Source: Candidatus Wolframiiraptor gerlachensis (GTDB taxonomy: Archaea; Thermoproteota; Nitrososphaeria_A; Caldarchaeales; Wolframiiraptoraceae). Taken from it: DNA of 64,000 nucleotides. Under the pieces are notes generated by a model that was not told the DNA's origin, did no database searches, and saw nothing but the letters and a program-made list of their open reading frames with translations. Positions 1 through 64,000 of this stretch are shown piece by piece. Positions within the stretch are counted from its first letter, which is position 1. Every line of letters starts with the position of its first letter. Made by a program: the position numbers and the translations under genes. The DNA lies in the NCBI GenBank assembly GCA_021323375.2, contig JAJPCT020000023.1, positions 35,803-99,802 of the forward strand, written 5' to 3'.

Positions 1-66
1 TCTGTTAAATCCTTTTTCAAGAATTGTAAAAAGCAAGTTAAGATGGATAAAATATTTGATTGAATT

Positions 67-843
67 TCAGAATCTCTCGACAGCTGTTATCGTCATTCCT
101 CCATCAACGATTATTGCTTGTCCAGTAACGTAACTTGCCTCATCACTTGCTAGGTAGATTGCTGCGCCAGCTATGTCCTCTGGCTTCGCGAGCCTTCCGA
201 GAATACATCTTGACGCCATTCGTTTCCGCTCATTTTCATCCGTCACCGCGTAAAGGAGGGGTGTCTCAGTTGGCCCTGGACATATAGCATTCACCCTAAT
301 ATTATATGGTGCTAGCTCAACAGCCATCGCCCTAGTAAGCGCTAAGACGGCGCCCTTTGACGCGGAATATGCTGCGTGCCCAGGCTCCCCTACTATAGCA
401 GCCTTTGATGATATGTTGATTATGACTCCACTTCTTCTCTCGACCATATGAGGCACGACTACTTGGGATGGGATTACCACTCCTAGAACATTAACCTTAA
501 AGAGTATTTCCCAGAACTCTAATGGCTCTTCCCAAAATGGTTTCCCTCGGTAAATACCAACATTATTCACCAAGATGTCTATTTTCCCATACCTCTTGAG
601 CAGTTCGGAGACTATTTCCTGGATCCTATCACGTGATGTTACATCACCTTGAAAACCTATAGCTTCTCCACCACTTTCCCGTATCCTTTTAGCAGCCTCT
701 TCCACTCTATCGCCAGCAATATCGATTATTACAACTTTGGCTCCCTCACTCGCGAACTTTGAGGATATCGCAAACCCTATCCCACTTGCTCCGCCAGTCA
801 CTATAGCGACCCTATCCTTCAGTCTCATATGTCTTATAATCAA
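67..843 (-). CDS. Short-chain dehydrogenase/reductase (SDR, FabG-like)
   Basis: TGGASGIG Rossmann motif, NNVG, catalytic YSASK, C-terminal VDGG; the real start may be the ATG at 828. Confidence 0.92.
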   Translation of the reverse strand: MIIRHMRLKDRVAIVTGGASGIGFAISSKFASEGAKVVIIDIAGDRVEEAAKRIRESGGEAIGFQGDVTSRDRIQEIVSELLKRYGKIDILVNNVGIYRGKPFWEEPLEFWEILFKVNVLGVVIPSQVVVPHMVERRSGVIINISSKAAIVGEPGHAAYSASKGAVLALTRAMAVELAPYNIRVNAICPGPTETPLLYAVTDENERKRMASRCILGRLAKPEDIAGAAIYLASDEASYVTGQAIIVDGGMTITAVERF

Positions 844-952
844 ATCAGAGTAACTTAAATCTTTGCTCTATGACGTTTTCAAGTCCTAGAAACCAAAGAG
901 GATATGACTTAATTGGGGAAAATGGAATTATTGTAAAACAGTGAGTGCTGGG

Positions 953-1981
953 TCACTCTATTGGTAACTCTACTGGCTTATGTTCTTTTATCGACTTTAT
1001 GGCGGCTAGCGTTGCCTCTAAAGCTTTTTTACCATCTTCACCTGTCACTTCAGGTTCTCGATCCTCAATTATCGACTTTATGAAGCTCTCGGCTTCAGCT
1101 ATGTAAGCTTCTCTGAATCTATCTCTCCAGCTGTGGAATGGCTCTGTCGTTATTTTTTGATCCTTGTGGCAGACTAATAGGCTTGTCCCTTGAACCTCGC
1201 CTATCGTTATTAAACCTTCTGTCCCAAGTACTTCGACTCTAGCATCATATGCATAGTTGACTGGGCAGCCGCCGTCAATTATTCCAAATCCGCCCTTTTG
1301 GAATCTAGCTATAACAGCAACGATGTCGTGAAATCCGGGGAATTCTTCAGCTACATCCGGCCTTAGCAACGCCGCCGCGTCAGCGTAAATAGTTTTGAAT
1401 TCATCGTTCATAAACCATCTAAGCGTGTCGAAATCGTGGCTATTGACCTCTGCGACCATGCCTAAGCCCATCTTCGGATCTAAGGCCCATCTTGGAGGGA
1501 GCCCAGGGCCCCTCCCAATGGACTTCACTAAAACCGGCTTCCCTATTACTCCTTCATCAATTAATGATTTGGCCCTTCTGAATTCTGGGTCAAATCTACG
1601 CATGAAGCCTATCTGAAGCTTTACATTATTCCTCTTAGTGACCGAGATCATCTCATCTGCTTCTTTTAACGTCAGAGCCATGGGTTTCTCACAGAAAACA
1701 TGTTTCCCTGCCTCAGCCGCCTCGACTGTCAAAGAATGGTGCATAAATGTTGGAGTGGTTATAAAGACCGCATCAAAATCCTCCTTTCTTATAGCATCCG
1801 TAAGAGTTTCATAATAATTTATACCGCCGAGAAGGCTTGCTAAGTTCTTCGCGGCCTCCAAGTTCGTGTCAACGACTGCTACAACCTCTGCCATGGAGAT
1901 TCTAAAGGCTAAGTTTGTCCCATGAACTTGTCCTGTTCTACCAGCTCCAATAATACAGACTTTAACTTTCCTCGTTTCTAT
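953..1981 (-). CDS. Gfo/Idh/MocA family oxidoreductase (myo-inositol 2-dehydrogenase-like)
   Basis: HVFCEKPMA, GFMRRFD and HDFD motifs. The frame continues upstream of the ORF-track ATG (1894) through KVKVCIIGAGRTG, the Rossmann motif, so the start is probably near 1981 (non-canonical codon). Confidence 0.85.
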   Translation of the reverse strand: METRKVKVCIIGAGRTGQVHGTNLAFRISMAEVVAVVDTNLEAAKNLASLLGGINYYETLTDAIRKEDFDAVFITTPTFMHHSLTVEAAEAGKHVFCEKPMALTLKEADEMISVTKRNNVKLQIGFMRRFDPEFRRAKSLIDEGVIGKPVLVKSIGRGPGLPPRWALDPKMGLGMVAEVNSHDFDTLRWFMNDEFKTIYADAAALLRPDVAEEFPGFHDIVAVIARFQKGGFGIIDGGCPVNYAYDARVEVLGTEGLITIGEVQGTSLLVCHKDQKITTEPFHSWRDRFREAYIAEAESFIKSIIEDREPEVTGEDGKKALEATLAAIKSIKEHKPVELPIE

Positions 1982-2117
1982 ATCACCCCGGCATTATGTT
2001 TAGGCACATGCTTAAAAATATTATTTATGCAGAGAGCTTTACAAATGCTGCTTGCTCATTTGAGCCCCTGCTACTTCCGGAAAACTTTATGATCTAATTT
2101 AGCTAATTTAGCCAAGT

Positions 2118-2723
2118 ATGCATGCTGAATTGTCTAGAGAAGGTCTTCTCGAGAAATTAAGAAAGAAGGTCGAGAATTGTAGGAAGTGTGATTTGTGGAG
2201 GACTAGGAATAGGCCTGTTTTCGGTGAGGGACCTGTTGATGCGGGGATAATAATTGTTGGCTTAGGGCCTGGGAGGCAGGAGGATCTTCAGGGAAGGCCT
2301 TTTGTCGGTGCCGCTGGCAGGTTTCTGGATCAGCTTCTGGCTGAGGCTGGCTTGAGCAGGAGCGGTATCTATATCACGAATATTATCAAGTGTTTTCTGC
2401 CCGAGAATAGGGCGACTGAGGATCAGATCAAGTCCTGCACCCCGTACCTCGATCAGCAGATCGAGGTTATTCAGCCGAGGCTGATAATAGCCTTGGGGAA
2501 TGTTGCGGCGTGTTATCTGCTTGAGAAGTTTGGCTTGAGATGCGAGCCCATGGAGAGGGTTCATGGGAGGGTTTATGAGGTTTCAAGCCTGACTTTGAGC
2601 CTCCGCATAGTCCCCATGTATCATCCGGCCTCAGCTCTTAGAAATCCCGAGCTTCGAGGCAGGCTTATCGAGGATTGGAGGGAGCTTGGTAGGATTATCA
2701 GGGATCTCGGGCTGGCGGGTTAA
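2118..2723 (+). CDS. udg: Family 4 uracil-DNA glycosylase
   Basis: CxxC Fe-S ligands, GxGPG..EDLQGRPFVG, YITNIIKC, MYHPAS. Confidence 0.93.
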   Translation: MHAELSREGLLEKLRKKVENCRKCDLWRTRNRPVFGEGPVDAGIIIVGLGPGRQEDLQGRPFVGAAGRFLDQLLAEAGLSRSGIYITNIIKCFLPENRATEDQIKSCTPYLDQQIEVIQPRLIIALGNVAACYLLEKFGLRCEPMERVHGRVYEVSSLTLSLRIVPMYHPASALRNPELRGRLIEDWRELGRIIRDLGLAG

Positions 2724-2753
2724 CCTTAATACCTCGACCAGCATATTTCAATA

Positions 2754-3041
2754 TTGATGAGGGTTAAGGTGAAGTACTTCGCTTCGATGAGGGAGCTTTT
2801 CGGCGTTAGCGAGGAGGAGTATGAGATTGAGGAAGGAGCTAAGCTCGTGGACCTACTGCTCAATCACATTCCAAGGAGGCATGTACATGTGGCCGATATT
2901 TGGAGGAGTAAGGTGGAGGGCTTCATGAAGGGCGAGGAGGCGAGCTACATAGTTATCGTGAATGGTGATAGGGCTGGGCTTGACCAGGAGCTAAAAGATG
3001 GAGACGTGGTCGCGGTTCTCCCGCCGGTCGGCGGGGGCTGA
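2754..3041 (+). CDS. moaD: MoaD/ThiS/SAMP ubiquitin-like sulfur carrier
   Basis: VKVKYFA N-terminus, VNG, C-terminal LPPVGGG di-glycine; convergent with moaE. Confidence 0.88.
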   Translation: MMRVKVKYFASMRELFGVSEEEYEIEEGAKLVDLLLNHIPRRHVHVADIWRSKVEGFMKGEEASYIVIVNGDRAGLDQELKDGDVVAVLPPVGGG

Positions 3042-3044
3042 GAA

Positions 3045-3482
3045 CTACCCCCCGGAAACCCAGTACTCCCCCTCATCAGTTATCTCCTTCTTCCATATTG
3101 CCGCCTCTCTCTTCATCCTCTCGACCGCGTCTCTCAGCGTATTGAAAACCTCTTCTCTATGGGCTCCAGCCACCACGATGTAGACTATGTCCTCTCCAAC
3201 TGAGAGTTCTCCTACTATGTGATGTATTCTTACATCCACGATTCCAGGCCTCTCGAGTAGTTCTCGCGCGATGCGTTTTAGGCTCTTCTCGGCCTCCTCA
3301 CGGTATGCCTCGAGGACCAGCTTTCTAACCCTCCCACCTCTCATGCCTCTGCATCTGACAATTCCTATGAAGCATGCGATTGCTCCCGCCTCGCCAAGCT
3401 CCGGGTTCTCTCTAACCCTCCTAAGTATCTCCACGAGGCTTATCTCGCCCTTCTCATGCACGCCGACGCTATAGGCGCCCAT
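3045..3482 (-). CDS. moaE: Molybdopterin synthase catalytic subunit
   Basis: GAIACFIGIVR, HR.E.F, K...IWKKE motifs. Confidence 0.92.
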   Translation of the reverse strand: MGAYSVGVHEKGEISLVEILRRVRENPELGEAGAIACFIGIVRCRGMRGGRVRKLVLEAYREEAEKSLKRIARELLERPGIVDVRIHHIVGELSVGEDIVYIVVAGAHREEVFNTLRDAVERMKREAAIWKKEITDEGEYWVSGG

Positions 3483-3597
3483 AACTCCGTCTCTAATGAT
3501 GTCTTGAGCCTCCTAAGAACCTTCCTTAGGCGCTGGCCTAGGGGCTTAAGTGATTCCTTAAATAATAATTGCGTTTGGGATTATCTCAGGGCTTGGT

Positions 3598-3981
3598 TTG
3601 AGGCGTGGTCGCGGGGGCTTAAGCGAGCTTTTATCGGCACTTATCCTCCTCAGCATCTCCATAGCCGTAGCGTTCATTATGGTGTATTATCTGCCCGTCG
3701 TATCGCCTCCCAGCGTTAAGCCTTGGCTAAGGCCAACCCTGATAGCCGCGTTCAAGGACTCAGGTAACGTGAAGATCTATCTCTATAACCCACACTCAGA
3801 GAACATAAAGGTCGTTGAGGTGTGGATCGGCGGCACGAGGCTCACGCCAAGCTGCCCTGATAACGAGTGTATAATCGAGCCGAGAACACATGAGATTGCA
3901 ACAATAAGCGTCTTCGGATCGGTGTCTTCCATTCTTCTGAGGTTTGATACTGGCGCTTGGATGGAGGTAAGATTTGGTTGA
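3598..3981 (+). CDS. Archaeal type IV pilin-like protein (class III signal peptide)
   Basis: MRRGRG/GLSELLSALILLSISIAVA: basic residues, G-LS-E cleavage motif, hydrophobic helix; lies upstream of the secretion ATPase. Confidence 0.8.
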   Translation: MRRGRGGLSELLSALILLSISIAVAFIMVYYLPVVSPPSVKPWLRPTLIAAFKDSGNVKIYLYNPHSENIKVVEVWIGGTRLTPSCPDNECIIEPRTHEIATISVFGSVSSILLRFDTGAWMEVRFG

Positions 3982-4079
3982 TAGTGGGGAATTTTGAGGG
4001 TATACCTTGCTCACCCCACCCGCCTTACCCAGTTATATCTATCATGTGTTCTATGATATTGTTAGGGGAGGTGTTTTGA

Positions 4080-5417
4080 TTGGCTGAGCTGAGAGGTGAA
4101 AAGGAGGTTTCCAGGGTTTTCGCGGAGTATCACGTTGGTGATGCTGTTGTTAGGCTTAGGCAGCGGGATAACACATTGTTTTATGAGGTTGAGGAGCCTG
4201 CCTTGACGGAGAAGGTTAGGAAGCTCCTGGATCAGGCCATGGATGAGTATGTGAAGAGGGGGATTGAGCCCGAAAAGCTTGCCGAGAAGTATTCAAAGAG
4301 GCTTGGGTCATCCGAGGCCCTCGCATTCAGATATTATCTCTTGAGAGAGCTTAAGGGGTTTTCGAAGCTTCATGTCTTCATGTATGATGATCAGATAGAG
4401 GATTTCACGATAACGATGCCCGGGCCCGTGAGGCTGATCCATAGGCTTGCGCCCCATTATGAGTGGATTGAGAGTAGCGTGGTTATTGAGTCGGATGAGG
4501 AGCTGGATAGGCTAGTCAAGTTGGTGGTCGAGAGGTCTGGTGGGTCGATAACCCCCGCGAACCCTGTTGTCGAGATACTTACGCCGAGTTTTGATAGGGT
4601 TGCGGGTGTCTTGAGGGGCGAGGTCTCATTGCACTCGAGTATAACTGTCAGGAAGTTCCCGAGGCGGCCATATAGCCTTGCGAGGCTGGTGAGGCTTGGG
4701 ACTCTGAACTCGGAGGTTGCAGCAGCCCTCTGGCTCGCGGTCGAGCTCAAGTGCAATATAATCATCGCGGGGCTTACTGGAAGCGGTAAGACGACTCTGC
4801 TAAACTCCCTCTTACTCCAGCTCCCCAGAAACTATAAGATCGTGACTATCGAGGAGCATCCCGAGATAAATCTCAAGGATCATCCGGGCTGGCTCCCCCT
4901 CTATGCCAGGCTTCCAACGAGCCCGGCCGCGAAGCAGACCGCCATACCATTGACGCAGCTGTTGAAGGCCGCGCTTAGGCATAGGCCGACAGTAATCGCT
5001 GTCGGTGAGGCTAGGGCTGAGGAGGTTCAGGACATGATCACGGCGGCGTCCGTGGGGCATGGGACCGCCACAACCCTCCACACAGACAACCTCGACCACA
5101 TGTTGAAGAGGCTCACAAGCCATCCCATGAACCTGAGACCCGATCAGGTGGCCCTGATAGACTACGCCGTCTTCATAGTCAGGATGCCCGACGGCAGGAG
5201 GCGTGTAAAAGAGATCTATGAGAACATATCGGGAAATTGGGAGCTCATCTACGACTATGAGAGCAGGAAGTTCAAGCTTCCGGAGAAGATAGGCCAGAAG
5301 CTCGCCACGACCCATCGGGGCCTCGAGCCTTATGAGCTGGCGGCTCTAGAGATTAGGAGGAGGGCTGAGCAGCTTAGGGCTCAGGCTAGGAGGGAGGAGG
5401 TGGTGACGGCTGTTTGA
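4080..5417 (+). CDS. Type II/IV secretion or pilus assembly ATPase (VirB11/TadA/ArlI family)
   Basis: Walker A GLTGSGKTT, TIEE, ALRHRP..IAVGEAR, GHG..TTLH. Confidence 0.93.
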   Translation: MAELRGEKEVSRVFAEYHVGDAVVRLRQRDNTLFYEVEEPALTEKVRKLLDQAMDEYVKRGIEPEKLAEKYSKRLGSSEALAFRYYLLRELKGFSKLHVFMYDDQIEDFTITMPGPVRLIHRLAPHYEWIESSVVIESDEELDRLVKLVVERSGGSITPANPVVEILTPSFDRVAGVLRGEVSLHSSITVRKFPRRPYSLARLVRLGTLNSEVAAALWLAVELKCNIIIAGLTGSGKTTLLNSLLLQLPRNYKIVTIEEHPEINLKDHPGWLPLYARLPTSPAAKQTAIPLTQLLKAALRHRPTVIAVGEARAEEVQDMITAASVGHGTATTLHTDNLDHMLKRLTSHPMNLRPDQVALIDYAVFIVRMPDGRRRVKEIYENISGNWELIYDYESRKFKLPEKIGQKLATTHRGLEPYELAALEIRRRAEQLRAQARREEVVTAV

Positions 5418-5454
5418 TCAGCTCCTAGGATACCTGCTCAACATAAACACCTTA

Positions 5455-6822
5455 ATGATTATCGCGTTGGTAGTTCTTCTAGCCCTGCTCCCGATAGCGT
5501 TAAAGAAGGAGAGGGCTGCAAGGCTCGAGGAGGAGCTCCCAATATTCCTGAGCTATCTCTATGCGAGGCTTGAGGCTGGATGGAGCTTAAGGAGGGCTCT
5601 GGAGGCTGCGGCGGCTGAGAAGACGCTCATGCCGACATTCCATGAGGAGGCCGCGAGGATAATCAGGCTGGCTGAAAGGAAGGGTGATTTGCCGGGAGCT
5701 CTACTCGATTACAAGACGCCGAGCCCGAGGGTCACGAATATTCTCAGGTCGATTGGTGAGGAGGCTTTTACAGGCTTCGACCCGGCTACGAGGGTTCAGG
5801 TCCTGCTCTGGGATGAGGAGGAGTATGCCGCCGAGCGGGCTAGGAAGAAGGCTGAGAGCGCGGAGAACTTGGCCGAGGCGAGCCTAACCGTTATGATCCT
5901 CATTCCATTATTCATATCATTCACGGCGTTCTTCGGCGGGAGCCTCGAGCTAATCTTCCCAATAGTCGTGTTATCCTCGATCGCGACATACATAGCCTCT
6001 GTGGCCCTCCAAGGCGTACCGATAGTAATTCTCTCGTCTAAGGTTAGGAGGATTATACCAGCTCAGCTCGCCTTGATAGCCGCCGCGATCGCCATCTCGA
6101 TCCCAGTGAGGGGGTTCTCGCTCGCCAATCCGATGATATACCTTGGATTGGGTGCTGGGCTGGTAGTTCTCTCGATACCGGCAAGCCATGAGGTTAGGAA
6201 GGCGATCTCGGAGATGGAGGGTGGGCATCTGCTGGCGCAGGGATTGGCCACGAAGCTCCAGCTCGGCTACCCGGTCGAGAGATCGTTCCAGCTCATCCGA
6301 GATGGGAGGGTTGTGGAGCAGGTTAGGAGGATCTCGCTGGGGATTGAGACCGATCCGAGGAGTAGGCAGCTCCACCTCGTCCTCTCGACGATCAAGGTTG
6401 TGAGGGATAGCGGTGCTGGCGGTAAGGCGCTCGAGATCGTGGCCAGGACTGCTCAGAGGCTCTACCACGCCTACCGGGATCTACGAAGCAGGCTCAGATT
6501 CTATGAGATAATCAGTATGACAGCCGGCCCTATAGTCCTAGTAATGAGCTTCGCGATAACTAGGCCTCTTAAGGAGTTCTCCGCGAGATATGCTGCCACG
6601 GCGGCGGAGGGCGGTATGAGCATCCAGCTAGCCCCCCTCTTCGGCGGAGTCGCCCTCGAGAATATTGGATCTCTCCTGCTTCCAGTAAGCATTCTCCTAG
6701 CCCTAATTCTCGGGCTAGCGGTCTCGAAGCTCTGCGACCACACCGTGGCCAGCACTTGGAGGTCTGGGGTCGGCGTTATTGCCACTACCTTGATATACCT
6801 GGCTTTAGAGCCCTATTGGTGA
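5455..6822 (+). CDS. Type II secretion system F / TadC-like membrane platform protein
   Basis: LEEELPIFLSYLYARLEAGWSLRRAL T2SSF motif, multiple TM helices, follows the ATPase; the start may be an in-frame CTG at 5410. Confidence 0.85.
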   Translation: MIIALVVLLALLPIALKKERAARLEEELPIFLSYLYARLEAGWSLRRALEAAAAEKTLMPTFHEEAARIIRLAERKGDLPGALLDYKTPSPRVTNILRSIGEEAFTGFDPATRVQVLLWDEEEYAAERARKKAESAENLAEASLTVMILIPLFISFTAFFGGSLELIFPIVVLSSIATYIASVALQGVPIVILSSKVRRIIPAQLALIAAAIAISIPVRGFSLANPMIYLGLGAGLVVLSIPASHEVRKAISEMEGGHLLAQGLATKLQLGYPVERSFQLIRDGRVVEQVRRISLGIETDPRSRQLHLVLSTIKVVRDSGAGGKALEIVARTAQRLYHAYRDLRSRLRFYEIISMTAGPIVLVMSFAITRPLKEFSARYAATAAEGGMSIQLAPLFGGVALENIGSLLLPVSILLALILGLAVSKLCDHTVASTWRSGVGVIATTLIYLALEPYW

Positions 6823-6844
6823 GATGCGTTAAGGGTAGAGGGAA

Positions 6845-7945
6845 ATGAGTCCAACTAATATCCTCCAACTCCTGCAAAGGCTCGAGGTCCTGATAATCAT
6901 AGCGGCATCCATAGCGGTGATCTTAACCGTGATTATAATGTTGAGGAAGGGGAGGGGTGAAAAGAGGTCGAGCGCCTTTGAGGAGGAGCTGGATTCCATT
7001 AAGGTGACCTCGGGACTCGAGGAGGCTGTGGGGGAAGAGAAGCCGGCGCCCGTGGAGAAGGGTGCGGGGGAGCTCTCCGAGGAGGAGCTTTCCAAGCTCG
7101 AGGCAAGAGTCATAGAATCTCTGATGATTAGGGGTGCTCTTAGGCCCCTCCCGATCCCTGGCAGCAAGGAGGGTGGCCATTACCCGGAGCTCGCGGGAGT
7201 CTCGGAGAAGGATGCACAGCGCGTGATCAGGGGGCTTCTCGAGAAGGGCCTCGTAATCGAGGCTGAGAGAGAATTCTCGGCAGTCGCCTGCCCAATATGC
7301 GGCTCATGCATGCAAGTAGCATTCATCTCATGTAGGAACTGCGGCTCATTCAAGGTTGAAGAGACGAGATACTATAGGCATACATGCGGCTACATTGGGC
7401 CCGAGTCAAGCTTCAAGACAAAGCTTGGGTTCATCTGCCCATACTGCAGGGGGACAGAGAACATAGAGGCTTATTATAGGAGGTATCGGTGCCCTGATTG
7501 TGGGGCCGAGTTCGAGGAGCCTAATATCGCGTTCAGGTGCGGGTCATGCGGCTCACTCTATGATGAGCAAACTATGGAGATCAAGCCCTTCAGGAGGATA
7601 GAGTCATCGAGGGAGATGCTGGCCGAGTATGAGAAGGTGAGCAATGCTGTCAATAAACAGATCGAGCTCCTGAAGCAGCGGGGATATGAGGTTGAGAGGC
7701 CTGTAAGCCTAGTGGGGGAGTCCGGCGTCATCCACAAGTTCGATGCGGTTGCCAAGAGGGATGATGAGACCATAGCAGTTGTATCATCCCTCGGCGAACC
7801 CCTGACACAGGTCTTGATAAGGCTTGGCGTGGCTAGAAGCGACCTAAAGCTAAGCAAGATAATTCTCGTGACAAACAATAAGCCAACCGCAACGGAGAGG
7901 GAGTTCGCAAGGAGCCTCGGAATAGAGATCGTGGAGGCGGCTTAG
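6845..7945 (+). CDS. Membrane-anchored TackOD1-like multi-zinc-ribbon protein with C-terminal restriction-endonuclease-like domain
   Basis: N-terminal TM helix; CPICG/CRNC/HTCGYIG/CPYC/CPDC/CGSC; C-terminal GESGVIHKFD motif. Confidence 0.7.
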   Translation: MSPTNILQLLQRLEVLIIIAASIAVILTVIIMLRKGRGEKRSSAFEEELDSIKVTSGLEEAVGEEKPAPVEKGAGELSEEELSKLEARVIESLMIRGALRPLPIPGSKEGGHYPELAGVSEKDAQRVIRGLLEKGLVIEAEREFSAVACPICGSCMQVAFISCRNCGSFKVEETRYYRHTCGYIGPESSFKTKLGFICPYCRGTENIEAYYRRYRCPDCGAEFEEPNIAFRCGSCGSLYDEQTMEIKPFRRIESSREMLAEYEKVSNAVNKQIELLKQRGYEVERPVSLVGESGVIHKFDAVAKRDDETIAVVSSLGEPLTQVLIRLGVARSDLKLSKIILVTNNKPTATEREFARSLGIEIVEAA

Positions 7946-7946
7946 G

Positions 7947-10499
7947 CTATTGAGCCTCCATCCTCGCAGAGGCTCTGACCCTTTTAATGATTATTCTCAG
8001 GATTACCGGTATTGCTATCACGGCTGCCAGCGCTGACACGAGTATTATGAAATCTTGGAATGAGAGTATGAGGCCGAGGAGGTTTAAGGCCTCAAGCTCT
8101 ATTATAGCGGTCTCTCCTGGGCGGATGATCCTGCTCATCTTTAGCGGGCCATGCCAGACCTCCAGCTGATACACGCCAAGATATGGTATCCCTGAGAATA
8201 CTACAACTCCATCAGGGCCCGATCTCCCCTCACCTAGGATGATGCCTGAGACCTGTAGCCTTGCGGATACTCCGGGGAGCGGGTTCCCGAGCATGTCAAC
8301 CACCTTAATAGCAATCCCCGTCAGCCTAGCCTCAATCTCGATGGGCTCTCCGGCGAATGTAACATTCCCGGAGAATATTGGGATCGTTGCTCCAGGATAG
8401 TATATCTTCAGGCTATAGTTCGCGAAAGGCATTAGGCTGAAGACTATCATGCCCTGCTTATTCGTGAGGCCCTCAGCCTTCAGGCCGGCGGGGCCCATTA
8501 ACACGACCCTAGCATTGGAGACTGGCGCGCCGCCGCTCCAGAATATTCTAAGCACCATATCTTTCACCGGCAGCTCGATCACATTAATGCCCGCAAGCTC
8601 CTCGATGCTCGTATTCAATGAGCGGAGCGGCAGGTTCCGCTCATCCAAGATCACGAGGCTGCATGAGCCGCGTGGAACAAGCTCTATGGCAATCGAATCG
8701 GATTGCCGCCTCACCTCATGCTTATGGCCGGATGGGTCTATGAGGATCCAGAATGCAGAGAATGGCCGCCCATCAGCTGTCTTGAGCTCAATCCTGATAT
8801 TATACACGTCAGCCGTTATGTTCCAAGATCCGGAGCCTGAGACGACTATCCGGTTATCATACACCTCGATACCCTTCCACATTATCTTGACGCGATACTC
8901 TCCTTCTGGGATGCCTGGGAAACTCACATATCCCCAGCGATCAGCCCTAGCCTCAATGCCGCCAAGCATCACCGAGGCGTTGCCGAGCTCAATACCATCC
9001 CTTGAGCATATATGAAGTGTTATCGAGTGCAGGGGTAGCTGGAGCTCCGAGAGCCTCCCCGGCTGGAAGACCCCTGAAGCCTCGGCGCATGTCCTGAATA
9101 CAGGGGAGCAGTTTAACGCATGCACATGATAATAGCCCACTACTACCTGGGTTATGTTCAGAAGACCTGAGCTTGAGTACAGCCTCGTCTCGGGCAGCGC
9201 TCCCCGGGGGTCGAGCACCGTGAAGTTCACGGCTAGTGGTGATCCACCACTATCAACAGCCTGAACAAGCAGATCATCAACCGGGAGAATCAGCTTGAGC
9301 TTGGGCTCCTTGATCTCCGGCGAGATCGTCGGGTGATATCCAATCCAAACACATTCATCTAGAAGCTTTACACCCATCCAGTATGCTTGTAGGGAGTGGT
9401 TTCCATTCGGGACTAGCTGATATAATGTTAAGCCGTTCTCGGTAATCACCTCAACCCCATCCAAGACTATCCTCGCGCCATTCAGCGGCCTCTCCCTCAA
9501 ATCAAGCACCCTAACCTCTACGTTGAAGAGAAGCGTTCTAACACCCTTTGATGCGAGATCATAAGCCGTATGATGGCCTATGTGCACAAGCGGCGACTCC
9601 TGCAAGAAGAGGCTGCTATTCCAGTATACTCTCACCTCATAATCATCCTCCTTAAGCCTGTAGATTCTTATCGTTCCATTATCTGGGGTGATATACTCCC
9701 TGACATCATAATAGTGCATGAGCCTCCTAATCACGACCCTGGCGCCAGAGATCGGGTTTAAGCCATCATAGTCCGTTACCGTGAGGTTAAAGCTCCTATA
9801 GGGCTGGATCTCGAAGGGCCCATGAGTTGGGTAAGCCTCGAGGGTGTAATCTATCCACCCGGGATAATGGACCCTCAGATCCATGACCGGCTTGAGAAGC
9901 CGCTCTTCCGGGTATATGTCCGGTGGAATGAATATGTTGAACTCGAGCACTATGGATGATCCGGGGCTACGTCCGTTAAGTATGTAATCTATGGGGTTGA
10001 AGGCCTTAAGCTCAACATTAGCATCAGCCCTAAATGCCCAATCCCTCCCAGGATACTTCTTCCAAGGGAACCAGAGTAAGACATGATAGAGCTTTATGGA
10101 CTTTCCTTGGCAAGCTTCTTTTATCGTCAGCTTCGCATCAAAGTACACCTGGCCTCCAAAGCCATAAGCATTCTCTATCTTGTAATCATAATCCTTTATC
10201 CAGCCGCTTTCGTTCATCTCCTGAGCCCTCTTCAGGATAAGCTCGAGATACTGCTCAGGGATTCCTTTAAACTCTTTTTCGAAGGGTTTATCCGAGGGCT
10301 GCCTTGAGGAGCAATCCATATTCGTTATGTTTGCTTTCAGCTTCCCCCACTCGCCCATGTACAATTCTGCTGGAATGAGCTCGATTGAGAAGTCCCATGT
10401 TGGCTGCGCGTTTGACGGTGTTATAGCTAGCTGGAGCGCGGAGAGGAGGGAGGATGATACTAGGAGACAGAGGAGGATCATGGAAATGCTGGGGCGCAT
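7947..10499 (-). CDS. Large cell-surface protein with repeated carboxypeptidase-regulatory-like (prealbumin-fold) domains
   Basis: Signal peptide, repeated V.D..G.P...A.V......G units, C-terminal TM anchor followed by basic residues. Confidence 0.75.
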   Translation of the reverse strand: MRPSISMILLCLLVSSSLLSALQLAITPSNAQPTWDFSIELIPAELYMGEWGKLKANITNMDCSSRQPSDKPFEKEFKGIPEQYLELILKRAQEMNESGWIKDYDYKIENAYGFGGQVYFDAKLTIKEACQGKSIKLYHVLLWFPWKKYPGRDWAFRADANVELKAFNPIDYILNGRSPGSSIVLEFNIFIPPDIYPEERLLKPVMDLRVHYPGWIDYTLEAYPTHGPFEIQPYRSFNLTVTDYDGLNPISGARVVIRRLMHYYDVREYITPDNGTIRIYRLKEDDYEVRVYWNSSLFLQESPLVHIGHHTAYDLASKGVRTLLFNVEVRVLDLRERPLNGARIVLDGVEVITENGLTLYQLVPNGNHSLQAYWMGVKLLDECVWIGYHPTISPEIKEPKLKLILPVDDLLVQAVDSGGSPLAVNFTVLDPRGALPETRLYSSSGLLNITQVVVGYYHVHALNCSPVFRTCAEASGVFQPGRLSELQLPLHSITLHICSRDGIELGNASVMLGGIEARADRWGYVSFPGIPEGEYRVKIMWKGIEVYDNRIVVSGSGSWNITADVYNIRIELKTADGRPFSAFWILIDPSGHKHEVRRQSDSIAIELVPRGSCSLVILDERNLPLRSLNTSIEELAGINVIELPVKDMVLRIFWSGGAPVSNARVVLMGPAGLKAEGLTNKQGMIVFSLMPFANYSLKIYYPGATIPIFSGNVTFAGEPIEIEARLTGIAIKVVDMLGNPLPGVSARLQVSGIILGEGRSGPDGVVVFSGIPYLGVYQLEVWHGPLKMSRIIRPGETAIIELEALNLLGLILSFQDFIILVSALAAVIAIPVILRIIIKRVRASARMEAQ

Positions 10500-10554
10500 G
10501 GCCTTCTAACATGAATATAGCGGCTAGAGATAAGCTTAGCAGTCCGGGATTTCT

Positions 10555-10572
10555 CGAGCAAATTTTATATAT
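10555..10572 (+). promoter_or_regulatory. BRE/TATA promoter of the aro leader and operon
   Basis: CGAGCAAA-TTTTATATAT at 10555-10572; predicted TSS about 10594, followed by SD-like AGGGG (10602-10606) and ATG at 10613. Confidence 0.65.
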
Positions 10573-10612
10573 AATCTGCGAGATGATTATCCAAGCGCTC
10601 CAGGGGCGAATA

Positions 10613-10705
10613 ATGATGAACCATGCTGGACATGCTTGCTTGAGCCATTTCAACAGCCTCTGGAGCTACTGGTATTTTGGCTTCTATTATTTTGCCCTGG
10701 CGTAA
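10613..10705 (+). CDS. Putative aro leader peptide MMNHAGHACLSHFNSLWSYWYFGFYYFALA (Trp/Tyr/Phe-rich)
   Basis: 30 codons; 9 of 11 consecutive codons (10661-10693) are W/Y/F; SD-like AGGGG upstream; directly 5' of the shikimate operon. Confidence 0.7.
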   Translation: MMNHAGHACLSHFNSLWSYWYFGFYYFALA

Positions 10706-10839
10706 GGCCAGGGCCCCGTGCATGATTCCTTGGTTCTGGAGGTGTTCTGCATGCCTGGGGTCCACTCTGTAGATCTTCCGGAGTATTGGTTTGGGCTTGA
10801 CGCGCCCATAGTTTACATTCTATGGTTTTTGGGAGGTGA
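10694..10839 (+). promoter_or_regulatory. Attenuator-like set of alternative hairpins ending in hairpin + U5 + SD
   Basis: GCCCTGGC/GCCAGGGC (10694-10714), GGGCCCCGTGCATG/CATGCCTGGGGTCC (10711-10763), ACTCTG/CGGAGT (10764-10784), TGGGC/GCCCA (10792-10808), CCATAG/CTATGG (10806-10825) then TTTTT and GGAGGTGA. Confidence 0.6.
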
Positions 10840-10844
10840 TGGGT

Positions 10845-11639
10845 ATGGTTTGGGGGAAGAGGGTTAGATTAAGTAGGATAATGGAGTCGGGCAAGATGGT
10901 TTGTGTGCCGATGGATCATGGAGTCAGTTCTGGGCCATTGAAGGGCATCGATAGGATAAGGGAGATGATAAGGATGCTGGAGTCTGCTGGTGTTACCGCC
11001 ATACTGATCCATAAGGGGATTATCAAGAGCTTGGATGAGCCCCCGAGGACGGGCTTGATAATGCATGCCTCTGCTAGCACGAGCCTCTCCACCTCGCCGA
11101 ACTGGAAGGTGAGAGTCGCATCCGTCGAGGAGGCCATCAGACTTGGGGCCGACGCCGTCTCAGTCCACGTAAACATCGGGAATAGGGATGAGCAGGATAT
11201 GCTGAGAAAGCTCGGCGCGATCGCTGATGAGTGCGATGCATGGGGAGTCCCATTGATAGCGATGATGTATCCGCGTGGTGAGAATATCAAGGATCCAAAT
11301 GACCCGCAGGTGATAGCTCATATTGCGAGGGTTGGCGCGGAGCTCGGTGCTGACATAGTCAAGGTGCCGATGCCATCCTTCAACCCAGATGATATTCGGG
11401 TGATAACCGAGAGCTGCCCGGTCCCGGTTGTCGCAGCTGGAGGCCCGAAGATGGATGATGACAGAAAGGTTCTGGAGCTCGCGAAGGCCGTCGTGGATGC
11501 TGGTGGAGCCGGCGTCACATTCGGGAGAAACGTCTTCCAGCATGAGAGACCGGATGCTATCGCCAGAGCGCTTAGGGCCGTCGTGATCGAAGGCAAGAGC
11601 GTCGAGGATGCCATGATGATTCTGAGGGAGCGGCGATGA
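10845..11639 (+). CDS. aroA': 2-amino-3,7-dideoxy-D-threo-hept-6-ulosonate (ADH) synthase, class I aldolase fold
   Basis: PMDHG, GADAVSVHVN, MMYPRG, ELGADIVK, GRNVFQ; first gene of the aro operon; SD GGAGGTGA favours the ATG at 10845. Confidence 0.88.
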   Translation: MVWGKRVRLSRIMESGKMVCVPMDHGVSSGPLKGIDRIREMIRMLESAGVTAILIHKGIIKSLDEPPRTGLIMHASASTSLSTSPNWKVRVASVEEAIRLGADAVSVHVNIGNRDEQDMLRKLGAIADECDAWGVPLIAMMYPRGENIKDPNDPQVIAHIARVGAELGADIVKVPMPSFNPDDIRVITESCPVPVVAAGGPKMDDDRKVLELAKAVVDAGGAGVTFGRNVFQHERPDAIARALRAVVIEGKSVEDAMMILRERR

Positions 11640-12670
11640 GAAAGGAGATAATCATCGCGCTATCCAAGCCTGATGAGAGGATCCTCGAGAGAGCGGTTGC
11701 AAGAGGCATCAAGGCGGTCTACATCGATCCTGAAAAGATTCCTCAGAGGTTTCGCGGCAAGGTCGAGGTCTATCATGAGTCCGAGTCAGCTGACTGGAGG
11801 GTTGTCAGGGACTTGTCAAGCATCTCGGAAAATGTTGTTCCCGAGATAGTGCTTAGGGGTCCTGAGGATTATGAGAGGATAATTGCGGCGGCGAGAATGG
11901 GCGCCAAGAGCATTATAGTAAGGGCTGAGGATCTGAGGATAATAGCGCTTGAGAATCTAATAGCTGACTTGGCGCCGCTGGGGACGAGGATTATCGCGGC
12001 CGCGTCGCCGCTTGAGATCGAGACGCTCTCCGGAGTTCTCGAGAAGGGTGTTGATGGCATCATAGTCTCCGTTAACAGTCCGGACGAGGTTGATCTTGTG
12101 GTGGATCAGGTCTTAGCCCCCAGCAGGCTTGAGCTGGGCGAGGCGGAGGTCGTCGAGGTCAGGGATGTTGGGCTGGGCGAGAGGGCATGCATAGATACCA
12201 CGTCAATCCTCAGCGCTGGTGAGGGCATGCTTGTCGGGAGCACGTCAAGCCTGCTAGCCCTCATACATAATGAGAGCCCAGGATCCGCGCTCACGGCTCC
12301 GAGGCCCTTCAGGGTTAATGCTGGTGCGATTCACTCGTATACGCTGGCGCCCGATGGCTCCACCAAGTATCTCTCGGAGCTGAGGGCTGGCGATAGGGTT
12401 CTCATAGTCTCCAAGAGGGGTGCTAGGGTCGTGTCTATCGGAAGGGTGAAGATCGAGCGGAGGCCGCTGCGGCTCATCAGGATCGGGATGGGAGATATTG
12501 AGGGTTCCGTGATAATCCAGAACGCTGAGACGATAATGCTCCTCGCGCCCGATGAGGCGCTTATACCCGCGACCGAGATCAAGCCGGGTGACAGGATCCT
12601 CGCGCATACACCGAAGGTCAAGGCGAGACACTTTGGGAGAGCTGTGGACGAGTTCATAATCGAGAGGTGA
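11636..12670 (+). CDS. aroB': 3-dehydroquinate synthase II
   Basis: GERACIDT, GEGMLVGS, RPFRVNAGAIHSY, KIERRPL, QNAETI, ARHFG. Confidence 0.95.
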   Translation: MRKEIIIALSKPDERILERAVARGIKAVYIDPEKIPQRFRGKVEVYHESESADWRVVRDLSSISENVVPEIVLRGPEDYERIIAAARMGAKSIIVRAEDLRIIALENLIADLAPLGTRIIAAASPLEIETLSGVLEKGVDGIIVSVNSPDEVDLVVDQVLAPSRLELGEAEVVEVRDVGLGERACIDTTSILSAGEGMLVGSTSSLLALIHNESPGSALTAPRPFRVNAGAIHSYTLAPDGSTKYLSELRAGDRVLIVSKRGARVVSIGRVKIERRPLRLIRIGMGDIEGSVIIQNAETIMLLAPDEALIPATEIKPGDRILAHTPKVKARHFGRAVDEFIIER

Positions 12671-12674
12671 TCAA

Positions 12675-13361
12675 ATGTCAAGGCCATTGATATGCGTCAG
12701 CATCATGGGTAGGGATGAAGCTGAGCTTGAGAGGAAGGTGGAGCGGGCGCTGAGCCTCGGCGGAGACCTTGTTGAGCTCAGGCTAGACTTTCTCCTTGAG
12801 CTCGATGTAGGCCGCCTAGGAAACATTATCTCGAGCCTCGCTGACAAGGTCATCATAACGCTTAGGCCGAGCTGGGAGGGGGGCCACTATAGTGGAGGCG
12901 AGGAGGAGAGGATCGAGCTATTGAGAATGTTATCCGACCTGAAGCCCGCCTACATGGATCTCGAGCTCGCGGCAAGGAACCTCGCTGAAATCTCCAGAGA
13001 GCTTAGGAGAAAGTCGCGTCTCATAATATCTTTTCATGATTTCTCTGGAACGCCCCCTGACGAAGAGCTGGCATCACGAGCCCAGGAGGCCCTAAGATAT
13101 GGTGACATCGCGAAGATCGTGACTCTCTCAAGGGGAATGGATGATAATCTAGGGATTCTGCGGCTTTACCGGCTGGATGGTATATCGGTTGAGAGGCTGA
13201 TAGCATTCGCCATGGGTGAGGCTGGTGTGGTGACGAGGATCCTAGCGCCCATCCTAGGGTCGCCGATAGCCTATTCATGTCTCCCAGGTGAAGAGGTTAC
13301 TCCAGGCCAGCTGAACATAATCCATCTTAGGAGGATCTTGGAGTTGGTGATGCCGCGTTGA
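12675..13361 (+). CDS. aroD: Type I 3-dehydroquinate dehydratase
   Basis: VELRLD, TLR...EGG, SFHDF..TP, FAMGE.G..TR, PGQ. Confidence 0.93.
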   Translation: MSRPLICVSIMGRDEAELERKVERALSLGGDLVELRLDFLLELDVGRLGNIISSLADKVIITLRPSWEGGHYSGGEEERIELLRMLSDLKPAYMDLELAARNLAEISRELRRKSRLIISFHDFSGTPPDEELASRAQEALRYGDIAKIVTLSRGMDDNLGILRLYRLDGISVERLIAFAMGEAGVVTRILAPILGSPIAYSCLPGEEVTPGQLNIIHLRRILELVMPR

Positions 13362-14221
13362 TTAATGCCTCGACAAGGCTCTGCTGTCTTATAGGGCATC
13401 CGATCGGCCACTCTGTCTCACCCCAGATGCATAATGCCGCCTTCAGGGCTCTTGGGCTAAACTACGTCTACCTCGCGTTCGATGTCTCGCCGAAGATGCT
13501 GGCTGATGCCGTGGCAGGGTTAAGGGCTCTCGGCGTTGCCGGCTTCAACGTGACGATACCCCATAAGGTTGCGGTGATGAGGCTACTCGACGAGCTCGAT
13601 CGCTCGGCGGAGAGGACGGGCGCGGTTAACACTGTAGTGAATCATCATGGAGTCTTAAGGGGCTATAATACTGATCTTCATGGTATTCGGAGGGCGCTGG
13701 AGGGTCGGGGCCCCCCCATCTTGATGCCGGCCCTCGTGATTGGCGCTGGAGGCGCTGCAAGAGCCGCGGTGGTCGCCCTTATAGATCTCGGCTTCCGGAG
13801 AATCCTCATCGCTAATAGGACTATTGAGAAGAGCTTGGCTCTAGCTGAGATTGCACGCTCCCTTGGAGCCTTAGTGGAGGTCTTGGATCTCGATGAAGGT
13901 AGGCGGAGGGCCGTTGAATGCGGGGTTGTGGTGAATGCGACCCCTGTTGGCATGTATCCGGATACTAGCGCCACTCTGCTCATGGCCGAGGAGATGCGGA
14001 GAGGCATGATAGTCCTCGACCTCGTGTATAATCCTCCTAAAACCCGGCTCTTGAAGGAGGCGAAGAGAGCTGGAGCGGTGCCTGTCTCCGGCCTCGATGT
14101 CCTAGTTTATCAGGGGGCTGAGGCTTTCAAGCTCTGGACCGGCGTGGACCCGCCGATCGAGATTATGAGAAGGGCTGCGATCGAGGCGCTGGAGGGGGAT
14201 CGGGGGGATGAGGGGCGCTAG
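13358..14221 (+). CDS. aroE: Shikimate dehydrogenase
   Basis: HSVSPQMHN, NVTIPHK, GAVNT, GYNTD, GAGGAARA, NATPVG, DLVY.P. Confidence 0.95.
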   Translation: MINASTRLCCLIGHPIGHSVSPQMHNAAFRALGLNYVYLAFDVSPKMLADAVAGLRALGVAGFNVTIPHKVAVMRLLDELDRSAERTGAVNTVVNHHGVLRGYNTDLHGIRRALEGRGPPILMPALVIGAGGAARAAVVALIDLGFRRILIANRTIEKSLALAEIARSLGALVEVLDLDEGRRRAVECGVVVNATPVGMYPDTSATLLMAEEMRRGMIVLDLVYNPPKTRLLKEAKRAGAVPVSGLDVLVYQGAEAFKLWTGVDPPIEIMRRAAIEALEGDRGDEGR

Positions 14222-15071
14222 GGCAGTGGTTCATGGCGCGGTGAGCATCCTAAACGCCATACCAACATGGATTGGAGGGGCTTTAGGAGTGGATCTTTGG
14301 ACCGAGGCGGAGGCCTGGATTAGTGATGATCCTGGGAGGATTGAGGCGGAGATACCGGGTGGGGAGGATCCAAGCCTCGTGATCGAGACCGCGAGGACCG
14401 TCCTTCAGCGGGCTAGAAGAGTTGATCTCGGCCTCCGGCTGAGAACTAGGTCGAATATCCCTATGGGGAGGGGGCTTAAGAGCTCGAGCGCCGCCTCAGA
14501 TGCCGTGGCCCTAGCAGTCGCGAGGCTCGTTGGCCTTGAATGCGATGGAGATGAGGTGGTGAGGCTCGCTGTCGAGGCCTCGATCAGGGCGGGCGTTACG
14601 ATCACTGGAGCATACGACGACGCCTACACATGCTATTATGGTGGGATAAATATCACGGATAACAAGTCGAGGAAGGTACTATTGAGGAGGATGGCGCCGG
14701 AGGACGTGGTCGTGGTAATATCCGTGCCCGAGAAGAAGATCTATACAAGGTCTGTGGATGTTGGGAGGCTTAGTGCCTTTAGGGAGGTTTGCCTTAAGGC
14801 GGCGAGGCTCGCGCTCCAGGAAAAATTCTGGGACGCGATGATCTTGAATGGACTGGCGATCGCCTCGGCCCTGGACCTAGATCCATCACCCATCCTCGAC
14901 GCGCTTAGGGCTGGGGCCATAGCCGCTGGGGTTTCCGGAACCGGGCCCGCAATAGCAGCAATCACCTCGCCCAAGAGGGTTGATGATGTTCGAGAGGCCT
15001 TAAGGGATTATGGGGATCTTCTCATATGCGGGGTGAATAATTTCGAGGCTAGCTGGGAGGTGTTTGGATGA
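14208..15071 (+). CDS. aroK: Archaeal (GHMP-family) shikimate kinase
   Basis: GAVSILNAI, IPMGRGLKSSSA, TITGAYDD, GVSGTGP. Confidence 0.94.
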   Translation: MRGARAVVHGAVSILNAIPTWIGGALGVDLWTEAEAWISDDPGRIEAEIPGGEDPSLVIETARTVLQRARRVDLGLRLRTRSNIPMGRGLKSSSAASDAVALAVARLVGLECDGDEVVRLAVEASIRAGVTITGAYDDAYTCYYGGINITDNKSRKVLLRRMAPEDVVVVISVPEKKIYTRSVDVGRLSAFREVCLKAARLALQEKFWDAMILNGLAIASALDLDPSPILDALRAGAIAAGVSGTGPAIAAITSPKRVDDVREALRDYGDLLICGVNNFEASWEVFG

Positions 15072-16363
15072 GCAAGATGATACTCGTGAAGCCGTCGGTG
15101 CTTAGGGGCGTGGCTGAGGCTCCTCCGAGCAAGTCCTATACGCATCGGGCTTACGCGGCTGCCCTCCTCTCCGATGGTGTCAGCAAGATCATCAGCCCCC
15201 TCAAATCCCGGGATACAGATGCGACTAGGAGAGCTTGCATTCACTTGGGCGCGGAGATCAAGGAGGAAGAGAACAATGTCCTAGTTAGGGGTGGAGAATT
15301 TAGGACTCCCGATAATGTTATTGATGTTGAGAATTCCGGGACCACTCTCAGGTTCTTCACGGCGATCTCGGCTCATGCTCCCGGCGGCTACGTGATCTTG
15401 ACTGGGGATGACTCGATTAGGAGGAGGCCTATGGAGCCTCTCTTAAAGGCTCTTAGGATGCTTGGTGTCGAGTGCTGGTCGAGCAAGCTGGATGGAACGG
15501 CGCCGATAATAGTTAGGGGCGGTGGGATAGAGGGAGGCGAGGCCAGAATAGAGGGCTGGATCTCATCCCAGTTCATCTCAGCCCTAATCTATGCGTCGAC
15601 TAGGTCTAGGGGGGGTGCGAGGATAATTGTCGAGGGCGAGATGGTCTCGCGACCATATATCGACGCGAGCCTAGCTGTTCTCGCGAGATTCGGGTTCCGC
15701 GTGGAGCGCGAGGGATACTGCTTCTTCGAGGTTGAGGGCGGGCAGCATGGGGTGACATGCGAGTTCATGGTTCCGGGGGACTTTGGCTCAGCCGCCTTCC
15801 TAACGGCGGGAGCATGCCTGACAGGTGGAGACGTGATCGTGAGAAACCTGAGCTTGGATCTTCCGCAGGCCGACGCCGCGATAATCAACTTCCTGAGGAT
15901 GCTTGGATGCCACGTGGAGATAATGGAGAATGCTGTCAGGGTTTATCGCGCTGGGAGAGCATGTGGAGGAGAATTTGATCTAAGAGACTCGCCGGACCTC
16001 CTCCCGATACTCGCCTGCATCGCTGCCAAGTGCTCAGAGGAAGTGGTCTTGAGAGGTGTCGCTCATGCGAGGTTCAAGGAGAGTGATAGGATCATAGTCA
16101 TGGCGCATGAGCTCGCCAAGCTTGGCATCTATGTCGAGCCCCTCCCAGATGGCTTGAGAATACGCGGGAGGGATAGTATCGAGGGAGGATGCGTGCTGGA
16201 TCCCCATGGTGATCATCGGGTATTCATGGCTCTCGCGATGCTCGCGGCTTCTACCGAGAGGGGGTGCCTCGTGAAGGATCCGGAGGTTGCTGAGGTCTCG
16301 TATCCCCAGTTCCTCGAGCACGCGATCGGCCTAGGATTGAATGTGGAGGTACTTGAAGGATGA
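15068..16363 (+). CDS. aroA: EPSP synthase
   Basis: PPSKSYTHR, NSGTTLRF, SSQFISAL, KESDRI, DHR, SYP. Confidence 0.96.
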   Translation: MSKMILVKPSVLRGVAEAPPSKSYTHRAYAAALLSDGVSKIISPLKSRDTDATRRACIHLGAEIKEEENNVLVRGGEFRTPDNVIDVENSGTTLRFFTAISAHAPGGYVILTGDDSIRRRPMEPLLKALRMLGVECWSSKLDGTAPIIVRGGGIEGGEARIEGWISSQFISALIYASTRSRGGARIIVEGEMVSRPYIDASLAVLARFGFRVEREGYCFFEVEGGQHGVTCEFMVPGDFGSAAFLTAGACLTGGDVIVRNLSLDLPQADAAIINFLRMLGCHVEIMENAVRVYRAGRACGGEFDLRDSPDLLPILACIAAKCSEEVVLRGVAHARFKESDRIIVMAHELAKLGIYVEPLPDGLRIRGRDSIEGGCVLDPHGDHRVFMALAMLAASTERGCLVKDPEVAEVSYPQFLEHAIGLGLNVEVLEG

Positions 16364-17466
16364 GGGGCAATATTATCGGCGAGAGGTTCATAGTCCTGAG
16401 CTTCGGCGAGAGCCATGGAAGATGTGTTGGAGCCGTTGTTGATGGTTGCCCCGCCGGCCTATCCCTCCGGGAGGAGGATGTTCAACGTGAGCTGGATTTG
16501 AGGAGGCCCTCGAGTCCGCTTATCTCGACCGAGAGAAGCGAGGAGGATGTTGTCGAAATACTTTCAGGAGTCTTCGAGGGGTATACGACTGGCGCGCCGA
16601 TATGCATGCTTACCTGGAATAGAGATGTTAGGAGCGAGGACTACGCGGAGATCAGGTATAAACCTAGGCCGGGCCACGCCGACTATTATGCCCATGTCAA
16701 GTATGGGGGCTTCCATGATTATCGCGGCGGCGGCAGGTTCTCGGGAAGGATAACCGCCGGATTCGTAATGGCTGGAGCCGTCGCGAAGAAGCTCCTGAGA
16801 GATGTCCTAGGCATCAGGATCATCGGATACTCGCTTGAGATCGGTGGTGTGAGGGCTGGCGAGTTCACCTTGGAGGATGCTGAGAGGAACAGGTATGGAA
16901 ATGATGTTAGGGCGCCGACCCTGGAGGCTGCTGAGAGGATGAGGGAGAGGATTCTGGAGGCAAGGGAGAGGGGGGATAGCGTCGGCGGGATAGTGGAGTG
17001 CGTAGCTGTGAATGTTCCCATAGGGTTGGGTGAGCCGGTATTTGATGCCTTGGATGCCGATCTCGCGAAGGCCATGATGGCGATTCCCGGGGCGAGGGGG
17101 GTTGAGTTTGGGGCCGGGTTCGCCGCTGCCAGAATGACTGGCTCACAGCACAACGATCCATTAATCGTGAGGAATGGCAGGATAATCTCTGAGAAGAATG
17201 ATGCTGGAGGAGTGATCGGGGGCCTCTCGACGGGCATGCCGATAATCGTCAGGGTTGCTTTCAAGCCGACGAGCTCCATACCCTTGGAGCAGAAGACTGT
17301 TGATCTTAGGGATCTCAGCGAGGCGGGGCTGAGGATGCGCGGCAGGCATGATCCATGCATCGTCCCAAGGGCAGTGGTGGTCGTCGAGGCGATGATGGCG
17401 ATAGTGCTCGCCGATCACGCAATTAGAGCCGGATTCATACCACCAGTCCTCAGGCGTGGGGATTAA
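16360..17466 (+). CDS. aroC: Chorismate synthase
   Basis: FGESHG, RPGHAD, GGGRFSGR, KPTSSI, GRHDPCI. Confidence 0.97.
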   Translation: MRGNIIGERFIVLSFGESHGRCVGAVVDGCPAGLSLREEDVQRELDLRRPSSPLISTERSEEDVVEILSGVFEGYTTGAPICMLTWNRDVRSEDYAEIRYKPRPGHADYYAHVKYGGFHDYRGGGRFSGRITAGFVMAGAVAKKLLRDVLGIRIIGYSLEIGGVRAGEFTLEDAERNRYGNDVRAPTLEAAERMRERILEARERGDSVGGIVECVAVNVPIGLGEPVFDALDADLAKAMMAIPGARGVEFGAGFAAARMTGSQHNDPLIVRNGRIISEKNDAGGVIGGLSTGMPIIVRVAFKPTSSIPLEQKTVDLRDLSEAGLRMRGRHDPCIVPRAVVVVEAMMAIVLADHAIRAGFIPPVLRRGD

Positions 17467-18329
17467 GCCGCCTTCACCGGCAGGATCCTCAGCGCCTCCT
17501 CAACCCTACGCCAAACATCATCGCCGCCGCGGGCAAGCTCGTCAATCGACCTCTTCAGGTCCTCGACAGCCCTCCCAGCATATCGATTCGACTCAGCTAT
17601 CTCCCTAATTACCCTCAAGTTGCCGCGAAGCATCCTTAGCATCTGCATAGTTTTTCTCAGGGATCTGGTCGCGTAGCTCTCCATCAGCTCCGGCCCCCTA
17701 TCATGGAGCGTGAGGGCTAGAGCTAGGTAGGAGAGGTGATGGGCGACTTGGACATAGGCCATTATCTCATCATGCTCTTCCGGGGTTGAGAGGGCTACCC
17801 TCAGCCCAGCATCCTCGAAGATCATCTTAATCATCTCTATATAGGATGAACCCCGAATAGGAATGAGTATTACGCGGTTGCCTGCGAGCTTTCTGGCAGC
17901 AGGCCCGAGGAGCGGGTGGATGCTCAGATACTCGACGCCACTTGGTAGAAGCTCCAGCACCTTCTCGATGACGCCGAGCTTGACTGATGAGATGTCCATG
18001 AGGAGGGATCCATCCCGGAGGAGGGGCGAGATCTTTCCTACTATTTCCGGGATATGCTGTGATGGCGTCGTCAATATCACCGCATCATATTCTCCGATGG
18101 ACTCTATCGCCGAGCAGCTTACCCCCATCATCCTCGAGAACCTTCTCGCCTTCTCAGGGCTCCTTGATATTATCGCCACCTCCGATACCCTGCCCTTAAA
18201 GATCCTTGTGAGGATCCTCGCCATCCCGCCAGCCCCAATTATCGCGAGCCTCAGATCAAGTGGCTTCTCCAAGATCTCACCCAAGCTCCTCATATGATCC
18301 AAGGATCTTGAGGAAAAGGGCCTTCTCAC
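17463..18329 (-). CDS. tyrA: Prephenate/arogenate dehydrogenase
   Basis: IIGAGGM, DISSVK, HPLLGP, EEHD.IMAYVQ..HH; the start may be the ATG at 18293. Confidence 0.88.
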   Translation of the reverse strand: MRRPFSSRSLDHMRSLGEILEKPLDLRLAIIGAGGMARILTRIFKGRVSEVAIISRSPEKARRFSRMMGVSCSAIESIGEYDAVILTTPSQHIPEIVGKISPLLRDGSLLMDISSVKLGVIEKVLELLPSGVEYLSIHPLLGPAARKLAGNRVILIPIRGSSYIEMIKMIFEDAGLRVALSTPEEHDEIMAYVQVAHHLSYLALALTLHDRGPELMESYATRSLRKTMQMLRMLRGNLRVIREIAESNRYAGRAVEDLKRSIDELARGGDDVWRRVEEALRILPVKAA

Positions 18330-19356
18330 CCAACTCCCTCAACGCCTCGATACACCTCTCCTCAGCCTCTCCATCACCCTCAAAATCAACATGGAAGAGA
18401 TACTCCCATGGCCTATCCTTCACCGGCCTCGACTCTATCCTCGTCAGGTTAATCTTCTTCGAGGCTAGTATTGAGAGGGCTTCATGGAGCGAGCCGGGCC
18501 TATGCTGAAGCCTGAAAATTATCGAGGTCTTTCTCCTGCCCGAGCCCGCTAGTCGCTCCCGCCCGATTATGAAGAATCTAGTTACATCATCCTTTACATC
18601 CTGTATATCGCTTGCGAGGATCTCGCCGCCATATACTACCGCGGCCATCTTGGATGCTATCGCGGCCGCGCCATCATGCTCTAGAGCCCTCCTCACGGCC
18701 TCCGCCGTGCTCGGGCAATCCTCAACCCTAACATTTTTCAAGGCTCTGCTCAGGAACCCCCTACACTGCGCTAGAGCGGTTGGATGGCTCATGACAACAC
18801 GTATGTCCTCGAGCCTCATCCCGGGCTTAGCTATCAAGTTGAGGCTTATCCTAACCTGGACCTCCCCGCATACTCTTAATGGCGTCTCGACGAGTAGGTC
18901 TAGCGTCTCCCTCACCCCTCCCTCGATCGAGTTCTCGACGGGAACAACACCATACTGCGCGTCGCCGGACTCGACAGCCCTAAAGACATCTTTTATCGTC
19001 GGCATGGGATATGGCTCAAGCCCCTTGCTGAGTAGGGCCTTGAAGGCCGCCTCCTCACTGAATGATCCCCTGGGGCCGAGGTAGGATACCCTCCCCGGGC
19101 TCTGCGCCCTCCTGCACATCCCGATGAGCGCTCTAAGCGCGATCAGAGCCAGCTCCTTATCTATCCCGAGAGACTCGGCGAGCTCCCCGCCGCGCCTCAA
19201 GACCTCCTCCTCACGCTCCAAGTCGGCCAGCGGTAACCCGCCAGCCCTCTTCAGCTCACCTATCCTCCGGGCTATCTCGACCCTTCTCGCAACAAGTCGG
19301 AGGATCTCTGAATCCACCTCGTCTATCATCCTCCTCAGCTCATCCAGCTCCGACAT
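18277..19356 (-). CDS. pheA: Bifunctional chorismate mutase / prephenate dehydratase with ACT domain
   Basis: N-terminal AroQ (LDELRRMIDEVD), LGPRGSFS, PVENSIEG, TRF, ESRP, LGSY. Confidence 0.95.
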   Translation of the reverse strand: MSELDELRRMIDEVDSEILRLVARRVEIARRIGELKRAGGLPLADLEREEEVLRRGGELAESLGIDKELALIALRALIGMCRRAQSPGRVSYLGPRGSFSEEAAFKALLSKGLEPYPMPTIKDVFRAVESGDAQYGVVPVENSIEGGVRETLDLLVETPLRVCGEVQVRISLNLIAKPGMRLEDIRVVMSHPTALAQCRGFLSRALKNVRVEDCPSTAEAVRRALEHDGAAAIASKMAAVVYGGEILASDIQDVKDDVTRFFIIGRERLAGSGRRKTSIIFRLQHRPGSLHEALSILASKKINLTRIESRPVKDRPWEYLFHVDFEGDGEAEERCIEALRELGEKALFLKILGSYEELG

Positions 19357-19453
19357 CCCGGCGGATCAAGACTCCAGACGCCGATATATCCTCTTCTCCA
19401 CAACCGCTCCCATGGGCCCTAAACCCTAGGGTATGGATCAGCTTGACATCTTC

Positions 19454-21163
19454 TCACGATGAGGTGAATGATATTGCTGATGCGAGCTCCGCTGCCTTCT
19501 CATCAATCCTCTCCACCAGTTTCTTGAATAACCCCTTATACTCGAGGGTCGCCTTCTCAAGAGCCTCCTCATATGTTATCTCACCCTTCTCAATCCTGCT
19601 CATCATCTCCTCGATCCTCCTCCTAGTCTCGGGCGTCACGAGCTTCGGGTCTATTGACTCAAGAACCTCAATCAGCTTCATACCCAGGGGTGTTGGCTTG
19701 AATGCCCCCTTCTCCTTGACGACATATCCCCTCTCCCTGATAAGCTGTGGGAAGCTCGCCCTCGTGGCATCGGTTCCTATCCCATGCTCCTCCATGAGCC
19801 TTAGAAGCTCCGCCTCGGTCAGCCTATCAGGAGGCTTAGTCTTCCCCTCATGAAGCCTGATGGACACTATCCTCAGCCTCTCGCCAACCATGAGCTCCGG
19901 GATCGGGTTATCCTCAGGCCTAAAGTATTCGTATACCTCGAAGAATCCTGGTTCCACCAGCTGGGATCCCGAGGCCTTTAGCTTTATGCCCGCAATGCTG
20001 AGCTCCGCGGACCTCAGCCTCTTCACCGCATCGGTGTAGAACGCATTAGCAAGGAATCTCTTCGCGACATATCTCCAGACCTCCAAGCTGAGGCCTGAGC
20101 CTTTATAGGGGGCTATTGGGTAGATGGGTGTATGAGCGCCGTCATCAAGGCTACCCTGCCTAGGACTTGGCCGAGCAAGAGGAGGCTTCACGCCAAGTCC
20201 CTGAGCCGCTGCACGGAGAGGCTGCTCGAAGTCAAATACAGGCCTGTACCTGTTCGTATCCGTCCTAGGATAGGAGATGTACCCCTCAGCATAGAGGTTC
20301 TCGGCGACTTGGAGTATCTTGGCAGCTGGCTGGCCTGTTATCCTCGACAAGTCCCTCAATAGGTCATCGGTCCGGATCGGCGTCGGTCTCGCAACTTCCA
20401 TGATCCTCTCATCAAACTTCTCAACCACCGCGTATCCGGCGCTGGATGCCCTCTCGAATGCTCTCCGCGCCTCGCCATGATCCCAGAACCTATCACTCTC
20501 CGCCTCAAACCTCTCTCCAAGCTCTGTCTCGAGAGCTGCTTTGATCGTCCAGAAGGGCTTAGGCTTGAAGTTTATCCGCTCAAGCTCTCGCTTAACTATG
20601 AACCAGAGTGTTGGAGCCTGGCAGCTCCCCCAGCTTATCAGCCTCACGCTACGATCATGTTTCCTAGTTGATAGTGTTAGAAGCCTTGTGAATGCTGCTC
20701 CCGCGATTAGGTCGAACCTCTGCCTGAAAAGCGCCTTCATCACCCAGCCCCAGTTCAGGTCATCCTCGAGGCTCTGCCACGCCCTCCTAAGCTCGCCCAG
20801 ATCAGTGCTGTTAAACCTCATCCGCTTATATGGAGCAACCCCCCTAACCTCCCTCCAGATCTTCAATATCTCGGCGCCTATCAGCTCGCCCTCCGAGTCG
20901 TTATCCGTGGCTATCACGAGCACATCAGCCTCTTTGAACAGCTTCCTGAGCTCCCTGATGGCCCTCGCATCCCTCACCTCATCCCTAAACTCGCGGACAT
21001 CAAAGAGCTTGAGCGGGTCGCATCTCCTCCATCCATACTCCTCGGAGAACTCAGAGTCGAGTATATGCCCCCTGACAGAGGTCACTATGACATCGCTCCT
21101 CCTCAGAGCCTCCCTAATCCTCCTCGCGACACTCGGCTTCTCAGCGACCACCACGAACCTCAT
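19454..21163 (-). CDS. topA: Type IA DNA topoisomerase
   Basis: AEKPSVA, ATDNDSEGE, GYISYPRTD active-site Tyr, GIGTDATR. Confidence 0.94.
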   Translation of the reverse strand: MRFVVVAEKPSVARRIREALRRSDVIVTSVRGHILDSEFSEEYGWRRCDPLKLFDVREFRDEVRDARAIRELRKLFKEADVLVIATDNDSEGELIGAEILKIWREVRGVAPYKRMRFNSTDLGELRRAWQSLEDDLNWGWVMKALFRQRFDLIAGAAFTRLLTLSTRKHDRSVRLISWGSCQAPTLWFIVKRELERINFKPKPFWTIKAALETELGERFEAESDRFWDHGEARRAFERASSAGYAVVEKFDERIMEVARPTPIRTDDLLRDLSRITGQPAAKILQVAENLYAEGYISYPRTDTNRYRPVFDFEQPLRAAAQGLGVKPPLARPSPRQGSLDDGAHTPIYPIAPYKGSGLSLEVWRYVAKRFLANAFYTDAVKRLRSAELSIAGIKLKASGSQLVEPGFFEVYEYFRPEDNPIPELMVGERLRIVSIRLHEGKTKPPDRLTEAELLRLMEEHGIGTDATRASFPQLIRERGYVVKEKGAFKPTPLGMKLIEVLESIDPKLVTPETRRRIEEMMSRIEKGEITYEEALEKATLEYKGLFKKLVERIDEKAAELASAISFTSS

Positions 21164-21208
21164 CTAGATCTTCTAGAGCCATTAATCCAGAGCCATAATT
21201 TTATGATT

Positions 21209-22135
21209 CTAGACCTGGCTCCTGCCGCATCTCGGGCAGAAGAGGCTCGACACGGGCTTTGACCCCCTGCAGAACCTGCAGATCGGCGAGATCGCCTTGG
21301 ATATGGCCAGCCTCCACTCAACCTTCCCCCTAACAGCCCTATACTCCGGGCTTCGATAAAACTCCAGGATACGGTTGATCCTCTCCTCGTGTGTTGGATG
21401 TGTGCTTACTGGCTCTAGTGCCGGCTCATCAAGCGCTGGAAGTATCCTCGCAAGCTTTCGTAGAAGGCTTATTGGCTTCGCCGGGTCTCCGGAGACTATT
21501 AGCGCGGCCCTATCAGCCGATATCTCGGACTCCCTATGCCATGAGAGGAGCATCAGCCGGAGGATGGGCGAGAGCATGTTCAATAATCCCCCGGCGAGCT
21601 CGAGTGAGAACTCAGCTCCCCTGACAAGCATCTCAGCCAGCGTATGATACTTGATATGATGACACTTTACATGGCCGAGCTCATGGCCTAGGACCGCCTT
21701 AACCTCGCCACTGTCGAGGATCTCGAGGAGCCCGGAGCTTATCACGAGAAACTGCTTATCACGCGACCCAAAGGTGAAGGCGGTTGGCGCGCTCGACCTC
21801 AGCAGATATGCCTCTGGAAGTCCTGGGAGGCCGAGGATTATCCCGCACTCCCTTATTATCGAGCCGAGCTCTGATGAATAGTCAATCCTCCTCGAGCATC
21901 TGCGAAGCCTGGATAGAATCTGATGCACATGGCGCTTGATCATGAGCTCATCGACTATTGGTGAGAGAGCCTCAAAGCCCCTCAGATTCTCCATCGCGTC
22001 GCGATCGGGCGGGTAGATGAAGTCCGATACCTCTAGATCGTAGCTCGTCAGTGGGACAACTCTTCCACCGCATTTCACGCAGAAGACCTTCTCGACCCCC
22101 ACAAACGCTCCGCAGCTCGGACAGGCGATCTGCAT
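21209..22135 (-). CDS. M48 (HtpX/Ste24-like) zinc metallopeptidase with terminal double zinc ribbons
   Basis: HELGH, E.SADR, THP...ERI; CxxC pairs at both termini. Confidence 0.85.
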   Translation of the reverse strand: MQIACPSCGAFVGVEKVFCVKCGGRVVPLTSYDLEVSDFIYPPDRDAMENLRGFEALSPIVDELMIKRHVHQILSRLRRCSRRIDYSSELGSIIRECGIILGLPGLPEAYLLRSSAPTAFTFGSRDKQFLVISSGLLEILDSGEVKAVLGHELGHVKCHHIKYHTLAEMLVRGAEFSLELAGGLLNMLSPILRLMLLSWHRESEISADRAALIVSGDPAKPISLLRKLARILPALDEPALEPVSTHPTHEERINRILEFYRSPEYRAVRGKVEWRLAISKAISPICRFCRGSKPVSSLFCPRCGRSQV

Positions 22136-22215
22136 TCGACGCTATAGTGCGTGGATAGGCTTAATGAGTATTTCGATGAGCGCTAGGCTTAATATCTGCT
22201 AGCATACGGCAGCCC

Positions 22216-23133
22216 TTGAGAAGAGCCTTGAAGATAATCCCCCTCCTCGCGCTCTTGCTGCTGGCCTCACAGCCCGCCACGATACTCATCACGATAGACT
22301 CTAGCGGCATTGTCGAGGCATATCTGAGCCTGAGAACCGTTGAGGGCTTGAACGAGATTAGGCTGCCGGCCGAGCCCATCCCAGAGACTATCGAAGTTCG
22401 CGTTGGCGGCGAATGTGTCGCCGCAATATATGAGGATGGAATTCTCTACTTCTTCTCTCCCGCGCCCGGCGATGCCGAGATAAGCTACATGGTCAACGTG
22501 TCGGCGATGGATAATATCCTCAGCTTCGGCATCGGCGGGGGGGTACTTACGAAGTTGAAGATATCTCCCCAAGTGATCCTGCTAACAGTCCCGAGGAACA
22601 TCGAAGGAATTGAGTATGTTAAGGGTGATCTCGTGATAGAGTTCTATGGCCCGGAGAGGATAGAGTATGCCGTGAGGACTGGAGCGGCCCCGCAGCCAAC
22701 CATAACCACAACCCGGACGGAAACTGTAACATCCATCACAATCACTCAAACATCGAGCACATATGCAACCGAGTCCATCGAGAAGCCTGGAGCCCGGCTC
22801 ATCGATCCAACCATAATAGTGGGCTTAATCGTGATCATAATAATCGTGGTCGCGGCACTTCTCGCCTACTCCAAGTCGAGAAGCAGGAGTGTGCCTGGCG
22901 AGGATCATGCTCTAACAAAGCTTGATAAGATGATCTTGGAGGCTATCGAGAATGCGGGCGGCTCTATTCTCCAGGGGGAGCTCCAGGCGGCCCTCGGCCT
23001 CCCGAAGACCACGCTATGGAGGCATGTCAAGAAGCTTGGGAAGCTTGGATACATACAGATCGTGAAGGAGGGGGCCCTGAACAGGCTCATACTCCTCAAA
23101 AAGCCGGGCCGGGGATTCCCGCCGAGTTCCTAG
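22216..23133 (+). CDS. Membrane-anchored winged-HTH protein with extracellular N-terminal domain
   Basis: Signal peptide, Thr-rich linker, TM helix, C-terminal GGSILQGELQ..LGLPKTTLWRHVKKL HTH. Confidence 0.78.
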   Translation: MRRALKIIPLLALLLLASQPATILITIDSSGIVEAYLSLRTVEGLNEIRLPAEPIPETIEVRVGGECVAAIYEDGILYFFSPAPGDAEISYMVNVSAMDNILSFGIGGGVLTKLKISPQVILLTVPRNIEGIEYVKGDLVIEFYGPERIEYAVRTGAAPQPTITTTRTETVTSITITQTSSTYATESIEKPGARLIDPTIIVGLIVIIIIVVAALLAYSKSRSRSVPGEDHALTKLDKMILEAIENAGGSILQGELQAALGLPKTTLWRHVKKLGKLGYIQIVKEGALNRLILLKKPGRGFPPSS

Positions 23134-23192
23134 CAGTGAAACCGTTTGGAACCGGGATTTCCGAGATTCCCTAAAATCATGACCACTACTCT

Positions 23193-24428
23193 ATGATGTC
23201 TGGTGATCATGCGGTGATGGGGACAAGGTTGAGCTTCCAGGCAATCGCCATCGTGCTTCTCCTCCTGCTCGTGGTATCCCCCATTATGGCTGTATATGGT
23301 CAGGCCGCCAGCAAGACGAGCCCCGATGTCCCCAGCAAGGAGCTTGAGAGGCTGAGACTGCGCGCGCATGTCCTCCAGAGGGTTCTGGAGAGGACCGCGA
23401 ATATCGCGAACATCTCTGATTCCTTGAGGAGCGAGATCGAGGCGCTTGTCTCCATGGATATTTCAGCATTATCAGAGGAGGAGCTTAGAGCATTCATCGC
23501 GGAGGTTGAGACCCTTTTAACCGAGATCAGGGAATCGATTCCGAGATGTAATACGACTCTTAGCCAGGAGCGAGTCGCCCTTAGGCTTCTCGAGAGGATC
23601 AGGGAGAGGCTGAATCTGACCTTGATGAGGATGAACTTGACGCCGGGCGAGGCGGAGCAGGTTAGGGAGTGGATCAGGGAAAGGGTTGGGGAGAATTTGA
23701 CGGTCAGGGATGTCGCACATCTCATGAAGAGTGTTAGGGAGATGCTGAGACACATGTTTGTAGCGAGGTTCTCCGAAGAGGCGATGAATTATAGCGAGAG
23801 GGTGGCTGGATCCGGCGCCATTTTCGGCCTAATGAATGCCCTGAATGCCTCGAGCAAGGTCCTATTAGTCCTCGAGAGGGTCAAGATGAGGCTCATAGAG
23901 GTTAATGCATCAGAGAGGGCTGTAGAGGTGATAGAGCATAATATAGAGAGGATAGCGGCGGCGAGGGAGGTTCTGAGGCAGCTTATTGAGAGGATGTCCG
24001 CGGGCCATCCACCCGGAAACATCACGCGGGAGAAGGTTAGGGAGGAGCTTGAGTCAATAGTGAGAGAAAGGGCTGAGAGGCTTAATGAGACGATTGAGGA
24101 GTATCTTGGCAGGCTTCAGGAGCTTAGAGATGAGGCTTTGAGGCTGAATCTAACAGATCTCGCGAATGAGATAGAGAGGGAGATTATGGAGCTTGAGGCG
24201 CTTAAGGATAAGCTTGCATCGGGCAACCTGAGCTTGAGCGAGCTGGCCGGCGCCGCTGCCTCGACTAAGGGATTAATCAAGCATGCCGAGAAGCTTATCG
24301 AGAAAGCATCCGAGAAGATGGGTAAGTATGGCCCGGATAAGATTCCGCCGGGGAGGGAGCTTCAGCGGGGCGAGAAGGAGAGGGGGCCGCCGATAACCCC
24401 GCCGGGCCAATCAAAGATAAAGCCCTGA
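23193..24428 (+). CDS. Secreted or membrane coiled-coil hypothetical protein
   Basis: N-terminal hydrophobic helix, E/R-rich helical body with many N-x-S/T sequons, PPG(Q) motifs. Confidence 0.6.
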   Translation: MMSGDHAVMGTRLSFQAIAIVLLLLLVVSPIMAVYGQAASKTSPDVPSKELERLRLRAHVLQRVLERTANIANISDSLRSEIEALVSMDISALSEEELRAFIAEVETLLTEIRESIPRCNTTLSQERVALRLLERIRERLNLTLMRMNLTPGEAEQVREWIRERVGENLTVRDVAHLMKSVREMLRHMFVARFSEEAMNYSERVAGSGAIFGLMNALNASSKVLLVLERVKMRLIEVNASERAVEVIEHNIERIAAAREVLRQLIERMSAGHPPGNITREKVREELESIVRERAERLNETIEEYLGRLQELRDEALRLNLTDLANEIEREIMELEALKDKLASGNLSLSELAGAAASTKGLIKHAEKLIEKASEKMGKYGPDKIPPGRELQRGEKERGPPITPPGQSKIKP

Positions 24429-24435
24429 GAAGCAG

Positions 24436-26118
24436 CTAATCAATAATACCCTCCCTTTTTCTCCGATTTTCATATGATGCTCTTATGAATTCTATGAAGA
24501 GTGGTGACGGCTTTCGCGGCCTACTTTTGAACTCTGGATGGAATTGGACTCCAACTATCCAAGCGTCCTTGAGCTCTATCCCGCATATCGTTCCATCAAG
24601 CTCATCATATGCCGAGATCATGAGGCCCTTCTCCGCGGCAAGCTCCGCGTATCTTGGGCTTATGTGATACCTGTGCCTAAACCTCTCAATGATCCTCTCT
24701 GATTTGTATGCCTGGTATAGCTTTGTCCCAGCGATTAGTTTCACGGACCTTCCACCGAGCTTCATTGTCCCTCCTTTAAGGATCATCTCCCGCTGCTCGC
24801 TGAGAAGATCCACTACTGGGTGTGGAGTATTTGGATCAACCTCCGTAGAGTGAGCATTTTTCAGCCCTAGGATGAGCCTTGAGAAGGCGACGAAGAGGAG
24901 CTGGGCCCCAAAGCATATCCCGAGTAGGGGTATCTGCTTTCTTATCGCGTGCTCCGCGGCCATGATCATCCCCTCAACGCCCCTAGCGCCGAACCCCGGC
25001 GTGAGGAGAATTCCATCAACATCATCGAGGATTCTAAGCTTCTCGGGATCTCGTTCAAACTCCTCGGTCTCTATTAGGATCGGCTCTGCTTTCAGTCCAA
25101 GCCACGCGGCGGATGACCTGAGAGCCTCGATTATGCTGATGTAGCTATCGGAGATCATGCAATATTTCCCCGGCATAGCTATCCTGACGCGGTCTGAGGG
25201 CTCCTTAAGCCTCCTAACCAGCTCGCTCCACTCGCCCACCGCCCCATCATCCGGCCTTCTCTTCGGGAGTCCTAGGAGGCTACATAGCAGGTCTCCAAGC
25301 CCCTGCCTCTCGAAAATCATGGGAAGCTCGTAGGGAGTCTCGAGATCCGGGTCCGAGATCACGGCATGCCTCGGCACGCTGCAGAAGAGGCTTATCTTCT
25401 CCTTGATCTCCTCCGGGAGCTCTATCCTGCTCCTCCCAACTATGATGTCTGGTTGAAGACCCATGCTCTGAAGGAGCTTCACACTATGCTGGGTCGGCTT
25501 GGTCTTGAGCTGCCCAACAGTCTCGAGATATGGGACTAGCGTGACATGTACGAGTATTATCCTCCCTTTCCCGAACTCGAGCACTAGCTGCCTCAAGGCT
25601 TCTAGGAATGGCATAACCTCGATGTCGCCGACTGTTCCGCCGATCTCGACGAGCAGAACATCTGGCCTAAGCCTCTGCGAGGCCCCGAGTATCCTCCGCT
25701 TTATCTCATCAGTTATATGCGGTATGACTTGTATGGTTTTTCCGAGGAACTCTCCAACTCTCTCCTTTAATATCACGCTCAGATAGACCTGGCCCGAGGT
25801 AATGTTATTCGATGGATGCATGTTCATCTCGAGGAATCGCTCATAAGTCCCGAAGTCCTGATCTATCTCGGCTATCCTGAACCTGTATCCGGGGGCGGCC
25901 TCGAACTCCCAGACATCCTCACAGACAAAGACCTCCCCATGCTCCACGGGGTTGAGCGTCCCCGGATCAACGTTAAGATATGGATCTATCTTTACAGCAT
26001 CAACCGTGTATCCCCTGAATTGGAGGAGCTTTCCTATCGAGGCTGTTACAACGCCCTTTCCCAGGCCACTCAAGACACCGCCAGTGACGAAGATGAATCT
26101 CGTGTCTGAGCCGTTCAT
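24436..26118 (-). CDS. pyrG: CTP synthase
   Basis: [39 protein letters not shown]. Confidence 0.97.
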
Positions 26119-26145
26119 AATTCATCCACCTTCCGCGAATGCTCT

Positions 26146-27063
26146 TCATAGTCTCTGAGCATACCCCACCAGCTCCTTGATGGATTTGAATCCTCTCGAG
26201 GCGAGAAAGTCCCTTAATCCCTCGATAATCTCCCTGAATATCTCGAGGTCTTTTCTAGCTATCGCCGAGCCCACTCCGACAGCATTGGCTCCCGCGAGGA
26301 TTAGCTCTAGCGCGGCCCTCCAGCCATCCACGCCGCCAACGCCGATTATAGGCACATCCGGGAGTTCCCGCCTAATCTCGTATATGGCCGCGACAGCTAT
26401 GGGCCTGATGCATGGCCCCGAGAGGCCTCCGAAGATGTTGGATAATATCGGCGTCATGGATTCCACACTTATAGCCGCCGCCCGGATCGTGTTTATCGCC
26501 GTCACGCCATCAGCCCCAGAGCCAATATAGCGGGAGACAATATCCGGCCTAGCATAATAGGCCGAGATCTTTGCGAAGACAGGCCTCGACGATATGCTCC
26601 TGATTGATCTTATTATGTTGCATGCGAGTTGGATGTCTGAGCCTATTTCCAGCCCATATCCCCCCACGTGCGGGCATGAGAGGTTGAGCTCGATCGCGCT
26701 GCATCCAGCATCCAGAGCATGCTCCGCGACCTCCATGAACTCTCCCTCATCCCTGCCACCTATGCTCGCGATCACTGGTATCCTGATGTTCTCCGCAGCT
26801 CTTCTCAGCTCCATCTTGAAGGCTGTTATCCCCGGGTTCGGCAGCCCCATCGCGTTGAGATAGCCGAATCCGAGATCCACGAATACCGGGTTTGAGTAGC
26901 CCTCCTTCGGCTCACGCGTGATAGTCTTGGTGGTTATCGCGCCGGCGCCAGCCTCCTCAACCCTCTTTATCAGTCCATAAGATGATCCGAGGATCCCCGA
27001 TGCAAGGATTGTCGGGTTCCTCAGCCTGAGCCCAGCGAGCTCCACCTCAAGAGCCGGCGACAT
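26146..27063 (-). CDS. pyrD: Dihydroorotate dehydrogenase 1B catalytic subunit
   Basis: NPTILASG, NAMGLPNPG, LNLSCPH, INT, GGLSG; SD GGAGG supports the ATG at 27063. Confidence 0.94.
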   Translation of the reverse strand: MSPALEVELAGLRLRNPTILASGILGSSYGLIKRVEEAGAGAITTKTITREPKEGYSNPVFVDLGFGYLNAMGLPNPGITAFKMELRRAAENIRIPVIASIGGRDEGEFMEVAEHALDAGCSAIELNLSCPHVGGYGLEIGSDIQLACNIIRSIRSISSRPVFAKISAYYARPDIVSRYIGSGADGVTAINTIRAAAISVESMTPILSNIFGGLSGPCIRPIAVAAIYEIRRELPDVPIIGVGGVDGWRAALELILAGANAVGVGSAIARKDLEIFREIIEGLRDFLASRGFKSIKELVGYAQRL

Positions 27064-28336
27064 GCCTCCCAAACCCCATCCCGACCCTGGGCTCACCATC
27101 CTCCAGCGCTAAAACGCCGCGTAGGAAAACCATCCTAACTTCAGCCTTCACCATCCAGCCCTCGAATGGAGAATACTTGGCCTTTGAGGCGAACCTCAAT
27201 GGATCTATGACATGTTCTCTTCCAAGCTCGACGATCACCACATCGCCATCCATGCCGGGCTCGAGGGCGCCCTTACGAGCTCCCAAGATCTCCGCAGGTC
27301 TGCGGGAGTAGAGATCCAGAGCCCTGAGCGGCATAACGCCATCCATTATCTGGGTCATGATTAGCGGTAGATAGATCTCTAGGCCGGGGAAACCGGGTGG
27401 AACCTCGTCATAGCTACTGCGGAGCTTTTCCTCAAGCAGGTGCGGCGCGTGATCCGATACTATCGCGTCAACGAGCCCAAGCCGTATTGCATTCAGAACA
27501 GCATCCGCATCCTCGCTGCTCCTGAGGGGCGGATTCACCTTTGCTACCCCGCCAAATCGCCTTACGGCATCCGATGAGAGGAGTGCATGATGCAGGGTTG
27601 CATCGCATGAGATAGTTGCCCCACGCAGCTTCGATGACGCTATCATCATTATCGAGTCGCTGGTTGTCAGGTGGGTGAGGTGGAGCCTTATACGCCCGCT
27701 CCCAGCGATTCTTAGCATGTTCTCCACGGCTCTTACCTCGGCTATCCTCGGCCTTACCCTCCCATGATCCTCGATTGCCGGCTCGGCAATCATCCTCCTC
27801 TCCCGCATTATCGTCTCTGGATCTTCTGGGTGGATTACAACGAGATTTCCCTCGAGGTGATTGATTATTCTGGGCAGCTTATCATAATCCTCTGGATATA
27901 TCTTGAGGCCGCATGCTATCTTCCTGATCTCAGGTATCTCGCGTGGATCTTTGGGCGCGCCGCAGTAAAGTGCGAAGTCTACGAGGGATTTTCTTGTCGC
28001 GATCTCGAGTTTCTCCATCAGCCTCTCGAGCGAGTCTATGAATGGATCATTGTTCGGCATGTCGGCGACCAGTGTTACGCCTCCACGCAGGGCCGCGAGC
28101 GTTCCGGTGTACCAGTCCTCCTTATATGCTTGGTTAAAGTCTCTTAAATGCACATGCATATCCACCATTCCAGGGAGCATTATCTGGCCCTGCTTCAGCA
28201 CGATCTTCTCATCGGCGCTTGGGGCGAGAACCGGGCTCGAGATCGATGTTATCACGCCATCATTTATCGCGACCGCCGCCTCGATCAACCTGCCATCCAA
28301 ATACGCCTTGCCCTCGATCACGAGATCAACCCTCAA
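27047..28336 (-). CDS. pyrC: Dihydroorotase
   Basis: PGMVDMHVHLRD, DMPNN, KVNPPLR, SDHAPH; inside the pyr operon. Confidence 0.92.
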   Translation of the reverse strand: MRVDLVIEGKAYLDGRLIEAAVAINDGVITSISSPVLAPSADEKIVLKQGQIMLPGMVDMHVHLRDFNQAYKEDWYTGTLAALRGGVTLVADMPNNDPFIDSLERLMEKLEIATRKSLVDFALYCGAPKDPREIPEIRKIACGLKIYPEDYDKLPRIINHLEGNLVVIHPEDPETIMRERRMIAEPAIEDHGRVRPRIAEVRAVENMLRIAGSGRIRLHLTHLTTSDSIMMIASSKLRGATISCDATLHHALLSSDAVRRFGGVAKVNPPLRSSEDADAVLNAIRLGLVDAIVSDHAPHLLEEKLRSSYDEVPPGFPGLEIYLPLIMTQIMDGVMPLRALDLYSRRPAEILGARKGALEPGMDGDVVIVELGREHVIDPLRFASKAKYSPFEGWMVKAEVRMVFLRGVLALEDGEPRVGMGFGRHVAGS

Positions 28337-29094
28337 TCCTCATCAGCCTCCAGCATCGGCGCAATCATCCTTCCATCGAGGATCGGGCCATCCCTGCAGA
28401 CTCTAAGTCCAAGCGGCTCGATGGAGCATGAGCCGCATATCCCGGCGCCGCATTTTATCCTTCTCTCGAATGATGCTTCAACAGGCAGCCCAGCCCTCAA
28501 GCACTCCCGCATCACCGCTAAATTCAGCTCCTCCTTCCCGCAGACATAGACCACGTCATAGCTCCTGCCCCGGATCACGCTCCTGAATAGGTCAAGGACA
28601 GTTCCGTGATAGCCGGATGATCCATGCTCAACCGAGATCTCGACCTCGCCGAGCCTCGCGAACTCCTCCCGGTAGAATATATCGTCATCGGACTTGAAGC
28701 CTAGGAGCGCCTTTACACTGCATCCCGCGATCCTCAGGTTCTTCGCTAGGAAGTATAGTGGAGCGAGGCCGTATCCGCCGGCTACTAGGAGCGCGCGGCC
28801 GCTCGGGGCCCACGTGAACCCCCTTCCAAGAGGCCCTCGGATAAAGACCCTATCACCGGCCATGAGCCTCTCATGCATGTAGCCCGTGACCCTTCCAACC
28901 CTCGCCACTATGAACTTGACGATGTTATCCTCGGCGTCGGCGAAGCTTAATGGTATCTCTCCGACGCGGGGTATCCAGAGCATCGCGAACTGGCCCGGCT
29001 CGGGCTCGACGCGGTCCTCCAAGATTATTTCGTATTCCTTGATGTTCTTGGTCAGATCTCTTAGCCTCTCTATCACTCCTGTAATGTAGCTCAT
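28333..29094 (-). CDS. pyrK: Dihydroorotate dehydrogenase electron-transfer subunit
   Basis: PGQFAMLW, RGPLGRGF, CGAGICGSC...VCRDGP 2Fe-2S motif. Confidence 0.93.
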   Translation of the reverse strand: MSYITGVIERLRDLTKNIKEYEIILEDRVEPEPGQFAMLWIPRVGEIPLSFADAEDNIVKFIVARVGRVTGYMHERLMAGDRVFIRGPLGRGFTWAPSGRALLVAGGYGLAPLYFLAKNLRIAGCSVKALLGFKSDDDIFYREEFARLGEVEISVEHGSSGYHGTVLDLFRSVIRGRSYDVVYVCGKEELNLAVMRECLRAGLPVEASFERRIKCGAGICGSCSIEPLGLRVCRDGPILDGRMIAPMLEADED

Positions 29095-29573
29095 GGCCTC
29101 GACTCCAGCTGCCGCGCGATGTCATCGAATGTTAGGGCTAGGCCGCAGTAGTCGCAAACGAGCTTGAGCGGGTCGTAGCTCGCGGTTATGAACCTGGGCT
29201 TAACTGGCTCATTCCTCTGATTAGTGATGCAGTTTGGGTTCTTGCATCTGAGGAATCCCTCGACAACCTTGGGAGGGACAGCCTTCCTCTTCTCAACGAC
29301 AGTGTAGTCCTTTACCACGTTTATCGTCGCCATAGGAGCTAGGAGGGCGATCTTATCCGTGTCCTCAGGCCTTAGCTCCAGCCCCTCCACCTTGATTATA
29401 TCTTTTCTACCAAGCTTCCTGCTCTCTACATTCATGACTATCGCGACCGTGAATCCCTCCTTACCCGTTATCCCCATAAGCCTCAAGATGCTGAGAGCTC
29501 GGCCCGCCGGGATATGATCTATGATTGTCCCATCTCTTATCTTTGCTACGAGTAGGGGCTTCTCCGCCATCAC
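29091..29573 (-). CDS. pyrI: Aspartate carbamoyltransferase regulatory subunit
   Basis: GTIIDHI, KDIIKVE, CKNPNCIT, CDYC. Confidence 0.96.
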   Translation of the reverse strand: MMAEKPLLVAKIRDGTIIDHIPAGRALSILRLMGITGKEGFTVAIVMNVESRKLGRKDIIKVEGLELRPEDTDKIALLAPMATINVVKDYTVVEKRKAVPPKVVEGFLRCKNPNCITNQRNEPVKPRFITASYDPLKLVCDYCGLALTFDDIARQLESRP

Positions 29574-29576
29574 GCA

Positions 29577-30494
29577 TCACCCAACGAGTATTAGCTTGAG
29601 GAGGGCCATTCTCACGGGAACCCCGAGAGCAGCCTGCTCAAAGTATTTGGCATGTGATGTCGAGTCCACCTCGAAGCTTATCTCATTCACTCTTGGCAGC
29701 GGGTGGAGTATTGTCAGGTTCTTCTTGGCGCCTTTAAGGCTCTCCCCTGTTATCACATAGCTCCCCCTCACCATCTCATACTCGCTTGGGTCTGGGAACC
29801 TCTCCCTCTGTATCCTGCTCGCGTAGAGGACGTCAAGCTCTCCCACTACCTCCTCGAGCCTCTGAACCTCTTTGAAATCTATGCCCGCCTCCACTAGGAG
29901 TTCGCGGGTATCATCCCTAACCCTTAGTTGAGGTGGCGAGATCAGGTATAGCCTCCCTATCCTAAACTTTGTCAAGGCGGCTATGAAGGAGTTCGTCGCC
30001 CTCCCATACTTCAGATCCCCCAAGACACCTATCGTCAGTCCATCTACTCCCCCGTGAAGCCTCCTTATAGTGTAGAGGTCTATCATGGCCTGTGTCGGGT
30101 GGTTTCTGCTGCCATCCCCCGCGTTTATCACGGGCTTCTCCGCGATCTCGGCCGCGAGCTTCGCCGCGCCCTCAAGCTTATGCCTTATCACTATCACGTC
30201 AGCATATGAGTCCAGCATCCTCACGGTGTCAGAGAAGTTCTCGCCCTTCGCTATCGAGCTCTTCTCAACCTCACCCAAGTCTATCACCTCTCCGCCTAAC
30301 CTAAGCATCGCTGTCTGGAAGCTTAGCCTAGTCCTAGTGCTGGGCTCAAAGAACGCCGTCGCCATTATCCTACCCCTGAGGGCGGAGGACCACCTCTCCG
30401 GCGCCTCAAGGATCTCATCAGCCATCCTGAAGATCTCCTCGAAATCCTGCCTACTTAGGTCGCTCACGGATATTATGTCTCTACCCCTCAGCAT
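29577..30494 (-). CDS. pyrB: Aspartate carbamoyltransferase catalytic subunit
   Basis: FFEPSTRT, NAGDG, HPTQ, HPLPR. Confidence 0.97.
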   Translation of the reverse strand: MLRGRDIISVSDLSRQDFEEIFRMADEILEAPERWSSALRGRIMATAFFEPSTRTRLSFQTAMLRLGGEVIDLGEVEKSSIAKGENFSDTVRMLDSYADVIVIRHKLEGAAKLAAEIAEKPVINAGDGSRNHPTQAMIDLYTIRRLHGGVDGLTIGVLGDLKYGRATNSFIAALTKFRIGRLYLISPPQLRVRDDTRELLVEAGIDFKEVQRLEEVVGELDVLYASRIQRERFPDPSEYEMVRGSYVITGESLKGAKKNLTILHPLPRVNEISFEVDSTSHAKYFEQAALGVPVRMALLKLILVG

Positions 30495-31051
30495 TTCGTA
30501 TCACCTCCCCCGCTTACCTCGAGTAGCGAGGTTAGCTGGCTAAGCGTTATCATGGAGTATAGCTTCACTCCAAGCTTTTTCAACCTCTCCCCGGCGCCCT
30601 CCTCCCGGTCAACCACGACGAATGCATCCTCGACCACGAGGCCCTCTGATCTCAGCGCCGAGACCGCTTTCTCCAGCGATGACCCCGTCGTCGCGACATC
30701 GTCCACGAGAAGCGCCCTCATTCCAGGCGCGAAATCCCCCTCGATCAGCTTCCGTGTTCCATGAGCCTTCTGCTCCTTTCTGACATAAATCATCGGCCTC
30801 TCCATGATTAGCGCGAGTGCTGTTGCGAGTGGTATCCCGCTTGACTCGATGCCTGCGAGCATCTCGAAGTCCAACTCCCTTATCCTCCAGGCGCATAGAT
30901 CTACTAGCGCCCTGAACTCACTTGGATGGGAGATAACGGATCTCATGTCTATGTATATTGTGCTCTCGCCGCCGGAGCTTAGGATGAATCTCCCGATCTT
31001 CACGCAGTTGGCGCTCCTCAATATCCCGGCAACCTCACGCATATAAGACAT
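30488..31051 (-). CDS. pyrE: Orotate phosphoribosyltransferase
   Basis: F.LSSG..S..Y.D, YVRKE.K.HG, LVDDVATTGSS. Confidence 0.95.
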   Translation of the reverse strand: MSYMREVAGILRSANCVKIGRFILSSGGESTIYIDMRSVISHPSEFRALVDLCAWRIRELDFEMLAGIESSGIPLATALALIMERPMIYVRKEQKAHGTRKLIEGDFAPGMRALLVDDVATTGSSLEKAVSALRSEGLVVEDAFVVVDREEGAGERLKKLGVKLYSMITLSQLTSLLEVSGGGDTKC

Positions 31052-31754
31052 CTCTCTCAGCCTCCACTATTATGCGAGCTGCCTCAAGGGGCTTCTCCGC
31101 CATTGTTATCGCCCTCCCAACTATCTCGAAGTCCCCACCCATCCTCAGAGCATGCGCCGGGCTTGCGCCCTGTGCAACTATGCCTGGCGAGAGGATAGTC
31201 GTCTCCGGGAGAATCCTTCTCGCCTCCGCGATTAATTGGCCCCGCGTCGCCCCAACTATTATGCCATTCACGTCAGCCGCCTTAGCCTCCTCCAACAGCC
31301 TGTGGAAGCTCTGCTGGATTAGCTGCGCCTGTGGATGGCTCATGGCGACGACCCCGAAGAGGTCTATGCTGCGCCTCACCTCGCCAACCCCTCCTTGGAA
31401 CAGGTGTGCTATCGCAGCGTCAAACCCCATTCTCCAGAAGCCCTCGAGCACGACTTGAATTATCTCGGGTATATCTGAGAGCTTGAAGTCCGCGATCATG
31501 TAGAACTCCCCCTTGAAGCGATCCAGGATCTCGGATATGCCGTCGAACCCTATCGAGAGGCTTAGCGGCAGCCCAATCTTCACCCCGACGACAAACTCCC
31601 GAAGCCCATCAAGGAGGCCAGTGTATCTCTTGATGAGCTGCTGCTTGCCCGCTGAATTATCATGGAGATCGAGGGCGATTATCAGCCTGCTCCGCCTATC
31701 CTCAGAGATCCTCCAAAGCTTCTCCGGAGCCCTTCCACGCGGAACTTGAGCCAC
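31035..31754 (-). CDS. pyrF: Orotidine 5'-phosphate decarboxylase
   Basis: IIALD, DFKLSDIP, MSHP, SPGI..QG, VGRAI. Confidence 0.93.
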   Translation of the reverse strand: MAQVPRGRAPEKLWRISEDRRSRLIIALDLHDNSAGKQQLIKRYTGLLDGLREFVVGVKIGLPLSLSIGFDGISEILDRFKGEFYMIADFKLSDIPEIIQVVLEGFWRMGFDAAIAHLFQGGVGEVRRSIDLFGVVAMSHPQAQLIQQSFHRLLEEAKAADVNGIIVGATRGQLIAEARRILPETTILSPGIVAQGASPAHALRMGGDFEIVGRAITMAEKPLEAARIIVEAERDVLYA

Positions 31755-31783
31755 GAAGCCCTTTCCTGGAAAATGTCAGTCTC

Positions 31784-31793
31784 GTTATAAAGA
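31784..31793 (-). promoter_or_regulatory. TATA box of the pyr operon
   Basis: CTTTATAAC on the minus strand about 35 nt upstream of the pyrF GTG. Confidence 0.55.
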
Positions 31794-31853
31794 TTGCCTC
31801 GGCAGATCCTCTCGCTCCGGCGACTGGATCCCGCTCAAGAGAGGAGACTCCAG

Positions 31854-32660
31854 CTATTGGCCAAGATCGCTCAGTGCATCCACGAACCCCTTTACGAGCC
31901 TCTCAACAGCCTTCTCAGGGCTCATTAGGCTCCTTTTTATCTCGGAAATGATCCTGCTCCCAGCTATAATGCCGTTGGCGCCAAGCTTAGCGAGCTCAAC
32001 CGCTTGATCCGGCCTTGAGACGCCGAAGCCCACCGCCACCGGCTTCTCAGGGTTTAGGCTCTTGCTCCTCCGGAGTAGCTGGATCGCTGTCGGTGGAAGG
32101 GACTCTCTCTCGCCCGTCGTCCCGGTGAGGGATACGAGGTATGCAAATCCCATAGTCTCGTCTAGGATTCTCGCGAGCCTCTCATCACTCGTCGTCGGCG
32201 CTGCTAAGAGCACCAGCGAGATGCCATGCTCCATGGCGACCCTCTTCACGGGGCCAGCCTCCTCGAGGGGTAGATCCGGTATAATTACTCCGCCGACTCC
32301 ATGTCTTGAGGCCTCCTCCATAAACCTCCTCAAGCCCATCCGATAGACGGGATTCAGATACGTCAAGATCACGATCGAGACATCATATCCCGATGAGACT
32401 TCCTTGGCAAGTTCTAGGACCTTCCGTGGGGTTGCCCCTGCCTGAAGAGCCTTGTAGGTCGCATCCTGTATCGTGACTCCATCCGCTATCGGGTCAGAGA
32501 ACGGTATTCCCAGCTCAATTATCTCCGCCCCGGCCTCTACCATCGCTTCAAGTATCCTTCTACACGTCTTCATGTCAGGGTATCCGCCTGTGATATATGG
32601 TATGAAGAGTGATCGGCCTATTCTCCTCGCTCGCCTAAACCTTTCCTCAATCCAATTCAT
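31854..32660 (-). CDS. trpA: Tryptophan synthase alpha chain
   Basis: [36 protein letters not shown]. Confidence 0.96.
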
Positions 32661-33847
32661 CTCCCAAGCCTCCTTAGGACTGTCTCGAGATCCTTGTCCC
32701 CCCTGCCCGAGAGATTCACAACTATTATCTCATCTCTCCCGATGTTCTCGGCGAGCTTCATCGCATACGCTAGTGCGTGGGCGGACTCGAGTGCTGGCAG
32801 AATCCCCTCAGTCCTCGATAATGCTAGGAATGCTTGGAGAGCCTCCTCATCAGTTACCGTGAAGTATTGGGCTCTCCCAATCTCCTTGAGGTAGGCGTGC
32901 TCCGGCCCGACCGCGGGGTAGTCTAGGCCGGCTGCTATGCTGTGTGTTCCAGCTATCTGCCCATCCTCATCCTGCAAGACATACGTTAGTGCGCCATGTA
33001 GAACCCCCTCGATACCTCTTACAAGCGATGCTGAGTGTTTTCCAAGATCCTCGCCCTCTCCGCCGGCCTCGACGCCGATCAGCTTGACCTCGCGATCCTC
33101 GATGAATGGGTGGAATATTCCTATCGCGTTGCTCCCACCGCCGACGCATGCTACGATGTAGTCTGGAAGCCTCCCCTCCTTCTCGAGAATCTGCCTCCTC
33201 GTCTCCACTCCTATAACAGACTGGAAATCCCGGACGATCATGGGATATGGATGTGGGCCGACACATGATCCAAGCAGATAATACGTCGTCTCGACATTCG
33301 TCACCCAGTCCCTTATCGCCTCGTTTATTGCGTCCTTTAGAGTCTTCGATCCGGATGAGACGGGGTGGACCTCGGCGCCGAGAAGCCTCATCCTCTGCAC
33401 GTTCATCTTCTGTCTCTCCATGTCTATCTCGCCCATGTAAATCTCGCATCTCAGGCCGAGGACTGCGCAAGCCATAGCGGTCGCGACACCATGCTGCCCG
33501 GCCCCAGTCTCAGCTATCACCCTACTCTTCCCCATCCGCTTGGCAAGCAGCCCCTGGCCCAGCGTGTTGTTTATCTTGTGAGCGCCCCCATGGAGCAGGT
33601 CCTCGCGCTTGAGATAGATCTTCGCCCCGCCCACCATCTTCGTGAGGTTCTCAGCATAGTAGAGCGGCGTCGGCCTGCCAGCATACTCCCTGAGCAGGTA
33701 GTCTAGCTCACGCCTGAAATCTAGGTCATCCCTCAGCCTGAGATAGCTCTCCTCGAGGTCGCTTAGCGCCTCCATCAGCGTCTCGGGGACATATCGCCCG
33801 CCGAACCTGCCAAACCTTCCACCACTCGTCGGAAAATTATATCTCAT
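32657..33847 (-). CDS. trpB: Tryptophan synthase beta chain (TrpB1)
   Basis: [47 protein letters not shown]; start MRYNF at 33847. Confidence 0.97.
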
Positions 33848-34451
33848 TAAGCTCCACCTCCCTAACCCTCCTAACAAACTCTCTTATCATGTGCGCGTCC
33901 TTTATCCCGGGAGATGACTCGACCCCGCTTGAGACATCAACACCATATGGCCTGACTATCCGGATCGCGTCCCGGATGTTCGATGGGCTGAGGCCTCCAG
34001 CCAGTATAACGGGAAGCCGAGACATTTCCCGGATCCTCCTGCATATATTCCAGTCGGGCTTCAAACCCCTCCCCATACTGCTGTCGAGAAGTATCGCGTC
34101 GAAGCCATCACAGTCTGGCGCCGCGTCAATATTTGCCTGAATGGGCTTGATAATCCACTTGGCTCCAAGCTCTCTTAGCTGATCCGGGTCAATATCACCA
34201 TATGCTTGGACGGCGTCGGGCCTTATCTCGCGGATAGCCCTAGTTAGCATATCGCGATCGCCTCCATCAACTACTAGGACTACATCGAGGAATGGCGGCG
34301 CCATCATCCTGAGAGTTTTCGCCCTCTCGATCGTGAGGTTTCTCGGTGATCTTGGGAAGCCCACTACTAGGCCCACCGCGTCGGCGCCATTTATGGCGGC
34401 TGCCATCAAATCCGCCTCACGCGTTATCCCACAGATCTTCACCCTAACCAT
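33837..34451 (-). CDS. trpF: Phosphoribosylanthranilate isomerase
   Basis: VKICGIT, LAGGL, DVSSGVE. Confidence 0.95.
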
Positions 34452-35229
34452 CGCCCAGAGCCCCCTTAAGCTCTCTTATCTTCGACGCGATGCTCCCAGA
34501 CCGCATGATAGAGGTGCCAACCAAGAACTTGCTCACGCCGAGCTCCGCGAATCTTCTCACATCGGATGCCGAGGTTATTCCACTCTCGAGAATTATCCGC
34601 TCACAATCGCCGCCATATGTCGCGATGATCTCATAAGCGCGGTCGAGGCTGAGGTCGAGTGTGTCGAGGTTCCTAGAATTCACCCCAAGGAAGTCCGCAT
34701 CATAATGGAGCGATGCTTTGAAGTCCTCTATCGTATAGGATTCGAGCAGGACCTCGAGCCCCATGCCGTGGGCGAGCTCTATCGCATCCCTCAGCTCGAG
34801 CTCCGTGTAGCCCCTCGAGAAGGCCGGGAATATTAGGAGTATTGCTGATGCGCCCGCCCTATGGGCGGCCTCTATCTGGACCTCAGAAACTATGAAGTCC
34901 TTCATCAGGATTGGGAGGCTTGTGATCTCTGAGGCCTCCGCGAGATATCCTATTGACCCGGAGAAGTTGTCGGGATCCGTTAGGATCGAGAGAGCATCAG
35001 CCCCAGCATTCCCCATCTCCATTACGAGGCTTACTGGATCCTGCTCCTCCCTAATCCAGCCCATGGATGGTGATCGGAGCTTCAGCTCGCATATCAGCGA
35101 GATCCCCGGCTTATCCAAGGCCTTAAGCATGCTCGGCCTCCTCACCGCCGCCCTGCATTCATCCAAGCTATAATACCCCTCTGCAACCCTTCTCCTCGCC
35201 TGGGCACATGCCTTCTCGAGAAAGCTCAT
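34444..35229 (-). CDS. trpC: Indole-3-glycerol phosphate synthase
   Basis: ELKLRSPS.G, SILTD..F.GS, PILMKDFI, GVNSRNL, ESGI. Confidence 0.93.
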   Translation of the reverse strand: MSFLEKACAQARRRVAEGYYSLDECRAAVRRPSMLKALDKPGISLICELKLRSPSMGWIREEQDPVSLVMEMGNAGADALSILTDPDNFSGSIGYLAEASEITSLPILMKDFIVSEVQIEAAHRAGASAILLIFPAFSRGYTELELRDAIELAHGMGLEVLLESYTIEDFKASLHYDADFLGVNSRNLDTLDLSLDRAYEIIATYGGDCERIILESGITSASDVRRFAELGVSKFLVGTSIMRSGSIASKIRELKGALGDG

Positions 35230-36293
35230 TCCACCACCCTCATCCATGACTCAAATCTATCTTGATCGCCGCCGGTCTCCTTCACGAGCCTCCTCAGCAG
35301 CTCGATCGGCTTCCCCGATTCTATCACGCGCCAAGCCATCTCCGCACCACCAGCCGGGTCATCAGCCAATCCGCCGACCATTAATGATAGCGATGAGTTC
35401 GCGAGGAGGAGCCTCGTTAATGGATGCCTTTTTCCGAGAGCCCCCGCCAAGGCCTCCAAGGTTCTTCTGATGCACTCATCCCTGCTTCCCACGATTACCT
35501 CTTCAACTCTTGCCTTCTCGAGCCTGAAGCTCTCAGGGCTGAGTATCACCCGCCTAGCCTCCCCATCCTTGATCCAGATCACCATAGTCTCGGAGAATAT
35601 TGATGCCTCATCTATCCCGCCATCCCCATGGATTATCGCGGCCTCCTCTCTTCCAAGTATTCTGACCGCCTCAGCCACGCGCTCTATGAACTCGCGGGAG
35701 AAGACCCCGAGAACCTGAGCATTTATTGGGGCCGGGTTTGTTAGGGGGCCCAGCAAGTTAAAGACCGTCCTTATGCCGATCTCCCTCCTCACGGGCATGA
35801 CATTCTTCATGGATTGATGATATCTCGGCGCGTAGATGAATCCAAAGCCCAGCGACTCGATGCACCTTGAAACCATGTCCGGCTCCAAGTCTATCCTCAC
35901 GCCGACCTCCTCAAGGAAGTCCGCGCTACCACAGTAGCCCGTGAATGATCTATTGCCGTGTTTTGCGACCCGGCATCCAGCCGCAGCGGCTACAAGCCCG
36001 GACGCCGTGCTGACGTTAATAGTCTTGACCAAGTCGCCTCCAGTCCCACACGTGTCTATCAGCCTTCCCCTCATGCGGCTTACCCGTATCGGCGTCGCAA
36101 ACCTTCTCATGATCTCTGACATGGCGGCTATTATTGCTGGATTTTCTCCCCGTATACGGAGGGCGGTGAGGAAGGCGGCGGCCTGAGCATGCGTCGCCTC
36201 ACCCCTCATCAGCTCCTCCATACATCTCGCCGCGAGTTCCGGCTCTATGCTCCCGCGCTCCACAAGCAGCCTTATCGCCTCAACTATGCTCAT
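35226..36293 (-). CDS. trpD: Anthranilate phosphoribosyltransferase
   Basis: DTCGTGGD, NVST, KHGNRS, RTVFNLLGPL.NP, DE. Confidence 0.96.
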   Translation of the reverse strand: MSIVEAIRLLVERGSIEPELAARCMEELMRGEATHAQAAAFLTALRIRGENPAIIAAMSEIMRRFATPIRVSRMRGRLIDTCGTGGDLVKTINVSTASGLVAAAAGCRVAKHGNRSFTGYCGSADFLEEVGVRIDLEPDMVSRCIESLGFGFIYAPRYHQSMKNVMPVRREIGIRTVFNLLGPLTNPAPINAQVLGVFSREFIERVAEAVRILGREEAAIIHGDGGIDEASIFSETMVIWIKDGEARRVILSPESFRLEKARVEEVIVGSRDECIRRTLEALAGALGKRHPLTRLLLANSSLSLMVGGLADDPAGGAEMAWRVIESGKPIELLRRLVKETGGDQDRFESWMRVVE

Positions 36294-36874
36294 ATCATTC
36301 CCTCCAAGAAGTTCCTGAGAATCTTGATCCCGCTAGTGGTTAGGATGGATTCGGGGTGGAACTGCACGCCCGCGATCGGCAGACTTCTATGCCTAACCCC
36401 CATGATCTCGCCATCATCGAGCGATCTCGCGGATATTTCGAGGCAGCCTGGCAGGCTCTCCTCATCGGCGACGAGCGAGTGATATCTCCCGGCCACGAAC
36501 GGGTTCTCGAGCCCCTCGAATATCCCCCTCCCATCATGGCTTATGGGGCTTGGCTTGCCATGCACGATCCTCCTCGCCCTAATCACCCTACCGCCAAACG
36601 CGTGGACTATCAGCTGATGGCCCAAGCATACCCCCAATATCGGCGTATCCCGCGAAAATCTCATTATAACATCCTCGCAGACCCCAGTATACTTTTTCTC
36701 TGATGGATGGCCGGGGCCCGGCGAGATTATGATCCTATCAGGATCAATCTCCTCAACCTCATTCAAGGTGATCCTTTTACTTCGCGCGACTATCGCCTCA
36801 GCTCCTAGCCTGCCAACATAGTCGGCGAGATTATAGACGAATGAGTCGAAATTGTCTAAGATTAGGACGCGCAT
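36290..36874 (-). CDS. trpG: Anthranilate synthase component II
   Basis: DNFDSFVYNL, SPGPG, GVCLGHQ, RYHSL, GVQFHPES. Confidence 0.96.
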   Translation of the reverse strand: MRVLILDNFDSFVYNLADYVGRLGAEAIVARSKRITLNEVEEIDPDRIIISPGPGHPSEKKYTGVCEDVIMRFSRDTPILGVCLGHQLIVHAFGGRVIRARRIVHGKPSPISHDGRGIFEGLENPFVAGRYHSLVADEESLPGCLEISARSLDDGEIMGVRHRSLPIAGVQFHPESILTTSGIKILRNFLEGMI

Positions 36875-38268
36875 CTCTCACCAGCCTCCTCTAATGCCCT
36901 CATAAGCGCCATCATCTTATGCTTGGTCTCCTTCCACTCCCGCTCCGGGATTGAGTCCCAGACGATGCCTGCGCCCGCCTGGATATAGGCTAGGCGCGAT
37001 CTCCTGATCAGAGTCCTTATTGTGATCGCAAAGTCACAGCAGCTATTCAGCGAGAAGTATCCAATCGCCCCTGCATATGGGCCTCTCCTGACGGGCTCGA
37101 GCTCCTCTATTACCTCCATCGCCCTAGGCTTTGGCGCCCCCGAGACTGTTCCAGCCGGGAAGACGGCCTTGAAGGCATCATACATCGTGGCTCCACCTCT
37201 CAGCCTTGCCTTAACCCTTGAGACGATGTGCTTAACGTGGCTATACTTGACTAGGGTCATGAAGTCCTTCACCTCGACTGATCCGGGCTCCGCGATCTTA
37301 GCGAGATCATTCCTAGCGAGATCGACGAGCATAACATGTTCCGCCCTCTCCTTCTCATCGGAGAGAAGCTCGTGGTCGGATTCCTCCTCCAACCTCGGAT
37401 CATTCATCCTCGGCCTAGTCCCGGCTATTGGGAACGTCTCAACCCTGACGCCCTCAACCCTAACCAGCATCTCGGGGCTCGCTCCAACAATCTCATCATC
37501 CCCGAGCCTGAAATAATACATGTAAGGTGATGGATTAAGATCGCGAAGCCTGAGATAGAATGGGAGCAGGTCGCCCTTGATCTCGAACTCGAGCCTCCGT
37601 GAGAGAACTACTTGGAAAATGTCGCCGCGCTCGATATACTTCTTTCCAGCCTCCACGATGCCCATGAACTCGTCCATGCTCATATTGCTCCTCGGGCTGG
37701 TGTATCTGAGACGATGATTGGCGGATGGTGGCCCAGCATCTTTTAGAACCCTCTTGACATTATCCAGCCTGCCATCTCCAGCGCATGAGCAGTAATAATA
37801 CGTCCTCCTCCCATGATCATAGATCAGCACATCCTCGAATAAGCCGAACTTCATGAGCGGGAAGATATTGCTTGGCTTCTCGCGCGATCGGATATCCTCC
37901 CAGAGGAATGAGGCCTCATACGAGACATAGCCTACAAGGCCACCGACAAAGCGGGGCGAGGAAGGGGCGCCCGCGATCGGCCGGGTTAGGCTTCTCAGCA
38001 GATCTAGTGGATCACCCTCTACTTCGCTAACAGAACCATGCTCATGAATTCTCGAGAACCCCTCATAACACTCGATGATGAGCTTGGGGTCGAAGCCGAT
38101 GAAGCTGTATTCAGCGAGCCTCTTGGGGCCTGTTAGAGATTCCAAGAGAAAGGCATCCCGCCAAGCAGCCCTTATGGCCCCGAAAACCTGGAGGGGGGTA
38201 AGCCCAAGATCAAGCCTTATAAGCCTAAGCCGTCTCTCAGCATGATATTCAGAGCCAAAGATAGCCAC
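36862..38268 (-). CDS. trpE: Anthranilate synthase component I (N-terminus possibly supplied by +1 frameshift from the uORF at 38275)
   Basis: FLLES, GDIFQVVLS, NPSPY, PIAGTR, KERAEH.MLVDLARND, FPAGTVSGAPK, QAGAGIV. Confidence 0.96.
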   Translation of the reverse strand: MAIFGSEYHAERRLRLIRLDLGLTPLQVFGAIRAAWRDAFLLESLTGPKRLAEYSFIGFDPKLIIECYEGFSRIHEHGSVSEVEGDPLDLLRSLTRPIAGAPSSPRFVGGLVGYVSYEASFLWEDIRSREKPSNIFPLMKFGLFEDVLIYDHGRRTYYYCSCAGDGRLDNVKRVLKDAGPPSANHRLRYTSPRSNMSMDEFMGIVEAGKKYIERGDIFQVVLSRRLEFEIKGDLLPFYLRLRDLNPSPYMYYFRLGDDEIVGASPEMLVRVEGVRVETFPIAGTRPRMNDPRLEEESDHELLSDEKERAEHVMLVDLARNDLAKIAEPGSVEVKDFMTLVKYSHVKHIVSRVKARLRGGATMYDAFKAVFPAGTVSGAPKPRAMEVIEELEPVRRGPYAGAIGYFSLNSCCDFAITIRTLIRRSRLAYIQAGAGIVWDSIPEREWKETKHKMMALMRALEEAGERCAS

Positions 38269-38275
38269 CGTTCAT
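38249..38275 (-). CDS. Leaderless uORF MNGGYLWL overlapping the trpE start; candidate Trp-sensing +1 frameshift cassette
   Basis: ATG AAC GGT GGC TAT CTT TGG CTC TGA; the A of ATG lies 30 nt after the first T of TTTATATT; the +1 frame at CTT-TGG (TTT GGC TCT GAA) is trpE. Confidence 0.6.
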   Translation of the reverse strand: MNGGYLWL

Positions 38276-38313
38276 GCAAGATATGCATTAGTGCATAAAT
38301 ATAAACTTTGGTG
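38275..38313 (-). promoter_or_regulatory. trp operon promoter (BRE + TATA) with TGCA repeats between TATA and TSS
   Basis: CACCAAAG-TTTATATTTAT (TATA 38305-38295); TGCA at 38275, 38284 and 38292, including the inverted repeat ATGCA-N4-TGCAT. Confidence 0.7.
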
Positions 38314-38474
38314 TTCAAAAAAGATCATTATACCGCGGCCCCGAAACAGCCTGAAGAGGTGTATAAGATGCTAGCAAGGTGGAGCCAGAAGCCGCTATAG
38401 GCATATTTCAAAGGAATAATTACGCCAATACTGGAGATAAAAGGCTAAATCAGGTGCATGTATATTATTGTGCA

Positions 38475-38843
38475 ATGTTGGATGGCGGGGAGGCGTGGGG
38501 ACGGGGTGATCTTCGGGAAGCTCTCAGGGCGATCCTTGAGACGATCTTGGGGAGGAGCTGTTTCACGGCTCTAAATTTTCATCTTAGGAAGGCTTTGGGC
38601 GAGGACCCTATTACGGCATTCTTGAGGAGGCCTAGGGACTTTTATCAGGCTTTATCCGCCTTCTTCGGCGAGAGCGGGGCGGCGGTAACCTTCAAGATAA
38701 TATGTGGTAGACTGATCCTTCTTAGCGGGTCCGAGGAATTGACCCCAGACGATGTTTACAATCTCTTGATGAGAGATGAGAATGCTGCTAGAAGAGTGAT
38801 AATCGAGATGCTTGAAAAGCTAGTGGGGGAGAAGATACGGTAG
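38475..38843 (+). CDS. Small helical hypothetical protein (NitrOD5/DUF3227-like)
   Basis: Pattern L..ILG......L..HL.......P.......P..F...L..FFG..GA; probable start ATG at 38475 downstream of an AT-rich box. Confidence 0.55.
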   Translation: MLDGGEAWGRGDLREALRAILETILGRSCFTALNFHLRKALGEDPITAFLRRPRDFYQALSAFFGESGAAVTFKIICGRLILLSGSEELTPDDVYNLLMRDENAARRVIIEMLEKLVGEKIR

Positions 38844-38890
38844 CATAGTCTAATACCTAGCCTCAAATATATCCGCGCAAGATCAGGTTT

Positions 38891-38908
38891 CCCGGCTTAT
38901 TAGCCGGG
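38891..38908. terminator. GC-rich hairpin between convergent genes, directly after the rps12 stop
   Basis: CCCGGCT-TATT-AGCCGGG perfect 7-bp stem. Confidence 0.4.
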
Positions 38909-38909
38909 T

Positions 38910-39353
38910 TTACCTCTTCGGCTTCTGTATCTTGCCCTGCACTAGAAGCTTTAGTGGAACTCCATTCACGAGCTCCACCTTGTATCGGACGCCTGGGAGA
39001 TCGCCCATGGATCTGCCTAGGGTTCCACCGATCCCGCAGATTATCACCTCATCATGCTCATCTATCACGTTGAGGGCTCCATCGCCTGGGCAGAAGGCTG
39101 TCACAACCTTTCCATTCTTTATCAGCTGGACCCTTACACACTTTCTGACGGCTGAGTTCGGCTGCCTCGACTCTATCCCGACCTTCTGGATTACTATGCC
39201 GCGGGCCATGGGGGCGCCCTCAAGCGGGTCAACCTTCTCCTTGAGCCTTAGCATCCTAACTCGATAACTCCTCTGACTCCACCTGAACTTCTTCCTATTC
39301 AGCCGGAGCTTTCTCGCAGCGAACTCGCCGTTACCCATCCCAGCCCAAGGCAA
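38910..39353 (-). CDS. rps12: 30S ribosomal protein S12 (uS12)
   Basis: [42 protein letters not shown]. Confidence 0.97.
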
Positions 39354-39373
39354 GCCTCCCAGCTTTTAAACCT

Positions 39374-40600
39374 TCAGGCGCAAACAGGGCATCGGGCATA
39401 GGATATTATTGTTATTAGCGTAACCCGACCCTCAGCCTGGAGCTCGACGAGCCTGTTTCCGGCAGCCCAGGCCCTCTCGTCGATCTTCTCGGCGCCAATG
39501 TTCTCGAGCAGCCTCGTAAATGCCTCCAAGAATTCCGCAGCTTCCTTCTCATCCTCCCAGACTATCTTCCATCGCAGCATGTAGCTGTTGCCCCGCTCAT
39601 AGAGCTGAAGTACGTCGCCCCTCCAGCCCTCAGCCGATCTGTTAGCCGATAGGCCGTCGAGATATGCTCTAAGAACCTGCCGGATGAAGAACTCGCCAAT
39701 GACATCTTGTAAAATCAGCCTCCATTCGCCTCCAGGGTGGGGCGGCGGATCAACAATTATAGGCCTCCAGCCCTCAAGATGCTTCTCCGGGTGAAGAATC
39801 TGGGCCGTGGATCGAGGTGGATCATCATAAAGGGCGTTCACCATGCTCCAGCCGCCCCGCTCATAGACATATCTCACGAAGGGCTCGCCATAGATGTAGG
39901 GGAAGAGCCAGAGAGCCTCAAGCGGCTCGAGGATCGACTCGGGTGATGGACTACGCGGCTTAACACCATGCTCCAATAAATATTGGGAGCCTATTAGACC
40001 TGCTTCACCCTCGATAAGAGCGCTTAATGCATTCTGCTCATCAGTGGAACTCGGTCTCGGCAGGCTGAAATATTCACCTTGAAGAATATGCATTAGTTCG
40101 TGAGCGAGAATCGAGCCGGATTCAACCCTATAGGATGGATCGAAGAACTCCTTCACCACGTATATCGTGTGGTCGGCCGCGCCGGCTATCATATAGCCGC
40201 TCACCCGAACCTTGAACTCGGTTAGATTGAAGTCTTCAGGGACTATGAAGAGGGATTTTAGAACCGCCTCCTCGATCCTGACCTGTGTGATGTTTAGGCC
40301 TCCCACGCCCCAGTGCTTCACAACCCAATCCCTCGTGAGGACAATTATCTCAACATCCTCCTTGAAGCTCAGCCCGCGACTCGATTCAACCCAATCCCTC
40401 ACATATTGTAGGAGCTCGCGGATGGCCCTCTCATACTGCTCATCCGAGATTATTGTGGTCTCGGGCTTTAAGACTAGAATCGTCTCCGTTACCGTTATGG
40501 TCTTAGCCGACACCTGCCCTTGGGAGAGGAGGTATGAGAATGTAAATGATGATGCCGCTGTGATTATCAGGATTAGGATCATCCAGGTCTTAGTTTTCAT
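39374..40600 (-). CDS. Membrane-anchored zincin-like (HEXXH) surface protein
   Basis: N-terminal TM helix, AHELMHILQ + EGEA, FPY..G..FV, PP.ST.QILHPE, A.GW.GD. Confidence 0.7.
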   Translation of the reverse strand: MKTKTWMILILIITAASSFTFSYLLSQGQVSAKTITVTETILVLKPETTIISDEQYERAIRELLQYVRDWVESSRGLSFKEDVEIIVLTRDWVVKHWGVGGLNITQVRIEEAVLKSLFIVPEDFNLTEFKVRVSGYMIAGAADHTIYVVKEFFDPSYRVESGSILAHELMHILQGEYFSLPRPSSTDEQNALSALIEGEAGLIGSQYLLEHGVKPRSPSPESILEPLEALWLFPYIYGEPFVRYVYERGGWSMVNALYDDPPRSTAQILHPEKHLEGWRPIIVDPPPHPGGEWRLILQDVIGEFFIRQVLRAYLDGLSANRSAEGWRGDVLQLYERGNSYMLRWKIVWEDEKEAAEFLEAFTRLLENIGAEKIDERAWAAGNRLVELQAEGRVTLITIISYARCPVCA

Positions 40601-40658
40601 TAGCCGATGCTCTACTTGGGCTTCACGATATAAAAAAATGTTGTGGGGTACCAGTGTT

Positions 40659-41225
40659 TTATGCTGGAGGCGGTGGGGGTGGAGGCGGAGCCTTCCCAGC
40701 GGATATTTGGAAGAACGCGATTATCTGGAGTATTATCGCGACGAGGGAGATGATTGCGCCCACGAGGATTATCGTTAATACCGCGCCGATGAGGTATAGG
40801 AGGGCTGCTGTGGAGAACATCTTGATGTTCAGGCTCGTGGCTATCGAGTTGAAGCTTCGCCTTATGAATATCGCGGATATGATACCGAGTATCCAGACGA
40901 GGATAAGCACGGCTATCAGGGTCATTATCATTCCAGTAAGGGTGGCTATAGACCCGCCCGCCATGAGTAGGCTCATGCTTCCGAGAAATCCTGCGACGCC
41001 CATCATCGCCGCCACGATAGCTGAGATTATCCCTATTATCACTGCAATCAAGTAGTTTTTGAAGATCGTGCGATCGCCCGTGTGATCCGAGATATACTTG
41101 ATCGCGATGAGGACTAGGATGAAGCCGATGATACTAAACACTGTGCCAGCATGCGGGACAAATGCCAAGAGCATTAAGATGGATCCAATGCCTCCAAGAA
41201 GTCTTGCTTGCTCTAGAACTGGCAT
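40659..41225 (-). CDS. DUF996-like membrane protein
   Basis: ARLLGGIGSIL, IFKNYL, MFSTAALLYLIGAVLTIILVG, proline-rich tail. Confidence 0.8.
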   Translation of the reverse strand: MPVLEQARLLGGIGSILMLLAFVPHAGTVFSIIGFILVLIAIKYISDHTGDRTIFKNYLIAVIIGIISAIVAAMMGVAGFLGSMSLLMAGGSIATLTGMIMTLIAVLILVWILGIISAIFIRRSFNSIATSLNIKMFSTAALLYLIGAVLTIILVGAIISLVAIILQIIAFFQISAGKAPPPPPPPPA

Positions 41226-41280
41226 GCAGCAATATTGTTATATTTCGGGTATAAAAGGCTTTCAAAGATCATTCTACATG

Positions 41281-41586
41281 CTAGAGGTTCTCGAGAATTC
41301 TGATCAACGCCTGTTTAAAGTCTTCTGGGGATGCTCCCTCAATCCATTCGACCCTCTCTCTTAGGAAGTCGTCGAGCTTGTTCAATAGCTTGTCTCTCTC
41401 CTTGATGCTTAGCCCCACTAGGGACTCACCGATTCTATTGAGCTCCTCAGCCGGCTCTCCGAAGAAGTCCCCGGTAAAGGTTGCATGCATTATCATGTCA
41501 TCGCGTATGGTTATGCATAGCCTCACCGTCTTTCCCCTTTCAGACCTGTATACTATGCTTCTCCTAATCTCCGCCCGCAAGCCCAA
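41281..41586 (-). CDS. lplB: Lipoate-protein ligase C-terminal accessory subunit
   Basis: K.VRL.I, TGDFF.EP motif; overlaps the lplA 3' end. Confidence 0.8.
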   Translation of the reverse strand: MGLRAEIRRSIVYRSERGKTVRLCITIRDDMIMHATFTGDFFGEPAEELNRIGESLVGLSIKERDKLLNKLDDFLRERVEWIEGASPEDFKQALIRILENL

Positions 41587-42421
41587 TCCTCCTGAGTATC
41601 AACGCATCCCTATCCCTGTCTGGGCATCCTCTACATGGCCCCAGATTCCAGTTTACTGTCAGGTACTTATTCCTATAAAGATCCTCGGCCATTTTCTTCT
41701 CCCAGCTTGTCAGCTCACCAGGCATGAACTCCACGCCGAATATCTCCTCGAATCCTTTCAGGAGGGCGGTCTTAACCTCATCCATTGTTATCTCGCGGTT
41801 GAGTTCATCCCTCAAGGTCGTGACTCTCGCCCTCACACTACCCACGCCCTTAGCCTCAAGCTTCTCCCTCGGCACGTTAAGCACCCTTGAAAGTATCTCG
41901 ATATTCGATCCCACGAGCAGGCATCCATGAATGAATAGGAGATTTCTCGTAAGCGTCCCGGCCATGCCTGATATCTTCCTACCCCCAACCTGAATATCAT
42001 TCACTGGGATGAACTCGGCCTTCACGCCGAGCTTCTCCAAGCCCGTTATCACCGCCCCGCCCACCATCCTATACCCCTCTAGGACATTGTCGCCGGGTAT
42101 TGGGCTCGGCCTCCTAAACGAGATCGCATAATTGAGATTACATATATCATGATATACTGCTCCTCCTCCAGTAAATCTCCTAACGACCTTCACACCATAC
42201 TTCACGCATTCTTCAAGCCTTATCTCGAGACTCACGCACTGGAAGGCCCCTATAACTATGGCGTTATCATTTCTCCAGAGTCTCAGGGTTGTTGGCGCAA
42301 CCCCCTCACTAACTGCCCTAGCTACCGCCTCCTCAACCGCTAGGTTATAGTATGGGTCTTCTGGCCACTCGGCCTCAAGAAGCCTCCACCTCCCTCCAGC
42401 CGAGGCCATTCTCGCGCTCAC
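41564..42421 (-). CDS. lplA: Lipoate-protein ligase catalytic subunit
   Basis: NLAVEEA, RRFTGGGAVYHD, NDI..GGRKISG. Confidence 0.92.
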   Translation of the reverse strand: MSARMASAGGRWRLLEAEWPEDPYYNLAVEEAVARAVSEGVAPTTLRLWRNDNAIVIGAFQCVSLEIRLEECVKYGVKVVRRFTGGGAVYHDICNLNYAISFRRPSPIPGDNVLEGYRMVGGAVITGLEKLGVKAEFIPVNDIQVGGRKISGMAGTLTRNLLFIHGCLLVGSNIEILSRVLNVPREKLEAKGVGSVRARVTTLRDELNREITMDEVKTALLKGFEEIFGVEFMPGELTSWEKKMAEDLYRNKYLTVNWNLGPCRGCPDRDRDALILRRIGLAGGD

Positions 42422-42550
42422 CCCATCATCCTCTAGCGAGGGAATACTGGATATATAATTTCATGATGCGGCTTGATATGGAAATGGTTCCGAGGTGGGG
42501 ATGACGAAATTTTTATCATATTCTGGTGGGCAATTCTGGCGTGAGGACAT

Positions 42551-44095
42551 ATGGAGGAGTGCGTTGTCGGCGTGGATGTGGGGACCTCCGGGTGTAAGAT
42601 TCTCGCGGTCTCGCGTGAGCTTGAGGTTGTTGGTGAGAGGTTTGGGAGATATCCCACGTATATACCTAGGCCGGGCTGGGTTGAGCAGAACCCAGACGAC
42701 TGGTGGGATGTTGCGAGGCGCCTGCTGGCGGAGCTTGCCGGCGAGCTGCGTGCTAAGGGGTATGAGATAGCGGGAATAGGGCTGACAGGCCAGATGCATG
42801 GGCTCGTTCTGCTCGATGAGCATGGTAGAGTCCTGAGGCCATGTATAATGTGGAATGATCAGAGGAATTATAAGCAGTGTCTCCATGCGATAGAGAGGCT
42901 GGGCGGGCTTGAGAACGTCGTAAAGCTGATTAATAACGGCATAATGCCCGGGTTCACGGTGGGGAAGATACTCTGGGTCATGGAGAATGAGCCACATATA
43001 TTCACCAAGGCTAGAAAATTCCTGAACCCCAAGGACTATATTAGGTTCAAGCTAACAGGAGACTATGCTACGGATGTGAGCGAGGCCTCCGGGACACATA
43101 TGTTCGATGTCAGGAATAGGAGGTGGTGTCGCGAGATCTTGGAGACTCTGAATATACCTGAGCAGATATTGCCAGATCGAGTTGTTGAGTCGAGCGAGGT
43201 GACGGGCTATGTTGCTGACGAGGTTGCTAGCGAGATTGGGCTCAGAGGCGAGGTGGCTGTCGTTGGTGGTGGAGGGGACGCCGTCCTCCAGCTAGCTGCA
43301 TCCGGCTCAACAAGCCCAAGCAAGCTATGCATACTAATAGGAACCTCTGGAGTTGTTGGGCTGACCGTGGACGAGTTCTTCGAGAACAGCGAAGGGATAC
43401 TACAATTCTACTGCAATGTTATGCCCGGGAGATGGATGGTCTTTGGATGCACGCTAGCCGCCGGCGGCTCCCTAGAATGGTTTAGGGAGGCTCTCGCTGA
43501 CGCTGAGGGGGCTGTAGCGAGATTATGCGGCAGATCCGTCTTCGACATACTTTCCGAGGAGGCTCAGCAGTCTCCATTAGGATCTAGGGGGGTCTTTTTC
43601 CTACCATATCTGGCTGGCGAGCGCGCACCTCACACTGATCCCAATGCACGGGGAGTGTTCATAGGGCTAAACCTGAGCACTAGGAAGCCTGATATCGTTA
43701 GAAGCGTCTTGGAGGGCGTGGCCTATAGCTTAAGGAGCCTAGGCGATATGCTTAGGAGAAAGTCGAGGAGCGAGATAAGGGAGGTATACATCTCCGGCGG
43801 CGGGGCTCTAAGCAACGTCTGGAGGCAGATATTCGCGGATGTATTCGGTGTAAGGGTGAGGGTGCTGAAGTATAGCGAGAAGGGAGGGTCACTGGGCGCG
43901 GCGTTACTAGCGGGGATCGGGGTAGGTATGTGGGCGAGGCTCGAGGATGCTGTTGAAAGCCTTGAGATAACTCATGAGAACGACTACAACCCGGAGAACC
44001 ATGAGAAATATGAGAGGCTCTTCAGGATATATGAGAAGCTCTATCCGATCCTAAAGCCAGCTTTCGACCTGATTGCCGAAGAGGCGCAGACATAG
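42551..44095 (+). CDS. xylB: Xylulokinase (FGGY carbohydrate kinase)
   Basis: GVDVGTSG, GQMHG, WNDQR, TDVSEASGT, FLPYLAGERAP, GGGA. Confidence 0.85.
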   Translation: MEECVVGVDVGTSGCKILAVSRELEVVGERFGRYPTYIPRPGWVEQNPDDWWDVARRLLAELAGELRAKGYEIAGIGLTGQMHGLVLLDEHGRVLRPCIMWNDQRNYKQCLHAIERLGGLENVVKLINNGIMPGFTVGKILWVMENEPHIFTKARKFLNPKDYIRFKLTGDYATDVSEASGTHMFDVRNRRWCREILETLNIPEQILPDRVVESSEVTGYVADEVASEIGLRGEVAVVGGGGDAVLQLAASGSTSPSKLCILIGTSGVVGLTVDEFFENSEGILQFYCNVMPGRWMVFGCTLAAGGSLEWFREALADAEGAVARLCGRSVFDILSEEAQQSPLGSRGVFFLPYLAGERAPHTDPNARGVFIGLNLSTRKPDIVRSVLEGVAYSLRSLGDMLRRKSRSEIREVYISGGGALSNVWRQIFADVFGVRVRVLKYSEKGGSLGAALLAGIGVGMWARLEDAVESLEITHENDYNPENHEKYERLFRIYEKLYPILKPAFDLIAEEAQT

Positions 44096-44132
44096 AGGCC
44101 GCGCATCATCAATATCCTTTTTCCACAAAACC

Positions 44133-44576
44133 TTACCGCCTAGAACTTCTCAGGAGATATGCTATCAACTCATTTTCCACTATTCGCTCCCATCCAGAGA
44201 GGTTGGAGAGATGTACATCCTCCGATAATGGTATTATTAGGATGTCTGTGCCGATCCTACTGCCGAGCTCGGCGAGTCTTGGTATAAGCTCGAATGGTGG
44301 TCGAATTGAGTAGATCAGGTCCGCGCCCTCGTAGACCTCTTCATCGGGCTCGAATATGTCATCAACAAGAGATTTTACACCCATCCCATTAAGCTCTCTC
44401 ACGACCTCTTGATCAATATCCGTCGCTACTATCTCGACATTAGGCAATAGGGATCTCAGCTGCAGCAGTGTGTAGGGTGATCTGCCCACCCCCACCTCAA
44501 TTATCTTCCTAGCTCTTGGATATAATTTCGAGATGAGGTGGGCTATTTTGGAAAAATATGTTGGTGGGTTAGTCAA
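44133..44576 (-). CDS. UPF0146 family protein
   Basis: IIEVGVG, ATDI, DDIFEP, YEGADLIYSIRPP.EL; likely TTG start at 44576 overlapping the ppsA stop. Confidence 0.8.
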   Translation of the reverse strand: MTNPPTYFSKIAHLISKLYPRARKIIEVGVGRSPYTLLQLRSLLPNVEIVATDIDQEVVRELNGMGVKSLVDDIFEPDEEVYEGADLIYSIRPPFELIPRLAELGSRIGTDILIIPLSEDVHLSNLSGWERIVENELIAYLLRSSRR

Positions 44577-47019
44577 GCTCGGGCGACCATTCAAATATCT
44601 TTCCGCGTTCTCGCGTCCTCCTGTCAAGGTTGTTGAGCCTCTCCTCAAGCTCCATTAGCCTCTCCAGCATGATCTTTCTCTCGATCGAGGCCACAAGCTC
44701 CCTCGTCTCGATGACCTTGTCCGGGTTGACGGATATGCTCGTGACACCCTCCCTCACGAGGAACTCGACCATGTCCGGGTAGTTGGATGGCGCTTGGCCG
44801 CAGACGCTCGTCGTCACGCCATGCTTCCTACACACCCTTATGACGTGGCTTAGCGCCCTCTTAACAGCCAGGTTCCTCTCATCGTATATCTCCTGCACCG
44901 CCGCGTCATCTCTATCTATCCCGAGGATGAGCATTGTTAGGTCGTTTGTCCCGAAGCTGACGCCATCTATCCCAGCCTCGATGAACTTGTCGATGAGCAG
45001 GACCGTGCTTGGGACCTCGACCATTATCCATACCTTGAAGTCTGGTCCTTGGATGAGGCCCTCCTCCTCCATTATCCTCTTAGCTTGGATGAATTCCTCG
45101 ACCCTCCTGACGAATGGCACCATGACCCAGACGTTCTTCAGCCCATACTCCTCCCTAACCTTCTTGATAGCCCTGCACTCCAGCCTGAATATATCCGGCT
45201 CCTTGATGTATCTGAACGCGCCCCTGTAGCCTATTAGTGGATTGGGGCCGACGTGTCCAGCCTCCTTCTCATACTTCTCTCCACCGGGTAGCGCGAGGAA
45301 CTCATCGGGCTTGAAGTCCAAGAACCTGTAGACGACGGGCCTTGGATAGAATGCCTGGGCAACCTTTCTTATCCCCTCGGCGAATGCATCGATCATCTTC
45401 TGCTCTCCACCCTCCTCGATGAGGAGCCTCGGGTGCTTCCCGATGCTCACCATCATGTGCTCCGCCCTTAGTAGGCCGACGCCATCTGCCTGCGTCTCCC
45501 TCGCGATCTTATCGGCGATCTCAGGGATGCTTATGTTGACGTAGATCTTCGTCCCGGTGATCACCGGAGCGCGGGCGGCGACAGCCACCTCCGCCACCTT
45601 CTCCTCAGCCGGCTTAACAAGCTCCTCGACCGCGCCCTCGTAAATGACTCCAGACCTAGCATCCACGGTGTAGGTCTCACCATCCCTCAGCATCTTAGTG
45701 GCGTCCCTCGCGCCGACTATGCATGGTATCCCGAGCTCCCTGGAGACTATGGCCGCATGGCAGGTCATCCCACCCTCATCCGTCACGATAGCCCCTGCAA
45801 GCCTCATGTATGGCACCCAGTCCGGGTTCGTCATCTTCGTGACGAGGATGTCTCCCTTCTGGATCTTCTTAGCGGCCTCCTCGGGCGAGAAGACTATCTT
45901 GGCCTTCCCCACGTGGACCCCGGGGCTCGCGGGCAGGCCCTTTATGACTATCTTCGCCTCTGCGACGGAGACTGCGGATGAGCCTGAGGATGCGGCAGCC
46001 TCCACCTCCTTCATGCTCCAGACCGTCTCGGGCCTAGACTGGACTATGAAGAGGTTCTGCGGGAAGGGTAGATCCCTGTCGACCGCGAACTCTATGTCCT
46101 GCGGCGTGCCATAATGCTGCTCAATCCGCTTCGCTATCTTCGCGAGCTCCACAACCTCCTCATCCGTCAGGCTTGGGGCCTCCTGCCTCTCCGGCGGGAC
46201 CTTAGCATGCACGGTCTTACCTGTCTTCGGGTCCCTGACGTACTCAACCTCCTTCTTCACGATATTCTTTGTTATGATCTTCAGGGCGTTCTTGTCGACC
46301 TCGAAGTGGTCTGGGGTTACTGCTCCGGAAACTATCGCTTCTCCAAGGCCCCAAACCGACTCGATTACTATGATGTTCCTGTCGCCAGTCACGGGGTGTA
46401 TTGTGAACATGACGCCGGCGGACCTGCTATTAACCATCTTCTGAACCGCGACGCTGATTAGGACCTTCTCATGCCTGAATCCCTTCTCAGTCCTATAGAA
46501 TATTGCTCTAGGCGTGAAGAGGCTTGACCAGCATCTTCTAACGGACTCGAGCACCTCCTCCTCTCCCCTGACATTCAGGTAGGTCTCCTGCTGGCCGGCG
46601 AAGGATGCTCCTGGGAGGTCCTCCGCGGTGGCCGAGGATCTGACTGCGACATAAACATCCTTCAAGCCCACCCTCCTCGAGAGCTCCCGGTATGCCTCGA
46701 CTATTGCGTCGCGGATATCTTTTGGTATCGGCGTAGACTCTATGAGGCTCCTAATCTTCCTTGAGGCTTCCTCATATTGGGTCGGGTTCCTAGGATCCGT
46801 TATGGTCTCATCGAGTATGTCGTAGATCTTCTGGGCTATCCCGGTCTCCTCGATGAACCTCTTATAAGCATATGCGGTTACCGCGAAACCCGGTGGAACA
46901 GGTATCCCAGCATTAATCATCTCTCCCAAGTTGGCGCATTTCCCGCCAACGAGAGGTATATCCTCCTTGCCCAGCTCCTCGAACCAGAGTATTAGGGCTT
47001 GGGACTTATCCTTAGCCAA
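44569..47019 (-). CDS. ppsA: Phosphoenolpyruvate synthase
   Basis: VGGKCANLGEM, AVRSSATAED, TCHAAIVSRE phospho-His, GVGLLRAE, SFGTNDLT. Confidence 0.96.
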   Translation of the reverse strand: MAKDKSQALILWFEELGKEDIPLVGGKCANLGEMINAGIPVPPGFAVTAYAYKRFIEETGIAQKIYDILDETITDPRNPTQYEEASRKIRSLIESTPIPKDIRDAIVEAYRELSRRVGLKDVYVAVRSSATAEDLPGASFAGQQETYLNVRGEEEVLESVRRCWSSLFTPRAIFYRTEKGFRHEKVLISVAVQKMVNSRSAGVMFTIHPVTGDRNIIVIESVWGLGEAIVSGAVTPDHFEVDKNALKIITKNIVKKEVEYVRDPKTGKTVHAKVPPERQEAPSLTDEEVVELAKIAKRIEQHYGTPQDIEFAVDRDLPFPQNLFIVQSRPETVWSMKEVEAAASSGSSAVSVAEAKIVIKGLPASPGVHVGKAKIVFSPEEAAKKIQKGDILVTKMTNPDWVPYMRLAGAIVTDEGGMTCHAAIVSRELGIPCIVGARDATKMLRDGETYTVDARSGVIYEGAVEELVKPAEEKVAEVAVAARAPVITGTKIYVNISIPEIADKIARETQADGVGLLRAEHMMVSIGKHPRLLIEEGGEQKMIDAFAEGIRKVAQAFYPRPVVYRFLDFKPDEFLALPGGEKYEKEAGHVGPNPLIGYRGAFRYIKEPDIFRLECRAIKKVREEYGLKNVWVMVPFVRRVEEFIQAKRIMEEEGLIQGPDFKVWIMVEVPSTVLLIDKFIEAGIDGVSFGTNDLTMLILGIDRDDAAVQEIYDERNLAVKRALSHVIRVCRKHGVTTSVCGQAPSNYPDMVEFLVREGVTSISVNPDKVIETRELVASIERKIMLERLMELEERLNNLDRRTRERGKIFEWSPELD

Positions 47020-47094
47020 TCTAACACACCTCCTCTTCCGGCCTTCAAGCGAGATAAACCAGCTAATGAATATTCCCCGATAATAGGGGGCTAT

Positions 47095-47550
47095 TCACCG
47101 AATTATGACATGATCCACGTCATGATGCCTCTTGGCTAATAGGCGGACCAACTCGATCATTCTCCCAGCCCTTCCAATGGCCATTGCCTTATACCTAGGA
47201 TCCACCGAGGCGACGGCTATCTTCCGCCCATCAGGCCTCTCCGCCATCCTGACGGGCTCTAGAAGCCTCGCAGGCTGAAGGGCGTTCTCTATGAACTTCG
47301 CCGGATCACGCGAGTACTCGACAATCTTCACCCTCTTCTTGATGAGCCTTGCGAAGTCCTGTATCCTGAACTCTCTGCTGGAGAAGATTTTTTGAAGCTC
47401 TCCCTCGCCGACCACGAAGACTACCATATCCCCATGCTCCACGCAGTCGATTATGTTTGCCCCCGTGGCCGCCTCGAGTAGGGAGATGTAGCGCATCTCT
47501 TTATCCGTCAGCTTTATTCCCTCGCTCAATGCTCGAGCCCCCTTCACCAT
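47095..47550 (-). CDS. nusA: Archaeal NusA (KH-domain transcription factor)
   Basis: IKLT..EMRYI, VEYS.DP.KFI.NAL.P, AIGRAG; conserved position after rpl30e. Confidence 0.9.
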   Translation of the reverse strand: MVKGARALSEGIKLTDKEMRYISLLEAATGANIIDCVEHGDMVVFVVGEGELQKIFSSREFRIQDFARLIKKRVKIVEYSRDPAKFIENALQPARLLEPVRMAERPDGRKIAVASVDPRYKAMAIGRAGRMIELVRLLAKRHHDVDHVIIR

Positions 47551-47557
47551 CTAGTGG

Positions 47558-47911
47558 CTAGGTCTCCGTCTCTTCCGGCTTCGGCATTACCTCCTCAAGT
47601 ATCGTTGAGCTTCCCAGATCCGTTACCGAGATAACCGCTGCGGGGAAGGGCTTTCCAGCAAGGTATCCCAGCTCGTTCCCGGGCACCTTAACCTTCAGAA
47701 AGGGTGTCCCCGTCATCTTGCAAGCCACGATTATCTCGCGCTCTAGGTTAGGTGGGCAGTTTCCCGCGAGTATCACCAGCTTAGACTTTCTATGCAGCAC
47801 GGAGAGGAGTGACTGCCTAAATCCGAGAATCATCTTCCCAGTTCTAGAGATCACCTCTAGGTGTCTTCTAAGATCCTTGACCTCTTTAGCTGGTATTTCC
47901 TCCCTCAGCAT
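47558..47911 (-). CDS. rpl30e: 50S ribosomal protein L30e
   Basis: TGK.ILG, KLVILA.NCP, ELG...GKPF; conserved position after rpoA. Confidence 0.92.
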   Translation of the reverse strand: MLREEIPAKEVKDLRRHLEVISRTGKMILGFRQSLLSVLHRKSKLVILAGNCPPNLEREIIVACKMTGTPFLKVKVPGNELGYLAGKPFPAAVISVTDLGSSTILEEVMPKPEETET

Positions 47912-50900
47912 TTAGCCTTCCTCCCCTCCTCCCTCAATTTTAGCTTCACCGGCTTCCTTCGACCCGGATCCATCCGCGATGCCCGGATAGCTCATCAGGA
48001 GGGAGACTATTCCTGTTCCAACCTTGACCTCCTTCCCGACTATTATCCTCTCAACATTTCCCCTGAGCCTATCAACCTCGCCTCTAACCGCGGCGTCTAT
48101 CAGCGTCTGGACGCTTATCTCGAATGCCGCCCTCTCGATCGGGCTCTCCTTCAACCTGACGACACCATGTCTCCCGATCTGCTTGACAGCGCCGCTTATC
48201 GTCATCATGTCCGCCACTATCATCAGGTGGCGTATGTCCACGTCGAGCCCCTGCTCATCTAGCACGTGCTTCAGCTCCCTGACTATCGCCGCCCTCGCCG
48301 CCTCTATCCCAAGGACCGAAGCTATCTCCCTTATATTATTCGTCCAGACCCTTCTATAATCAACTCCCGGGACCTGCATAACCTTCTTCAGGTTCGATCC
48401 CTCCGTCAGGATCACGTATTCCCCGTCCTCATATCTCACGATCGCCTTCGTTATCCTCTCTATACCCTTGACCTTGAGCGACATGAGCCTTGACTTCAGC
48501 CGCTCAAGATCCTTCTCCTTCTCATCTGCATAGACTGTTATCGTCTTCTCAGATCTCTCGAACTTGAGCTTCAGCGATTTCAGTACCTGATCTATGTCCT
48601 TCATGGTTACACCCTCATCCCTCATGGCCGCCTCATCGAGGACTATTACCACAGCGTTTCTCCGGAGATCTAGGCCGACGTCCGAGGCTATCTCCTCGAG
48701 ATAAGTGCACTTGATCTGCTTCGCTATCCGCTGAGCCTCCTTGAGATCCTGTGCGATCTCCTTGATAAGCGGTATCCTCATCATCGGGGTTGATGGCGTC
48801 CTCCTAGCATCAACTATCTCTATCAGCCTCGGGAGCCCTCTCAGGATTGATGCCTCATGAACTCCCGCGAAGTGGAATGTTCTCAGGGTGAGCTGTGTGC
48901 TCGGCTCGCCTATAGACTGAGCCGTAACTATCCCTATGGCCTCTCCCGGCTCTATCCTATTCCTCAGATACTCCCTGTATGCCTCCTTGAAGAGGAGCTC
49001 AGCATCGCCCGCGGATATGCGCCGCTCTTGGACCGCCTTCATGAGCATCTCAATCACCTTTGGGGGAAGCTTGCCCTCATATTGCCTTGCGAGCTCATTA
49101 AGCTCTAATTCGGATGCTGGTGTGCTCGATGCGGAGATCTTCAGCCTGTTGACTAGGATATCCACGTTCACCGCCTCGCCGTGATAACTCTTCATCGGGT
49201 CTACTCCATCCTCTCCATATAGGAACTGGACTATCCTCCCATCATCCATGCTCCTTACGCTTCCATCATACTCGACGTAAAGCGCCTCGAGTGCGTTTAT
49301 GAGCCTCCTCTGCATATATCCGCTCTGCTGCGTCCTCACCGCCGTGTCCACGAGCCCATCTCTCCCACCCGCCATGTGGAAGAAGAATTCTATCGGGTCG
49401 AGTCCCTTCGCGAATGAGGCGTAGACGAATCCCCTAGCCCTCGGCGAGACATCTCCCGGCTTGAAGAATGTTAGAACCCTATCCGTGAATCCCCTCTTGA
49501 TCCTCTCCCTTCTAACAGCCTGCTGTCCGACGACCGCGACCATCTGGTCTATGTTTAGCGGGGAGCCCCTGGCGCCTGTTCTCGCCATTATCACCGCCGA
49601 GCTATCCCTCGAGATATACTTCCTCGCGACCTTGCCAGCCTCCTCCCTAGTCTCAGAGACGAGCTGCAGGATGTTGGACTCAAAAGCCTGCTCCGGGGTC
49701 TCTCCAGGCCTAACCTCTATCTTTCCCCTCTCATAATCGGCCTTAAGCTTCTCGAAGAGTTTATTCATCTTATCGAAGATCTTCTCAAGCTCATCATGGG
49801 CTTCCCTTGGTATCTCGAGGTCATCTATGCCGAAGCTGAATCCCCTGAGATTGAGGTAGGTGTTGAGGAGCTTGACGAGCTTGTCCATGAACTCCCTCGT
49901 CGCGTCGGGGCCATACTCGACCATCATCCTATGGAGTATGCTGTTGGCCTTCTCGACCCCTATCGCGTTCTTATCTATTACTCCCTTGATGAGCCTACCG
50001 TTCTCTATCACGACCTCTATCTCGGGTGAGAAGGCCGCCTTGAACCTGTGATTGAAGCCCTTCGGAAGGAGTAGGCTGAAGAGCTGCTTACCACTCCACT
50101 TTGGCTCCGGCTCCTTTATCTCCGGCTCCGGTAGCCCACCATCATACCCTATCGCTGCTAGGAGATATGACATTTCCTTCCTCGTCAGATACGTATCGTC
50201 GCGGGTGAGGAGGTACGCGGCCGTGAGGAAGTCCCTTATCGCCCCGATTATCGGTGCTCCATAACGCGGGGATAGAACATTATTCTGGACTAGGAGGAGT
50301 ATTCTAGCCTCCGTCTGAGCTTCCTCGCTCTGCGGGACGTGGAGGTTCATCTCATCCCCATCGAAATCGGCATTGTATGGCGTGCAGACGCAGAGGTTGA
50401 GCCTGAAGGTCTTGTATGGGAGGACCTTGACCACGTGGGCCATGATGGATATCCTATGGAGACTCGGCTGCCTGTTGAAGAGGACTATATCGCCATCCAT
50501 CAGATGCCTCTCGACGATGAAACCTGGCGCAAGGGCATTCGCCACCTCCTCCAAGTCTTGGACGTATGAGAGCCTGATCCTCCTGCCATCAGGCCTTATC
50601 ACATATTTTGCTCCAGGATATTTGTTCGGCCCATTCCTCACAAGCTGCCTAAGCCTTTCGATGTTCCACTCCGTAACCTTCTCGGGCACCGTCAGCTGCA
50701 TTGCTATCTCGAGCGGAACCCCTACCTCATTTATGCTGAGATTCGGGTCCGGTGATATAACCGTCCTGGCTGAGAAGTCCACCCTCTTCCCGCTTAGGTT
50801 TAGTCTGAACCTCCCCTCCTTGCCCTTCAGCCTCTGAACTAGGGTCTTAAGCGGTCTACCACTCCTATGCGTCGCCGGAGCTATCCCCGGAGCCTCATTA

Positions 50901-51745
50901 TTGATATATGTCGTCACGTGGTATTGGAGTAGGTCGGCGAGCTCCGCTATGACTGGCGACGGCGAGCCCGCGTTAATATTCTCCCTAAGCCTCTGAACAA
51001 CCCTGAGTATGTCGACGAGCTTGTGTGTTAGGTCGTCCTCGGACCTGAATCCAGACTCAAGCGTTATCGAGGGCCTCACATAGACCGGCGGCACCGGGAG
51101 CACTGTTAGAACCATCCACTCAGGCCTAGCCACCTCAGGGTCGAAACCCAATAGCTTCAGATCATCATCCCTAATCCTCTCGAGCCTCGCCCTCACCATC
51201 TGGGGCGTTAATCTCCTCCTCTCAGAGTTGACAACCTCTATAAATGTTACAGGCTTCTCGAGCTCAATCCTATACTGCTTCTCATCGCAGTATGGGCATG
51301 TCTGGCTTGCTATCGCCCTCTGCGCCACCTTATAGTAGAACTCGTCCGGGACCTTGCCGAGCTTCTTCAGCTCCTCAAGCTCCTCCCAGAGTTTCCTGAT
51401 CTCATCCTCCGGTATCTTAAGCCTTCCACAAGACCTGCATGTTGTTCTTAGGAGGAGGTGGATATGTTTCACGAAGCCTACGTGAATTACTGGCACCGGT
51501 AGCTCTATGTGGCCGAAGTGGCCGGGGCATCCGAGATAAGTATTCCCACATGTCTTGCATCTTTGGCCCGGCTCGAGGGTCCCAAGCCTCGGATCCATAA
51601 CTCCCGTTGGGATCGGCATTCCATCCTCGTCATAGGTGTCGGGGTTGGAGATCTCAGCGACCGACATCTTCCTTATCATCTCTGGGCTCAGTATGCCGAA
51701 CTTCACGCCGACAAGTGTCTCGAGCGATGCCGCCATCCTCATCAC
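47912..51745 (-). CDS. rpoA: DNA-directed RNA polymerase largest subunit, unsplit A'+A''
   Basis: CPGHFGHI, YNADFDGDEMN, then A'' motifs AQSIGEPSTQLTLRTFH and DIRH.M.VAD.MT in the same ORF. Confidence 0.98.
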   Translation of the reverse strand: MMRMAASLETLVGVKFGILSPEMIRKMSVAEISNPDTYDEDGMPIPTGVMDPRLGTLEPGQRCKTCGNTYLGCPGHFGHIELPVPVIHVGFVKHIHLLLRTTCRSCGRLKIPEDEIRKLWEELEELKKLGKVPDEFYYKVAQRAIASQTCPYCDEKQYRIELEKPVTFIEVVNSERRRLTPQMVRARLERIRDDDLKLLGFDPEVARPEWMVLTVLPVPPVYVRPSITLESGFRSEDDLTHKLVDILRVVQRLRENINAGSPSPVIAELADLLQYHVTTYINNEAPGIAPATHRSGRPLKTLVQRLKGKEGRFRLNLSGKRVDFSARTVISPDPNLSINEVGVPLEIAMQLTVPEKVTEWNIERLRQLVRNGPNKYPGAKYVIRPDGRRIRLSYVQDLEEVANALAPGFIVERHLMDGDIVLFNRQPSLHRISIMAHVVKVLPYKTFRLNLCVCTPYNADFDGDEMNLHVPQSEEAQTEARILLLVQNNVLSPRYGAPIIGAIRDFLTAAYLLTRDDTYLTRKEMSYLLAAIGYDGGLPEPEIKEPEPKWSGKQLFSLLLPKGFNHRFKAAFSPEIEVVIENGRLIKGVIDKNAIGVEKANSILHRMMVEYGPDATREFMDKLVKLLNTYLNLRGFSFGIDDLEIPREAHDELEKIFDKMNKLFEKLKADYERGKIEVRPGETPEQAFESNILQLVSETREEAGKVARKYISRDSSAVIMARTGARGSPLNIDQMVAVVGQQAVRRERIKRGFTDRVLTFFKPGDVSPRARGFVYASFAKGLDPIEFFFHMAGGRDGLVDTAVRTQQSGYMQRRLINALEALYVEYDGSVRSMDDGRIVQFLYGEDGVDPMKSYHGEAVNVDILVNRLKISASSTPASELELNELARQYEGKLPPKVIEMLMKAVQERRISAGDAELLFKEAYREYLRNRIEPGEAIGIVTAQSIGEPSTQLTLRTFHFAGVHEASILRGLPRLIEIVDARRTPSTPMMRIPLIKEIAQDLKEAQRIAKQIKCTYLEEIASDVGLDLRRNAVVIVLDEAAMRDEGVTMKDIDQVLKSLKLKFERSEKTITVYADEKEKDLERLKSRLMSLKVKGIERITKAIVRYEDGEYVILTEGSNLKKVMQVPGVDYRRVWTNNIREIASVLGIEAARAAIVRELKHVLDEQGLDVDIRHLMIVADMMTISGAVKQIGRHGVVRLKESPIERAAFEISVQTLIDAAVRGEVDRLRGNVERIIVGKEVKVGTGIVSLLMSYPGIADGSGSKEAGEAKIEGGGEEG

Positions 51746-54700
51746 ACCTCCTCCCCGAATAGGAGCTTGGGATAGATGCCCATGCTCATCATCTCCTCTA
51801 AGAGCAGGTAGAACGCGTATGGCAATGTTACGACCGCGATGTCAGCATCCTTACCATGGATCGGGCATATAAACCTCTCCTGCTTTAGGTCGTAGTAGGC
51901 CGGGAGGCCGCATGCCTTGCAGAAGTATGCTGTGTATTTGTCACTTTGCTCGAGCAGCCTGTCGAGTAGGAGGAAGCTTGCTCCATGTGCTATCAGGCAG
52001 TCTCTCTCCATCTCACCGAACTTGAGTCCTCCTCCCCTGCTCCTGCCCTCTGTCGGCTGCCTGGTTAGCATCTGAACGCGGCCCCTAGCCCTCGCATGGA
52101 TCTTATCCCTGACGAGATGGTGGAGCTTCTGATAGTAAACGACCCCAATGAATATCTCGGCCTCATACCTCTTCCCGGTCAAACCATCATACATTATCTC
52201 CTTGCCGGAGCTCTTGAAACCGAGCGCCTCGAGCTCTCTCCTGAGCTCCTCTATCGGCTTTCCCATGAACGGCGTCCCATCTATGAATTCACCCTTTAAT
52301 GCTCCGACTTTTCCAGCTATGCTCTCTAAGAGCTGGCCCACGGTCATCCTGCTCGGGAATGCATGGGGGTTGATTATCAGGTCCGGCACCACTCCGCTCG
52401 CCGTGTAGGGCATATCCTCCTGAGACAGAACCATTCCCACGACTCCCTTCTGGCCGTGTCTCGAGGCGAACTTGTCACCTATCTCCGCGACGCAGAAGGA
52501 CCTAACCTTCGCCTTAATCAGCTTATTACCCTCCTCGTTCTTAGTTATGAAGATCGTGTCAACGACGCCGGCCTCCGACGGCCTGACTATCTCCGAGGCG
52601 TCTCTCCAGACGAGCTCCCTAGCCGGCGCGCGCTGATACTCCTCTAAGAATCTAGGCGGGCTTTGGACCCCGACTATCACCGTGCCCCCCGTTACATCTG
52701 CCTCAATATGGGCTAGGCCATCGGCGTCTAGAACCCTGTAGGCGTGCTCTCCCCTATATCCTCTCACGGTTGGCTCGGGGATCCTGATAACATCCTTCTC
52801 GCCTCCTATGTATGTTCTAGCCTCCACCTCATAGACCCTGTAGCTTAGGGAGAGAGCTAGCCCTCTCTCGACCGCTGACTTGTTGAGGACGACGGCGTCC
52901 TCCATGTTGTATCCCTGGCCAGTCAGGATCGCGACCACCATGTTCTGTCCTATCGGCCTAGTATACATGTCAAGGAGATCCATGGCCTTTGTGATTACTA
53001 TGGGCTTCTGGGGGTAGACGAGGATATGTGATCTCGAGTCAACCCTCAAGTGGTGGTTTATTGCGTAGATTCCGAGGGCCTGCTTGCCCATAGCACCCTC
53101 ATAGATGTTTCTCGGCGACTGGTTGTGCTCGGCGTATGGGATTATCGCCACAACCGCCCCGAGCATTGTGTATGGGCATATCTCGATGTGGGTGTGCTCC
53201 TCGTTTAGGTCCTCAGGCTTGAGCGCGACAAGCGCGTTCTCCTCCTCTTCAGCGTCCAGGAACTCTATCACGCCCATCGAGACCAGGTCTCTGAACCTGA
53301 GTGTTCCCTCCCTCAGCCCCTTGATATGCTCGGCTGTGAGTAGCGGCCTGCCATTTTCGACAACTATTAGGGGTCTCCTTACGCGGCCCTCATCCGTGTT
53401 TATCCAGACCTCTGTTACATGCGGATACTCATATAGAGCGACGTTCACGAGGTGGCTTATCTCGCCCCTCCGCCTCAGCTCCCTCATGGTTTTCACGAGC
53501 TTCGCGCCGTCTGCATGGTAGCCTATCAGGAGGCCGTCCACGAAGACCTTCGTCGGGTAAGTCTTCTTCCTAGTTATCGCCTCGGATAATGGGATCACGC
53601 CGAGGGAGTAGAGCTTCTCGAGGAGCTCACGCTTCCTCACGGGATGCGTTATCTCAGCCATTAGGGCGAGGTTCTTGACGAGACCACAATTGCTCCCCTC
53701 AGGCGTCTCGGCCGGGCATATCCTCCCCCAGTGGGTCCCATGCAGGTCTCTTGCCTCGAAGTGCGGCTGGCTTCTGCTTAGGGGCGACTGGACCCTTCTC
53801 AAGTGGCTTATGGTCGCCAGGTGATTCGTCCTATTCAATAGCTGTGTTACTCCAACCCTCCCGCCGGGCCAGTTCCCGGTGGCTAGAGCGTGCTTCACGA
53901 AGTCCGTGATTATCCCCGGCCTAACGAATGTCGAGATCTTTATCGGGTATCTGGAGGCCGCGGCCCTCTCAATCTGGTATCTAATGTCTCGGAGAAGCTT
54001 CATGAAGGCCATTCTATAGAGCTCCATTAGGAGTGGGCCGGCTAGCTTGAGCCTCTTATTGGCGTAGTGGTCCCGGTCTGTGGGCTTCCTGATCCCGATG
54101 CTCGTCTCCAGAAGCCTCCCAATCATCTCGCAGAGGAAGATTGCCTTCTGATATCTCGCGGCCTTATTCGTGCCGATATGCGGCAGGAGGACATTGTCTA
54201 TGAGCTGCTCCGCCCGCTGTATCCTATACTCCTCCGCATAGCCGAATGCTATCCTATTCCCAATATATCTGAGGGCCTCCTGCTCCGTGTCTATGCCCGC
54301 CGCCTCCTCGAATGATGGTTGGAGGAGCTCTCGAACCTCATCCAGCCTAGAGACCATGTTGAGGATCTCGCGGTCATTCGTCATGCCAAGAGCCCTGAGC
54401 ATTATTATGGCTGGAATCCCCTTGTAGATCCTAGAGAAGAAGACCTTGACCGGGCCGCCCGGCTTATATGTCACCTCGGTCCTCGCCTGTCTTCCATAAG
54501 CAACCGATATCACGATCGCGCTCAGCTGCCCACTATCAGTCTCCCTCTCCGTGACCAGTATCCTGTTTGGAGCAAGATCCTCTATCGCGACTATAACGCG
54601 CTCTGAGCCGTTTATTATGAAGTATCCTCCGGGATCCTTCGGATCCTCCCCGATCTCCATCAGCTCCTCATCGCTCATCTTCGAGAGCGGGCAGATCTCG

Positions 54701-55095
54701 GACTTCACCATTATCGGGACTATTCCAACCTTGACCTTCTCCGGCTTCGGAATGACGGGCTTGCCATCCAGATAGAGCATCATCTCGACATAGAGCGGCG
54801 CGGCATAGGTGAGGTTCCGGAGCCTACACTCCATCGGGGTTACATTCTCCCTAATAGTCCCATCAACCTCCTCGAAGACCGGCTTGCCGACCTCCGGGTT
54901 CCTCATCTTGAGGACGAGCGTGCCATATTTTGTCTGGATCTCCAAGTCTCCCAGAGACTTTATCAGCTCATTTAAGCCCTCCTTAATGAACCAATTATAT
55001 GATCTTAGATGGTGCTGCACTAAGCCCTCATCCTCTAGGTATGCGCGGATCACGCTCCATAGATCTTCTTGGGTGAATTCAACCTGCTTAAGCAT
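51742..55095 (-). CDS. rpoB: DNA-directed RNA polymerase subunit B (unsplit)
   Basis: GGYFIINGSE, ETPEG, GDKFASRHGQKG, GGLKFGEMERD. Confidence 0.98.
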   Translation of the reverse strand: MLKQVEFTQEDLWSVIRAYLEDEGLVQHHLRSYNWFIKEGLNELIKSLGDLEIQTKYGTLVLKMRNPEVGKPVFEEVDGTIRENVTPMECRLRNLTYAAPLYVEMMLYLDGKPVIPKPEKVKVGIVPIMVKSEICPLSKMSDEELMEIGEDPKDPGGYFIINGSERVIVAIEDLAPNRILVTERETDSGQLSAIVISVAYGRQARTEVTYKPGGPVKVFFSRIYKGIPAIIMLRALGMTNDREILNMVSRLDEVRELLQPSFEEAAGIDTEQEALRYIGNRIAFGYAEEYRIQRAEQLIDNVLLPHIGTNKAARYQKAIFLCEMIGRLLETSIGIRKPTDRDHYANKRLKLAGPLLMELYRMAFMKLLRDIRYQIERAAASRYPIKISTFVRPGIITDFVKHALATGNWPGGRVGVTQLLNRTNHLATISHLRRVQSPLSRSQPHFEARDLHGTHWGRICPAETPEGSNCGLVKNLALMAEITHPVRKRELLEKLYSLGVIPLSEAITRKKTYPTKVFVDGLLIGYHADGAKLVKTMRELRRRGEISHLVNVALYEYPHVTEVWINTDEGRVRRPLIVVENGRPLLTAEHIKGLREGTLRFRDLVSMGVIEFLDAEEEENALVALKPEDLNEEHTHIEICPYTMLGAVVAIIPYAEHNQSPRNIYEGAMGKQALGIYAINHHLRVDSRSHILVYPQKPIVITKAMDLLDMYTRPIGQNMVVAILTGQGYNMEDAVVLNKSAVERGLALSLSYRVYEVEARTYIGGEKDVIRIPEPTVRGYRGEHAYRVLDADGLAHIEADVTGGTVIVGVQSPPRFLEEYQRAPARELVWRDASEIVRPSEAGVVDTIFITKNEEGNKLIKAKVRSFCVAEIGDKFASRHGQKGVVGMVLSQEDMPYTASGVVPDLIINPHAFPSRMTVGQLLESIAGKVGALKGEFIDGTPFMGKPIEELRRELEALGFKSSGKEIMYDGLTGKRYEAEIFIGVVYYQKLHHLVRDKIHARARGRVQMLTRQPTEGRSRGGGLKFGEMERDCLIAHGASFLLLDRLLEQSDKYTAYFCKACGLPAYYDLKQERFICPIHGKDADIAVVTLPYAFYLLLEEMMSMGIYPKLLFGEEV

Positions 55096-55203
55096 CCAAC
55101 ATCCCCCCTAGCCCCATTCTCTTCTCCATAAATATTACACTCGAGGCTATCACTTTCCCAATCCCCCTCCTCCACCCCCTAGCTTTAACTCTTTCCATGA
55201 GCC

Positions 55204-55476
55204 TTACTCCTCTGCCGGAACAACATGCCTGTAATAAACCGCTTTACCTGCTGTCGGCGAGTCCCTTATAATCTCGATTATATCGCCAGGCTTGGCACCG
55301 AGAAGCTTGACAACAGGATCGGAGGCCAGTATACTCGGAAGCTGATGAGGCTTAACACCATATTTTCTCAGGACCTGCTCAGCCTCCTCCGGAGACAATA
55401 TCCTATGCTTGGGGACTAGAAAGTGATCCAAGATTGAGGGCTCCTCTGAGGGAGGGGATTCCTTCTTCTTAGACAT
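55204..55476 (-). CDS. rpoH: RNA polymerase subunit H (Rpo5)
   Basis: H.LVPKH, QLP.I...[15 protein letters not shown]...YYR; start MSKKK at 55476. Confidence 0.96.
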
Positions 55477-55618
55477 CTTTCCGCGGGAAGACTCTCTAGG
55501 AGACAAGACATAAACCATACTCCGCCGCCGCCTAATAAGTGTAAGTCCAGCTATAGGGGGCTCGAGTCGTAATCCCGCGAAAAGGATAGAAGACCATCAT
55601 TTCCATGATGAATATGTT

Positions 55619-56845
55619 GTGAAGGTTAGCAGGAGGATTGTGACGATAAATCGTGAAAGATGCGTTAAATGCGGCTTCTGTGAAAGTGTTAGCATATGTC
55701 ATGGTGGAGGGAAGTGTATCGGCTGCCTAGCCTGCTACTATGCATGTCCCTATGAGGCTAGGGTTCTGAGGCTTGAGGAGGTCGAATGCGGGCTGATTAA
55801 GATAACTGTTGATGGTGTTGAGTATGCTGTCCCTGAGGGCTTTAGTGTTAAGGAGGCCTTAGAGGCTATTGGCATCAAGTTCGTGGAGCCGGGGTCGAAG
55901 GGCTTAACCGCTCCATGCGGCCTTGGGGGATGCTGGGCGTGCGCAGTCCTGATAGATGGCGGCCTCGAGAGAGCTTGCATAACCCCTGTTAAATATGGTA
56001 TGAGGGTTGAGCTTGATGTGGAGGGTGTGGAGCCGCTGAGGATTGTTCATGGCCCCCAGCCGCATAGAATCGGTGGAAAGGCTACACCATGGTGGGAGGT
56101 TGATGGGGTGAGATATGTTGAGGCGGCAATCTGGCTCGCGGGCTGCAACCTAAGATGCCCCCAATGCCAGAATTATCACGTGACATATGATAATTCGAGT
56201 AGGCCGATGACGCCGCTTGAGGCCGCTAGAAGATTGACTGTGTGCAGGAAGGTCTATGGCACATCCGGCCTCGCGGTGAGTGGCGGGGAGCCGACACTTA
56301 ACAGGAGATGGCTAATAGAATTCTTCAGGTGTCTCAGGAACATGAATCCGGGGGCGCGGCTCCACCTAGATAGTAATGGGACGATACTGACGAGGAGTTA
56401 TGTTGATGAGCTGGTTGAGGCGGGGTGCAATAATATCGGGATCGAGCCTAAGGCTATCAGGCTGGAGACCTACATGGGGATAACTGGGATAAGAGATGAG
56501 GAGCTCGCGAAGAGATATCTTGAGAACTCGTGGAACATCCTCGAGTATGTTGTTTCAAGCTACTCAGATAGGGTCTATGTTGGGGCTGGCTTCGCGTATA
56601 ACCCGGCATGGATGTCTCTCGAGGAGGTTGCGGAGATAGGTGATAGAATCGCGTCAATAGATCCAAGGCTTCAGGTGACCGTGCTCGACTATTTCCCCAT
56701 ATTTAGGAGGAGGGATATCAGAAGACCCGCCGTGAGCATGATGCTCGAGGTGAAGAGGGTGCTTGAGGAGAGGGGCCTGAGGACCGTCATAGTCCAGACG
56801 AGCGTGGGGCATTTCGGGCCCGGGGGGCGCGCCACCCCCTACTAG
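55619..56845 (+). CDS. Radical SAM protein (PFL-activase-like) fused to N-terminal 4Fe-4S dicluster and 2Fe-2S ferredoxin-like domains
   Basis: CVKCGFC...CIGCLACYYACP; C..GGCWAC...RAC; GCNLRCPQCQN; SGGEPT; DSNG. Confidence 0.85.
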   Translation: MKVSRRIVTINRERCVKCGFCESVSICHGGGKCIGCLACYYACPYEARVLRLEEVECGLIKITVDGVEYAVPEGFSVKEALEAIGIKFVEPGSKGLTAPCGLGGCWACAVLIDGGLERACITPVKYGMRVELDVEGVEPLRIVHGPQPHRIGGKATPWWEVDGVRYVEAAIWLAGCNLRCPQCQNYHVTYDNSSRPMTPLEAARRLTVCRKVYGTSGLAVSGGEPTLNRRWLIEFFRCLRNMNPGARLHLDSNGTILTRSYVDELVEAGCNNIGIEPKAIRLETYMGITGIRDEELAKRYLENSWNILEYVVSSYSDRVYVGAGFAYNPAWMSLEEVAEIGDRIASIDPRLQVTVLDYFPIFRRRDIRRPAVSMMLEVKRVLEERGLRTVIVQTSVGHFGPGGRATPY

Positions 56846-56902
56846 CGGGTGTATTTTTGGCCATAAACCATTAATCCCATAATAGCATCTATCTCTCCCC
56901 GG

Positions 56903-58135
56903 ATGGAGCAGGGGGGTTGGAGAGGCATCTACAGGGAGATTGCCAAGATGGTTCCCCGAGGGGGTAGGATAAGCAGGGAGCTGGTGGAAGAGGTTGCCGA
57001 GAAGCTTGATGAGATGAAGAGGCTATTCGTCAGAGAGGCTGCTGGAAGCGAGCTCGCCAAAGTCCATGAGTGGTGTAGAATGTTGAGGGAAGCCTCGGAG
57101 AGCATTAAGGGGAGGCTTGGATTATCAGAGATAATATTCCCGAGGGAGCTCAGGAGCTTTCTAGAGGATCCGGAAGCGCACCTGAGAAAGAAGCTCTTCA
57201 TCTACGCCATGGATCTCGCTAGGAAGAGGATTGGTGTCAGGTCGTTTGAGGAGAGGGCTCAGCGTGCAGTCCAAACCTCGCTACAAACCAATCTTAGGAG
57301 CATATACCAATCATGGGTTTTTCTCGTGATGCTTGAGGAGCTGGCTCTCGATGGCGGCCACCTAATCTACCCGGAGCATGGGTGCTTGAGCTTGGAGCGG
57401 AGTGGGAGGCAGAGGCTGGCATCAATACCGCCGAATGCGATAATAGAAACAGGACACGGCGTTTTGAGCTTCTTCCTAGAAGCGCCGAGGCCGATAGCAT
57501 GGGAGGATACTAGAGATCTGAAGAGGGCTTGGAAGCTCTACAAGGCGATGAGGCCCGACATACTAGTCTATGGCGGGAGGATCATGAATATACTGGATGA
57601 GGGGAGTGATCCTCCAATAAGGAGGCCGGACGTGATAATAGAGTGCAAGGAGCTTGAGGATTGGCATAAGAGGGTTCGGGAGCTGAAGAGGGGTGATAGG
57701 CCCCTCTCCGCCGAGGAATGGAGGTGGATGTGGCTTCAGGGGCTCTGGAGGGGGCTTGGGAGAGAGCTTGGAGCGAGGATAAGGCCCGAGGAGATCCAGC
57801 TTGATCAAGATGAGAGGATACGATTAAAGGAGCCTGAGCTCGTGAAGATGTACATGAGGCTATATAAGCCGAGGGAGATGCTGCTGATAACTAGATGCGA
57901 GACCCCGGGGGACGTGAAAAGGGACTTGGAGCTTGAGGGGATAATGGTCATAGATGATGTGCAGTTCGATCGGGCAAGACTTAAGGATGCCTCGAGGATG
58001 TTGCTAAGCTACGCGGAGCCGGCGGAGGACATCATTATACTGAGGGGGGAGCTAGTGAGGCTTATCAGGGCGAAGTCAAGACTCCATAGAAAGAGCCCCG
58101 AGAAGCTAATATGGGAGGCCATCACAGCCCTCTAA
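56903..58135 (+). CDS. Hypothetical protein with PD-(D/E)XK nuclease-like motif
   Basis: RPDILVY...RPDVIIECKE. Confidence 0.55.
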   Translation: MEQGGWRGIYREIAKMVPRGGRISRELVEEVAEKLDEMKRLFVREAAGSELAKVHEWCRMLREASESIKGRLGLSEIIFPRELRSFLEDPEAHLRKKLFIYAMDLARKRIGVRSFEERAQRAVQTSLQTNLRSIYQSWVFLVMLEELALDGGHLIYPEHGCLSLERSGRQRLASIPPNAIIETGHGVLSFFLEAPRPIAWEDTRDLKRAWKLYKAMRPDILVYGGRIMNILDEGSDPPIRRPDVIIECKELEDWHKRVRELKRGDRPLSAEEWRWMWLQGLWRGLGRELGARIRPEEIQLDQDERIRLKEPELVKMYMRLYKPREMLLITRCETPGDVKRDLELEGIMVIDDVQFDRARLKDASRMLLSYAEPAEDIIILRGELVRLIRAKSRLHRKSPEKLIWEAITAL

Positions 58136-58149
58136 ACAATTGACGAGAC

Positions 58150-58210
58150 GACTCATCCCTTTCAAGCATCATCATCAAGGTCAGAAGCCGGACTCAAATC
58201 ATCGTCACGA
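58150..58210 (-). ncRNA. Candidate C/D box sRNA
   Basis: Minus strand: box C-like GTGACGATGA, 14-nt guide, D' CTGA, C' TGATGA, 12-15-nt guide, D-like ATGA; about 60 nt, intergenic. Confidence 0.55.
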
Positions 58211-58260
58211 GAGAAACCAACATGCCCCTATTTCTAGATAAGCCTCATAAAGCATCTTTG

Positions 58261-58292
58261 CGGGCCCGGCGGGCTTTGAACCCGCGACCCCC
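58261..58292 (-). repeat. Isolated tRNA 3' half (variable loop, T-arm, acceptor strand); probable att site
   Basis: GGGGGTC-GCGGG-TTCAAAG-CCCGC-CGGGCCC-G, same orientation as and near-identical to the 3' end of tRNA-Lys 1.9 kb away. Confidence 0.75.
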
Positions 58293-58432
58293 ACTATACC
58301 CTCTCATTTAACGGCTTCATAAGCGGCCTCTTTAATAGTAACTTGACTCCTCTAACCCTCCCCTCAACCCCTATACACATCCCTCCCACCACCTCATTCA
58401 TAGAGGGTTATTGTATAGTAGTGTCTAACCGC

Positions 58433-58760
58433 TCAGTATGGCGGGATGAGGCGGTTTAGCAATCTCTCACGTAAGGCGAGGCGTTTCGCGATCCTCCAGG
58501 CCTCCTCCTTCTCGCTCCACTCATAGTAGTAGGGCGTATGCCTGAAGACTAATACTATGAACCTCTCATCATCCCTGTCCCGGCAATGCCATACCTGAAC
58601 CTCTCCCCAGGATCAAGGACATACCTTCTATCAACGTGGCAGATGTCGTGCCCGCTCTCCCGGCGCTCTCGGGGAATCTCGACCCAAAGCCTCTTAATCT
58701 CCTCCAGCTCACGTATCCCCCTCAGATCCGTAACCCGGCCCCCAACAAGCCTTACACACG
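58433..58760 (-). pseudogene. Frameshifted hypothetical ORF
   Basis: VRLVGGRVTDLRGIRELEEIKRLWVEIP...FRYGIAGT continues in another frame as DDERFIVLVFRHTPYYYEWSEKEEAWRIAKRL...PPY*; SD-like GGAGGG precedes an out-of-frame GTG. Confidence 0.4.
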
Positions 58761-58908
58761 CCCTCCTTTATCCCTTTAGGTCCATCCCGAGAATGAGAAA
58801 GAGGGGGCGTTATGAGGCCTTATTCATCCTCCGGGAATATCTCGTCCCCCAGATATATGCCATCCTCCACAAGCCATTCATCGAAGACGAGAACCCTCCT
58901 GGGGAGGG

Positions 58909-59235
58909 GTGGAGTTGAGAAAAATATTGAAGGATGTCGAGCGCTATAGCGACGCGTTCGCGGAGCTCGGGCCCGGGGCCTTAAGCGACTTAAGGAATCT
59001 CGTGGACTGTGTTGGCGGCTTCCTTGATCTGCTGGCGGATCCAAGGACGGACTTCAGGGTCAAGCTGATGGACTATGCCAAGATCAGAGATGATGTGTTC
59101 GAGTTCTGCCGGTTCTACGCCGGGTGGCTGGGAAATCCGCTGATGGAGAGGCTGAAGCATGAGATTTACAATTTATTGGAGGAGGCCATAGGCTGGTGGG
59201 GGGAGCAGGAAGCCCTTGACGCTATGGGGGTGTGA
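58909..59235 (+). CDS. Hypothetical protein
   Basis: 108-aa ORF with SD-like GGAGGGG; its stop overlaps the next start (GTGA). Confidence 0.6.
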   Translation: MELRKILKDVERYSDAFAELGPGALSDLRNLVDCVGGFLDLLADPRTDFRVKLMDYAKIRDDVFEFCRFYAGWLGNPLMERLKHEIYNLLEEAIGWWGEQEALDAMGV

Positions 59236-60068
59236 GGATGTTGAGGAGGTATAGGGGTCTTGAGGAGAGGTTTAGGCTCTATGATGAGGTTATGAGGTTA
59301 AGAGAGCTGGGCCTCGGATATAATCAGATAGCGAGGGTCATCGAGGAGAGATACGGCGTCTCGCTGAGCACCGGCATGATATGCAATTGGGTTAGGGGCA
59401 GATACCACCCGCTTGAGAGGTGTAACAGGATAGTTGGGGGGCCTGGGTTGGCTTATGTTATTAGTGGATGGCTCGGAGATGGAAAGCTCGGCCGTGACAA
59501 GAGGAACTATAAACATTATGTTAAGCTGGGGGTGAGCGACTATGACTTTGTCGAGGAGTGGGGTCGATGTCTCGCCGAGGCTCTCGGCAGGTCGAAGCCA
59601 TATAAGCCGAGATGGGATGATAAATATGAGAGGTGGGAAGTCAGAGGATCTAGCATACTCCTATACAGCCTGTTGAAGAGGGCTAAGGGGGATCCCTGGA
59701 TCCTAATGCCCTATCTCGAGAAATATCCTAGGGAGGCATGCAGAGGATTCTTCGACGCGGAGGGATGGGTTGACGTAGCGGGCCATTGTATTGGAGCAGG
59801 TAACACGGATCCCGGTATCATTAATCTGTTCAATGAGCTTCTCGGAAAGCTCGGCATTAACTGCAAAGTATATCGACGCCGTCGGAAAGATCTTTTCTTC
59901 ATAAGTCCAAGAACCGGTAAAGTCTGCAGGCGTAACAGCAAGTTCATAATACACTTAGTGATATTTGGGGAGGAGAATATTCTGAGGTTTGCCGAAGAGG
60001 TCGGATTTACCATCGCTAGGAAGCGGGCAGCATTAACAGAGCTAGTGAGAAGATATCGCGGATGCTAA
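59232..60068 (+). CDS. Free-standing two-motif LAGLIDADG homing endonuclease with N-terminal HTH
   Basis: GLGYNQIARVIEERYGVSLS..MICNW HTH; LAYVISGWLGDG and ACRGFFDAEG motifs; NTD, F..EVGF.I.RK. Confidence 0.88.
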   Translation: MRMLRRYRGLEERFRLYDEVMRLRELGLGYNQIARVIEERYGVSLSTGMICNWVRGRYHPLERCNRIVGGPGLAYVISGWLGDGKLGRDKRNYKHYVKLGVSDYDFVEEWGRCLAEALGRSKPYKPRWDDKYERWEVRGSSILLYSLLKRAKGDPWILMPYLEKYPREACRGFFDAEGWVDVAGHCIGAGNTDPGIINLFNELLGKLGINCKVYRRRRKDLFFISPRTGKVCRRNSKFIIHLVIFGEENILRFAEEVGFTIARKRAALTELVRRYRGC

Positions 60069-60167
60069 GGACAACGACGAAGCCCCTCCCTACCTCCACC
60101 CCTTTTATATCCCAGTTTTTCACGTACACCTCATATCTCGCATAATTCAGGTTTATGGGGGTGGATT

Positions 60168-60281
60168 CGGGCCCGCCGGGATTTGAACCCGGGACGTCCG
60201 GGTTTCTCCCTCCGGGTTTCTCCGGGCCTCCTCCAGAATCGTTAAAAGCCCGGCGCTCTATCCTGGCTGAGCTACGGGCCC
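60168..60281 (-). tRNA. tRNA-Lys(UUU) with 39-nt intron at 37/38 (60204-60242)
   Basis: GGGCCCG acceptor, GCTC/GAGC D-stem, CCGGG-CT-TTT-A|A-CCCGG anticodon arm, CCGGG-TTCAAAT-CCCGG T-arm; relaxed BHB with CUUU/GGAG central helix; TATA-like box about 30 nt upstream. Confidence 0.93.
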
Positions 60282-60359
60282 AACTCCGGTGCTCTGCATT
60301 CCCCCGGAGGAATATATAGTTATGCGGAGCATTATGCTCCGGGGAGGCTTGTATGCTAG

Positions 60360-61703
60360 TTATCTCGGCTTCTCCACCGTTGCCCATTTGACCCCTCTTC
60401 CAATATGCTTCGTCTTTTCCCAAAATACATCCTTGAATATTTCTTGGTAGAATGCTCTTATCGCTGCAAGGGGCATCATGAAGTTCATGTAGAATATCAT
60501 GTGTGGCAGGTATTTAATTAGTGTCTTAGTCGTCCCCATTCCTTCGAGCATCGCACCCTTTATCCAAGTGTAGTAGTAGATTATGTTGAATGCTAGTGGG
60601 AGTATCGCCCACCATGGGAATAGGTTTGCGGTTAAGTTGAGCGGAATTATCCCGAAGTATTCTAGGAGCCAGTATATGGTGAGCGAATATGCCATCCAGT
60701 TTAGGACGACTATTATGGGCGCTATGAGCATCGAGATTATTGATAGGGATTTGAGGATACCGAGCCTCCCTATCACAGGCGGCCTAATGAGCATCCTAGC
60801 ATATTTCTCGAGGCTTTGAATCCATCCTCTAAACCATCTCGTCCTCTGCCTTAGCCAAGCTTTGAATGTTATTGGAGCCTCCTCCCAGTGTCTCGCATCT
60901 ATGACAACCACCTTTCTTCCAGACAGGTAGAATCTGACTGCGATCTCAGCGTCCTCGGCGAGGTTTAATGGATCCCATCTACCCACCTCACTTATCGCTG
61001 ATCTCCTTATGTAGTTCCCCGTGCCGCCGAGTGGGGTGAAGAGACCCAGTCTCGACCTACCATTTAACATGACCCTGAACCACCCGGCATACTCCATGGA
61101 GAATATTCTCGTTATCCAGTTATCTGTCTCATTGCTTATCCTGAGTATTGCTTGGACGGAGTCCATTTGATGATCCTCGATCGCCGAGGCGATCTTGAGG
61201 AATGTGTCCGCATCCGGTATATCCTCGACATCAACTATTCCTATTATGTCTCCTCTGCAGAGTGCTAGCGAGTCGTTTAACGCGCTCGGCTTCGTCGGGA
61301 AATATTCTCTCCTTATTAGCGGCAGCACCCTTCCTGGATAAACCTGTGCATACCAGATCGCGACCCTCTCGCCAATAGGATCCTCTGTTACAACTATTAT
61401 CTCCTTCCGGTCTAATGGATACTCTACATTGTTTAGACAGACCTCGATTGTTCTCGGGAGTATCGGCTCATCCCTGGCCGGGATTATGAGGGAGATCCTT
61501 GGATATGTTTTAGGCCTCGTGCCGGGGTTTACCGGCCTCTTTACGCCGGCCGCGAGTATGATTATGTGGTAGATGCCCCAGAAGATGTAGGCTATTGTCA
61601 GGCCATATGCGATGAATAGGAGCACCTGCCTCGGGTAGATGATCAGCAGGAGTATTATCGCGATAAGGGATACTATGAAGATTGCCGGCTTAATGCCTCT
61701 CAT
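60360..61703 (-). CDS. Processive GT2 glycosyltransferase (cellulose synthase/IcaA-like)
   Basis: IIPARDE, K..ALN, DxE/D, LAEDAE, QRTRW motif, TM helices. Confidence 0.9.
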   Translation of the reverse strand: MRGIKPAIFIVSLIAIILLLIIYPRQVLLFIAYGLTIAYIFWGIYHIIILAAGVKRPVNPGTRPKTYPRISLIIPARDEPILPRTIEVCLNNVEYPLDRKEIIVVTEDPIGERVAIWYAQVYPGRVLPLIRREYFPTKPSALNDSLALCRGDIIGIVDVEDIPDADTFLKIASAIEDHQMDSVQAILRISNETDNWITRIFSMEYAGWFRVMLNGRSRLGLFTPLGGTGNYIRRSAISEVGRWDPLNLAEDAEIAVRFYLSGRKVVVIDARHWEEAPITFKAWLRQRTRWFRGWIQSLEKYARMLIRPPVIGRLGILKSLSIISMLIAPIIVVLNWMAYSLTIYWLLEYFGIIPLNLTANLFPWWAILPLAFNIIYYYTWIKGAMLEGMGTTKTLIKYLPHMIFYMNFMMPLAAIRAFYQEIFKDVFWEKTKHIGRGVKWATVEKPR

Positions 61704-62661
61704 GGCTTACAACACCAATTATCCTAGCAATCTCGCCAATTATCCTGTCCACGGAGCTCGAGATATCATCCACCTTGATTATCCTTATCTTCTCCGGATT
61801 GAATATCTTCTCGAGCTCCGGCCTAAAGCTTGCTGGCAACACTATCACCATTGTGGAGTTGGGGATGTCCGCTGCCTTTAGCGTCATCAATATGGGATAT
61901 GTCTCGTCGGTGATCCTCTCAGGCGCGATCTCGATCACGAGGGATGGATCTCCCCTAACATATATTGGCACGGTGTATATCACGCCACTTGATCCCGTTA
62001 TCCGCGTGAACGTGGCGACGTCGAGCCCCAGAGCCTCCAGCCTCCGCGCCATGGTCTCCACGATGCTGAAAACCTCTGAGATCCTCCTAGCCTCCTCCGA
62101 TAGCCGGTATACCGGGCATTTCCTAAGTTCAAGCTGCTGAATCCTGTTCACGTGTCCTTTCTCGCATTCGATCTCTACGAGCGGCACTTGGAAGACCGCC
62201 TTGCAATCAATGCAGGTAAATCCGAACCCAGGCCTCCCATAGTCTATGCCAACCCTCTTCATCTCCTTGCCGCATTTCGGGCATCGATAGACTCCAAGGC
62301 TGTTCGTCTGAAACTCCTCAAATCTCCCGGTGTATCCGCAGTCATAATGGATCATGAGCTCCCTCTTCTCGATATTCCTAGAATTGCATTCTGGGCATTT
62401 GAGGACTACGTGGAGGCAGACCGTCCTGCATACTGTGCATAATGGGAATGAAATCTCTCCAGCAACCTCCAATAAGCCTCTCTCATAATAGGCTCTCGCC
62501 CTCTCCTCCGGAACCTCTATACCGAATAGCTCATAGATTATCCCAATGCCCTGCCTGATCCTAGGCCTAAACTCGACAGGTTCACCCCTATGTAGAGCAT
62601 CATAGAGCGATGAGAAGAGATGGACGTCAACAAGCCTAAGCTTCTGAAAGTCGCTGGACAA
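61690..62661 (-). CDS. TackOD1-like zinc-ribbon protein with C-terminal restriction-endonuclease-like domain
   Basis: CTVC/CPEC/HYDCGYTG/CPKC/CIDC/CEKGH, GIDY.RPG, G.SGV.Y; overlaps the GT2 start. Confidence 0.72.
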   Translation of the reverse strand: MSSDFQKLRLVDVHLFSSLYDALHRGEPVEFRPRIRQGIGIIYELFGIEVPEERARAYYERGLLEVAGEISFPLCTVCRTVCLHVVLKCPECNSRNIEKRELMIHYDCGYTGRFEEFQTNSLGVYRCPKCGKEMKRVGIDYGRPGFGFTCIDCKAVFQVPLVEIECEKGHVNRIQQLELRKCPVYRLSEEARRISEVFSIVETMARRLEALGLDVATFTRITGSSGVIYTVPIYVRGDPSLVIEIAPERITDETYPILMTLKAADIPNSTMVIVLPASFRPELEKIFNPEKIRIIKVDDISSSVDRIIGEIARIIGVVSHERH

Positions 62662-62772
62662 TTATACCCTAACGAGGGGGTTAATCGCTTCTGCTATATA
62701 TTTATTTCCCCCGAGCCTCCTCCGTTTAACGAATTGAGTACAGAAAAATAGGGGTGTGTTTTGATTTGCTAG

Positions 62773-63006
62773 CTACTCGGTAATGAATGCCGTCTCGGTG
62801 GATTGGACTCCTCGCACTCTTTGTATCCTCTTAAGGACTATGTTTCCGATCTCCTCGATCGTCTCCGCCTCGACCAGTGCGACAACGTCGTATCTACCGC
62901 TCACGATCCTCGCCAACTTGACGTTCTTTATGCGTGCGAGGCCTTTTACGACCGCCGCCGCGTTCCCCTTTAAGGTCCTTATGAAGACGTATGCCCGGAC
63001 TGGCAT
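62773..63006 (-). CDS. Stand-alone Lrp/AsnC ligand-binding (RAM) domain protein
   Basis: AYVFI, VSGRYDVVALVEA, I.RV.GV.STET. Confidence 0.88.
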   Translation of the reverse strand: MPVRAYVFIRTLKGNAAAVVKGLARIKNVKLARIVSGRYDVVALVEAETIEEIGNIVLKRIQRVRGVQSTETAFITE

Positions 63007-63012
63007 GCCCTC

Positions 63013-63246
63013 TCACCCCACCACGACTAGGGTCTCTGTCCTCTCGACGCCCTCTATCGCCTGTATCCTCCCGACCACGAGCTCGGCCAGCTTCCTGAAG
63101 TCCTCGGCCTCAGCCTCGACGACAGCGTCGAATCTGCCTGTTATGGGAGATGCCGACTTAACGCCCTCCACCCGCCTCACCTGATCCAAGACATCATGGA
63201 GCCTAGCCCTCAAACACCTTAACAAAACGTAAGCATATACCGGCAT
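63013..63246 (-). CDS. Stand-alone Lrp/AsnC ligand-binding (RAM) domain protein
   Basis: AYVLL, ITGRFDAVVEAEA, IQAIEGVERTET. Confidence 0.88.
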   Translation of the reverse strand: MPVYAYVLLRCLRARLHDVLDQVRRVEGVKSASPITGRFDAVVEAEAEDFRKLAELVVGRIQAIEGVERTETLVVVG

Positions 63247-63376
63247 TTACTCTCCCCTCAACAATATGATATGCTCATCTAATGAATAAGCTTTACTCCA
63301 GCTCGGGAGACTAGCTCTCATGCACCTCAGTTACTTGAGTATGATTAATGACAATAGAGCATGTTAGTTATTTGAT

Positions 63377-64000
63377 TTATGGTGGGAGGAATATGAGTTT
63401 TTCTGGTGGCAGTATTCTATTTAGCTGACTGGTTATAAGCATGTACAGCCCTCCCTTAAGCATGTTCATCAGCGATAAACTTTTTTCAAGCTCATCGTTT
63501 GATGAAAGTCTTCTTATTTGCCTTTTTGCGTTTGTCTCTACCTTCTTAACAATCTTCTTCATTAAGTTTTCATAAACTTTCGCAGCTTCTAAACCCCCTT
63601 CTTCGGCCCTTATTATAGCTTTGACTGCCAAGCGCCCGCTCAAAGCGGCGTTATCCATCCCCAAACCACGGTATAGATCAACTAAGCCCGCGGCGTCTCC
63701 AATAATTAATATCCTTCCCTCGCCCAAGTATATCGTGCTTCTTAATGTTGATGAGAAACCTTCCTTCTTGACAACCTTTCCACGAAGCTCATACTTTTCC
63801 TTGACATAATTAAAAAATCTATCCACATATTCTAAGGGGTTTTTATCGGCACCTGTTCTTATCACCCATTTGTCATCTTTTAGATAAATCCATGCGAACA
63901 TCAGGGGGCAAAATTCCCGGTTGTAAAACATGTAAAGCGTGTTGGGATCCAGCTTAGCCTTACCAACAAAGTAGTAGTTTATTGTCGCACCTGAGGTTTT
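63377..64000 (-). CDS. Geranylgeranyl reductase-family FAD oxidoreductase (C-terminal part; runs off the window)
   Basis: LIIGDAAGLVD...G.GM..A..SG motif; the frame is open to the window edge. Confidence 0.8.
   Translation of the reverse strand, partial: KTSGATINYYFVGKAKLDPNTLYMFYNREFCPLMFAWIYLKDDKWVIRTGADKNPLEYVDRFFNYVKEKYELRGKVVKKEGFSSTLRSTIYLGEGRILIIGDAAGLVDLYRGLGMDNAALSGRLAVKAIIRAEEGGLEAAKVYENLMKKIVKKVETNAKRQIRRLSSNDELEKSLSLMNMLKGGLYMLITSQLNRILPPEKLIFLPP

Follow-up and report, generated by a model that had tools for sequence, protein, structure and literature searches.

A conserved aromatic-codon leader reading frame at the head of the chorismate operon in Caldarchaeales: a candidate archaeal hungry-codon sensor

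The sensing of charged tRNA by leader peptides is a textbook bacterial mechanism that needs translation on the nascent transcript. It is known from the transcription attenuators trpL, pheL and hisL of Escherichia coli and from the multivalent thrL and ilvL. The erm and cat attenuators, TnaC and the fungal arginine attenuator peptide (AAP) show no enrichment in cognate codons; what they detect, by way of the nascent chain, is a drug or a free metabolite. Protein regulators of aromatic and trp genes in archaea are also known, an example being TrpY of Methanothermobacter, and these are DNA-binding repressors. In mycobacteria, leaderless short ORFs with poly-Cys tracts have been described as hungry-codon sensors with a translational output (10.1101/834739). 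No precedent for an archaeal leader-peptide attenuator was found in a search of openly accessible full texts, and functional evidence that transcription and translation are coupled in archaea has been called scarce in the available part of one account (PMC13681488).

The leader studied here lies in a 64,000-nt window (the whole stretch of DNA analysed) of the genome of Candidatus Wolframiiraptor gerlachensis. Like members of the trpL/pheL class, it is a short ORF at the 5′ end of a biosynthetic operon in which codons for the operon's final products abound, and it is multivalent (Phe, Tyr and Trp). The hungry codons likewise occupy a place at which the footprint of a stalled ribosome would fall on one arm of a hairpin, and one helix uses the early leader. 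Unlike that class, it has an archaeal host, no conserved terminator/antiterminator pair and no U run directly after the hairpin. Its stop codon sits in the loop of the distal hairpin, so that a terminating ribosome would melt that hairpin; its proximal helix would sequester the leader's own ribosome-binding site; and a second ORF bridges to the enzyme gene. The mycobacterial system, as far as described in the accessible text of that report (10.1101/834739), shares the placement of the sensing codons at the 3′ end of a small ORF, an unusually stable duplex and the lack of a classical terminator. The leaders of a second family of genomes, described below, are near-leaderless with a 27-bp duplex and closely resemble it. 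However, the Cys tract there pairs with the downstream Shine-Dalgarno (SD) sequence, while no consistent pairing between the aromatic tract or distal hairpin and an SD was seen here, and the organism, the sensed amino acids and the sequences are unrelated. With the erm/cat attenuators and arrest peptides the locus has in common a parked ribosome that would remodel a hairpin near the next initiation region, as well as conserved C-terminal residues and stop position; the erm/cat hairpin contains the downstream SD, whereas the leader's does not. TrpY-type regulators act on the same pathways, but nothing here indicates a DNA site, given the G-U pattern of the helices.

The leader reading frame and its operon

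The earlier note, made from the window alone, placed a shikimate operon directly downstream of the leader, and the genes there do constitute an archaeal DKFP-type shikimate pathway, ending at 17466. In order, they encode 2-amino-3,7-dideoxy-D-threo-hept-6-ulosonate synthase (ADH synthase; CDS 10845-11639, or 10832-11639 on the plus strand with its SD), dehydroquinate synthase II, aroD, aroE, an archaeal shikimate kinase, aroA and aroC. ADH synthase, the first enzyme gene of the operon here, matches NF005556 (326 bits) and TIGR01949 (304 bits), both above their cut-offs. The TATA and SD-like signals proposed for the leader transcript were also recovered. A TATA-like box with a BRE-like A run upstream (10563-10573, plus strand) is kept as a block in nine of nine sequences from the genus, and its spacing to the first helix, P1, is a constant 22–25 nt across three genera. 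The TATA centre in archaea lies about 26 nt upstream of the transcription start, and the start is predicted near 10593-10595 by this rule. An SD-like purine run is found 6–10 nt 5′ of the leader ATG; the assembly yielded no 16S 3′ end, so the anti-SD sequence is assumed rather than read. A sigma-70 promoter scan was set aside as irrelevant for archaea.

The leader ORF itself (protein P0001, 10613-10705 on the plus strand) is present as described, with an ATG at 10613, 30 sense codons and a TAA at 10703-10705. It has a variable, polar N-terminal half and an aromatic C-terminal half, and the run of nine aromatic codons among the 11 at positions 17–27 (10661-10693, plus strand) is confirmed. As a chance control, the 1,277,965-base assembly was divided at stop codons in all six frames, which gave 59,148 open stretches no shorter than 11 codons. 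The leader run is the densest of them and the only one with nine of 11 aromatic codons; eight of 11 occurs in none, and the runner-up value, seven of 11, in 22 frames. A scan of small ORFs ahead of 1,281 crude genes for single-residue runs, intended to find other cognate leader peptides in the genome, gave noise, its six best candidates preceding unrelated genes.

A covariance-model search over 76 genomes of the order detected the leader in 22, each with a single copy, from three genera of one family; the sampled genomes are related MAGs and these counts therefore overstate independence, and the 22-sequence alignment was fitted to the model. The leader is present in 10 of 13 genomes of genus g1 plus the window's own genome, in all three of g2 and in all eight of g5. 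Within g1, presence of the leader coincides with that of the ADH synthase gene, both being confined to the same ten genomes. The leader heads the aro operon in all 22 cases and was not seen in any other context. The first gene after it is ADH synthase in g1, while in g2 and g5 it is aspartate kinase followed by aspartate-semialdehyde (ASA) dehydrogenase, which supply aspartate-semialdehyde to the shikimate pathway.

Comparison of these leaders, the check that the earlier note had recommended, revealed in all 22 genomes short ORFs with conserved aromatic codons and varying synonymous sites. Each ORF is 23–32 codons long with 8–11 aromatic residues, and none of the orthologous leaders lacks the aromatic run. 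All 22 sequences have an open leader frame, compared with 3 and 7 of 22 when the two alternative frames are read, and 34% of the codons in the leader frame are aromatic, against 7% and 12% in the alternatives. The start codon is ATG in 21 leaders and TTG in one. In the window the frame runs unbroken upstream to 10454, yet conservation begins only at the ATG. Between P1 and the second helix, P2, 116 of 140 linker codons are aromatic (shuffles, 48 ± 4; 0 of 2000 reach 116). Insertions and deletions in this linker comprise whole codons and give at least five lengths, and Phe/Tyr/Trp exchanges and synonymous changes are numerous. The N-terminal half, by contrast, is unconserved and has 10 aromatic codons among 182. 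Comparison shows the frame, start codon, aromatic make-up and stop position of the leader to be under selection.

Selection on the frame could also mean that the ORF encodes a small hydrophobic peptide that acts independently, for instance at the membrane, and happens to be co-transcribed. The C-terminal 14–15 residues are indeed hydrophobic and the N-terminus polar or basic. The hydrophobic part is nevertheless too short for a usual membrane helix of about 20 residues, the N-terminal half is unconserved, and the ends of the peptide are dictated by RNA pairing. Three of the leader peptides were searched against Pfam and NCBIfam, sets that include bacterial leader peptides, and matched no family even at E = 10. 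Nor does the distribution fit a small membrane protein found in unrelated contexts, since the leader is single-copy and always at the operon head. We regard an independent function of the peptide as very unlikely.

Of the 19 genomes from a second family, 14 carry a related leader of divergent sequence at the operon head; the other 57 genomes gave no hit. Its helices differ; its initiation region pairs with codons of the aromatic cluster, and the cluster again lies beside a hairpin holding the stop codon. Leaders of genus g6 have an aromatic cluster of only 4–6 residues. By eye, both leader types share a Phe-Gly-Phe-x-x-Tyr-x-Tyr-Phe core, and they are probably one old family rather than independent inventions. 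In total, leaders are found in 36 genomes from two families of Caldarchaeales.

Two RNA helices at the aromatic codons

Consensus folding of the 22 sequences yields P1 and P2 only. The 5′ arm of P1 (10597-10607, plus strand) consists of the first bases of the predicted transcript, including the SD-like purines of the leader. It pairs with 10656-10666 (plus strand), codons 15–18 (Leu-Trp-Ser) within the aromatic cluster, in RNAalifold runs on both nine and 22 sequences. P2 (10694-10714, plus strand; RNAalifold) has an 8-bp G+C-rich stem, in which the final three sense codons make up the 5′ arm, and a loop that holds the stop codon in 22 of 22 leaders (TAA in 15, TAG in four and TGA in three). 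Across the 22 sequences, 97.5% of cells are paired in P1 and 99.4% in P2, where three of the eight pairs have changed on both sides. For the two helices jointly, 98.3% of cells are paired and six of 19 pairs change on both sides, a result matched by 0 of 500 shuffles. Some P2 changes alter the peptide as well (Ala to Thr, Leu to Pro) with pairing retained, and part of the peptide conservation (Leu/Phe-Trp-Ser and Ala-Leu-Ala) is due to the helices and not to the codons. G-U pairs are frequent in both helices and internal non-pairs nearly absent, which fits helices formed by plus-strand RNA. Comparison shows both helices to be under selection, and by its pairing P1 would close off the ribosome-binding site of the leader with codons of the aromatic cluster. 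The leader as a whole is unexceptional in stability (z-score −0.89; 38 of 200 shuffles equally stable); what matters is P1 and P2 alone.

No mutually exclusive third helix emerged from the consensus fold, and no antiterminator common to the three genera appeared when ribosome-covered columns were forced open. Masking the 5′ arm of P2 produced one alternative helix, confined to genus g1; it would cover codons 3–5 of the second ORF described below (uORF2) and so, on its face, would lower initiation there rather than raise it. Another alternative, in which the 5′ arms of P1 and P2 pair with each other, was rejected because it is broken, without compensation, in three sequences with changed P2.

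The same inverted repeats could be viewed as DNA operators for a dimeric repressor, one near the start site and one around +100. P2 is a palindrome with a short spacer, and in one relative (L003) an additional P1 5′ arm sequence stands upstream of the TATA box. The asymmetries in the repeats are nonetheless of the G-U kind only, which on the other strand become A-C mismatches and give unequal half-sites. The P1 motif is also not regulon-like: three other copies of the 11-mer occur in the genome, near the chance level and none before aromatic genes, and the copy near an aspartate kinase on contig C16 sits beyond a divergent gene. The trp operon of the same window (31854-38268, minus strand), which has a TATA box near its start, has neither the P1 motif nor a leader peptide. 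This combination makes the operator explanation the least credible that we considered, with almost no probability left to it.

A structured 5′ RNA, made up of P1, P2 and the single strand between them, might instead act as the binding site of a protein or metabolite; the open frame and the U-rich codons would then be by-products. Within the genus the sequences of P1 and P2 hardly vary, and P1 would shut the ribosome-binding site of the leader. The Tyr-Phe codons adjoining P2 on its 5′ side, the most conserved aromatic pair, show hardly any synonymous change and are identical in 21 of 22 leaders. Loop and linker sequences vary across relatives, however, and Rfam contained no match within 10300-11000 (4227 models with permissive filters), the best scores being snoRNA models at chance level (E of 5.2 and 7.5), far below their gathering scores. 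The coding evidence is a further difficulty for this proposal. The frame is open in every relative and rarely so in the other two frames, indels span whole codons, the start is kept, the stop stays in the loop by means of three different codons, and aromatic enrichment is restricted to the leader frame, far above shuffles. A purely structural RNA is accordingly an improbable account of the leader, although one that we give some weight.

From P2 to the first enzyme gene

The earlier note envisaged a 5′ leader of about 250 nt. A leader of this kind would not be untranslated, as a second conserved ORF (10751-10867) lies inside it. P2 is followed by a spacer (10715-10737, plus strand) of 20–28 nt overall, and of 23–24 nt in 16 of 22 leaders. 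Next comes a second translation initiation region (10738-10753, plus strand), with SD-like purines at 10738-10744 and an ATG at 10751, which is conserved in 22 of 22. In the other two genera this region is the start of the aspartate kinase gene, and it has been retained in g1 after the loss of aspartate kinase and ASA dehydrogenase. There it opens uORF2 (plus strand), a frame of 38 codons in the window that bridges to, and overlaps, the start of ADH synthase. The frame is maintained in 10 of 11 species, in which the ATG-to-ATG distance is 1 mod 3 over seven lengths (85–121 nt) and the ORF ends 14 or 23 nt beyond the next ATG; the peptide is unconserved past about six residues. By sequence comparison, uORF2 is a relic of the aspartate kinase start. 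Of three genomes examined from genus g14 of the second family, two have likewise kept the second initiation region as a small ORF, its TGA overlapping the next ATG (ATGA). The second initiation region is an integral part of the leader module, fixed 20–28 nt 3′ of P2.

A transcript 3′ end near 10826-10830, predicted in the earlier note, did not hold up as part of this module. The local hairpin with its T5 (10806-10830, plus strand) lies inside uORF2, 120 nt past the leader stop, and a hairpin with T5 or T6 occurs in three of 11 species of the genus; it is outside the conserved element. The absence of a conserved terminator/antiterminator pair means that attenuation in the classical transcriptional sense is not shown, and that part of the original proposal falls away. 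Its core, a multivalent aromatic sensor, stands to the extent that the aromatic codons, and not the underlying nucleotides, are conserved at the operon head in 22 of 22 leaders and a related leader exists in the second family.

The output of such a sensor could still be transcriptional. With the leader closed, P2 and a U-rich spacer, possibly together with the archaeal termination factor FttA/aCPSF1, would terminate the transcript short of 10738. A ribosome on the Tyr-Phe codons beside P2 would keep P2 open and let the polymerase pass, and uORF2 would keep a ribosome behind the polymerase up to the first enzyme gene. In 14 of 22 leaders the spacer contains a T run of at least four, usually at its 3′ end, and in eight of 22 one of at least five; the Terraquivivens variant is likewise trailed by T-rich tracts. 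The in-frame upkeep of uORF2 without peptide conservation also fits the avoidance of an untranslated gap. To our knowledge, hairpin-dependent termination is not established for the archaeal polymerase. Oligo-T and FttA do participate in archaeal termination according to the available portions of two reports (PMC13681488; PMC8716108). However, the longest T run in the window's own spacer is two, eight of 22 leaders have no run of at least four, and leaders of the second family have no T tract 3′ of their helices. P2 sits 15–20 nt from the T runs and is therefore not a bacterial-type terminator; an intrinsic terminator, in which a U run directly follows the hairpin, was not encountered at P2 in any of the 22 leaders. 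The fixed distance to the next initiation region is also left unexplained by premature ending alone. We consider a premature transcript end in the gap after P2 unlikely, though worth a real share of the probability.

A candidate sensor of charged aromatic tRNAs

Taken with the comparative evidence, the leader ORF is probably translated and probably serves as a multivalent aromatic-codon sensor for the chorismate operon. The leader ribosome would report the supply of charged Phe, Tyr and Trp tRNAs to the operon that makes chorismate. P1 would grant the leader's ribosome-binding site one co-transcriptional chance, and P2 would carry the stop in its loop. With ample aromatic tRNA, a single ribosome loaded before the closure of P1 would reach the stop codon and depart; P1 and P2 would then fold, giving a ‘closed’ leader and a low level of operon expression. 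During an aromatic shortage the ribosome would halt on the aromatic codons; covering P1 on its 3′ arm, P2 on its 5′ arm, or both, it would keep the leader open and the operon high. The signal would be relayed through the fixed downstream initiation region and the bridging small ORFs: translation would be controlled at 10738-10753, and the enzyme genes would follow by translational coupling via uORF2.

The output is the least certain step. Our favoured reading, held tentatively, is that it may be translational, for which the mycobacterial poly-Cys ORF offers a precedent, and exerted at the second initiation region; an output of some other kind, neither translational nor transcriptional, is very doubtful. 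In equilibrium folding at 37 or 75 °C of 22 type-W and six type-C sequences, the unpaired probability of the next SD showed no consistent change when a ribosome footprint was masked at the aromatic codons or at the stop. A ribosome at the stop codon would also melt P2, and the two states must therefore differ in dwell time. The geometry can also be read in several simple ways that predict the opposite sign for the sensor, with starvation turning the operon off.

In an arrest-peptide mechanism of the TnaC or fungal arginine attenuator peptide type, the nascent aromatic C-terminus, together with a free aromatic amino acid or pathway intermediate in the exit tunnel, would stall the ribosome at or near the stop codon when product is in excess, and the parked ribosome would reduce initiation at the next start region. 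Conservation within the peptide is strongest in its final residues and in the precise position of the stop, and ‘stall = off’, the outcome of several structural readings, would be the right sign for an excess sensor. Known arrest peptides, though, are not enriched in the residue that they sense. The aromatic residues of the leader interchange freely and number from 8 to 11, and its C-terminal tripeptide changes in step with P2 pairing. Sensing through the nascent chain is consequently improbable in our estimation, and sensing of charged tRNA by the aromatic codons is preferred.

On balance, we lean towards the view that these leaders represent an old, order-wide archaeal ‘hungry-codon’ family, which would be the first case of ribosome-mediated amino-acid sensing in Archaea and one built unlike the bacterial attenuators. 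If this is true, pioneer-round coupling of translation to transcription has a regulatory role in Thermoproteota, and the leader is a natural, portable test object for that coupling. Because the architecture is not bacterial, the mechanism is likely to teach something about archaeal translation initiation, termination or polarity. Gene callers miss leader ORFs of this kind. The leader also points to aspartate kinase and ASA dehydrogenase being regulated together with the DKFP-type shikimate pathway. It occurs in 36 genomes and is matched to its pathway, and cultures of Wolframiiraptor and Calditenuis have been reported in the accessible parts of two papers (PMC9246946, PMC12979851), which makes the question directly testable in these organisms.

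The aromatic leader and its setting

Re-reading of the sequence bore out the small open reading frame (ORF) at 10613–10705 as the earlier note described it, an aromatic-rich frame ahead of the shikimate operon. In the whole assembly (1.28 Mb in 27 contigs; 59,148 open frames), nine aromatic residues in 11 are unique to this ORF; eight in 11 occur in no frame and seven in 11 occur in 22. So dense an aromatic run is no accident of a T-rich spacer. On its 3′ side lies a complete DKFP-type shikimate operon (10845–17466), and the 2-amino-3,7-dideoxy-D-threo-hept-6-ulosonate (ADH) synthase is 92% identical at the protein level to its W. sinensis counterpart. Genes for prephenate dehydrogenase and chorismate mutase/prephenate dehydratase lie on the opposite strand, convergent with the operon. 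On the 5′ side, a divergent gene (7947–10499, minus strand, start at 10499) encodes an 850-residue protein, probably a surface protein, whose repeats are of the CarboxypepD_reg and SpaA-type prealbumin-fold kinds and which matches nothing in NCBIfam; this gene and the leader promoter share a 340-nt intergenic region. The window also carries a complete trp operon (31854–38268, minus strand), whose first gene is preceded, at a distance of about 30 nt, by a TATA-like box; a Trp-rich leader was looked for before this operon and is absent. Elsewhere in the same genome (contig C16:84281–84331, locus L032), a gene for a Glu/Leu/Phe/Val dehydrogenase has, some 70 nt 5′ of it, a 16-codon ORF with five successive Ile codons.

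The case is comparative throughout and drawn from related MAGs, with an assumed transcription start and an assumed anti-SD. All nine same-genus loci with upstream sequence contain a small aromatic ORF 130–270 nt 5′ of the ADH synthase gene, and their alignment reveals a conserved TATA block, a conserved block beginning at the predicted transcript start, two invariant inverted repeats, and a conserved second SD-plus-ATG. A covariance model of the leader's two helices (R1) was scanned against 76 genomes of the order and gave a single full-length plus-strand match in each of 22; in three of these the opposite strand gives a weak echo at that position as well. These genomes all belong to one family: 10 of 13 Wolframiiraptor genomes and the window's own genome, and all members of two further genera, g2 (3/3) and g5 (8/8). 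No match was found in g3 (Terraquivivens, 0/7), g4, or the other three families of the order. The three Wolframiiraptor genomes without the leader (76–93% complete) are also without the ADH synthase gene. The g2 and g5 matches sit some 2.3 kb 5′ of ADH synthase, the interval being occupied by aspartate kinase and aspartate-semialdehyde (ASA) dehydrogenase, which catalyze the two steps producing aspartate-semialdehyde, the substrate of the DKFP-type pathway. Because the leader precedes these genes in g2 and g5, it follows the operon head and no one particular gene.

Coding constraint and the two RNA helices

The 22 distinct leaders begin with ATG (21) or TTG (1) a few bases 3′ of an SD-like purine run, span 23–32 codons, and contain 8–11 aromatic residues. 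Of the 586 in-frame codons, 201 are aromatic, compared with 7% and 12% out of frame, and the alternative frames are open over the same span in just three and seven leaders. Between the two helices described below, 116 of 140 codons are aromatic (same-base shuffles, 48 ± 4; 116 attained in 0 of 2000), and length there varies by whole codons. Aromatic codon runs with variable synonymous sites, which the earlier note had proposed seeking in orthologs, were indeed found: the aromatic residues are kept, Phe, Tyr, and Trp codons interchange, and synonymous changes are frequent. Given this interchange, an arrest peptide sensing excess is a less likely explanation. The N-terminal half is polar and unconserved with few aromatics (10/182), and the ORF has no protein-family match; a functional peptide encoded by the ORF is likewise less likely.

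The first helix, P1, pairs 10597–10607 with 10656–10666 (plus strand). Its 5′ arm comprises the opening bases of the transcript, if the assumed start site is correct, including the leader's SD-like purines, and its 3′ arm is leader codons 15–18. The second, P2 (10694–10714, plus strand), joins the last three sense codons to bases 3′ of the stop codon, which falls within the hairpin loop in 22 of 22 leaders (TAA 15, TAG 4, TGA 3). Pairing is maintained in 98.3% of cells with both-side changes in 6 of 19 pairs, values that none of 500 shuffles attained, in an alignment that was fitted to the model and so favors the pairing score; slid controls drop to 31–60%. That the inverted repeats are a DNA operator is less likely: departures from pairing are G-U rather than A-C, and RNA of this strand therefore fits better than a DNA palindrome. 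Because changes in P2 are accompanied by changes in the encoded residues, the C-terminal tripeptide is kept for pairing and not as peptide. An RNA that binds a protein or ligand is less likely too, and the leader region has no Rfam match. No conserved structure beyond P1 and P2 was found in the 22 sequences, and the stability of the leader taken whole is not unusual. In one relative (L003), an additional copy of the P1 5′-arm sequence occurs at a contig edge, 5′ of the TATA box and about 80 nt before the leader.

Judged by these patterns of change, selection is shown to act on the aromatic-codon ORF, on the sequestering of its initiation region by codons within the aromatic cluster, and on a stop-codon hairpin adjoining the most conserved Tyr-Phe codons, together with a fixed downstream initiation region.

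A second leader type

Scanning 5 kb upstream of 80 named loci for aromatic small ORFs revealed further examples immediately 5′ of ASA dehydrogenase or aspartate kinase in Calditenuis and its relatives and in one more Nitrososphaeria lineage, as well as a Tyr-rich variant in Terraquivivens. The Calditenuis type, divergent in sequence, directly precedes ASA dehydrogenase (L080, L082, L083, L086, L090, L077, L144–L157). Its model, R2, matches 14 of 19 genomes of the second family, f2 (genera g14 3/3, g9 6/7, and g6 5/8), and 0 of 57 others. These leaders are predicted to fold into a long duplex (20–27 bp) that closes their own initiation region by pairing it with aromatic-cluster codons and bases 3′ of the stop, which again lies within a small hairpin. 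Some appear near-leaderless. A Phe-Gly-Phe-x-x-Tyr-x-Tyr-Phe core is common by eye to both types, which we take, from this likeness, as one old family. No leader is present in Caldarchaeum-type genomes, where a TATA box stands some 30 nt 5′ of the dehydrogenase start.

The Terraquivivens ORF precedes aspartate kinase (L091, L093, and L097, at ~2600–2740), starts with GTG, has four Tyr within six codons, and is enclosed by a helix of 9 bp that the 5′ end forms with the last codons; the Tyr codons themselves lie within a palindromic hairpin, and T4–T5 runs follow the ORF. Four more distant Nitrososphaeria lineages (L084, L094, L095, L107) share a 16-nt motif 100–250 nt 5′ of the aspartate kinase start, a motif whose opening SD-like purines are those of the P1 arm; an aromatic small ORF follows it in L084 only, with six of its last eight residues aromatic.

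The downstream initiation region and a candidate readout

A shortage of aromatic tRNA would park the ribosome over the P1 3′ arm and/or the P2 5′ arm, leaving the leader open; with no shortage, the leader would close. The closed leader would be the low state, because the best-kept hungry codons are placed immediately beside P2.

The main alternative for the readout is premature ending of the transcript in the gap after P2. T runs occur 3′ of P2 in 14 of 22 leaders, the window's own being without one, and no conserved antiterminator was found. The 3′ end that the earlier note proposed near 10826–10830 corresponds to a six-pair hairpin followed by T5 (10806–10830), just 5′ of the ADH synthase SD and inside uORF2; this site did not hold up, being confined to 3 of 11 species, the window's and its two closest relatives.

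The spacer between P2 and the next initiation region is 20–28 nt (23–24 nt in 16/22). The strong initiation region that follows is the aspartate kinase start in g2 and g5. Aspartate kinase and ASA dehydrogenase are located elsewhere in Wolframiiraptor genomes, and there the initiation region and first codons persist as uORF2 (10751–10867). Its distance to the ADH synthase ATG is 1 mod 3 in 10 of 11 species, through seven differing lengths, and the frame stays open to terminate 14 or 23 nt past that ATG; the peptide is not conserved. On this comparison, uORF2 is a relic of the aspartate kinase start that outlasted the departure of kinase and dehydrogenase from the operon, and what selection kept in it is, by the same evidence, the act of translating. 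In two of three g14 genomes (L149 and L152; the third, L151, is less clear in its arrangement), the following initiation region opens a 15–17-codon ORF, about 130–183 nt after the R2 match, whose TGA overlaps the dehydrogenase ATG (ATGA), by its arrangement a second case of a kept initiation region with a bridging ORF.

Equilibrium folding with masked ribosome footprints gave no consistent change in accessibility of the next SD. Translational control at the next initiation region is the favored readout, because that region is twice kept and coupled to enzyme genes; it would resemble that of the mycobacterial poly-Cys leader (10.1101/834739). The upkeep of uORF2 suggests either selection against untranslated gaps or enzyme genes that are translationally coupled to it.

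What the first reader, a model, noticed from the sequence alone, without database searches (positions are those of the whole stretch)
10694..10839. Chain of mutually exclusive hairpins linking the leader stop codon to a U5 tract and the aroA' SD
Seen: hairpin 1, GCCCTGGC-GTAAG-GCCAGGGC, carries the leader stop codon in its loop. Its 3' arm overlaps hairpin 2 (10711-10724 with 10750-10763, 13 of 14 pairs including G-U). Hairpin 3 is ACTCTG/CGGAGT (10764-10784). TGGGC/GCCCA (10792-10808) competes with CCATAG/CTATGG (10806-10825), which is followed directly by TTTTT and the SD GGAGGTGA. CCCA (10805-10808) could also pair with TGGG (10830-10833) and mask the SD. Inference: ribosome position could select between terminator/SD-sequestering and antiterminator folds. 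How the signal would relay from hairpins 1-2 to the distal pair is not obvious by eye.
Basis: partly seen in the sequence, partly recalled or inferred. Interest (0 to 1): 0.75.

Follow-up and report, generated by a model that had tools for sequence, protein, structure and literature searches.

The report
Archaeal aromatic-leader switch and relay ORF
Ahead of an archaeon's aromatic amino-acid genes lies a tiny Trp/Tyr/Phe-rich reading frame that ends inside a conserved RNA hairpin, followed by a second small reading frame that runs into the first enzyme gene; together they look like a ribosome-operated switch of a kind so far described only in bacteria.

Summary
Hairpin 1 (10694-10714, leader stop codon in its loop) is real. 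It is invariant in 17/17 genus sequences and stays paired through compensatory changes in two sister genera. Hairpin 2 shares 4 nt with it. Only its 7-bp base (GGGCCCC/GGGGTCC) is conserved, in 14-17 of 17. The distal hairpins, the U5 tract and the SD-masking pair are lineage-specific or no better than slid controls. Whole-region folding energy is ordinary (z about -1).

It stays open into the aroA' start in 16/17 sequences across six length classes. It is probably the relic 5' end of an aspartokinase gene that follows the same leader in sister genera. Aromatic-rich leaders head this operon in further genera and in 18/18 genomes of a second family.

Best reading: a ribosome-position switch (hairpin 1 versus hairpin 2) gates initiation of the relay ORF, which passes the decision to aroA'. 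The sign of the switch and the step that locks it are inferred, not shown.

The parts
10564..10571 (+). TATA-like box TTTATATA. The predicted transcript start is about 10593-10595 (inferred from spacing).
   Evidence: Invariant columns T10 T11 A12 T13 T15 A16 of alignment A1. It aligns with TTTAATTA in the sister genera.
10597..10607 (+). 5' arm of helix P0 (GCTCCAGGGGC). It overlaps the SD-like AGGGGCGA (10602-10609) of the leader ORF.
   Evidence: Inverted repeat I2, 11 nt, 91% complementary. 97.3% of cells pair in 25 sequences of three genera, with one-sided changes only.
10613..10705 (+). Leader ORF (uORF1), MMNHAGHACLSHFNSLWSYWYFGFYYFALA*. It has 10 aromatic codons: F13, then nine between W17 and F27.
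   Evidence: The C-terminal part is conserved in 17/17 genus sequences while the N-terminal part varies. A homologous ...FWSY.YF[AT]LA* is found in genera g2 and g5.
10656..10666 (+). 3' arm of helix P0 (GCCTCTGGAGC, codons 15-18 including W17).
10694..10714 (+). Hairpin 1: 8 bp, loop GTAAG holding the leader stop TAA 10703-05. Its 5' arm starts directly after the last aromatic codon.
   Evidence: The stop lies in the loop in every one of the 26 family sequences listed.
10711..10763 (+). Hairpin 2: arms 10711-10724 / 10750-10763. The conserved core is GGGCCCC 10711-17 with GGGGTCC 10757-63. The 3' arm covers ATG 10751 and codons 2-5 of uORF2.
   Evidence: It forms in constrained folds when the 5' arm of hairpin 1 is covered, in 14 of 17 genus sequences.
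10738..10744 (+). SD2 GGAGGTG, 6 nt upstream of ATG 10751.
   Evidence: It is complementary to the 16S 3' end GGATCACCTCCT of this genome. It is conserved in A1.
10751..10867 (+). uORF2 (38 codons, MPGVHSVDLPEYWFGLDAPIVYILWFLGGDGYGLGEEG*). It is in the +1 frame relative to aroA' and ends 21-23 nt after the A of the aroA' ATG. It is probably a relic of the aspartokinase 5' end.
   Evidence: 1 stop in this frame against 41 and 32 in the other two frames across 17 sequences, and the ATG2-ATG3 distances 85, 88, 94, 100, 112 and 121 all equal 1 mod 3. Searches give the homology with the ask start.
10764..10784 (+). Hairpin 3, ACTCTG/CGGAGT. It is weak and lies inside uORF2.
   Evidence: 83.3% of cells pair. 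One pair is compensated in 2 sequences; the top pair is broken in 13/17.
10792..10830 (+). TGGGC/GCCCA, CCATAG/CTATGG and T5 (10826-30). These are lineage-specific elements inside uORF2.
10832..10839 (+). SD3 GGAGGTGA of aroA'.
10845..11639 (+). aroA' (2-amino-3,7-dideoxy-D-threo-hept-6-ulosonate synthase). The likely start is ATG 10845 (MVWGK). It is followed by aroB', aroD and aroE.
   Evidence: NCBIfam NF005556 at 326 bits and TIGR01949 at 304 bits. ATGGTTTGGGG is conserved.

Best explanation
The stretch is the 3' half of a leader-peptide attenuator of the aro operon of a Caldarchaeales archaeon. The genus is Ca. Wolframiiraptor, judged from the titles of matching records.

The parts. A 30-codon leader (10613-10705) carries ten Trp/Tyr/Phe codons. 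The last of them abuts the 5' arm of hairpin 1, and the stop codon lies in the hairpin loop.

Proposed OFF path. When aromatic tRNAs are charged, the ribosome runs to the end of the leader and covers the 5' arm of hairpin 1. The freed 3' arm, plus the CCCC behind it, then pairs with GGGGTCC just after ATG 10751 (hairpin 2). This hides the start of a second ORF as it emerges from the polymerase.

Proposed ON path. When an aromatic tRNA is scarce, the ribosome is held at the first hungry aromatic codon (F13, W17 or Y19, all at least 8 codons upstream of the arm). The arm stays free, hairpin 1 forms, and SD2/ATG2 stay open. Ribosomes then translate uORF2 across the 94-nt gap and finish 4-8 codons inside aroA'. 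There they re-start at SD3/ATG 10845, or keep the polymerase covered.

One-shot timing. A 5' helix (10597-10607 with 10656-10666) closes the leader's own ribosome site once the first ribosome has passed. This makes the decision one-shot and co-transcriptional.

Shown versus inferred. Shown: the elements, their conservation, and the hairpin 1 / hairpin 2 competition in folding. Inferred: the direction of the switch, the coupling to aroA', and what locks the OFF state (an uncoupled polymerase ended at oligo-T or by FttA).

On the confidence figure. 0.4 is for this specific mechanism. I put the broader claim, that this is a genuine ribosome-sensed regulatory leader centred on hairpin 1, at about 0.8.
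For: (1) The leader ORF, with its aromatic run, is conserved. It occurs in 9/9 genus loci with usable upstream DNA and in 17 distinct sequences. A homologous leader occurs in g2 (3/3) and g5 (6/8). Different aromatic leaders head the same operon in 18/18 genomes of family f2, in 2 examined g3 genomes and in 1 g11 genome.

(2) Hairpin 1: 99.5% of cells pair across 25 sequences, and two pairs carry compensatory changes. The stop lies in the loop, and the 5' arm starts directly after the last aromatic codon, in all 26 listed sequences. The same geometry is seen in the unrelated f2 leaders (read by eye).

(3) Constrained folds. Hairpin 1 is on with an early stall and off with the ribosome at the stop in 25/26. 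Hairpin 2 probability rises from 0.1-0.4 to 0.6-1.0 in 14/17 genus sequences when the 5' arm is masked. Accessibility of start 2 falls by more than 0.05 in 14/17 with the ribosome on the last Phe codon, and in 7/17 with the ribosome at the stop.

(4) uORF2 is kept open. There is 1 stop in its frame against 41 and 32 in the other frames. Six length classes all equal 1 mod 3. The chance of an open frame, per sequence, is 0.10-0.31 on shuffled composition.

(5) ATG2 sits where the aspartokinase gene starts after the homologous leader in g2 and g5. Identity to the G017 ask start is 39/61-63, z 2.9-4.4. It is therefore the ancestral regulated start.

(6) There is an independent parallel. In 2 of 3 g14 genomes, a 15-17-codon ORF beginning MSI/MSR follows the leader and ends in an ATGA overlap with asd.

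(7) Every one of the 26 leaders has at least one W, one Y and one F codon upstream of the two codons that would mask the arm (peptides listed).

(8) In the passages read, review PMC13681488 says that archaeal elongation complexes are ended by oligo(dT) tracts or by FttA. It adds that factor-dependent termination probably needs uncoupling of translation from transcription.
Against: - The effect on the second start is modest. Comparing early stall with ribosome at the stop, SD2 plus start is more open in 9 of 26 sequences, less open in 4, and unchanged in 13.
- At 70 C hairpin 1 outcompetes hairpin 2 at equilibrium (0.96 against 0.11 in the window). An unshown kinetic lock is therefore required.
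- The GGGCCCC:GGGGTCC pairing is genus-specific. It fails in 3 of 17 genus sequences (G008, G003, mg052). In g2 and g5 the freed 3' arm finds only weak, non-covarying partners.
- GGGGT after ATG2 is also simply the inherited Ser-Gly-Val coding sequence of ask.
- A ribosome stalled on the last two aromatic codons would give the 'wrong' (OFF-like) fold.
- T5 tracts, as a possible lock, occur in 13/17 genus sequences but in only 1/9 of g2/g5.
- With no leader translation at all, the model predicts ON, unlike classical attenuators.
- There is no expression data of any kind.
Confidence: 0.4

Rival explanations
1. Transcription attenuation of the bacterial kind. Hairpin 1, together with the U-rich spacer behind it, pauses or ends the polymerase. 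A ribosome stalled on the last aromatic codons covers the 5' arm and lets transcription continue into the operon.
For: - There is zero spacing between the last aromatic codon and the 5' arm in all 26 family sequences, and the same geometry in the f2 leaders.
- Helix P0 hides the leader's own SD, which fits a one-shot co-transcriptional decision.
- The spacer is U-rich, with a T5+ run somewhere between hairpin 1 and ATG3 in 13/17 genus sequences against a 14.5% baseline.
- T5+ runs are about 6-fold enriched behind ORFs in this genome.
Against: - The window itself has no T run between hairpin 1 and SD2, and only 1 of 9 g2/g5 sequences has a T5.
- Where T runs exist, they lie 10-18 nt behind the stem rather than directly after it.
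- Hairpin-plus-T sites are not enriched in the window.
- Archaeal intrinsic termination is described as depending on oligo(dT) (PMC13681488, passages).
- The stop codon in the loop means a terminating ribosome also blocks the hairpin.
- This reading does not explain why SD2, ATG2 and the open frame of uORF2 are preserved, nor the ATGA-coupled relic ORF in g14.
Confidence: 0.2
2. uORF2 is an inhibitory overlapping uORF (ATF4-like, ribosome occlusion). Ribosomes translating it run over SD3 and ATG 10845 out of frame and block aroA' initiation. Starvation stalls the leader ribosome on the last Tyr/Phe codons, hairpin 2 hides ATG 10751, uORF2 falls silent, and the strong SD3 is freed.
For: - The folds give this sign directly. 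With the ribosome on the last Phe codon, start-2 accessibility falls in 14/17 genus sequences, while SD3 and ATG3 stay accessible.
- SD3 is strong and well spaced.
- The overlap is out of frame and 14-23 nt long.
- Ribosomal occlusion of a main RBS by a uORF is proposed in a bacterium (PMC13285730, abstract).
Against: - ATG2 is the start of the biosynthetic aspartokinase gene in the sister genera. There it must be switched on, not off, in starvation.
- The relic ORF in g14 ends in an ATGA overlap, the classical positive coupling signal (PMC6728339, listing only).
- Under severe starvation the ribosome should stop at the first hungry codon, not the last.
Confidence: 0.12
3. The leader encodes an arrest peptide (as TnaC or the fungal arginine attenuator peptide do). 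The aromatic cluster in the exit tunnel senses free aromatic amino acids and holds the ribosome at the stop codon. That keeps hairpin 1 open and hairpin 2 closed, so the operon is OFF when the amino acids are plentiful.
For: - The C-terminal peptide FWSY.YF[AT]LA is conserved across three genera.
- In all leader types the aromatic cluster ends 2-4 residues before the stop.
- This reading gives the right feedback sign with the folds as computed.
Against: - The peptide conservation is accounted for by the RNA arms that the same codons encode: F/L-W-S is the P0 3' arm and A/T-L-A is the hairpin 1 5' arm.
- Leaders of different families share only their aromatic composition, not their sequence. 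That is the hallmark of codon-level sensing.
Confidence: 0.08
4. There is no regulation by the hairpins. The region is a deletion scar (relic ask 5' end and asd 3' end) and the pairings are by-products of G/C-rich SD-like and anti-SD-like words.
For: - Folding energy is ordinary.
- Much of the conserved sequence after ATG2 is inherited coding sequence.
- Many elements are low-complexity GGAGG/CCTCC-like words that pair promiscuously in folds.
Against: - The arms are invariant at synonymous sites while the N-terminal leader codons vary freely.
- Hairpin 1 carries compensatory changes.
- The uORF2 frame is conserved across six length classes.
- Aromatic leaders recur at this operon in two families with different sequences.
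Confidence: 0.08

Closest known systems
Leader-peptide transcription attenuators of bacterial amino-acid operons (E. coli trpL, pheL, hisL; recalled, not read here)
   Same: A short leader ORF is enriched in codons of the end-product amino acids. Overlapping alternative helices are selected by where the leader ribosome sits. In the proposed mapping, the hairpin 1 5' arm is segment 2, its 3' arm is segment 3, and the region after ATG2 is segment 4. A ribosome at the leader's end favours 3:4.
   Different: The host is an archaeon. No GC hairpin is followed directly by a U run. The effector helix hides a translation start rather than forming a terminator. The leader's own SD is closed by a 5' helix. 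The stop codon lies inside the anti-sequestor hairpin. One leader carries W, Y and F codons for the common pathway. The output passes through a second ORF.
Polycysteine leaderless sORF attenuators of mycobacteria (bioRxiv 10.1101/834739; abstract read)
   Same: Amino-acid-responsive control acts at the level of translation. [quoted passage not shown]
   Different: There, the stalled ribosome directly blocks the sequestering duplex. Here the stalled ribosome is proposed to leave an anti-sequestor hairpin intact. Here the leader has an SD and a 5' UTR helix, and a relay ORF is interposed.
Translational attenuation of ermC/cat (recalled)
   Same: A leader ribosome decides which of two overlapping hairpins forms, and thereby whether a downstream SD/start is exposed.
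   Different: The trigger there is an antibiotic-dependent nascent-peptide arrest, not tRNA supply, and no second ORF is involved.
Translational coupling by termination-reinitiation in archaea and bacteria (PMC6728339 and PMC10666635; search listing and titles only)
   Same: An upstream ORF ends at or just past the start of the next gene. The g14 relic ORF shows the canonical ATGA overlap with asd.
   Different: In the window the overlap is 14-23 nt rather than 1-4 nt, and aroA' has a strong SD of its own. Coupling is inferred only from frame conservation.
Inhibitory overlapping uORFs (eukaryotic ATF4/GCN4, recalled) and uRBS occlusion in Sinorhizobium meliloti (PMC13285730; abstract read)
   Same: There are two uORFs in series, and the second overlaps the main start out of frame.
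   Different: Initiation here is SD-driven, not by scanning. The ancestral role of ATG2, as the start of ask, argues for a positive relay rather than an inhibitory one.

Membership tests
Leader-peptide transcription attenuator (trp/phe/his type) | Short leader ORF enriched in codons of the regulated amino acid(s), directly upstream of the biosynthetic operon | tested here: met
   10 of 30 codons are W/Y/F, upstream of aroA'B'DE. The leader is conserved.
Leader-peptide transcription attenuator (trp/phe/his type) | Overlapping, mutually exclusive helices whose choice depends on ribosome position | tested here: met
   Hairpins 1 and 2 share 10711-10714. Constrained folds switch between them in 14/17 genus sequences.
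Leader-peptide transcription attenuator (trp/phe/his type) | Intrinsic terminator (GC stem followed at once by a U run) as the effector helix | tested here: not met
   No U run follows hairpin 1 or hairpin 2 in the window. T5 is absent from the spacer in the window and in 8/9 g2/g5 sequences. The only terminator-like site (10806-10830) is lineage-specific, and such sites are not enriched.
Leader-peptide transcription attenuator (trp/phe/his type) | Premature 3' ends and amino-acid-dependent read-through | not testable with these tools
   No RNA run was listed for this DNA.
Translational attenuation (ermC type; mycobacterial Cys sORF) | The SD/start of the downstream ORF lies in one of the alternative helices | tested here: met
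   In the window, ATG 10751 and codons 2-5 form the 3' arm of hairpin 2. Across the genus only codons 2-5 (GGGGTCC) are consistently paired.
Translational attenuation (ermC type; mycobacterial Cys sORF) | Stalling exposes the downstream start | tested here: inconclusive
   Early stall against ribosome at the stop: the start is more open in 9, less open in 4, and unchanged in 13 of 26. A stall on the last Phe codon hides the start in 14/17 genus sequences.
Termination-reinitiation coupling | The stop of the upstream ORF overlaps, or lies within a few nt of, the downstream start | tested here: inconclusive
   The uORF2 stop lies at +12 to +14 in 12/17 sequences, at +21 to +23 in 4/17, and 8 nt before the ATG in 1/17. 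These overlaps are longer than the canonical 1-4 nt. A true ATGA overlap is seen only in g14.
Any Rfam family | Covariance-model match | tested here: not met
   No match in 10500-10900, even at E up to 10.
Nascent-peptide arrest sensors (TnaC, AAP) | Conserved peptide whose sequence, not its codons, is required, with ligand-dependent arrest | not testable with these tools
   The peptide is conserved, but the same codons form the RNA arms. Leaders of other families differ in sequence.

The most novel reading that the evidence does not exclude
This would be the first ribosome-mediated amino-acid attenuator seen in Archaea, and it is not a one-off. Aromatic-codon leaders head the aspartokinase-asd-aroA' operon across the order Caldarchaeales in at least four architectures. 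In Wolframiiraptor, the regulated start of a deleted aspartokinase gene survives as a dedicated relay ORF. That ORF carries the ribosome's decision over 94 nt into aroA'. In short, it is a sensor uORF plus a relay uORF built from a gene relic.
Probability: 0.55. Interest if true: 0.9.

Novelty: new variant of a known kind. Interest (0 to 1): 0.78.

Why it matters
Leader-peptide attenuation is a textbook bacterial mechanism. My searches of the held library found no paper describing it in an archaeon.

Archaea end transcription at oligo(dT) tracts or with FttA rather than at hairpin terminators (PMC13681488, passages read). An archaeal version therefore has to solve the output step differently.

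This locus offers a concrete, mutable test case:
- a sensor ORF for all three aromatic amino acids on the common pathway;
- a hairpin with covariation support;
- a relay ORF whose only conserved property is that it stays open.

The comparative series also shows how such a switch is rewired when genes are lost. The series runs from ask-first operons, through asd-first operons with a different leader, to relic ORFs in two independent lineages. It would make archaeal transcription-translation coupling and polarity directly testable on a natural regulator.

Tried and rejected
- Rfam scan of 9500-12000 at E up to 10: only chance-level snoRNA/lncRNA hits, none in the leader.
- RNA evidence: no RNA holder was listed for 10500-11500.
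- Stop-codon read-through or frameshift joining the leader to uORF2 (a lead taken from the earlier trpE note): rejected. The distance from the leader stop to ATG2 is 0, 1 or 2 mod 3 in different species, and the other frames close early.
- Alternative helix between the 5' UTR and the hairpin 1 5' arm (inverted repeat I1, 15 nt, 80%): rejected. Its AU half is confined to the window's lineage. When the hairpin 1 arm changes (CTGG to CTAG), the compensating change is in the 3' arm of hairpin 1, not in the 5' UTR.
- Masking of the aroA' SD by CCCA/TGGG, or by any state: SD3 and ATG3 accessibility did not respond to ribosome position. The pair scores close to slid controls.
- A downstream anti-SD within ask that a stall would release: extending the fold window to +170 nt gave no consistent release.
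- Genome-wide scan for other amino-acid-run leader ORFs: 251 candidates, too noisy to use.
- Further copies of the conserved blocks in the genome: none.
- A leader upstream of the genome's other ask-asd pair (contig C16): none seen.
Of 120 loci, most were unrelated hairpins, and 10 passed my motif filter. More variants must exist.
- Family f3 (3 genomes) was looked at, but its AT-rich DNA gives many spurious aromatic sORFs, so I draw no conclusion.
Full report
**What is in the window.** The window region 10500-10844 is a 345-nt gap. On one side is a divergent 850-codon ORF (7947-10499, minus strand, no NCBIfam hit). On the other is the first gene of an aromatic amino-acid operon: aroA' (ADH synthase, 326 bits to NF005556), aroB' (3-dehydroquinate synthase II), aroD and aroE. 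The genome is a 1.28-Mb, 27-contig assembly. Titles of public records holding near-identical leaders name Candidatus Wolframiiraptor and 'uncultured Nitrososphaeria archaeon'. PMC9246946 (abstract) describes that genus as anaerobic thermophiles of the Caldarchaeales. I therefore folded RNA at 70 C as well as at 37 C.

**The observation.** Taken as a whole the region is not unusually structured. MFE z-scores against 200 dinucleotide shuffles are -1.02 for 10690-10850 and -0.89 for 10590-10860, and Rfam finds nothing. The case for function has to come from comparison.

**Comparison within the genus.**
- The aroA' protein found homologues in 35 of 41 related genomes.
- In all 9 genus loci with usable upstream DNA, the same small ORF precedes aroA'. 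Its N-terminus varies and its C-terminus is conserved and aromatic...LWSYWYFGFYYFALA*.
- No such ORF lay within 450 nt upstream in the 21 loci of other genera. There aroA' directly follows another gene, shown to be asd.
- An exact-pattern scan for hairpin 1 hit 10 of 14 genus genomes. Of the four misses, three have no aroA' match at all and one has only aroA' fragments.
- A capped metagenome scan added 10 loci that passed my motif filter, out of 120 returned.
- This gave 17 distinct sequences, aligned as A1.

**Hairpin by hairpin (A1, 17 sequences).**
- Hairpin 1 is invariant in 17/17. Its loop varies in length (3-5 nt) and always holds the stop codon.
- Hairpin 2 keeps its 7 basal pairs (GGGCCCC with GGGGTCC) in 14-17 of 17. 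Its upper half is poorly kept, and 82.9% of cells pair overall.
- Hairpin 3 pairs in 83.3% of cells, with one compensated pair in 2 sequences and the top pair broken in 13/17.
- TGGGC/GCCCA pairs in 79.7%.
- CCATAG/CTATGG exists in only 10 of 17 sequences.
- CCCA/TGGG scores 77.4%, against 55-63% for slid controls.
- The T5 before the aroA' SD is present in four sequences only.
- Hairpin-plus-T sites are at or below chance in 40 kb of the window: 8 against 15.5, and 12 against 11.6.

The proximal part of the chain is therefore conserved, and the distal 'terminator / SD-masking' part is not.

- An 11-nt helix, P0, pairs the very 5' end of the predicted transcript with leader codons 15-18. The 5' arm is 10597-10607 and contains the leader's SD-like AGGGGCGA. 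The 3' arm is 10656-10666. It is kept in 16/17 genus sequences. The exception, mg154, has a different 5' half and a shorter aromatic leader.
- A second ORF. SD2 (GGAGGTG, 10738-44) matches the 16S 3' end GGATCACCTCCT. It sits 6 nt before ATG 10751. The frame from there stays open past the aroA' ATG.
  - Over 17 sequences this frame has 1 stop, against 41 and 32 in the other two frames.
  - The ATG2-to-ATG3 distance takes six values (85, 88, 94, 100, 112, 121), all equal to 1 mod 3.
  - The one exception (G002, 95 nt) differs by one T in a T run. Its two near-identical metagenome relatives keep the frame.
  - The per-sequence chance of an open frame, on shuffled composition, is 0.10-0.31.
  - The ORF ends at TAA 12-14 nt after the A of the aroA' ATG in 12/17 sequences, at TAG 21-23 nt after it in 4/17 (including the window), and at TGA inside SD3 in 1/17.
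  - Only the first 6-7 residues of the peptide (MxGVHS) are conserved.

**Beyond the genus.** This changed my reading. I fetched DNA farther upstream in other genera. It shows a homologous leader...F[FY]..FWSY.YF[AT]LA*, with the same P0 and the same hairpin 1. It lies about 35-40 nt before an aspartokinase gene that heads an operon ask-asd-aroA'. A pattern scan finds it in g2 (3/3), g5 (6/8) and the genus itself (9/13 plus the window), and in none of 7 g3 or 3 g4 genomes.

On 25 sequences from three genera (A2):
- P0 pairs in 97.3% of cells, with one-sided changes only.
- Hairpin 1 pairs in 99.5% of cells. Two pairs changed on both sides: G-C to A-U in one sequence, and G-C to A-U in three sequences with a G-U intermediate in a fourth.
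- Slid controls pair in 29-58%.

This is modest but real covariation support for hairpin 1.

MAFFT puts SD2 and ATG2 of the genus in the same columns as the SD and start of ask. The window's ATG2 region shares 39 of 61 aligned positions with the G017 ask start (z 4.4 against shuffles). Other pairs give z 2.0-3.3, and z of about 0 against G021. I conclude, as an inference, that uORF2 is the relic 5' end of ask, left when ask and asd were lost from this operon. The genome keeps another ask-asd pair on contig C16, without a leader.

**Other leader architectures.**
- In family f2 the operon starts with asd. All 18 of 18 genomes with an aroA' hit have a different aromatic-rich small ORF (core T[TA]Y.YF[FY]) ending 35-80 nt upstream of asd.
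- There too the last aromatic codon is followed at once by the 5' arm of a hairpin whose loop holds the stop. A G-rich stretch at the leader's ribosome site is complementary to a C-rich tract behind the hairpin (read by eye, not counted).
- In 2 of 3 g14 genomes a 15-17-codon ORF starting MSI/MSR follows that leader and ends in an ATGA overlap with the asd start. This is an independent case of a relay ORF.
- Two g3 genomes and one g11 genome have further variants.
- Five g8 loci showed none.

**Mechanism: what the folds say.** I masked a ribosome footprint (A-site -15 to +8 or +12) and computed pairing probabilities.
- When the 5' arm of hairpin 1 is covered, hairpin 2 rises to 0.6-1.0 in 14 of 17 genus sequences. 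The exceptions are G008, G003 and mg052.
- Accessibility of ATG2 -1..+12 falls by more than 0.05 in 14/17 with the ribosome on the last Phe codon, and in 7/17 with the ribosome at the stop. In the window it falls from 0.49 to 0.20 and 0.28 respectively.
- SD3 and ATG3 do not respond.
- In g2 and g5 the freed strands find weaker, non-conserved partners at SD2.
- Over all 26 sequences, SD2 plus start is more open with an early stall than with the ribosome at the stop in 9, less open in 4, and the same in 13.

**Mechanism: the sign.** If 'ribosome on the arm' meant starvation, the regulated start would be hidden in starvation. That cannot be right for ask. The classical trp logic resolves this. 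A ribosome that reaches the end of the leader (sufficiency) covers the arm, which plays the part of segment 2, and so favours the sequestor (3:4, here hairpin 2). A ribosome held at the first hungry codon leaves the arm free for the anti-sequestor (2:3, here hairpin 1). All 26 leaders have at least one W, one Y and one F codon upstream of the two arm-masking codons. In the window these are F13, W17 and Y19.

At 70 C hairpin 1 wins at equilibrium (0.96 against 0.11), and P0 closes the leader's SD after the first ribosome. The decision must therefore be taken co-transcriptionally and then locked. I infer the lock as follows: a polymerase that gets no ribosome on uORF2 is ended, at the T5 at 10826-30 in this lineage or by FttA. 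Review PMC13681488 (passages) states that archaeal complexes end at oligo(dT) tracts or by FttA, and that factor-dependent termination probably needs uncoupling. T5+ runs are rare inside ORFs of this genome (0.21 per kb) and enriched behind them (8% of 60-nt 3' flanks against 1.3% expected). They are not conserved in the leaders of g2 and g5, however (1/9). The lock is the weakest link in this model.

**Rivals.**
- A bacterial-type terminator reading of hairpin 1 explains the arm-codon juxtaposition. It fits poorly with the missing U runs, with the stop lying in the loop, and with the preserved relay ORF.
- An inhibitory (occluding) uORF2 fits the folds as computed. It conflicts with ATG2 being the ancestral start of ask and with the ATGA relic in g14.
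- An arrest-peptide reading gives the right sign without a lock. But the peptide conservation is explained by the RNA arms, and leaders of other families share only their composition.
- Read-through or frameshift fusion, and an alternative 5' UTR:arm helix, were tested and rejected.

**Literature.** Three full-text searches for archaeal leader-peptide or ribosome-mediated attenuation returned bacterial papers and general reviews only. I read only the listings, apart from the abstracts and passages named above. Supplements were not consulted.

**Verdict.** The proximal observation (leader stop in a hairpin that competes with a second hairpin) is confirmed and is part of a conserved regulatory leader. 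The distal chain to the U5 tract and the aroA' SD is not. The link is a relay ORF derived from a lost gene. The element as a whole is a new, archaeal variant of leader-peptide attenuation. Its output step remains to be shown.

Noticed in passing
L016, L017, L019-L021, L220-L234 (family f2 loci; about 1100-1200 nt upstream of aroA'): A different aromatic-rich leader ORF lies upstream of asd in 18/18 f2 genomes. Examples are MSRGRGVGRS..TTTYAYFFGP..*, ..FTAYTYFYFWEG* and ..TYAYFYAW..*. It has a stop-in-loop hairpin, and a G-rich leader ribosome site complementary to a C-rich tract behind the hairpin.
   Followed up: partly
L231 and L234 (genus g14), about 1090 nt upstream of aroA': A second small ORF (MSRNILNFGVRCMLCVG*, MSIVNVWCFRRRCDS*) has its own GAGGTG SD and ends in an ATGA overlap with the asd start. 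It looks like an independent relic of the ask 5' end used as a relay. The third g14 genome (L233) has only a 4-codon ORF.
   Followed up: partly
L237 (G015) and L241 (G019), genus g3: A variant leader (..FFMAGYSWYCYSQPDASL* and ..TTGYRYYRYSEPDASL*). Its Tyr/Trp codons lie inside a roughly 13-bp hairpin. The leader SD region (AGAGAGGCG) pairs with the last leader codons (CGCCTCTCT). Two T5 runs and a CTTCTCC anti-SD-like word follow before the ask SD.
   Followed up: no
L154 / L129 (metagenome variants of the window's own lineage): The 5' half of the leader region is replaced by unrelated sequence, with no P0. The leader is shortened to MHIKQQNWYFCLYYFALA*. From the last aromatic codons onward it is nearly identical to the window.
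   Followed up: no
window 10809-10811: A TAG triplet is invariant in all 17 genus sequences and always in the aroA' frame, 9-12 codons or more upstream of the ATG. A second, nearly invariant TAG lies at 10770-10772 (TCTATAG). No explanation was found. They may be inherited from ask/asd sequence or may bar upstream in-frame starts.
   Followed up: no
window 36862-38268 (minus strand) and 38249-38305: An earlier scan note (e1-6909775) reports a tiny ORF with a Trp codon, one base out of frame, ahead of trpE in this same window. If real, this genome has two different ribosome-based sensors for aromatic amino acids.
   Followed up: no
window 7947-10499 (minus strand): The divergent 850-codon ORF has an N-terminal signal-like segment and a C-terminal hydrophobic segment, and no NCBIfam match. 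It shares the 345-nt intergenic region with the leader.
   Followed up: no
G000 contig C16: 59079-62184 (minus strand): The genome's only clear ask and asd genes lie together on another contig, with an ordinary promoter/SD region and no leader ORF.
   Followed up: partly

Follow-up and report, generated by a model that had tools for sequence, protein, structure and literature searches.

A predicted +1 frameshift cassette with a tryptophan codon at the 5′ end of archaeal trp operons

Introduction

How does a ribosome reach trpE when the start codon at the predicted 5′ end of its mRNA opens a different reading frame, and does it matter that this short frame holds a tryptophan codon? The question arises on the minus strand of the window analysed here, a 64,000-nucleotide stretch of DNA from Candidatus Wolframiiraptor gerlachensis. 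To our knowledge, the control of amino-acid biosynthesis is largely unknown in most archaea, and attenuation of the bacterial style has not been found there. Frameshifting at ‘hungry’ codons was recognised decades ago, as an error. The question of a natural use for such shifting is posed as an open point in the portion of a 2016 review that was available to us (PMC5009743), and a 2021 review, likewise available in part, gives a −1 shift in Saccharolobus as the only programmed frameshift reported in archaeal cells (PMC8211752).

The reading that we favour, to which we assign a probability of roughly 0.7, is that ribosomes shift by +1 into trpE when a UGG codon awaits Trp-tRNA, the site acting as an amino-acid sensor akin to the RF2 and Ty1 frameshifts. 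There is no experimental evidence for it: the shift, its dependence on tryptophan and the transcription start site are inferred.

Results

The trp operon of the window begins with a short ORF out of frame with trpE

The operon is encoded on the minus strand. Its first gene, trpE (36862–38268), specifies anthranilate synthase component I, with Pfam matches to Chorismate_bind (PF00425, 9.8e-93) and Anth_synt_I_N (PF04715, 6.5e-26). It is followed by trpG, trpD, trpC, trpF, trpB and trpA (31854–36874; GATase, Glycos_transf_3, IGPS, PRAI, PALP and Trp_syntA), each gene abutting or overlapping its predecessor; the Pfam domains of all seven genes agree with the order trpEGDCFBA given in the first-pass annotation of this DNA.

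Upstream of trpE lies a TATA box (TTTATATT, 38298–38305), whose role as the trp promoter is inferred and whose first T (38305) is 30 nt from the A of an ATG (38275–38273). From this spacing only, and without RNA data, we predict that transcription starts at or next to ATG 38275. The ATG opens a short leaderless-type ORF (38249–38275; ATG AAC GGT GGC TAT CTT TGG CTC TGA, encoding MNGGYLWL), hereafter the uORF or zero frame, which overlaps trpE and carries a single UGG, at codon 7, directly ahead of trpEGDCFBA. This codon is part of a heptamer, C_UUU_GGC (38254–38260), read in the zero frame as CUU UGG C. In the proposed shift CUU (Leu, 38260–38258) would occupy the P site and UGG (Trp, 38257–38255) the A site, and C 38254 completes the +1 codon GGC (Gly). 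The E-site codon would be UAU (38261–38263), an SD-like GGUGG (GGTGG, 38265–38269) stands 4 nt 5′ of the P-site codon, and the zero frame closes at a UGA (38249–38251) two codons past UGG.

The trpE gene occupies the +1 frame relative to the uORF, and its ORF opens past a TGA (38272–38274) that overlaps the uORF start codon (ATGA). The only canonical trpE start is an in-frame GTG (38266–38268), a rival or auxiliary start located 7 nt from the A of the uORF ATG, the predicted 5′ end; upstream of the Anth_synt_I_N domain, which begins at residue 23, the trpE frame contains no other ATG, GTG or TTG. Re-reading of the minus strand thus recovered the TATA box, ATG 38275, MNGGYLWL and CUU-UGG-C at the positions assigned to them in the first-pass annotation, and ORF inspection bore out both its frame assignment and its view of the GTG as the lone in-frame start. 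A divergent small ORF upstream of the block has a sub-threshold match to NitrOD output domains.

The cassette recurs across the phylum with an invariant TTTGG

We surveyed a 301-genome sample of the phylum together with 80 named loci. The same design, a short ORF ending in NTT-TGG with trpE in the +1 frame, was present at 68 of the 79 trpE 5′ ends examined in the phylum; per-cassette counts of codons, frames, starts and SD energies are based on 67 cassettes. Since the loci are mutually related and some were hand-picked by family, locus counts overstate independence. Named carriers are Ca. Wolframiiraptor allenii, four Bathyarchaeia MAGs and one Nitrosopumilaceae MAG, and the cassette is therefore found in three named archaeal groups: Ca. 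Wolframiiraptor, Bathyarchaeia and Nitrosopumilaceae. The class of the window genome contains only its own order, and a class-level search added nothing. The original proposal had named its own test, namely that relatives retain ATG-N(n)-CTT-TGG with the uORF placed in the −1 frame relative to trpE; the outcome was strongly positive and far wider than the genus, and in the absence of experimental data the overall interpretation is supported by these sequence comparisons.

Outside this range, none of 73 loci from other taxa or sets (65 bacterial, seven from other archaea and one from a Nitrosopumilus MAG) contained the cassette. All 11 phylum loci without it have an ordinary in-frame trpE start, and at locus L091 it is replaced by an in-frame ATG 4 nt further on. 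In the Thermoproteia-like families f12, f18, f19, f24, f30 and f37 no trpE cassette was found at the seven usable loci among L072–L079 (L076 gave no match), nor was one found on gene starts in the roughly 8 kb preceding trpE in 12 genomes, the one match being internal to a gene. A loose scan of the window genome for comparable cassettes, which required a TATA box ahead of an ATG, a short ORF in the zero frame and a long one in the +1 frame, gave 15 matches and revealed no other amino-acid codon in the role of sensor. Three of the matches lack an early in-frame start and proved to be false positives on inspection; only trpE stands out.

Within the cassettes TTTGG is invariant, and the A-site codon is UGG in 67/67. 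The Phe codon at the site is likewise TTT in every cassette, compared with 490 TTT and 715 TTC in the same trpE ORFs; the window trpE has 3 TTT and 18 TTC. This pattern suggests that UGG is kept by selection at the nucleotide level, against the preference for TTC. The P-site codon is always NUU (CTT 35, GTT 24, ATT 5 and TTT 3), which means that two or three base pairs can re-form on UUU; GUU and AUU, together 29 of the 67, leave a first-position mismatch after the slip. Across lineages the E-site codon is mostly Y-R-Y (TAT, TGT, CAT, CGT or CAC), and the base 3′ of TGG is C in 41 of 67 cassettes. The element spans 22 nt and the starter ORF 4–9 codons, with the zero-frame stop of relatives 1 to 20 codons beyond TGG. 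Mean pairwise identity of the cassette is 0.91, 0.83 and 0.82 in three clades as against 0.42–0.62 over the next 60 nt, so that on alignment it appears as an island of conservation.

The course of events that we propose for the window is as follows. The 5′ end of the trp mRNA would lie at or next to ATG 38275, where ribosomes would start and decode Met-Asn-Gly-Gly-Tyr-Leu. This would leave peptidyl-tRNA-Leu(GAG) on CUU in the P site and bring the sole codon for Trp, UGG, into the A site. When charged tRNA-Trp is plentiful, UGG would be decoded, translation would stop at the UGA two codons on and no TrpE would be made; the tightly overlapping downstream trp genes would probably be silent too, a polarity that is again inferred. 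When charged tRNA-Trp is scarce, the A site would remain empty and the Leu-tRNA would slip by one base, from CUU to UUU, aided by pairing of the SD-like GGUGG with the 16S rRNA tail. Gly-tRNA would then take GGC, and translation would continue in the trpE frame to give MNGGYL-GSEYHAERR... The cassette would thus be both sensor and effector of tryptophan supply, like the bacterial RF2 frameshift with an amino-acid codon replacing the stop. We also lean towards the view that this is an ancient +1 frameshift, predating the split of the ammonia-oxidising Nitrososphaeria, the Bathyarchaeia and the Wolframiiraptor lineage, and that it is the main tryptophan sensor in these groups, an empty A site on UGG and a slip on NUU_U fusing the starter ORF to TrpE.

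A +1 shift could be real and needed for TrpE without reporting on tryptophan at all, being constitutive and either setting a fixed low translation rate or persisting as a frozen accident. The frame logic demands a shift and is silent on regulation, the cassette has one Trp codon only and no run of them as in bacterial leaders, and, according to the part of PMC5009743 available to us, an SD-like stimulator and a slippery NUU_U can by themselves yield substantial shifting. However, other slow codons, or a stop, would serve at a constitutive site, whereas UGG stands in 67/67 cassettes across the three named groups despite the TTC preference. The cassette also precedes the first gene of the Trp pathway, with no comparable cassette revealed elsewhere in the window genome by the loose scan. 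We consider a shift without tryptophan sensing unlikely, while keeping it in view.

Many loci leave no standard route to TrpE other than a shift

The upstream ATG is in the TGG frame in 59 of 67 cassettes, with four in each of the other two frames; as a chance control, a frame-matched ATG lies upstream of in-frame TTT-GG at 12 of 214 sites (5.6%) in the window genome. Eight cassettes have TTG as their first codon, with 5′ ends that are unclear. For 35 of 67 cassettes the trpE frame offers no ATG, GTG or TTG up to and including TTT, and for 22 of 67 it offers none even to 20 codons past TTT. At 11 loci a stop lies directly 5′ of TTT, so that the +1 frame opens exactly at TTT, and at four loci a zero-frame stop follows right after TGG. 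Taken together, these stops pin any shift to NUU_UGG. As far as can be judged from the frames, a +1 shift at NUU_UGG would be the only standard route to TrpE in lineages that lack an in-frame start or have flanking stops.

The window belongs to the 32 of 67 cassettes that possess a canonical in-frame start of some kind no later than TTT, and because the in-frame GTG is retained, a second, unshifted route to TrpE cannot be excluded for the window and these other loci. The window organism might even do without a frameshift, with TrpE made from GTG 38268 on a leaderless or near-leaderless mRNA and the ATG-to-TGA ORF incidental or a small decoy. A GTG occurs here and in about half of the cassettes, and in every sampled locus of the Nitrosopumilaceae-like family f5 it lies within GGTGG or GGTGA. 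Loci L045 and L062 retain the ATGA...GTGGCT geometry, have lost TTTGG and have the TATA box 4–5 nt closer; they presumably use exactly this GTG as their trpE start. In the Wolframiiraptor genus, furthermore, the codon that varies just ahead of CTT shows non-conservative substitutions when read in the zero frame (Y/C/H/R) and conservative ones in the trpE frame (I/V/A), which would fit translation from the GTG.

Against a GTG start, the TATA spacing puts the 5′ end at the ATG, the GTG being 37 nt from the start of the TATA box, and the invariant TTT, the frame-locked ATG and the island of conservation would remain unexplained. Such a start is also impossible in the 35 cassettes without an in-frame start and in the 11 with a stop directly before TTT, among them L082, where an in-frame GTG is followed by a stop. 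Some of the excluded loci are relatives of the window, belonging to the same genus (L005) or the same family (L015 and L017). We therefore regard initiation at the GTG alone as improbable and retain the +1 shift as the preferred reading for the window as well.

Several other routes were considered. Transcriptional slippage was rejected, as the window site has no homopolymer longer than 3, and so was a TnaC-like arrest peptide, with just 4–9 residues up to W. Two points speak against termination-reinitiation, which was likewise rejected: many loci offer no start codon after the uORF stop, and conservation in the trpE frame already sets in at TTT, ahead of the stops. A shift with UGG in the P site is less likely, given that the next codon is not conserved and that the conservation of NUU would go unexplained.

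The position of the block is tied to the start codon

Both in the Nitrosopumilaceae-like family f5 and in the genus Wolframiiraptor, the TATA box lies 30–31 nt upstream of the ATG. For the Bathyarchaeia group the distance is 44–54 nt, and an SD precedes the ATG. Judging from TATA spacing and SD placement, the upstream ATG is a real start site. The conserved block might nevertheless be a DNA element at the transcription start, for instance an initiator or an operator for a Trp-responsive regulator, with the small ORF as a by-product: it overlaps the predicted start site in the leaderless lineages, and the divergent small ORF with its weak NitrOD similarity could be counted in favour. In the Bathyarchaeia group, however, the block is found 15–24 nt downstream of the predicted start site, behind the SD, from which it follows that its position is tied to the start codon and not to the promoter. 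An ATG in the TGG frame, flanking stops and missing trpE starts are likewise not what would be expected of an operator, and we give a DNA element very little credence.

That the offset stems from an indel of assembly or sequencing, or marks a pseudogene in decay, can be dismissed almost outright. The genome is a MAG of 27 contigs and 89% completeness, and in the relative L020 an intact cassette is followed by what a deletion has left of the trp operon. However, contigs from four metagenome runs of four studies (one of them, X5, may be the source) cover 38000–38500 with no inserted or missing letters, and thus give no sign of the indel, named in the first-pass annotation as a refutation, that would put ATG 38275 in frame with trpE. 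The same one-base offset also recurs in 68 loci of many genomes, and trpEGDCFBA is intact with strong Pfam scores.

The first-pass annotation had also pointed to the SD-like GGUGG. Its position 4 nt before the P codon stands, whereas its strength in the window's genus is moderate to weak: the duplex with the anti-SD of the 16S rRNA 3′ end (...GGATCACCTCCT in the window genome) has an energy of −6.5 kcal/mol, at about the 20th percentile of windows from the own ORFs in the Wolframiiraptor genus. In most other lineages the element is strong. In 47 of 67 cassettes the 14 nt ahead of the P codon rank, for their pairing with the anti-SD, at or below the 5th percentile of same-ORF windows, and among the 50 cassettes with an exact match of at least 4 nt, 49 have a constant SD register (0–1 nt).

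The tRNAs found in the window genome include Leu(GAG), Trp(CCA), Gly(GCC), Val(GAC) and Phe(GAA); a single, intron-containing tRNA-Trp(CCA) gene was found in this 89%-complete MAG. No stable or terminator-like RNA structure was detected in 38275–38150 (z = 0.25 versus shuffles), and seven representative loci had no match to Rfam families at E values up to 0.1.

Discussion

The bacterial prfB cassette reads AGG GGG UAU CUU UGA C, and the first-pass annotation had likened the window site to it. The parallel holds for the CUU_U site and for the +1 offset of the overlapping ORFs. The SD-like element stands at a comparable position but is weak in the window's genus, and the window keeps an in-frame start, which 35 of 67 related cassettes lack. 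The parallel fails at the A-site UGA, which is UGG in 67/67 cassettes, and for this reason the archaeal cassette would work like RF2 without being a member of the RF2 family. As far as the available part of PMC5009743 describes it, the zero frame of RF2 is a short ORF and the functional protein is encoded in the +1 frame; the CUU_U site re-pairs with a G:U at the first position, an SD-like stimulator lies a few nucleotides upstream, a C follows the A-site codon, and the product, by accelerating A-site decoding, switches off its own synthesis. The proposed archaeal design would be similar in these respects, with the reservations just given for the SD-like element and the in-frame start. Unlike RF2, where a stop awaits a release factor, the archaeal A site holds a sense UGG awaiting an aminoacyl-tRNA. 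The shift would occur in Archaea at codon 6–7 of a probably leaderless mRNA, in contrast to codon 26 in RF2, any NUU is accepted in the P site, and the regulated output is a biosynthetic enzyme and its operon.

The heptamer differs by one base from that of Ty1 and ABP140 (CUU_UGG_C versus CUU_AGG_C) and shares with it the +1 codon GGC and an A-site sense codon whose decoding would be slow, so that a Ty1-type pattern, CUU_NGG_C with GGC as the +1 codon, is satisfied at 38260–38254. The Ty1 site alone, with its slowly read codon, gives about 40% shifting in yeast, according to the accessible part of the same review (PMC5009743). Ty1, however, relies on a constitutively rare tRNA-Arg to make two products in a fixed ratio, whereas in the archaeal case amino-acid supply would set the pace of the slow step, and the short peptide made in the zero frame would simply be discarded. 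In the +1 shift of antizyme, as presented in the portion of PMC8211752 available to us, one frameshift serves a metabolite feedback loop as sensor and effector alike, as proposed here. Antizyme differs in being eukaryotic, in having a stop in the A site and in sensing polyamines directly, and its sign is opposite, a high metabolite level turning the shift on.

In the trpL leader, cognate codons within a 5′ short ORF control the operon by attenuation. With trpL and pheL attenuation and with the Cys-responsive leaderless short ORFs of mycobacteria (bioRxiv 10.1101/834739, available in part), the archaeal cassette shares a 5′ short ORF bearing the pathway's own amino-acid codon or codons and, as we propose, the principle that ribosome speed on cognate codons sets operon output. 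Those leaders act through alternative hairpins and transcription termination, or through coupling, while here the leader is fused to the output gene by a change of frame. Of the features of attenuation, the cognate-codon short ORF at the operon 5′ end is thus present, and alternative terminator and antiterminator structures are not (z = 0.25, no Rfam match). Frameshifting in the pheL leader is described as incidental in what was available of PMC5009743. In human cells, a shortage of tryptophan leads ribosomes to shift frame at Trp codons, going by the accessible parts of PMC13751296 and PMC8942854. There too a hungry UGG provokes the shift, but as an error process over many genes and not at one selected, conserved regulatory site.

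No description of frameshifting in trpE or anthranilate synthase was found in the literature by full-text search (including PMC5009743, PMC3711429 and PMC8211752, each available in part), supplementary predicted-gene lists such as those of PMC3711429 not being covered; with that reservation, the earlier remark that no frameshift-based trp regulation is described in archaea remains valid. If the proposed mechanism is true, Archaea would have their first cellular +1 programmed frameshift, an amino-acid biosynthesis operon would for the first time be found under frameshift control, and hungry-codon shifting would have a natural, selected use; one 22-nt element would answer both how archaea may regulate amino-acid biosynthesis and whether such shifting is put to natural use. 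The cassette is directly testable because the same element is present in ammonia-oxidising archaea, a group with members in culture. For about half of the carriers no trpE start can be annotated, and gene callers must therefore truncate or mis-start trpE in these genomes; pathway reconstructions for Bathyarchaeia and relatives may wrongly flag the gene as broken.

A short ORF with a Trp codon overlaps the start of trpE

The tryptophan operon of the window lies on the minus strand behind a TATA box, TTTATATT (38305-38298), which is followed by the small ORF ATG AAC GGT GGC TAT CTT TGG CTC TGA (38275-38249). The ATG (38275-38273) is located 30 nt downstream of the first T of the TATA box, a distance that fits archaeal TATA-to-start spacing with transcription starting at or next to the A of the ATG; from this spacing we infer a trp transcription start at or adjoining that A, the start itself being unmeasured. 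The trpE ORF (36862-38268) is offset from the small ORF by +1 and encodes anthranilate synthase component I (Chorismate_bind, 9.8e-93; Anth_synt_I_N, 6.5e-26). Its frame is closed upstream by a TGA that overlaps the ATG, and its sole canonical start in the window is GTG 38268, which the predicted 5′ end precedes by 7 nt. Downstream follow trpG, D, C, F, B and A, every gene overlapping or abutting its predecessor. The first-pass annotation, made from sequence alone, had described this locus base-accurately.

Upstream of the trp promoter lies a divergent small ORF (38379-38843, plus strand; start probably ATG 38475) with no more than sub-threshold matches to the output domains NitrOD2 (E 0.0025; 18.4 bits, cutoff 25) and NitrOD5. 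It may encode a regulator.

We propose that translation would begin at the ATG of the small ORF and that, once Leu-tRNA occupies CUU and the A site holds UGG, the speed of Trp-tRNA arrival would decide the outcome. Fast arrival would lead to reading of UGG, a stop at UGA and release of an octapeptide; upon slow arrival the P-site tRNA would slip to UUU, GGC would be read and TrpE made as MNGGYL-GSEY..., with the overlapping downstream trp genes probably following through coupling. An RF2-like frameshift at this Trp codon was the interpretation of the first-pass annotation, and the comparative evidence supports it; without experimental data, we put the probability of a Trp-sensing +1 frameshift before trpE at about 0.72. 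The scheme builds on observed anatomy, conservation and frame logic, while the transcription start, the shift, its dependence on Trp and polarity, which the first-pass annotation had tentatively ascribed to FttA-mediated termination, are inferred; a +1 shift that is constitutive, and so lacks this dependence, we consider unlikely.

Relationship to known systems

The cassette, that is, the short ORF ending in NTT-TGG that overlaps trpE, resembles that of RF2 in its CUU_U site, a putative SD-like stimulator that is weaker in the window's genus, the C after the A-site codon and its proposed autoregulatory logic (PMC5009743). However, the stop codon that defines the RF2 cassette is a sense codon here, and the trpE cassette is therefore not a member of that group. 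Its heptamer is one base from the CUU_AGG_C of Ty1, for which the same review gives a shift of ~40% on a slow sense codon (PMC5009743). Bacterial leader-peptide attenuation follows a similar logic, but the trpE cassette is without the RNA switch. In human cells short of Trp, frameshifting at Trp codons is a known error (PMC13751296, PMC8942854). A full-text literature search found no description of the cassette, and trpE, anthranilate and tryptophan are not mentioned in this sense in the accessible parts of a 2016 frameshifting review (PMC5009743), the 2013 GeneTack survey (PMC3711429; supplementary gene lists outside scope) or a 2021 review of recoding in Archaea (PMC8211752). According to the last of these, no programmed frameshift other than a single -1 event has been reported from archaeal cells. 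The proposed mechanism would amount to autoregulatory +1 frameshifting with a Trp sense codon in place of the stop.

The cassette is conserved in relatives

Searches for trpE gave a match in 20 of 41 relatives, in 37 of the 76 genomes of the whole order and in 175 of a 301-genome phylum sample; at class level they reached the same order only and nothing beyond. We compared every match within the order (loci L001-L040), the top-scoring matches in the rest of the phylum (L041-L062) and loci hand-picked by family from the phylum matches (L063-L082). Three of the 82 were left out, two cut by contig ends (L007, L016) and one without an N-terminal hit (L076), leaving 79. All counts are limited by the loci being phylogenetically non-independent and chosen partly by the analyst.

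The same design, frame offset included, is kept in 68 of the 79 trpE 5′ ends (67 distinct sequences): a short ORF leads up to NTT-TGG, while the trpE frame, displaced by one base, has TTT-GGN. Conservation in relatives had been left to be checked in the first-pass annotation, and the cassette is, judging by these 5′ ends, spread far more broadly than was known there. It forms an island of conservation, with mean pairwise identities of 0.91, 0.83 and 0.82 for three clades, versus 0.42-0.62 in the next 60 nt and 0.33-0.64 in the upstream spacer. Among named genomes, a Candidatus Wolframiiraptor allenii MAG (NCBI lineage Nitrososphaerota, Ca. Wolframiiraptoraceae) comes closest, with 88% TrpE identity. 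In a separate scan of 80 named loci the cassette was present in seven (two Wolframiiraptor-like, four Bathyarchaeia, one Nitrosopumilaceae), whereas 73 lacked it (65 bacterial, seven other archaea and one Nitrosopumilus MAG). The cassettes of family f5 match that of the named Nitrosopumilaceae MAG.

Genome G013 carries two TrpE-like genes, one with the cassette (L009) and one without, which has its own TATA box and an ordinary ATG (L021). In L020 (G003, same genus as the window; oriented coordinates about 1490-1700) no more than ~45 TrpE residues remain behind the intact promoter and cassette, fused to an apparent TrpA C-terminal end, the remnant of a large trp operon deletion. Four f5 loci (L063, L064, L066, L069) have a ~27-nt block with a GGTACC palindrome about 60-130 nt upstream of the trpE TATA box; it is almost identical in four genera, has no Rfam match and could represent either a regulator site or part of a neighbouring gene, namely its end.

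The proposed shift site

At 11 loci a stop immediately precedes TTT, so that the +1 frame opens exactly there, and at four the short ORF has a stop immediately after TGG; the pair NUU UGG is thus the only place for a shift compatible with all of them. The P codon is CTT in 35 cassettes, GTT in 24, ATT in five and TTT in three. Since it is always NUU, re-pairing on UUU is possible at positions 2 and 3 and, for Leu (G:U) and Phe, also at position 1; GUU and AUU leave a mismatch there after the slip, a point against the shift. The window's genome encodes Leu(GAG), Val(GAC), Phe(GAA), Gly(GCC) and one Trp(CCA) tRNA. The Phe codon at the site is TTT in 67/67 cassettes, against 490 TTT and 715 TTC in the same trpE ORFs overall and 3 versus 18 in the trpE of the window. 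The naive product of per-gene frequencies is 10^-29.5, which is not a true probability because the loci are related. As read from codon usage, retention of the U shared by UUU and UGG against codon preference shows selection on the nucleotide.

Evidence for the proposed SD-like stimulator is weaker in the genus of the window than in most cassettes. Pairing of the 16S tail (in the window's genome ...GGATCACCTCCT) with the 14 nt that precede the P codon has a median energy of -8.4 kcal/mol and in 47/67 cassettes ranks no higher than the 5th percentile of same-ORF windows. Of the 50 cassettes with an exact match of at least 4 nt, 49 share a constant register; the GGUGG match of the window's genus reaches only about the 20th percentile. 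The window cassette has no stable downstream structure (z = 0.25), and no Rfam family matched in seven representative loci.

Many loci lack a start in the trpE frame

An in-frame GTG is retained in the window, and TrpE could simply start there without any frameshift. Some in-frame start lies at or before TTT in 32/67 cassettes, and within the genus the codon before CTT varies as Y/C/H/R in the short-ORF frame versus I/V/A in the trpE frame, which would suit translation from the GTG. In 35/67 cassettes, however, the trpE frame contains no ATG, GTG or TTG up to and including the TTT, and in 22/67 none even to 20 codons past it, already within the conserved N-terminal domain. Close relatives are among the loci without a start, namely L005 (same genus, GTG to GCG) and L015/L017 (same family); we consider a plain GTG start in this organism quite improbable. 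In L082 a stop follows two codons after the in-frame GTG. An ordinary in-frame start is present at 11/11 loci without the cassette.

Two f9 loci, L045 and L062 (around locus positions 1380-1420), retain the ATGA...GTGGCT geometry without TTTGG; their TATA box is 4-5 nt closer and their short-ORF frame has no Trp codon. Judged from this arrangement, trpE probably starts at the GTG in both, an apparent use of that codon after TTTGG loss that speaks for the plain start. Just upstream of match position 1501 in L091, a Nitrosopumilus sp. MAG from the named-genome scan, TTTGG is lost, the original ATG still follows the TATA box, and a second ATG, 4 nt downstream of the old one, is in frame with trpE. 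The cassette has decayed here, apparently in a natural return to ordinary initiation.

Initiation signals of the short ORF

An ATG at most 27 nt upstream of TGG is in the TGG frame in 59/67 cassettes and in each other frame in four; such an ATG is found at 12/214 control sites (in-frame TTT-GG inside long ORFs of the window's genome). The initiation signals vary by lineage: in Wolframiiraptor and family f5 a TATA box lies 30-31 nt upstream of the ATG without an SD, and in the Bathyarchaeia group it lies 44-54 nt upstream, with an SD before the ATG (duplex -6 to -10 kcal/mol). The conserved block is consequently tied to the start codon and not to the promoter, and that it is a DNA operator is very unlikely, since it moves with the former.

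Eight cassettes have TTG as the small-ORF start, which counts against the proposal. In the f2/g6 loci L011-L014, L028, L029 and L035 the short ORF begins with TTG, 1-2 nt past a GAGG and 33-37 nt past a TATA box; the mode and site of initiation are unclear.

The frame offset in independent assemblies

An artefactual offset, the inserted or missing letter that could have refuted the proposal, is practically ruled out, as contigs from four metagenome runs, each of a different study and one of them near-identical to the window and possibly its source, cover 38000-38500 without an indel. A co-occurring strain in two hot-spring metagenomes (X4 and X8) differs from the window by substitutions only: TAT to TGT (38262) at the codon preceding CTT, as in the sister genome L002, and several in the promoter spacer (38277-38298), with the cassette frame unaltered.
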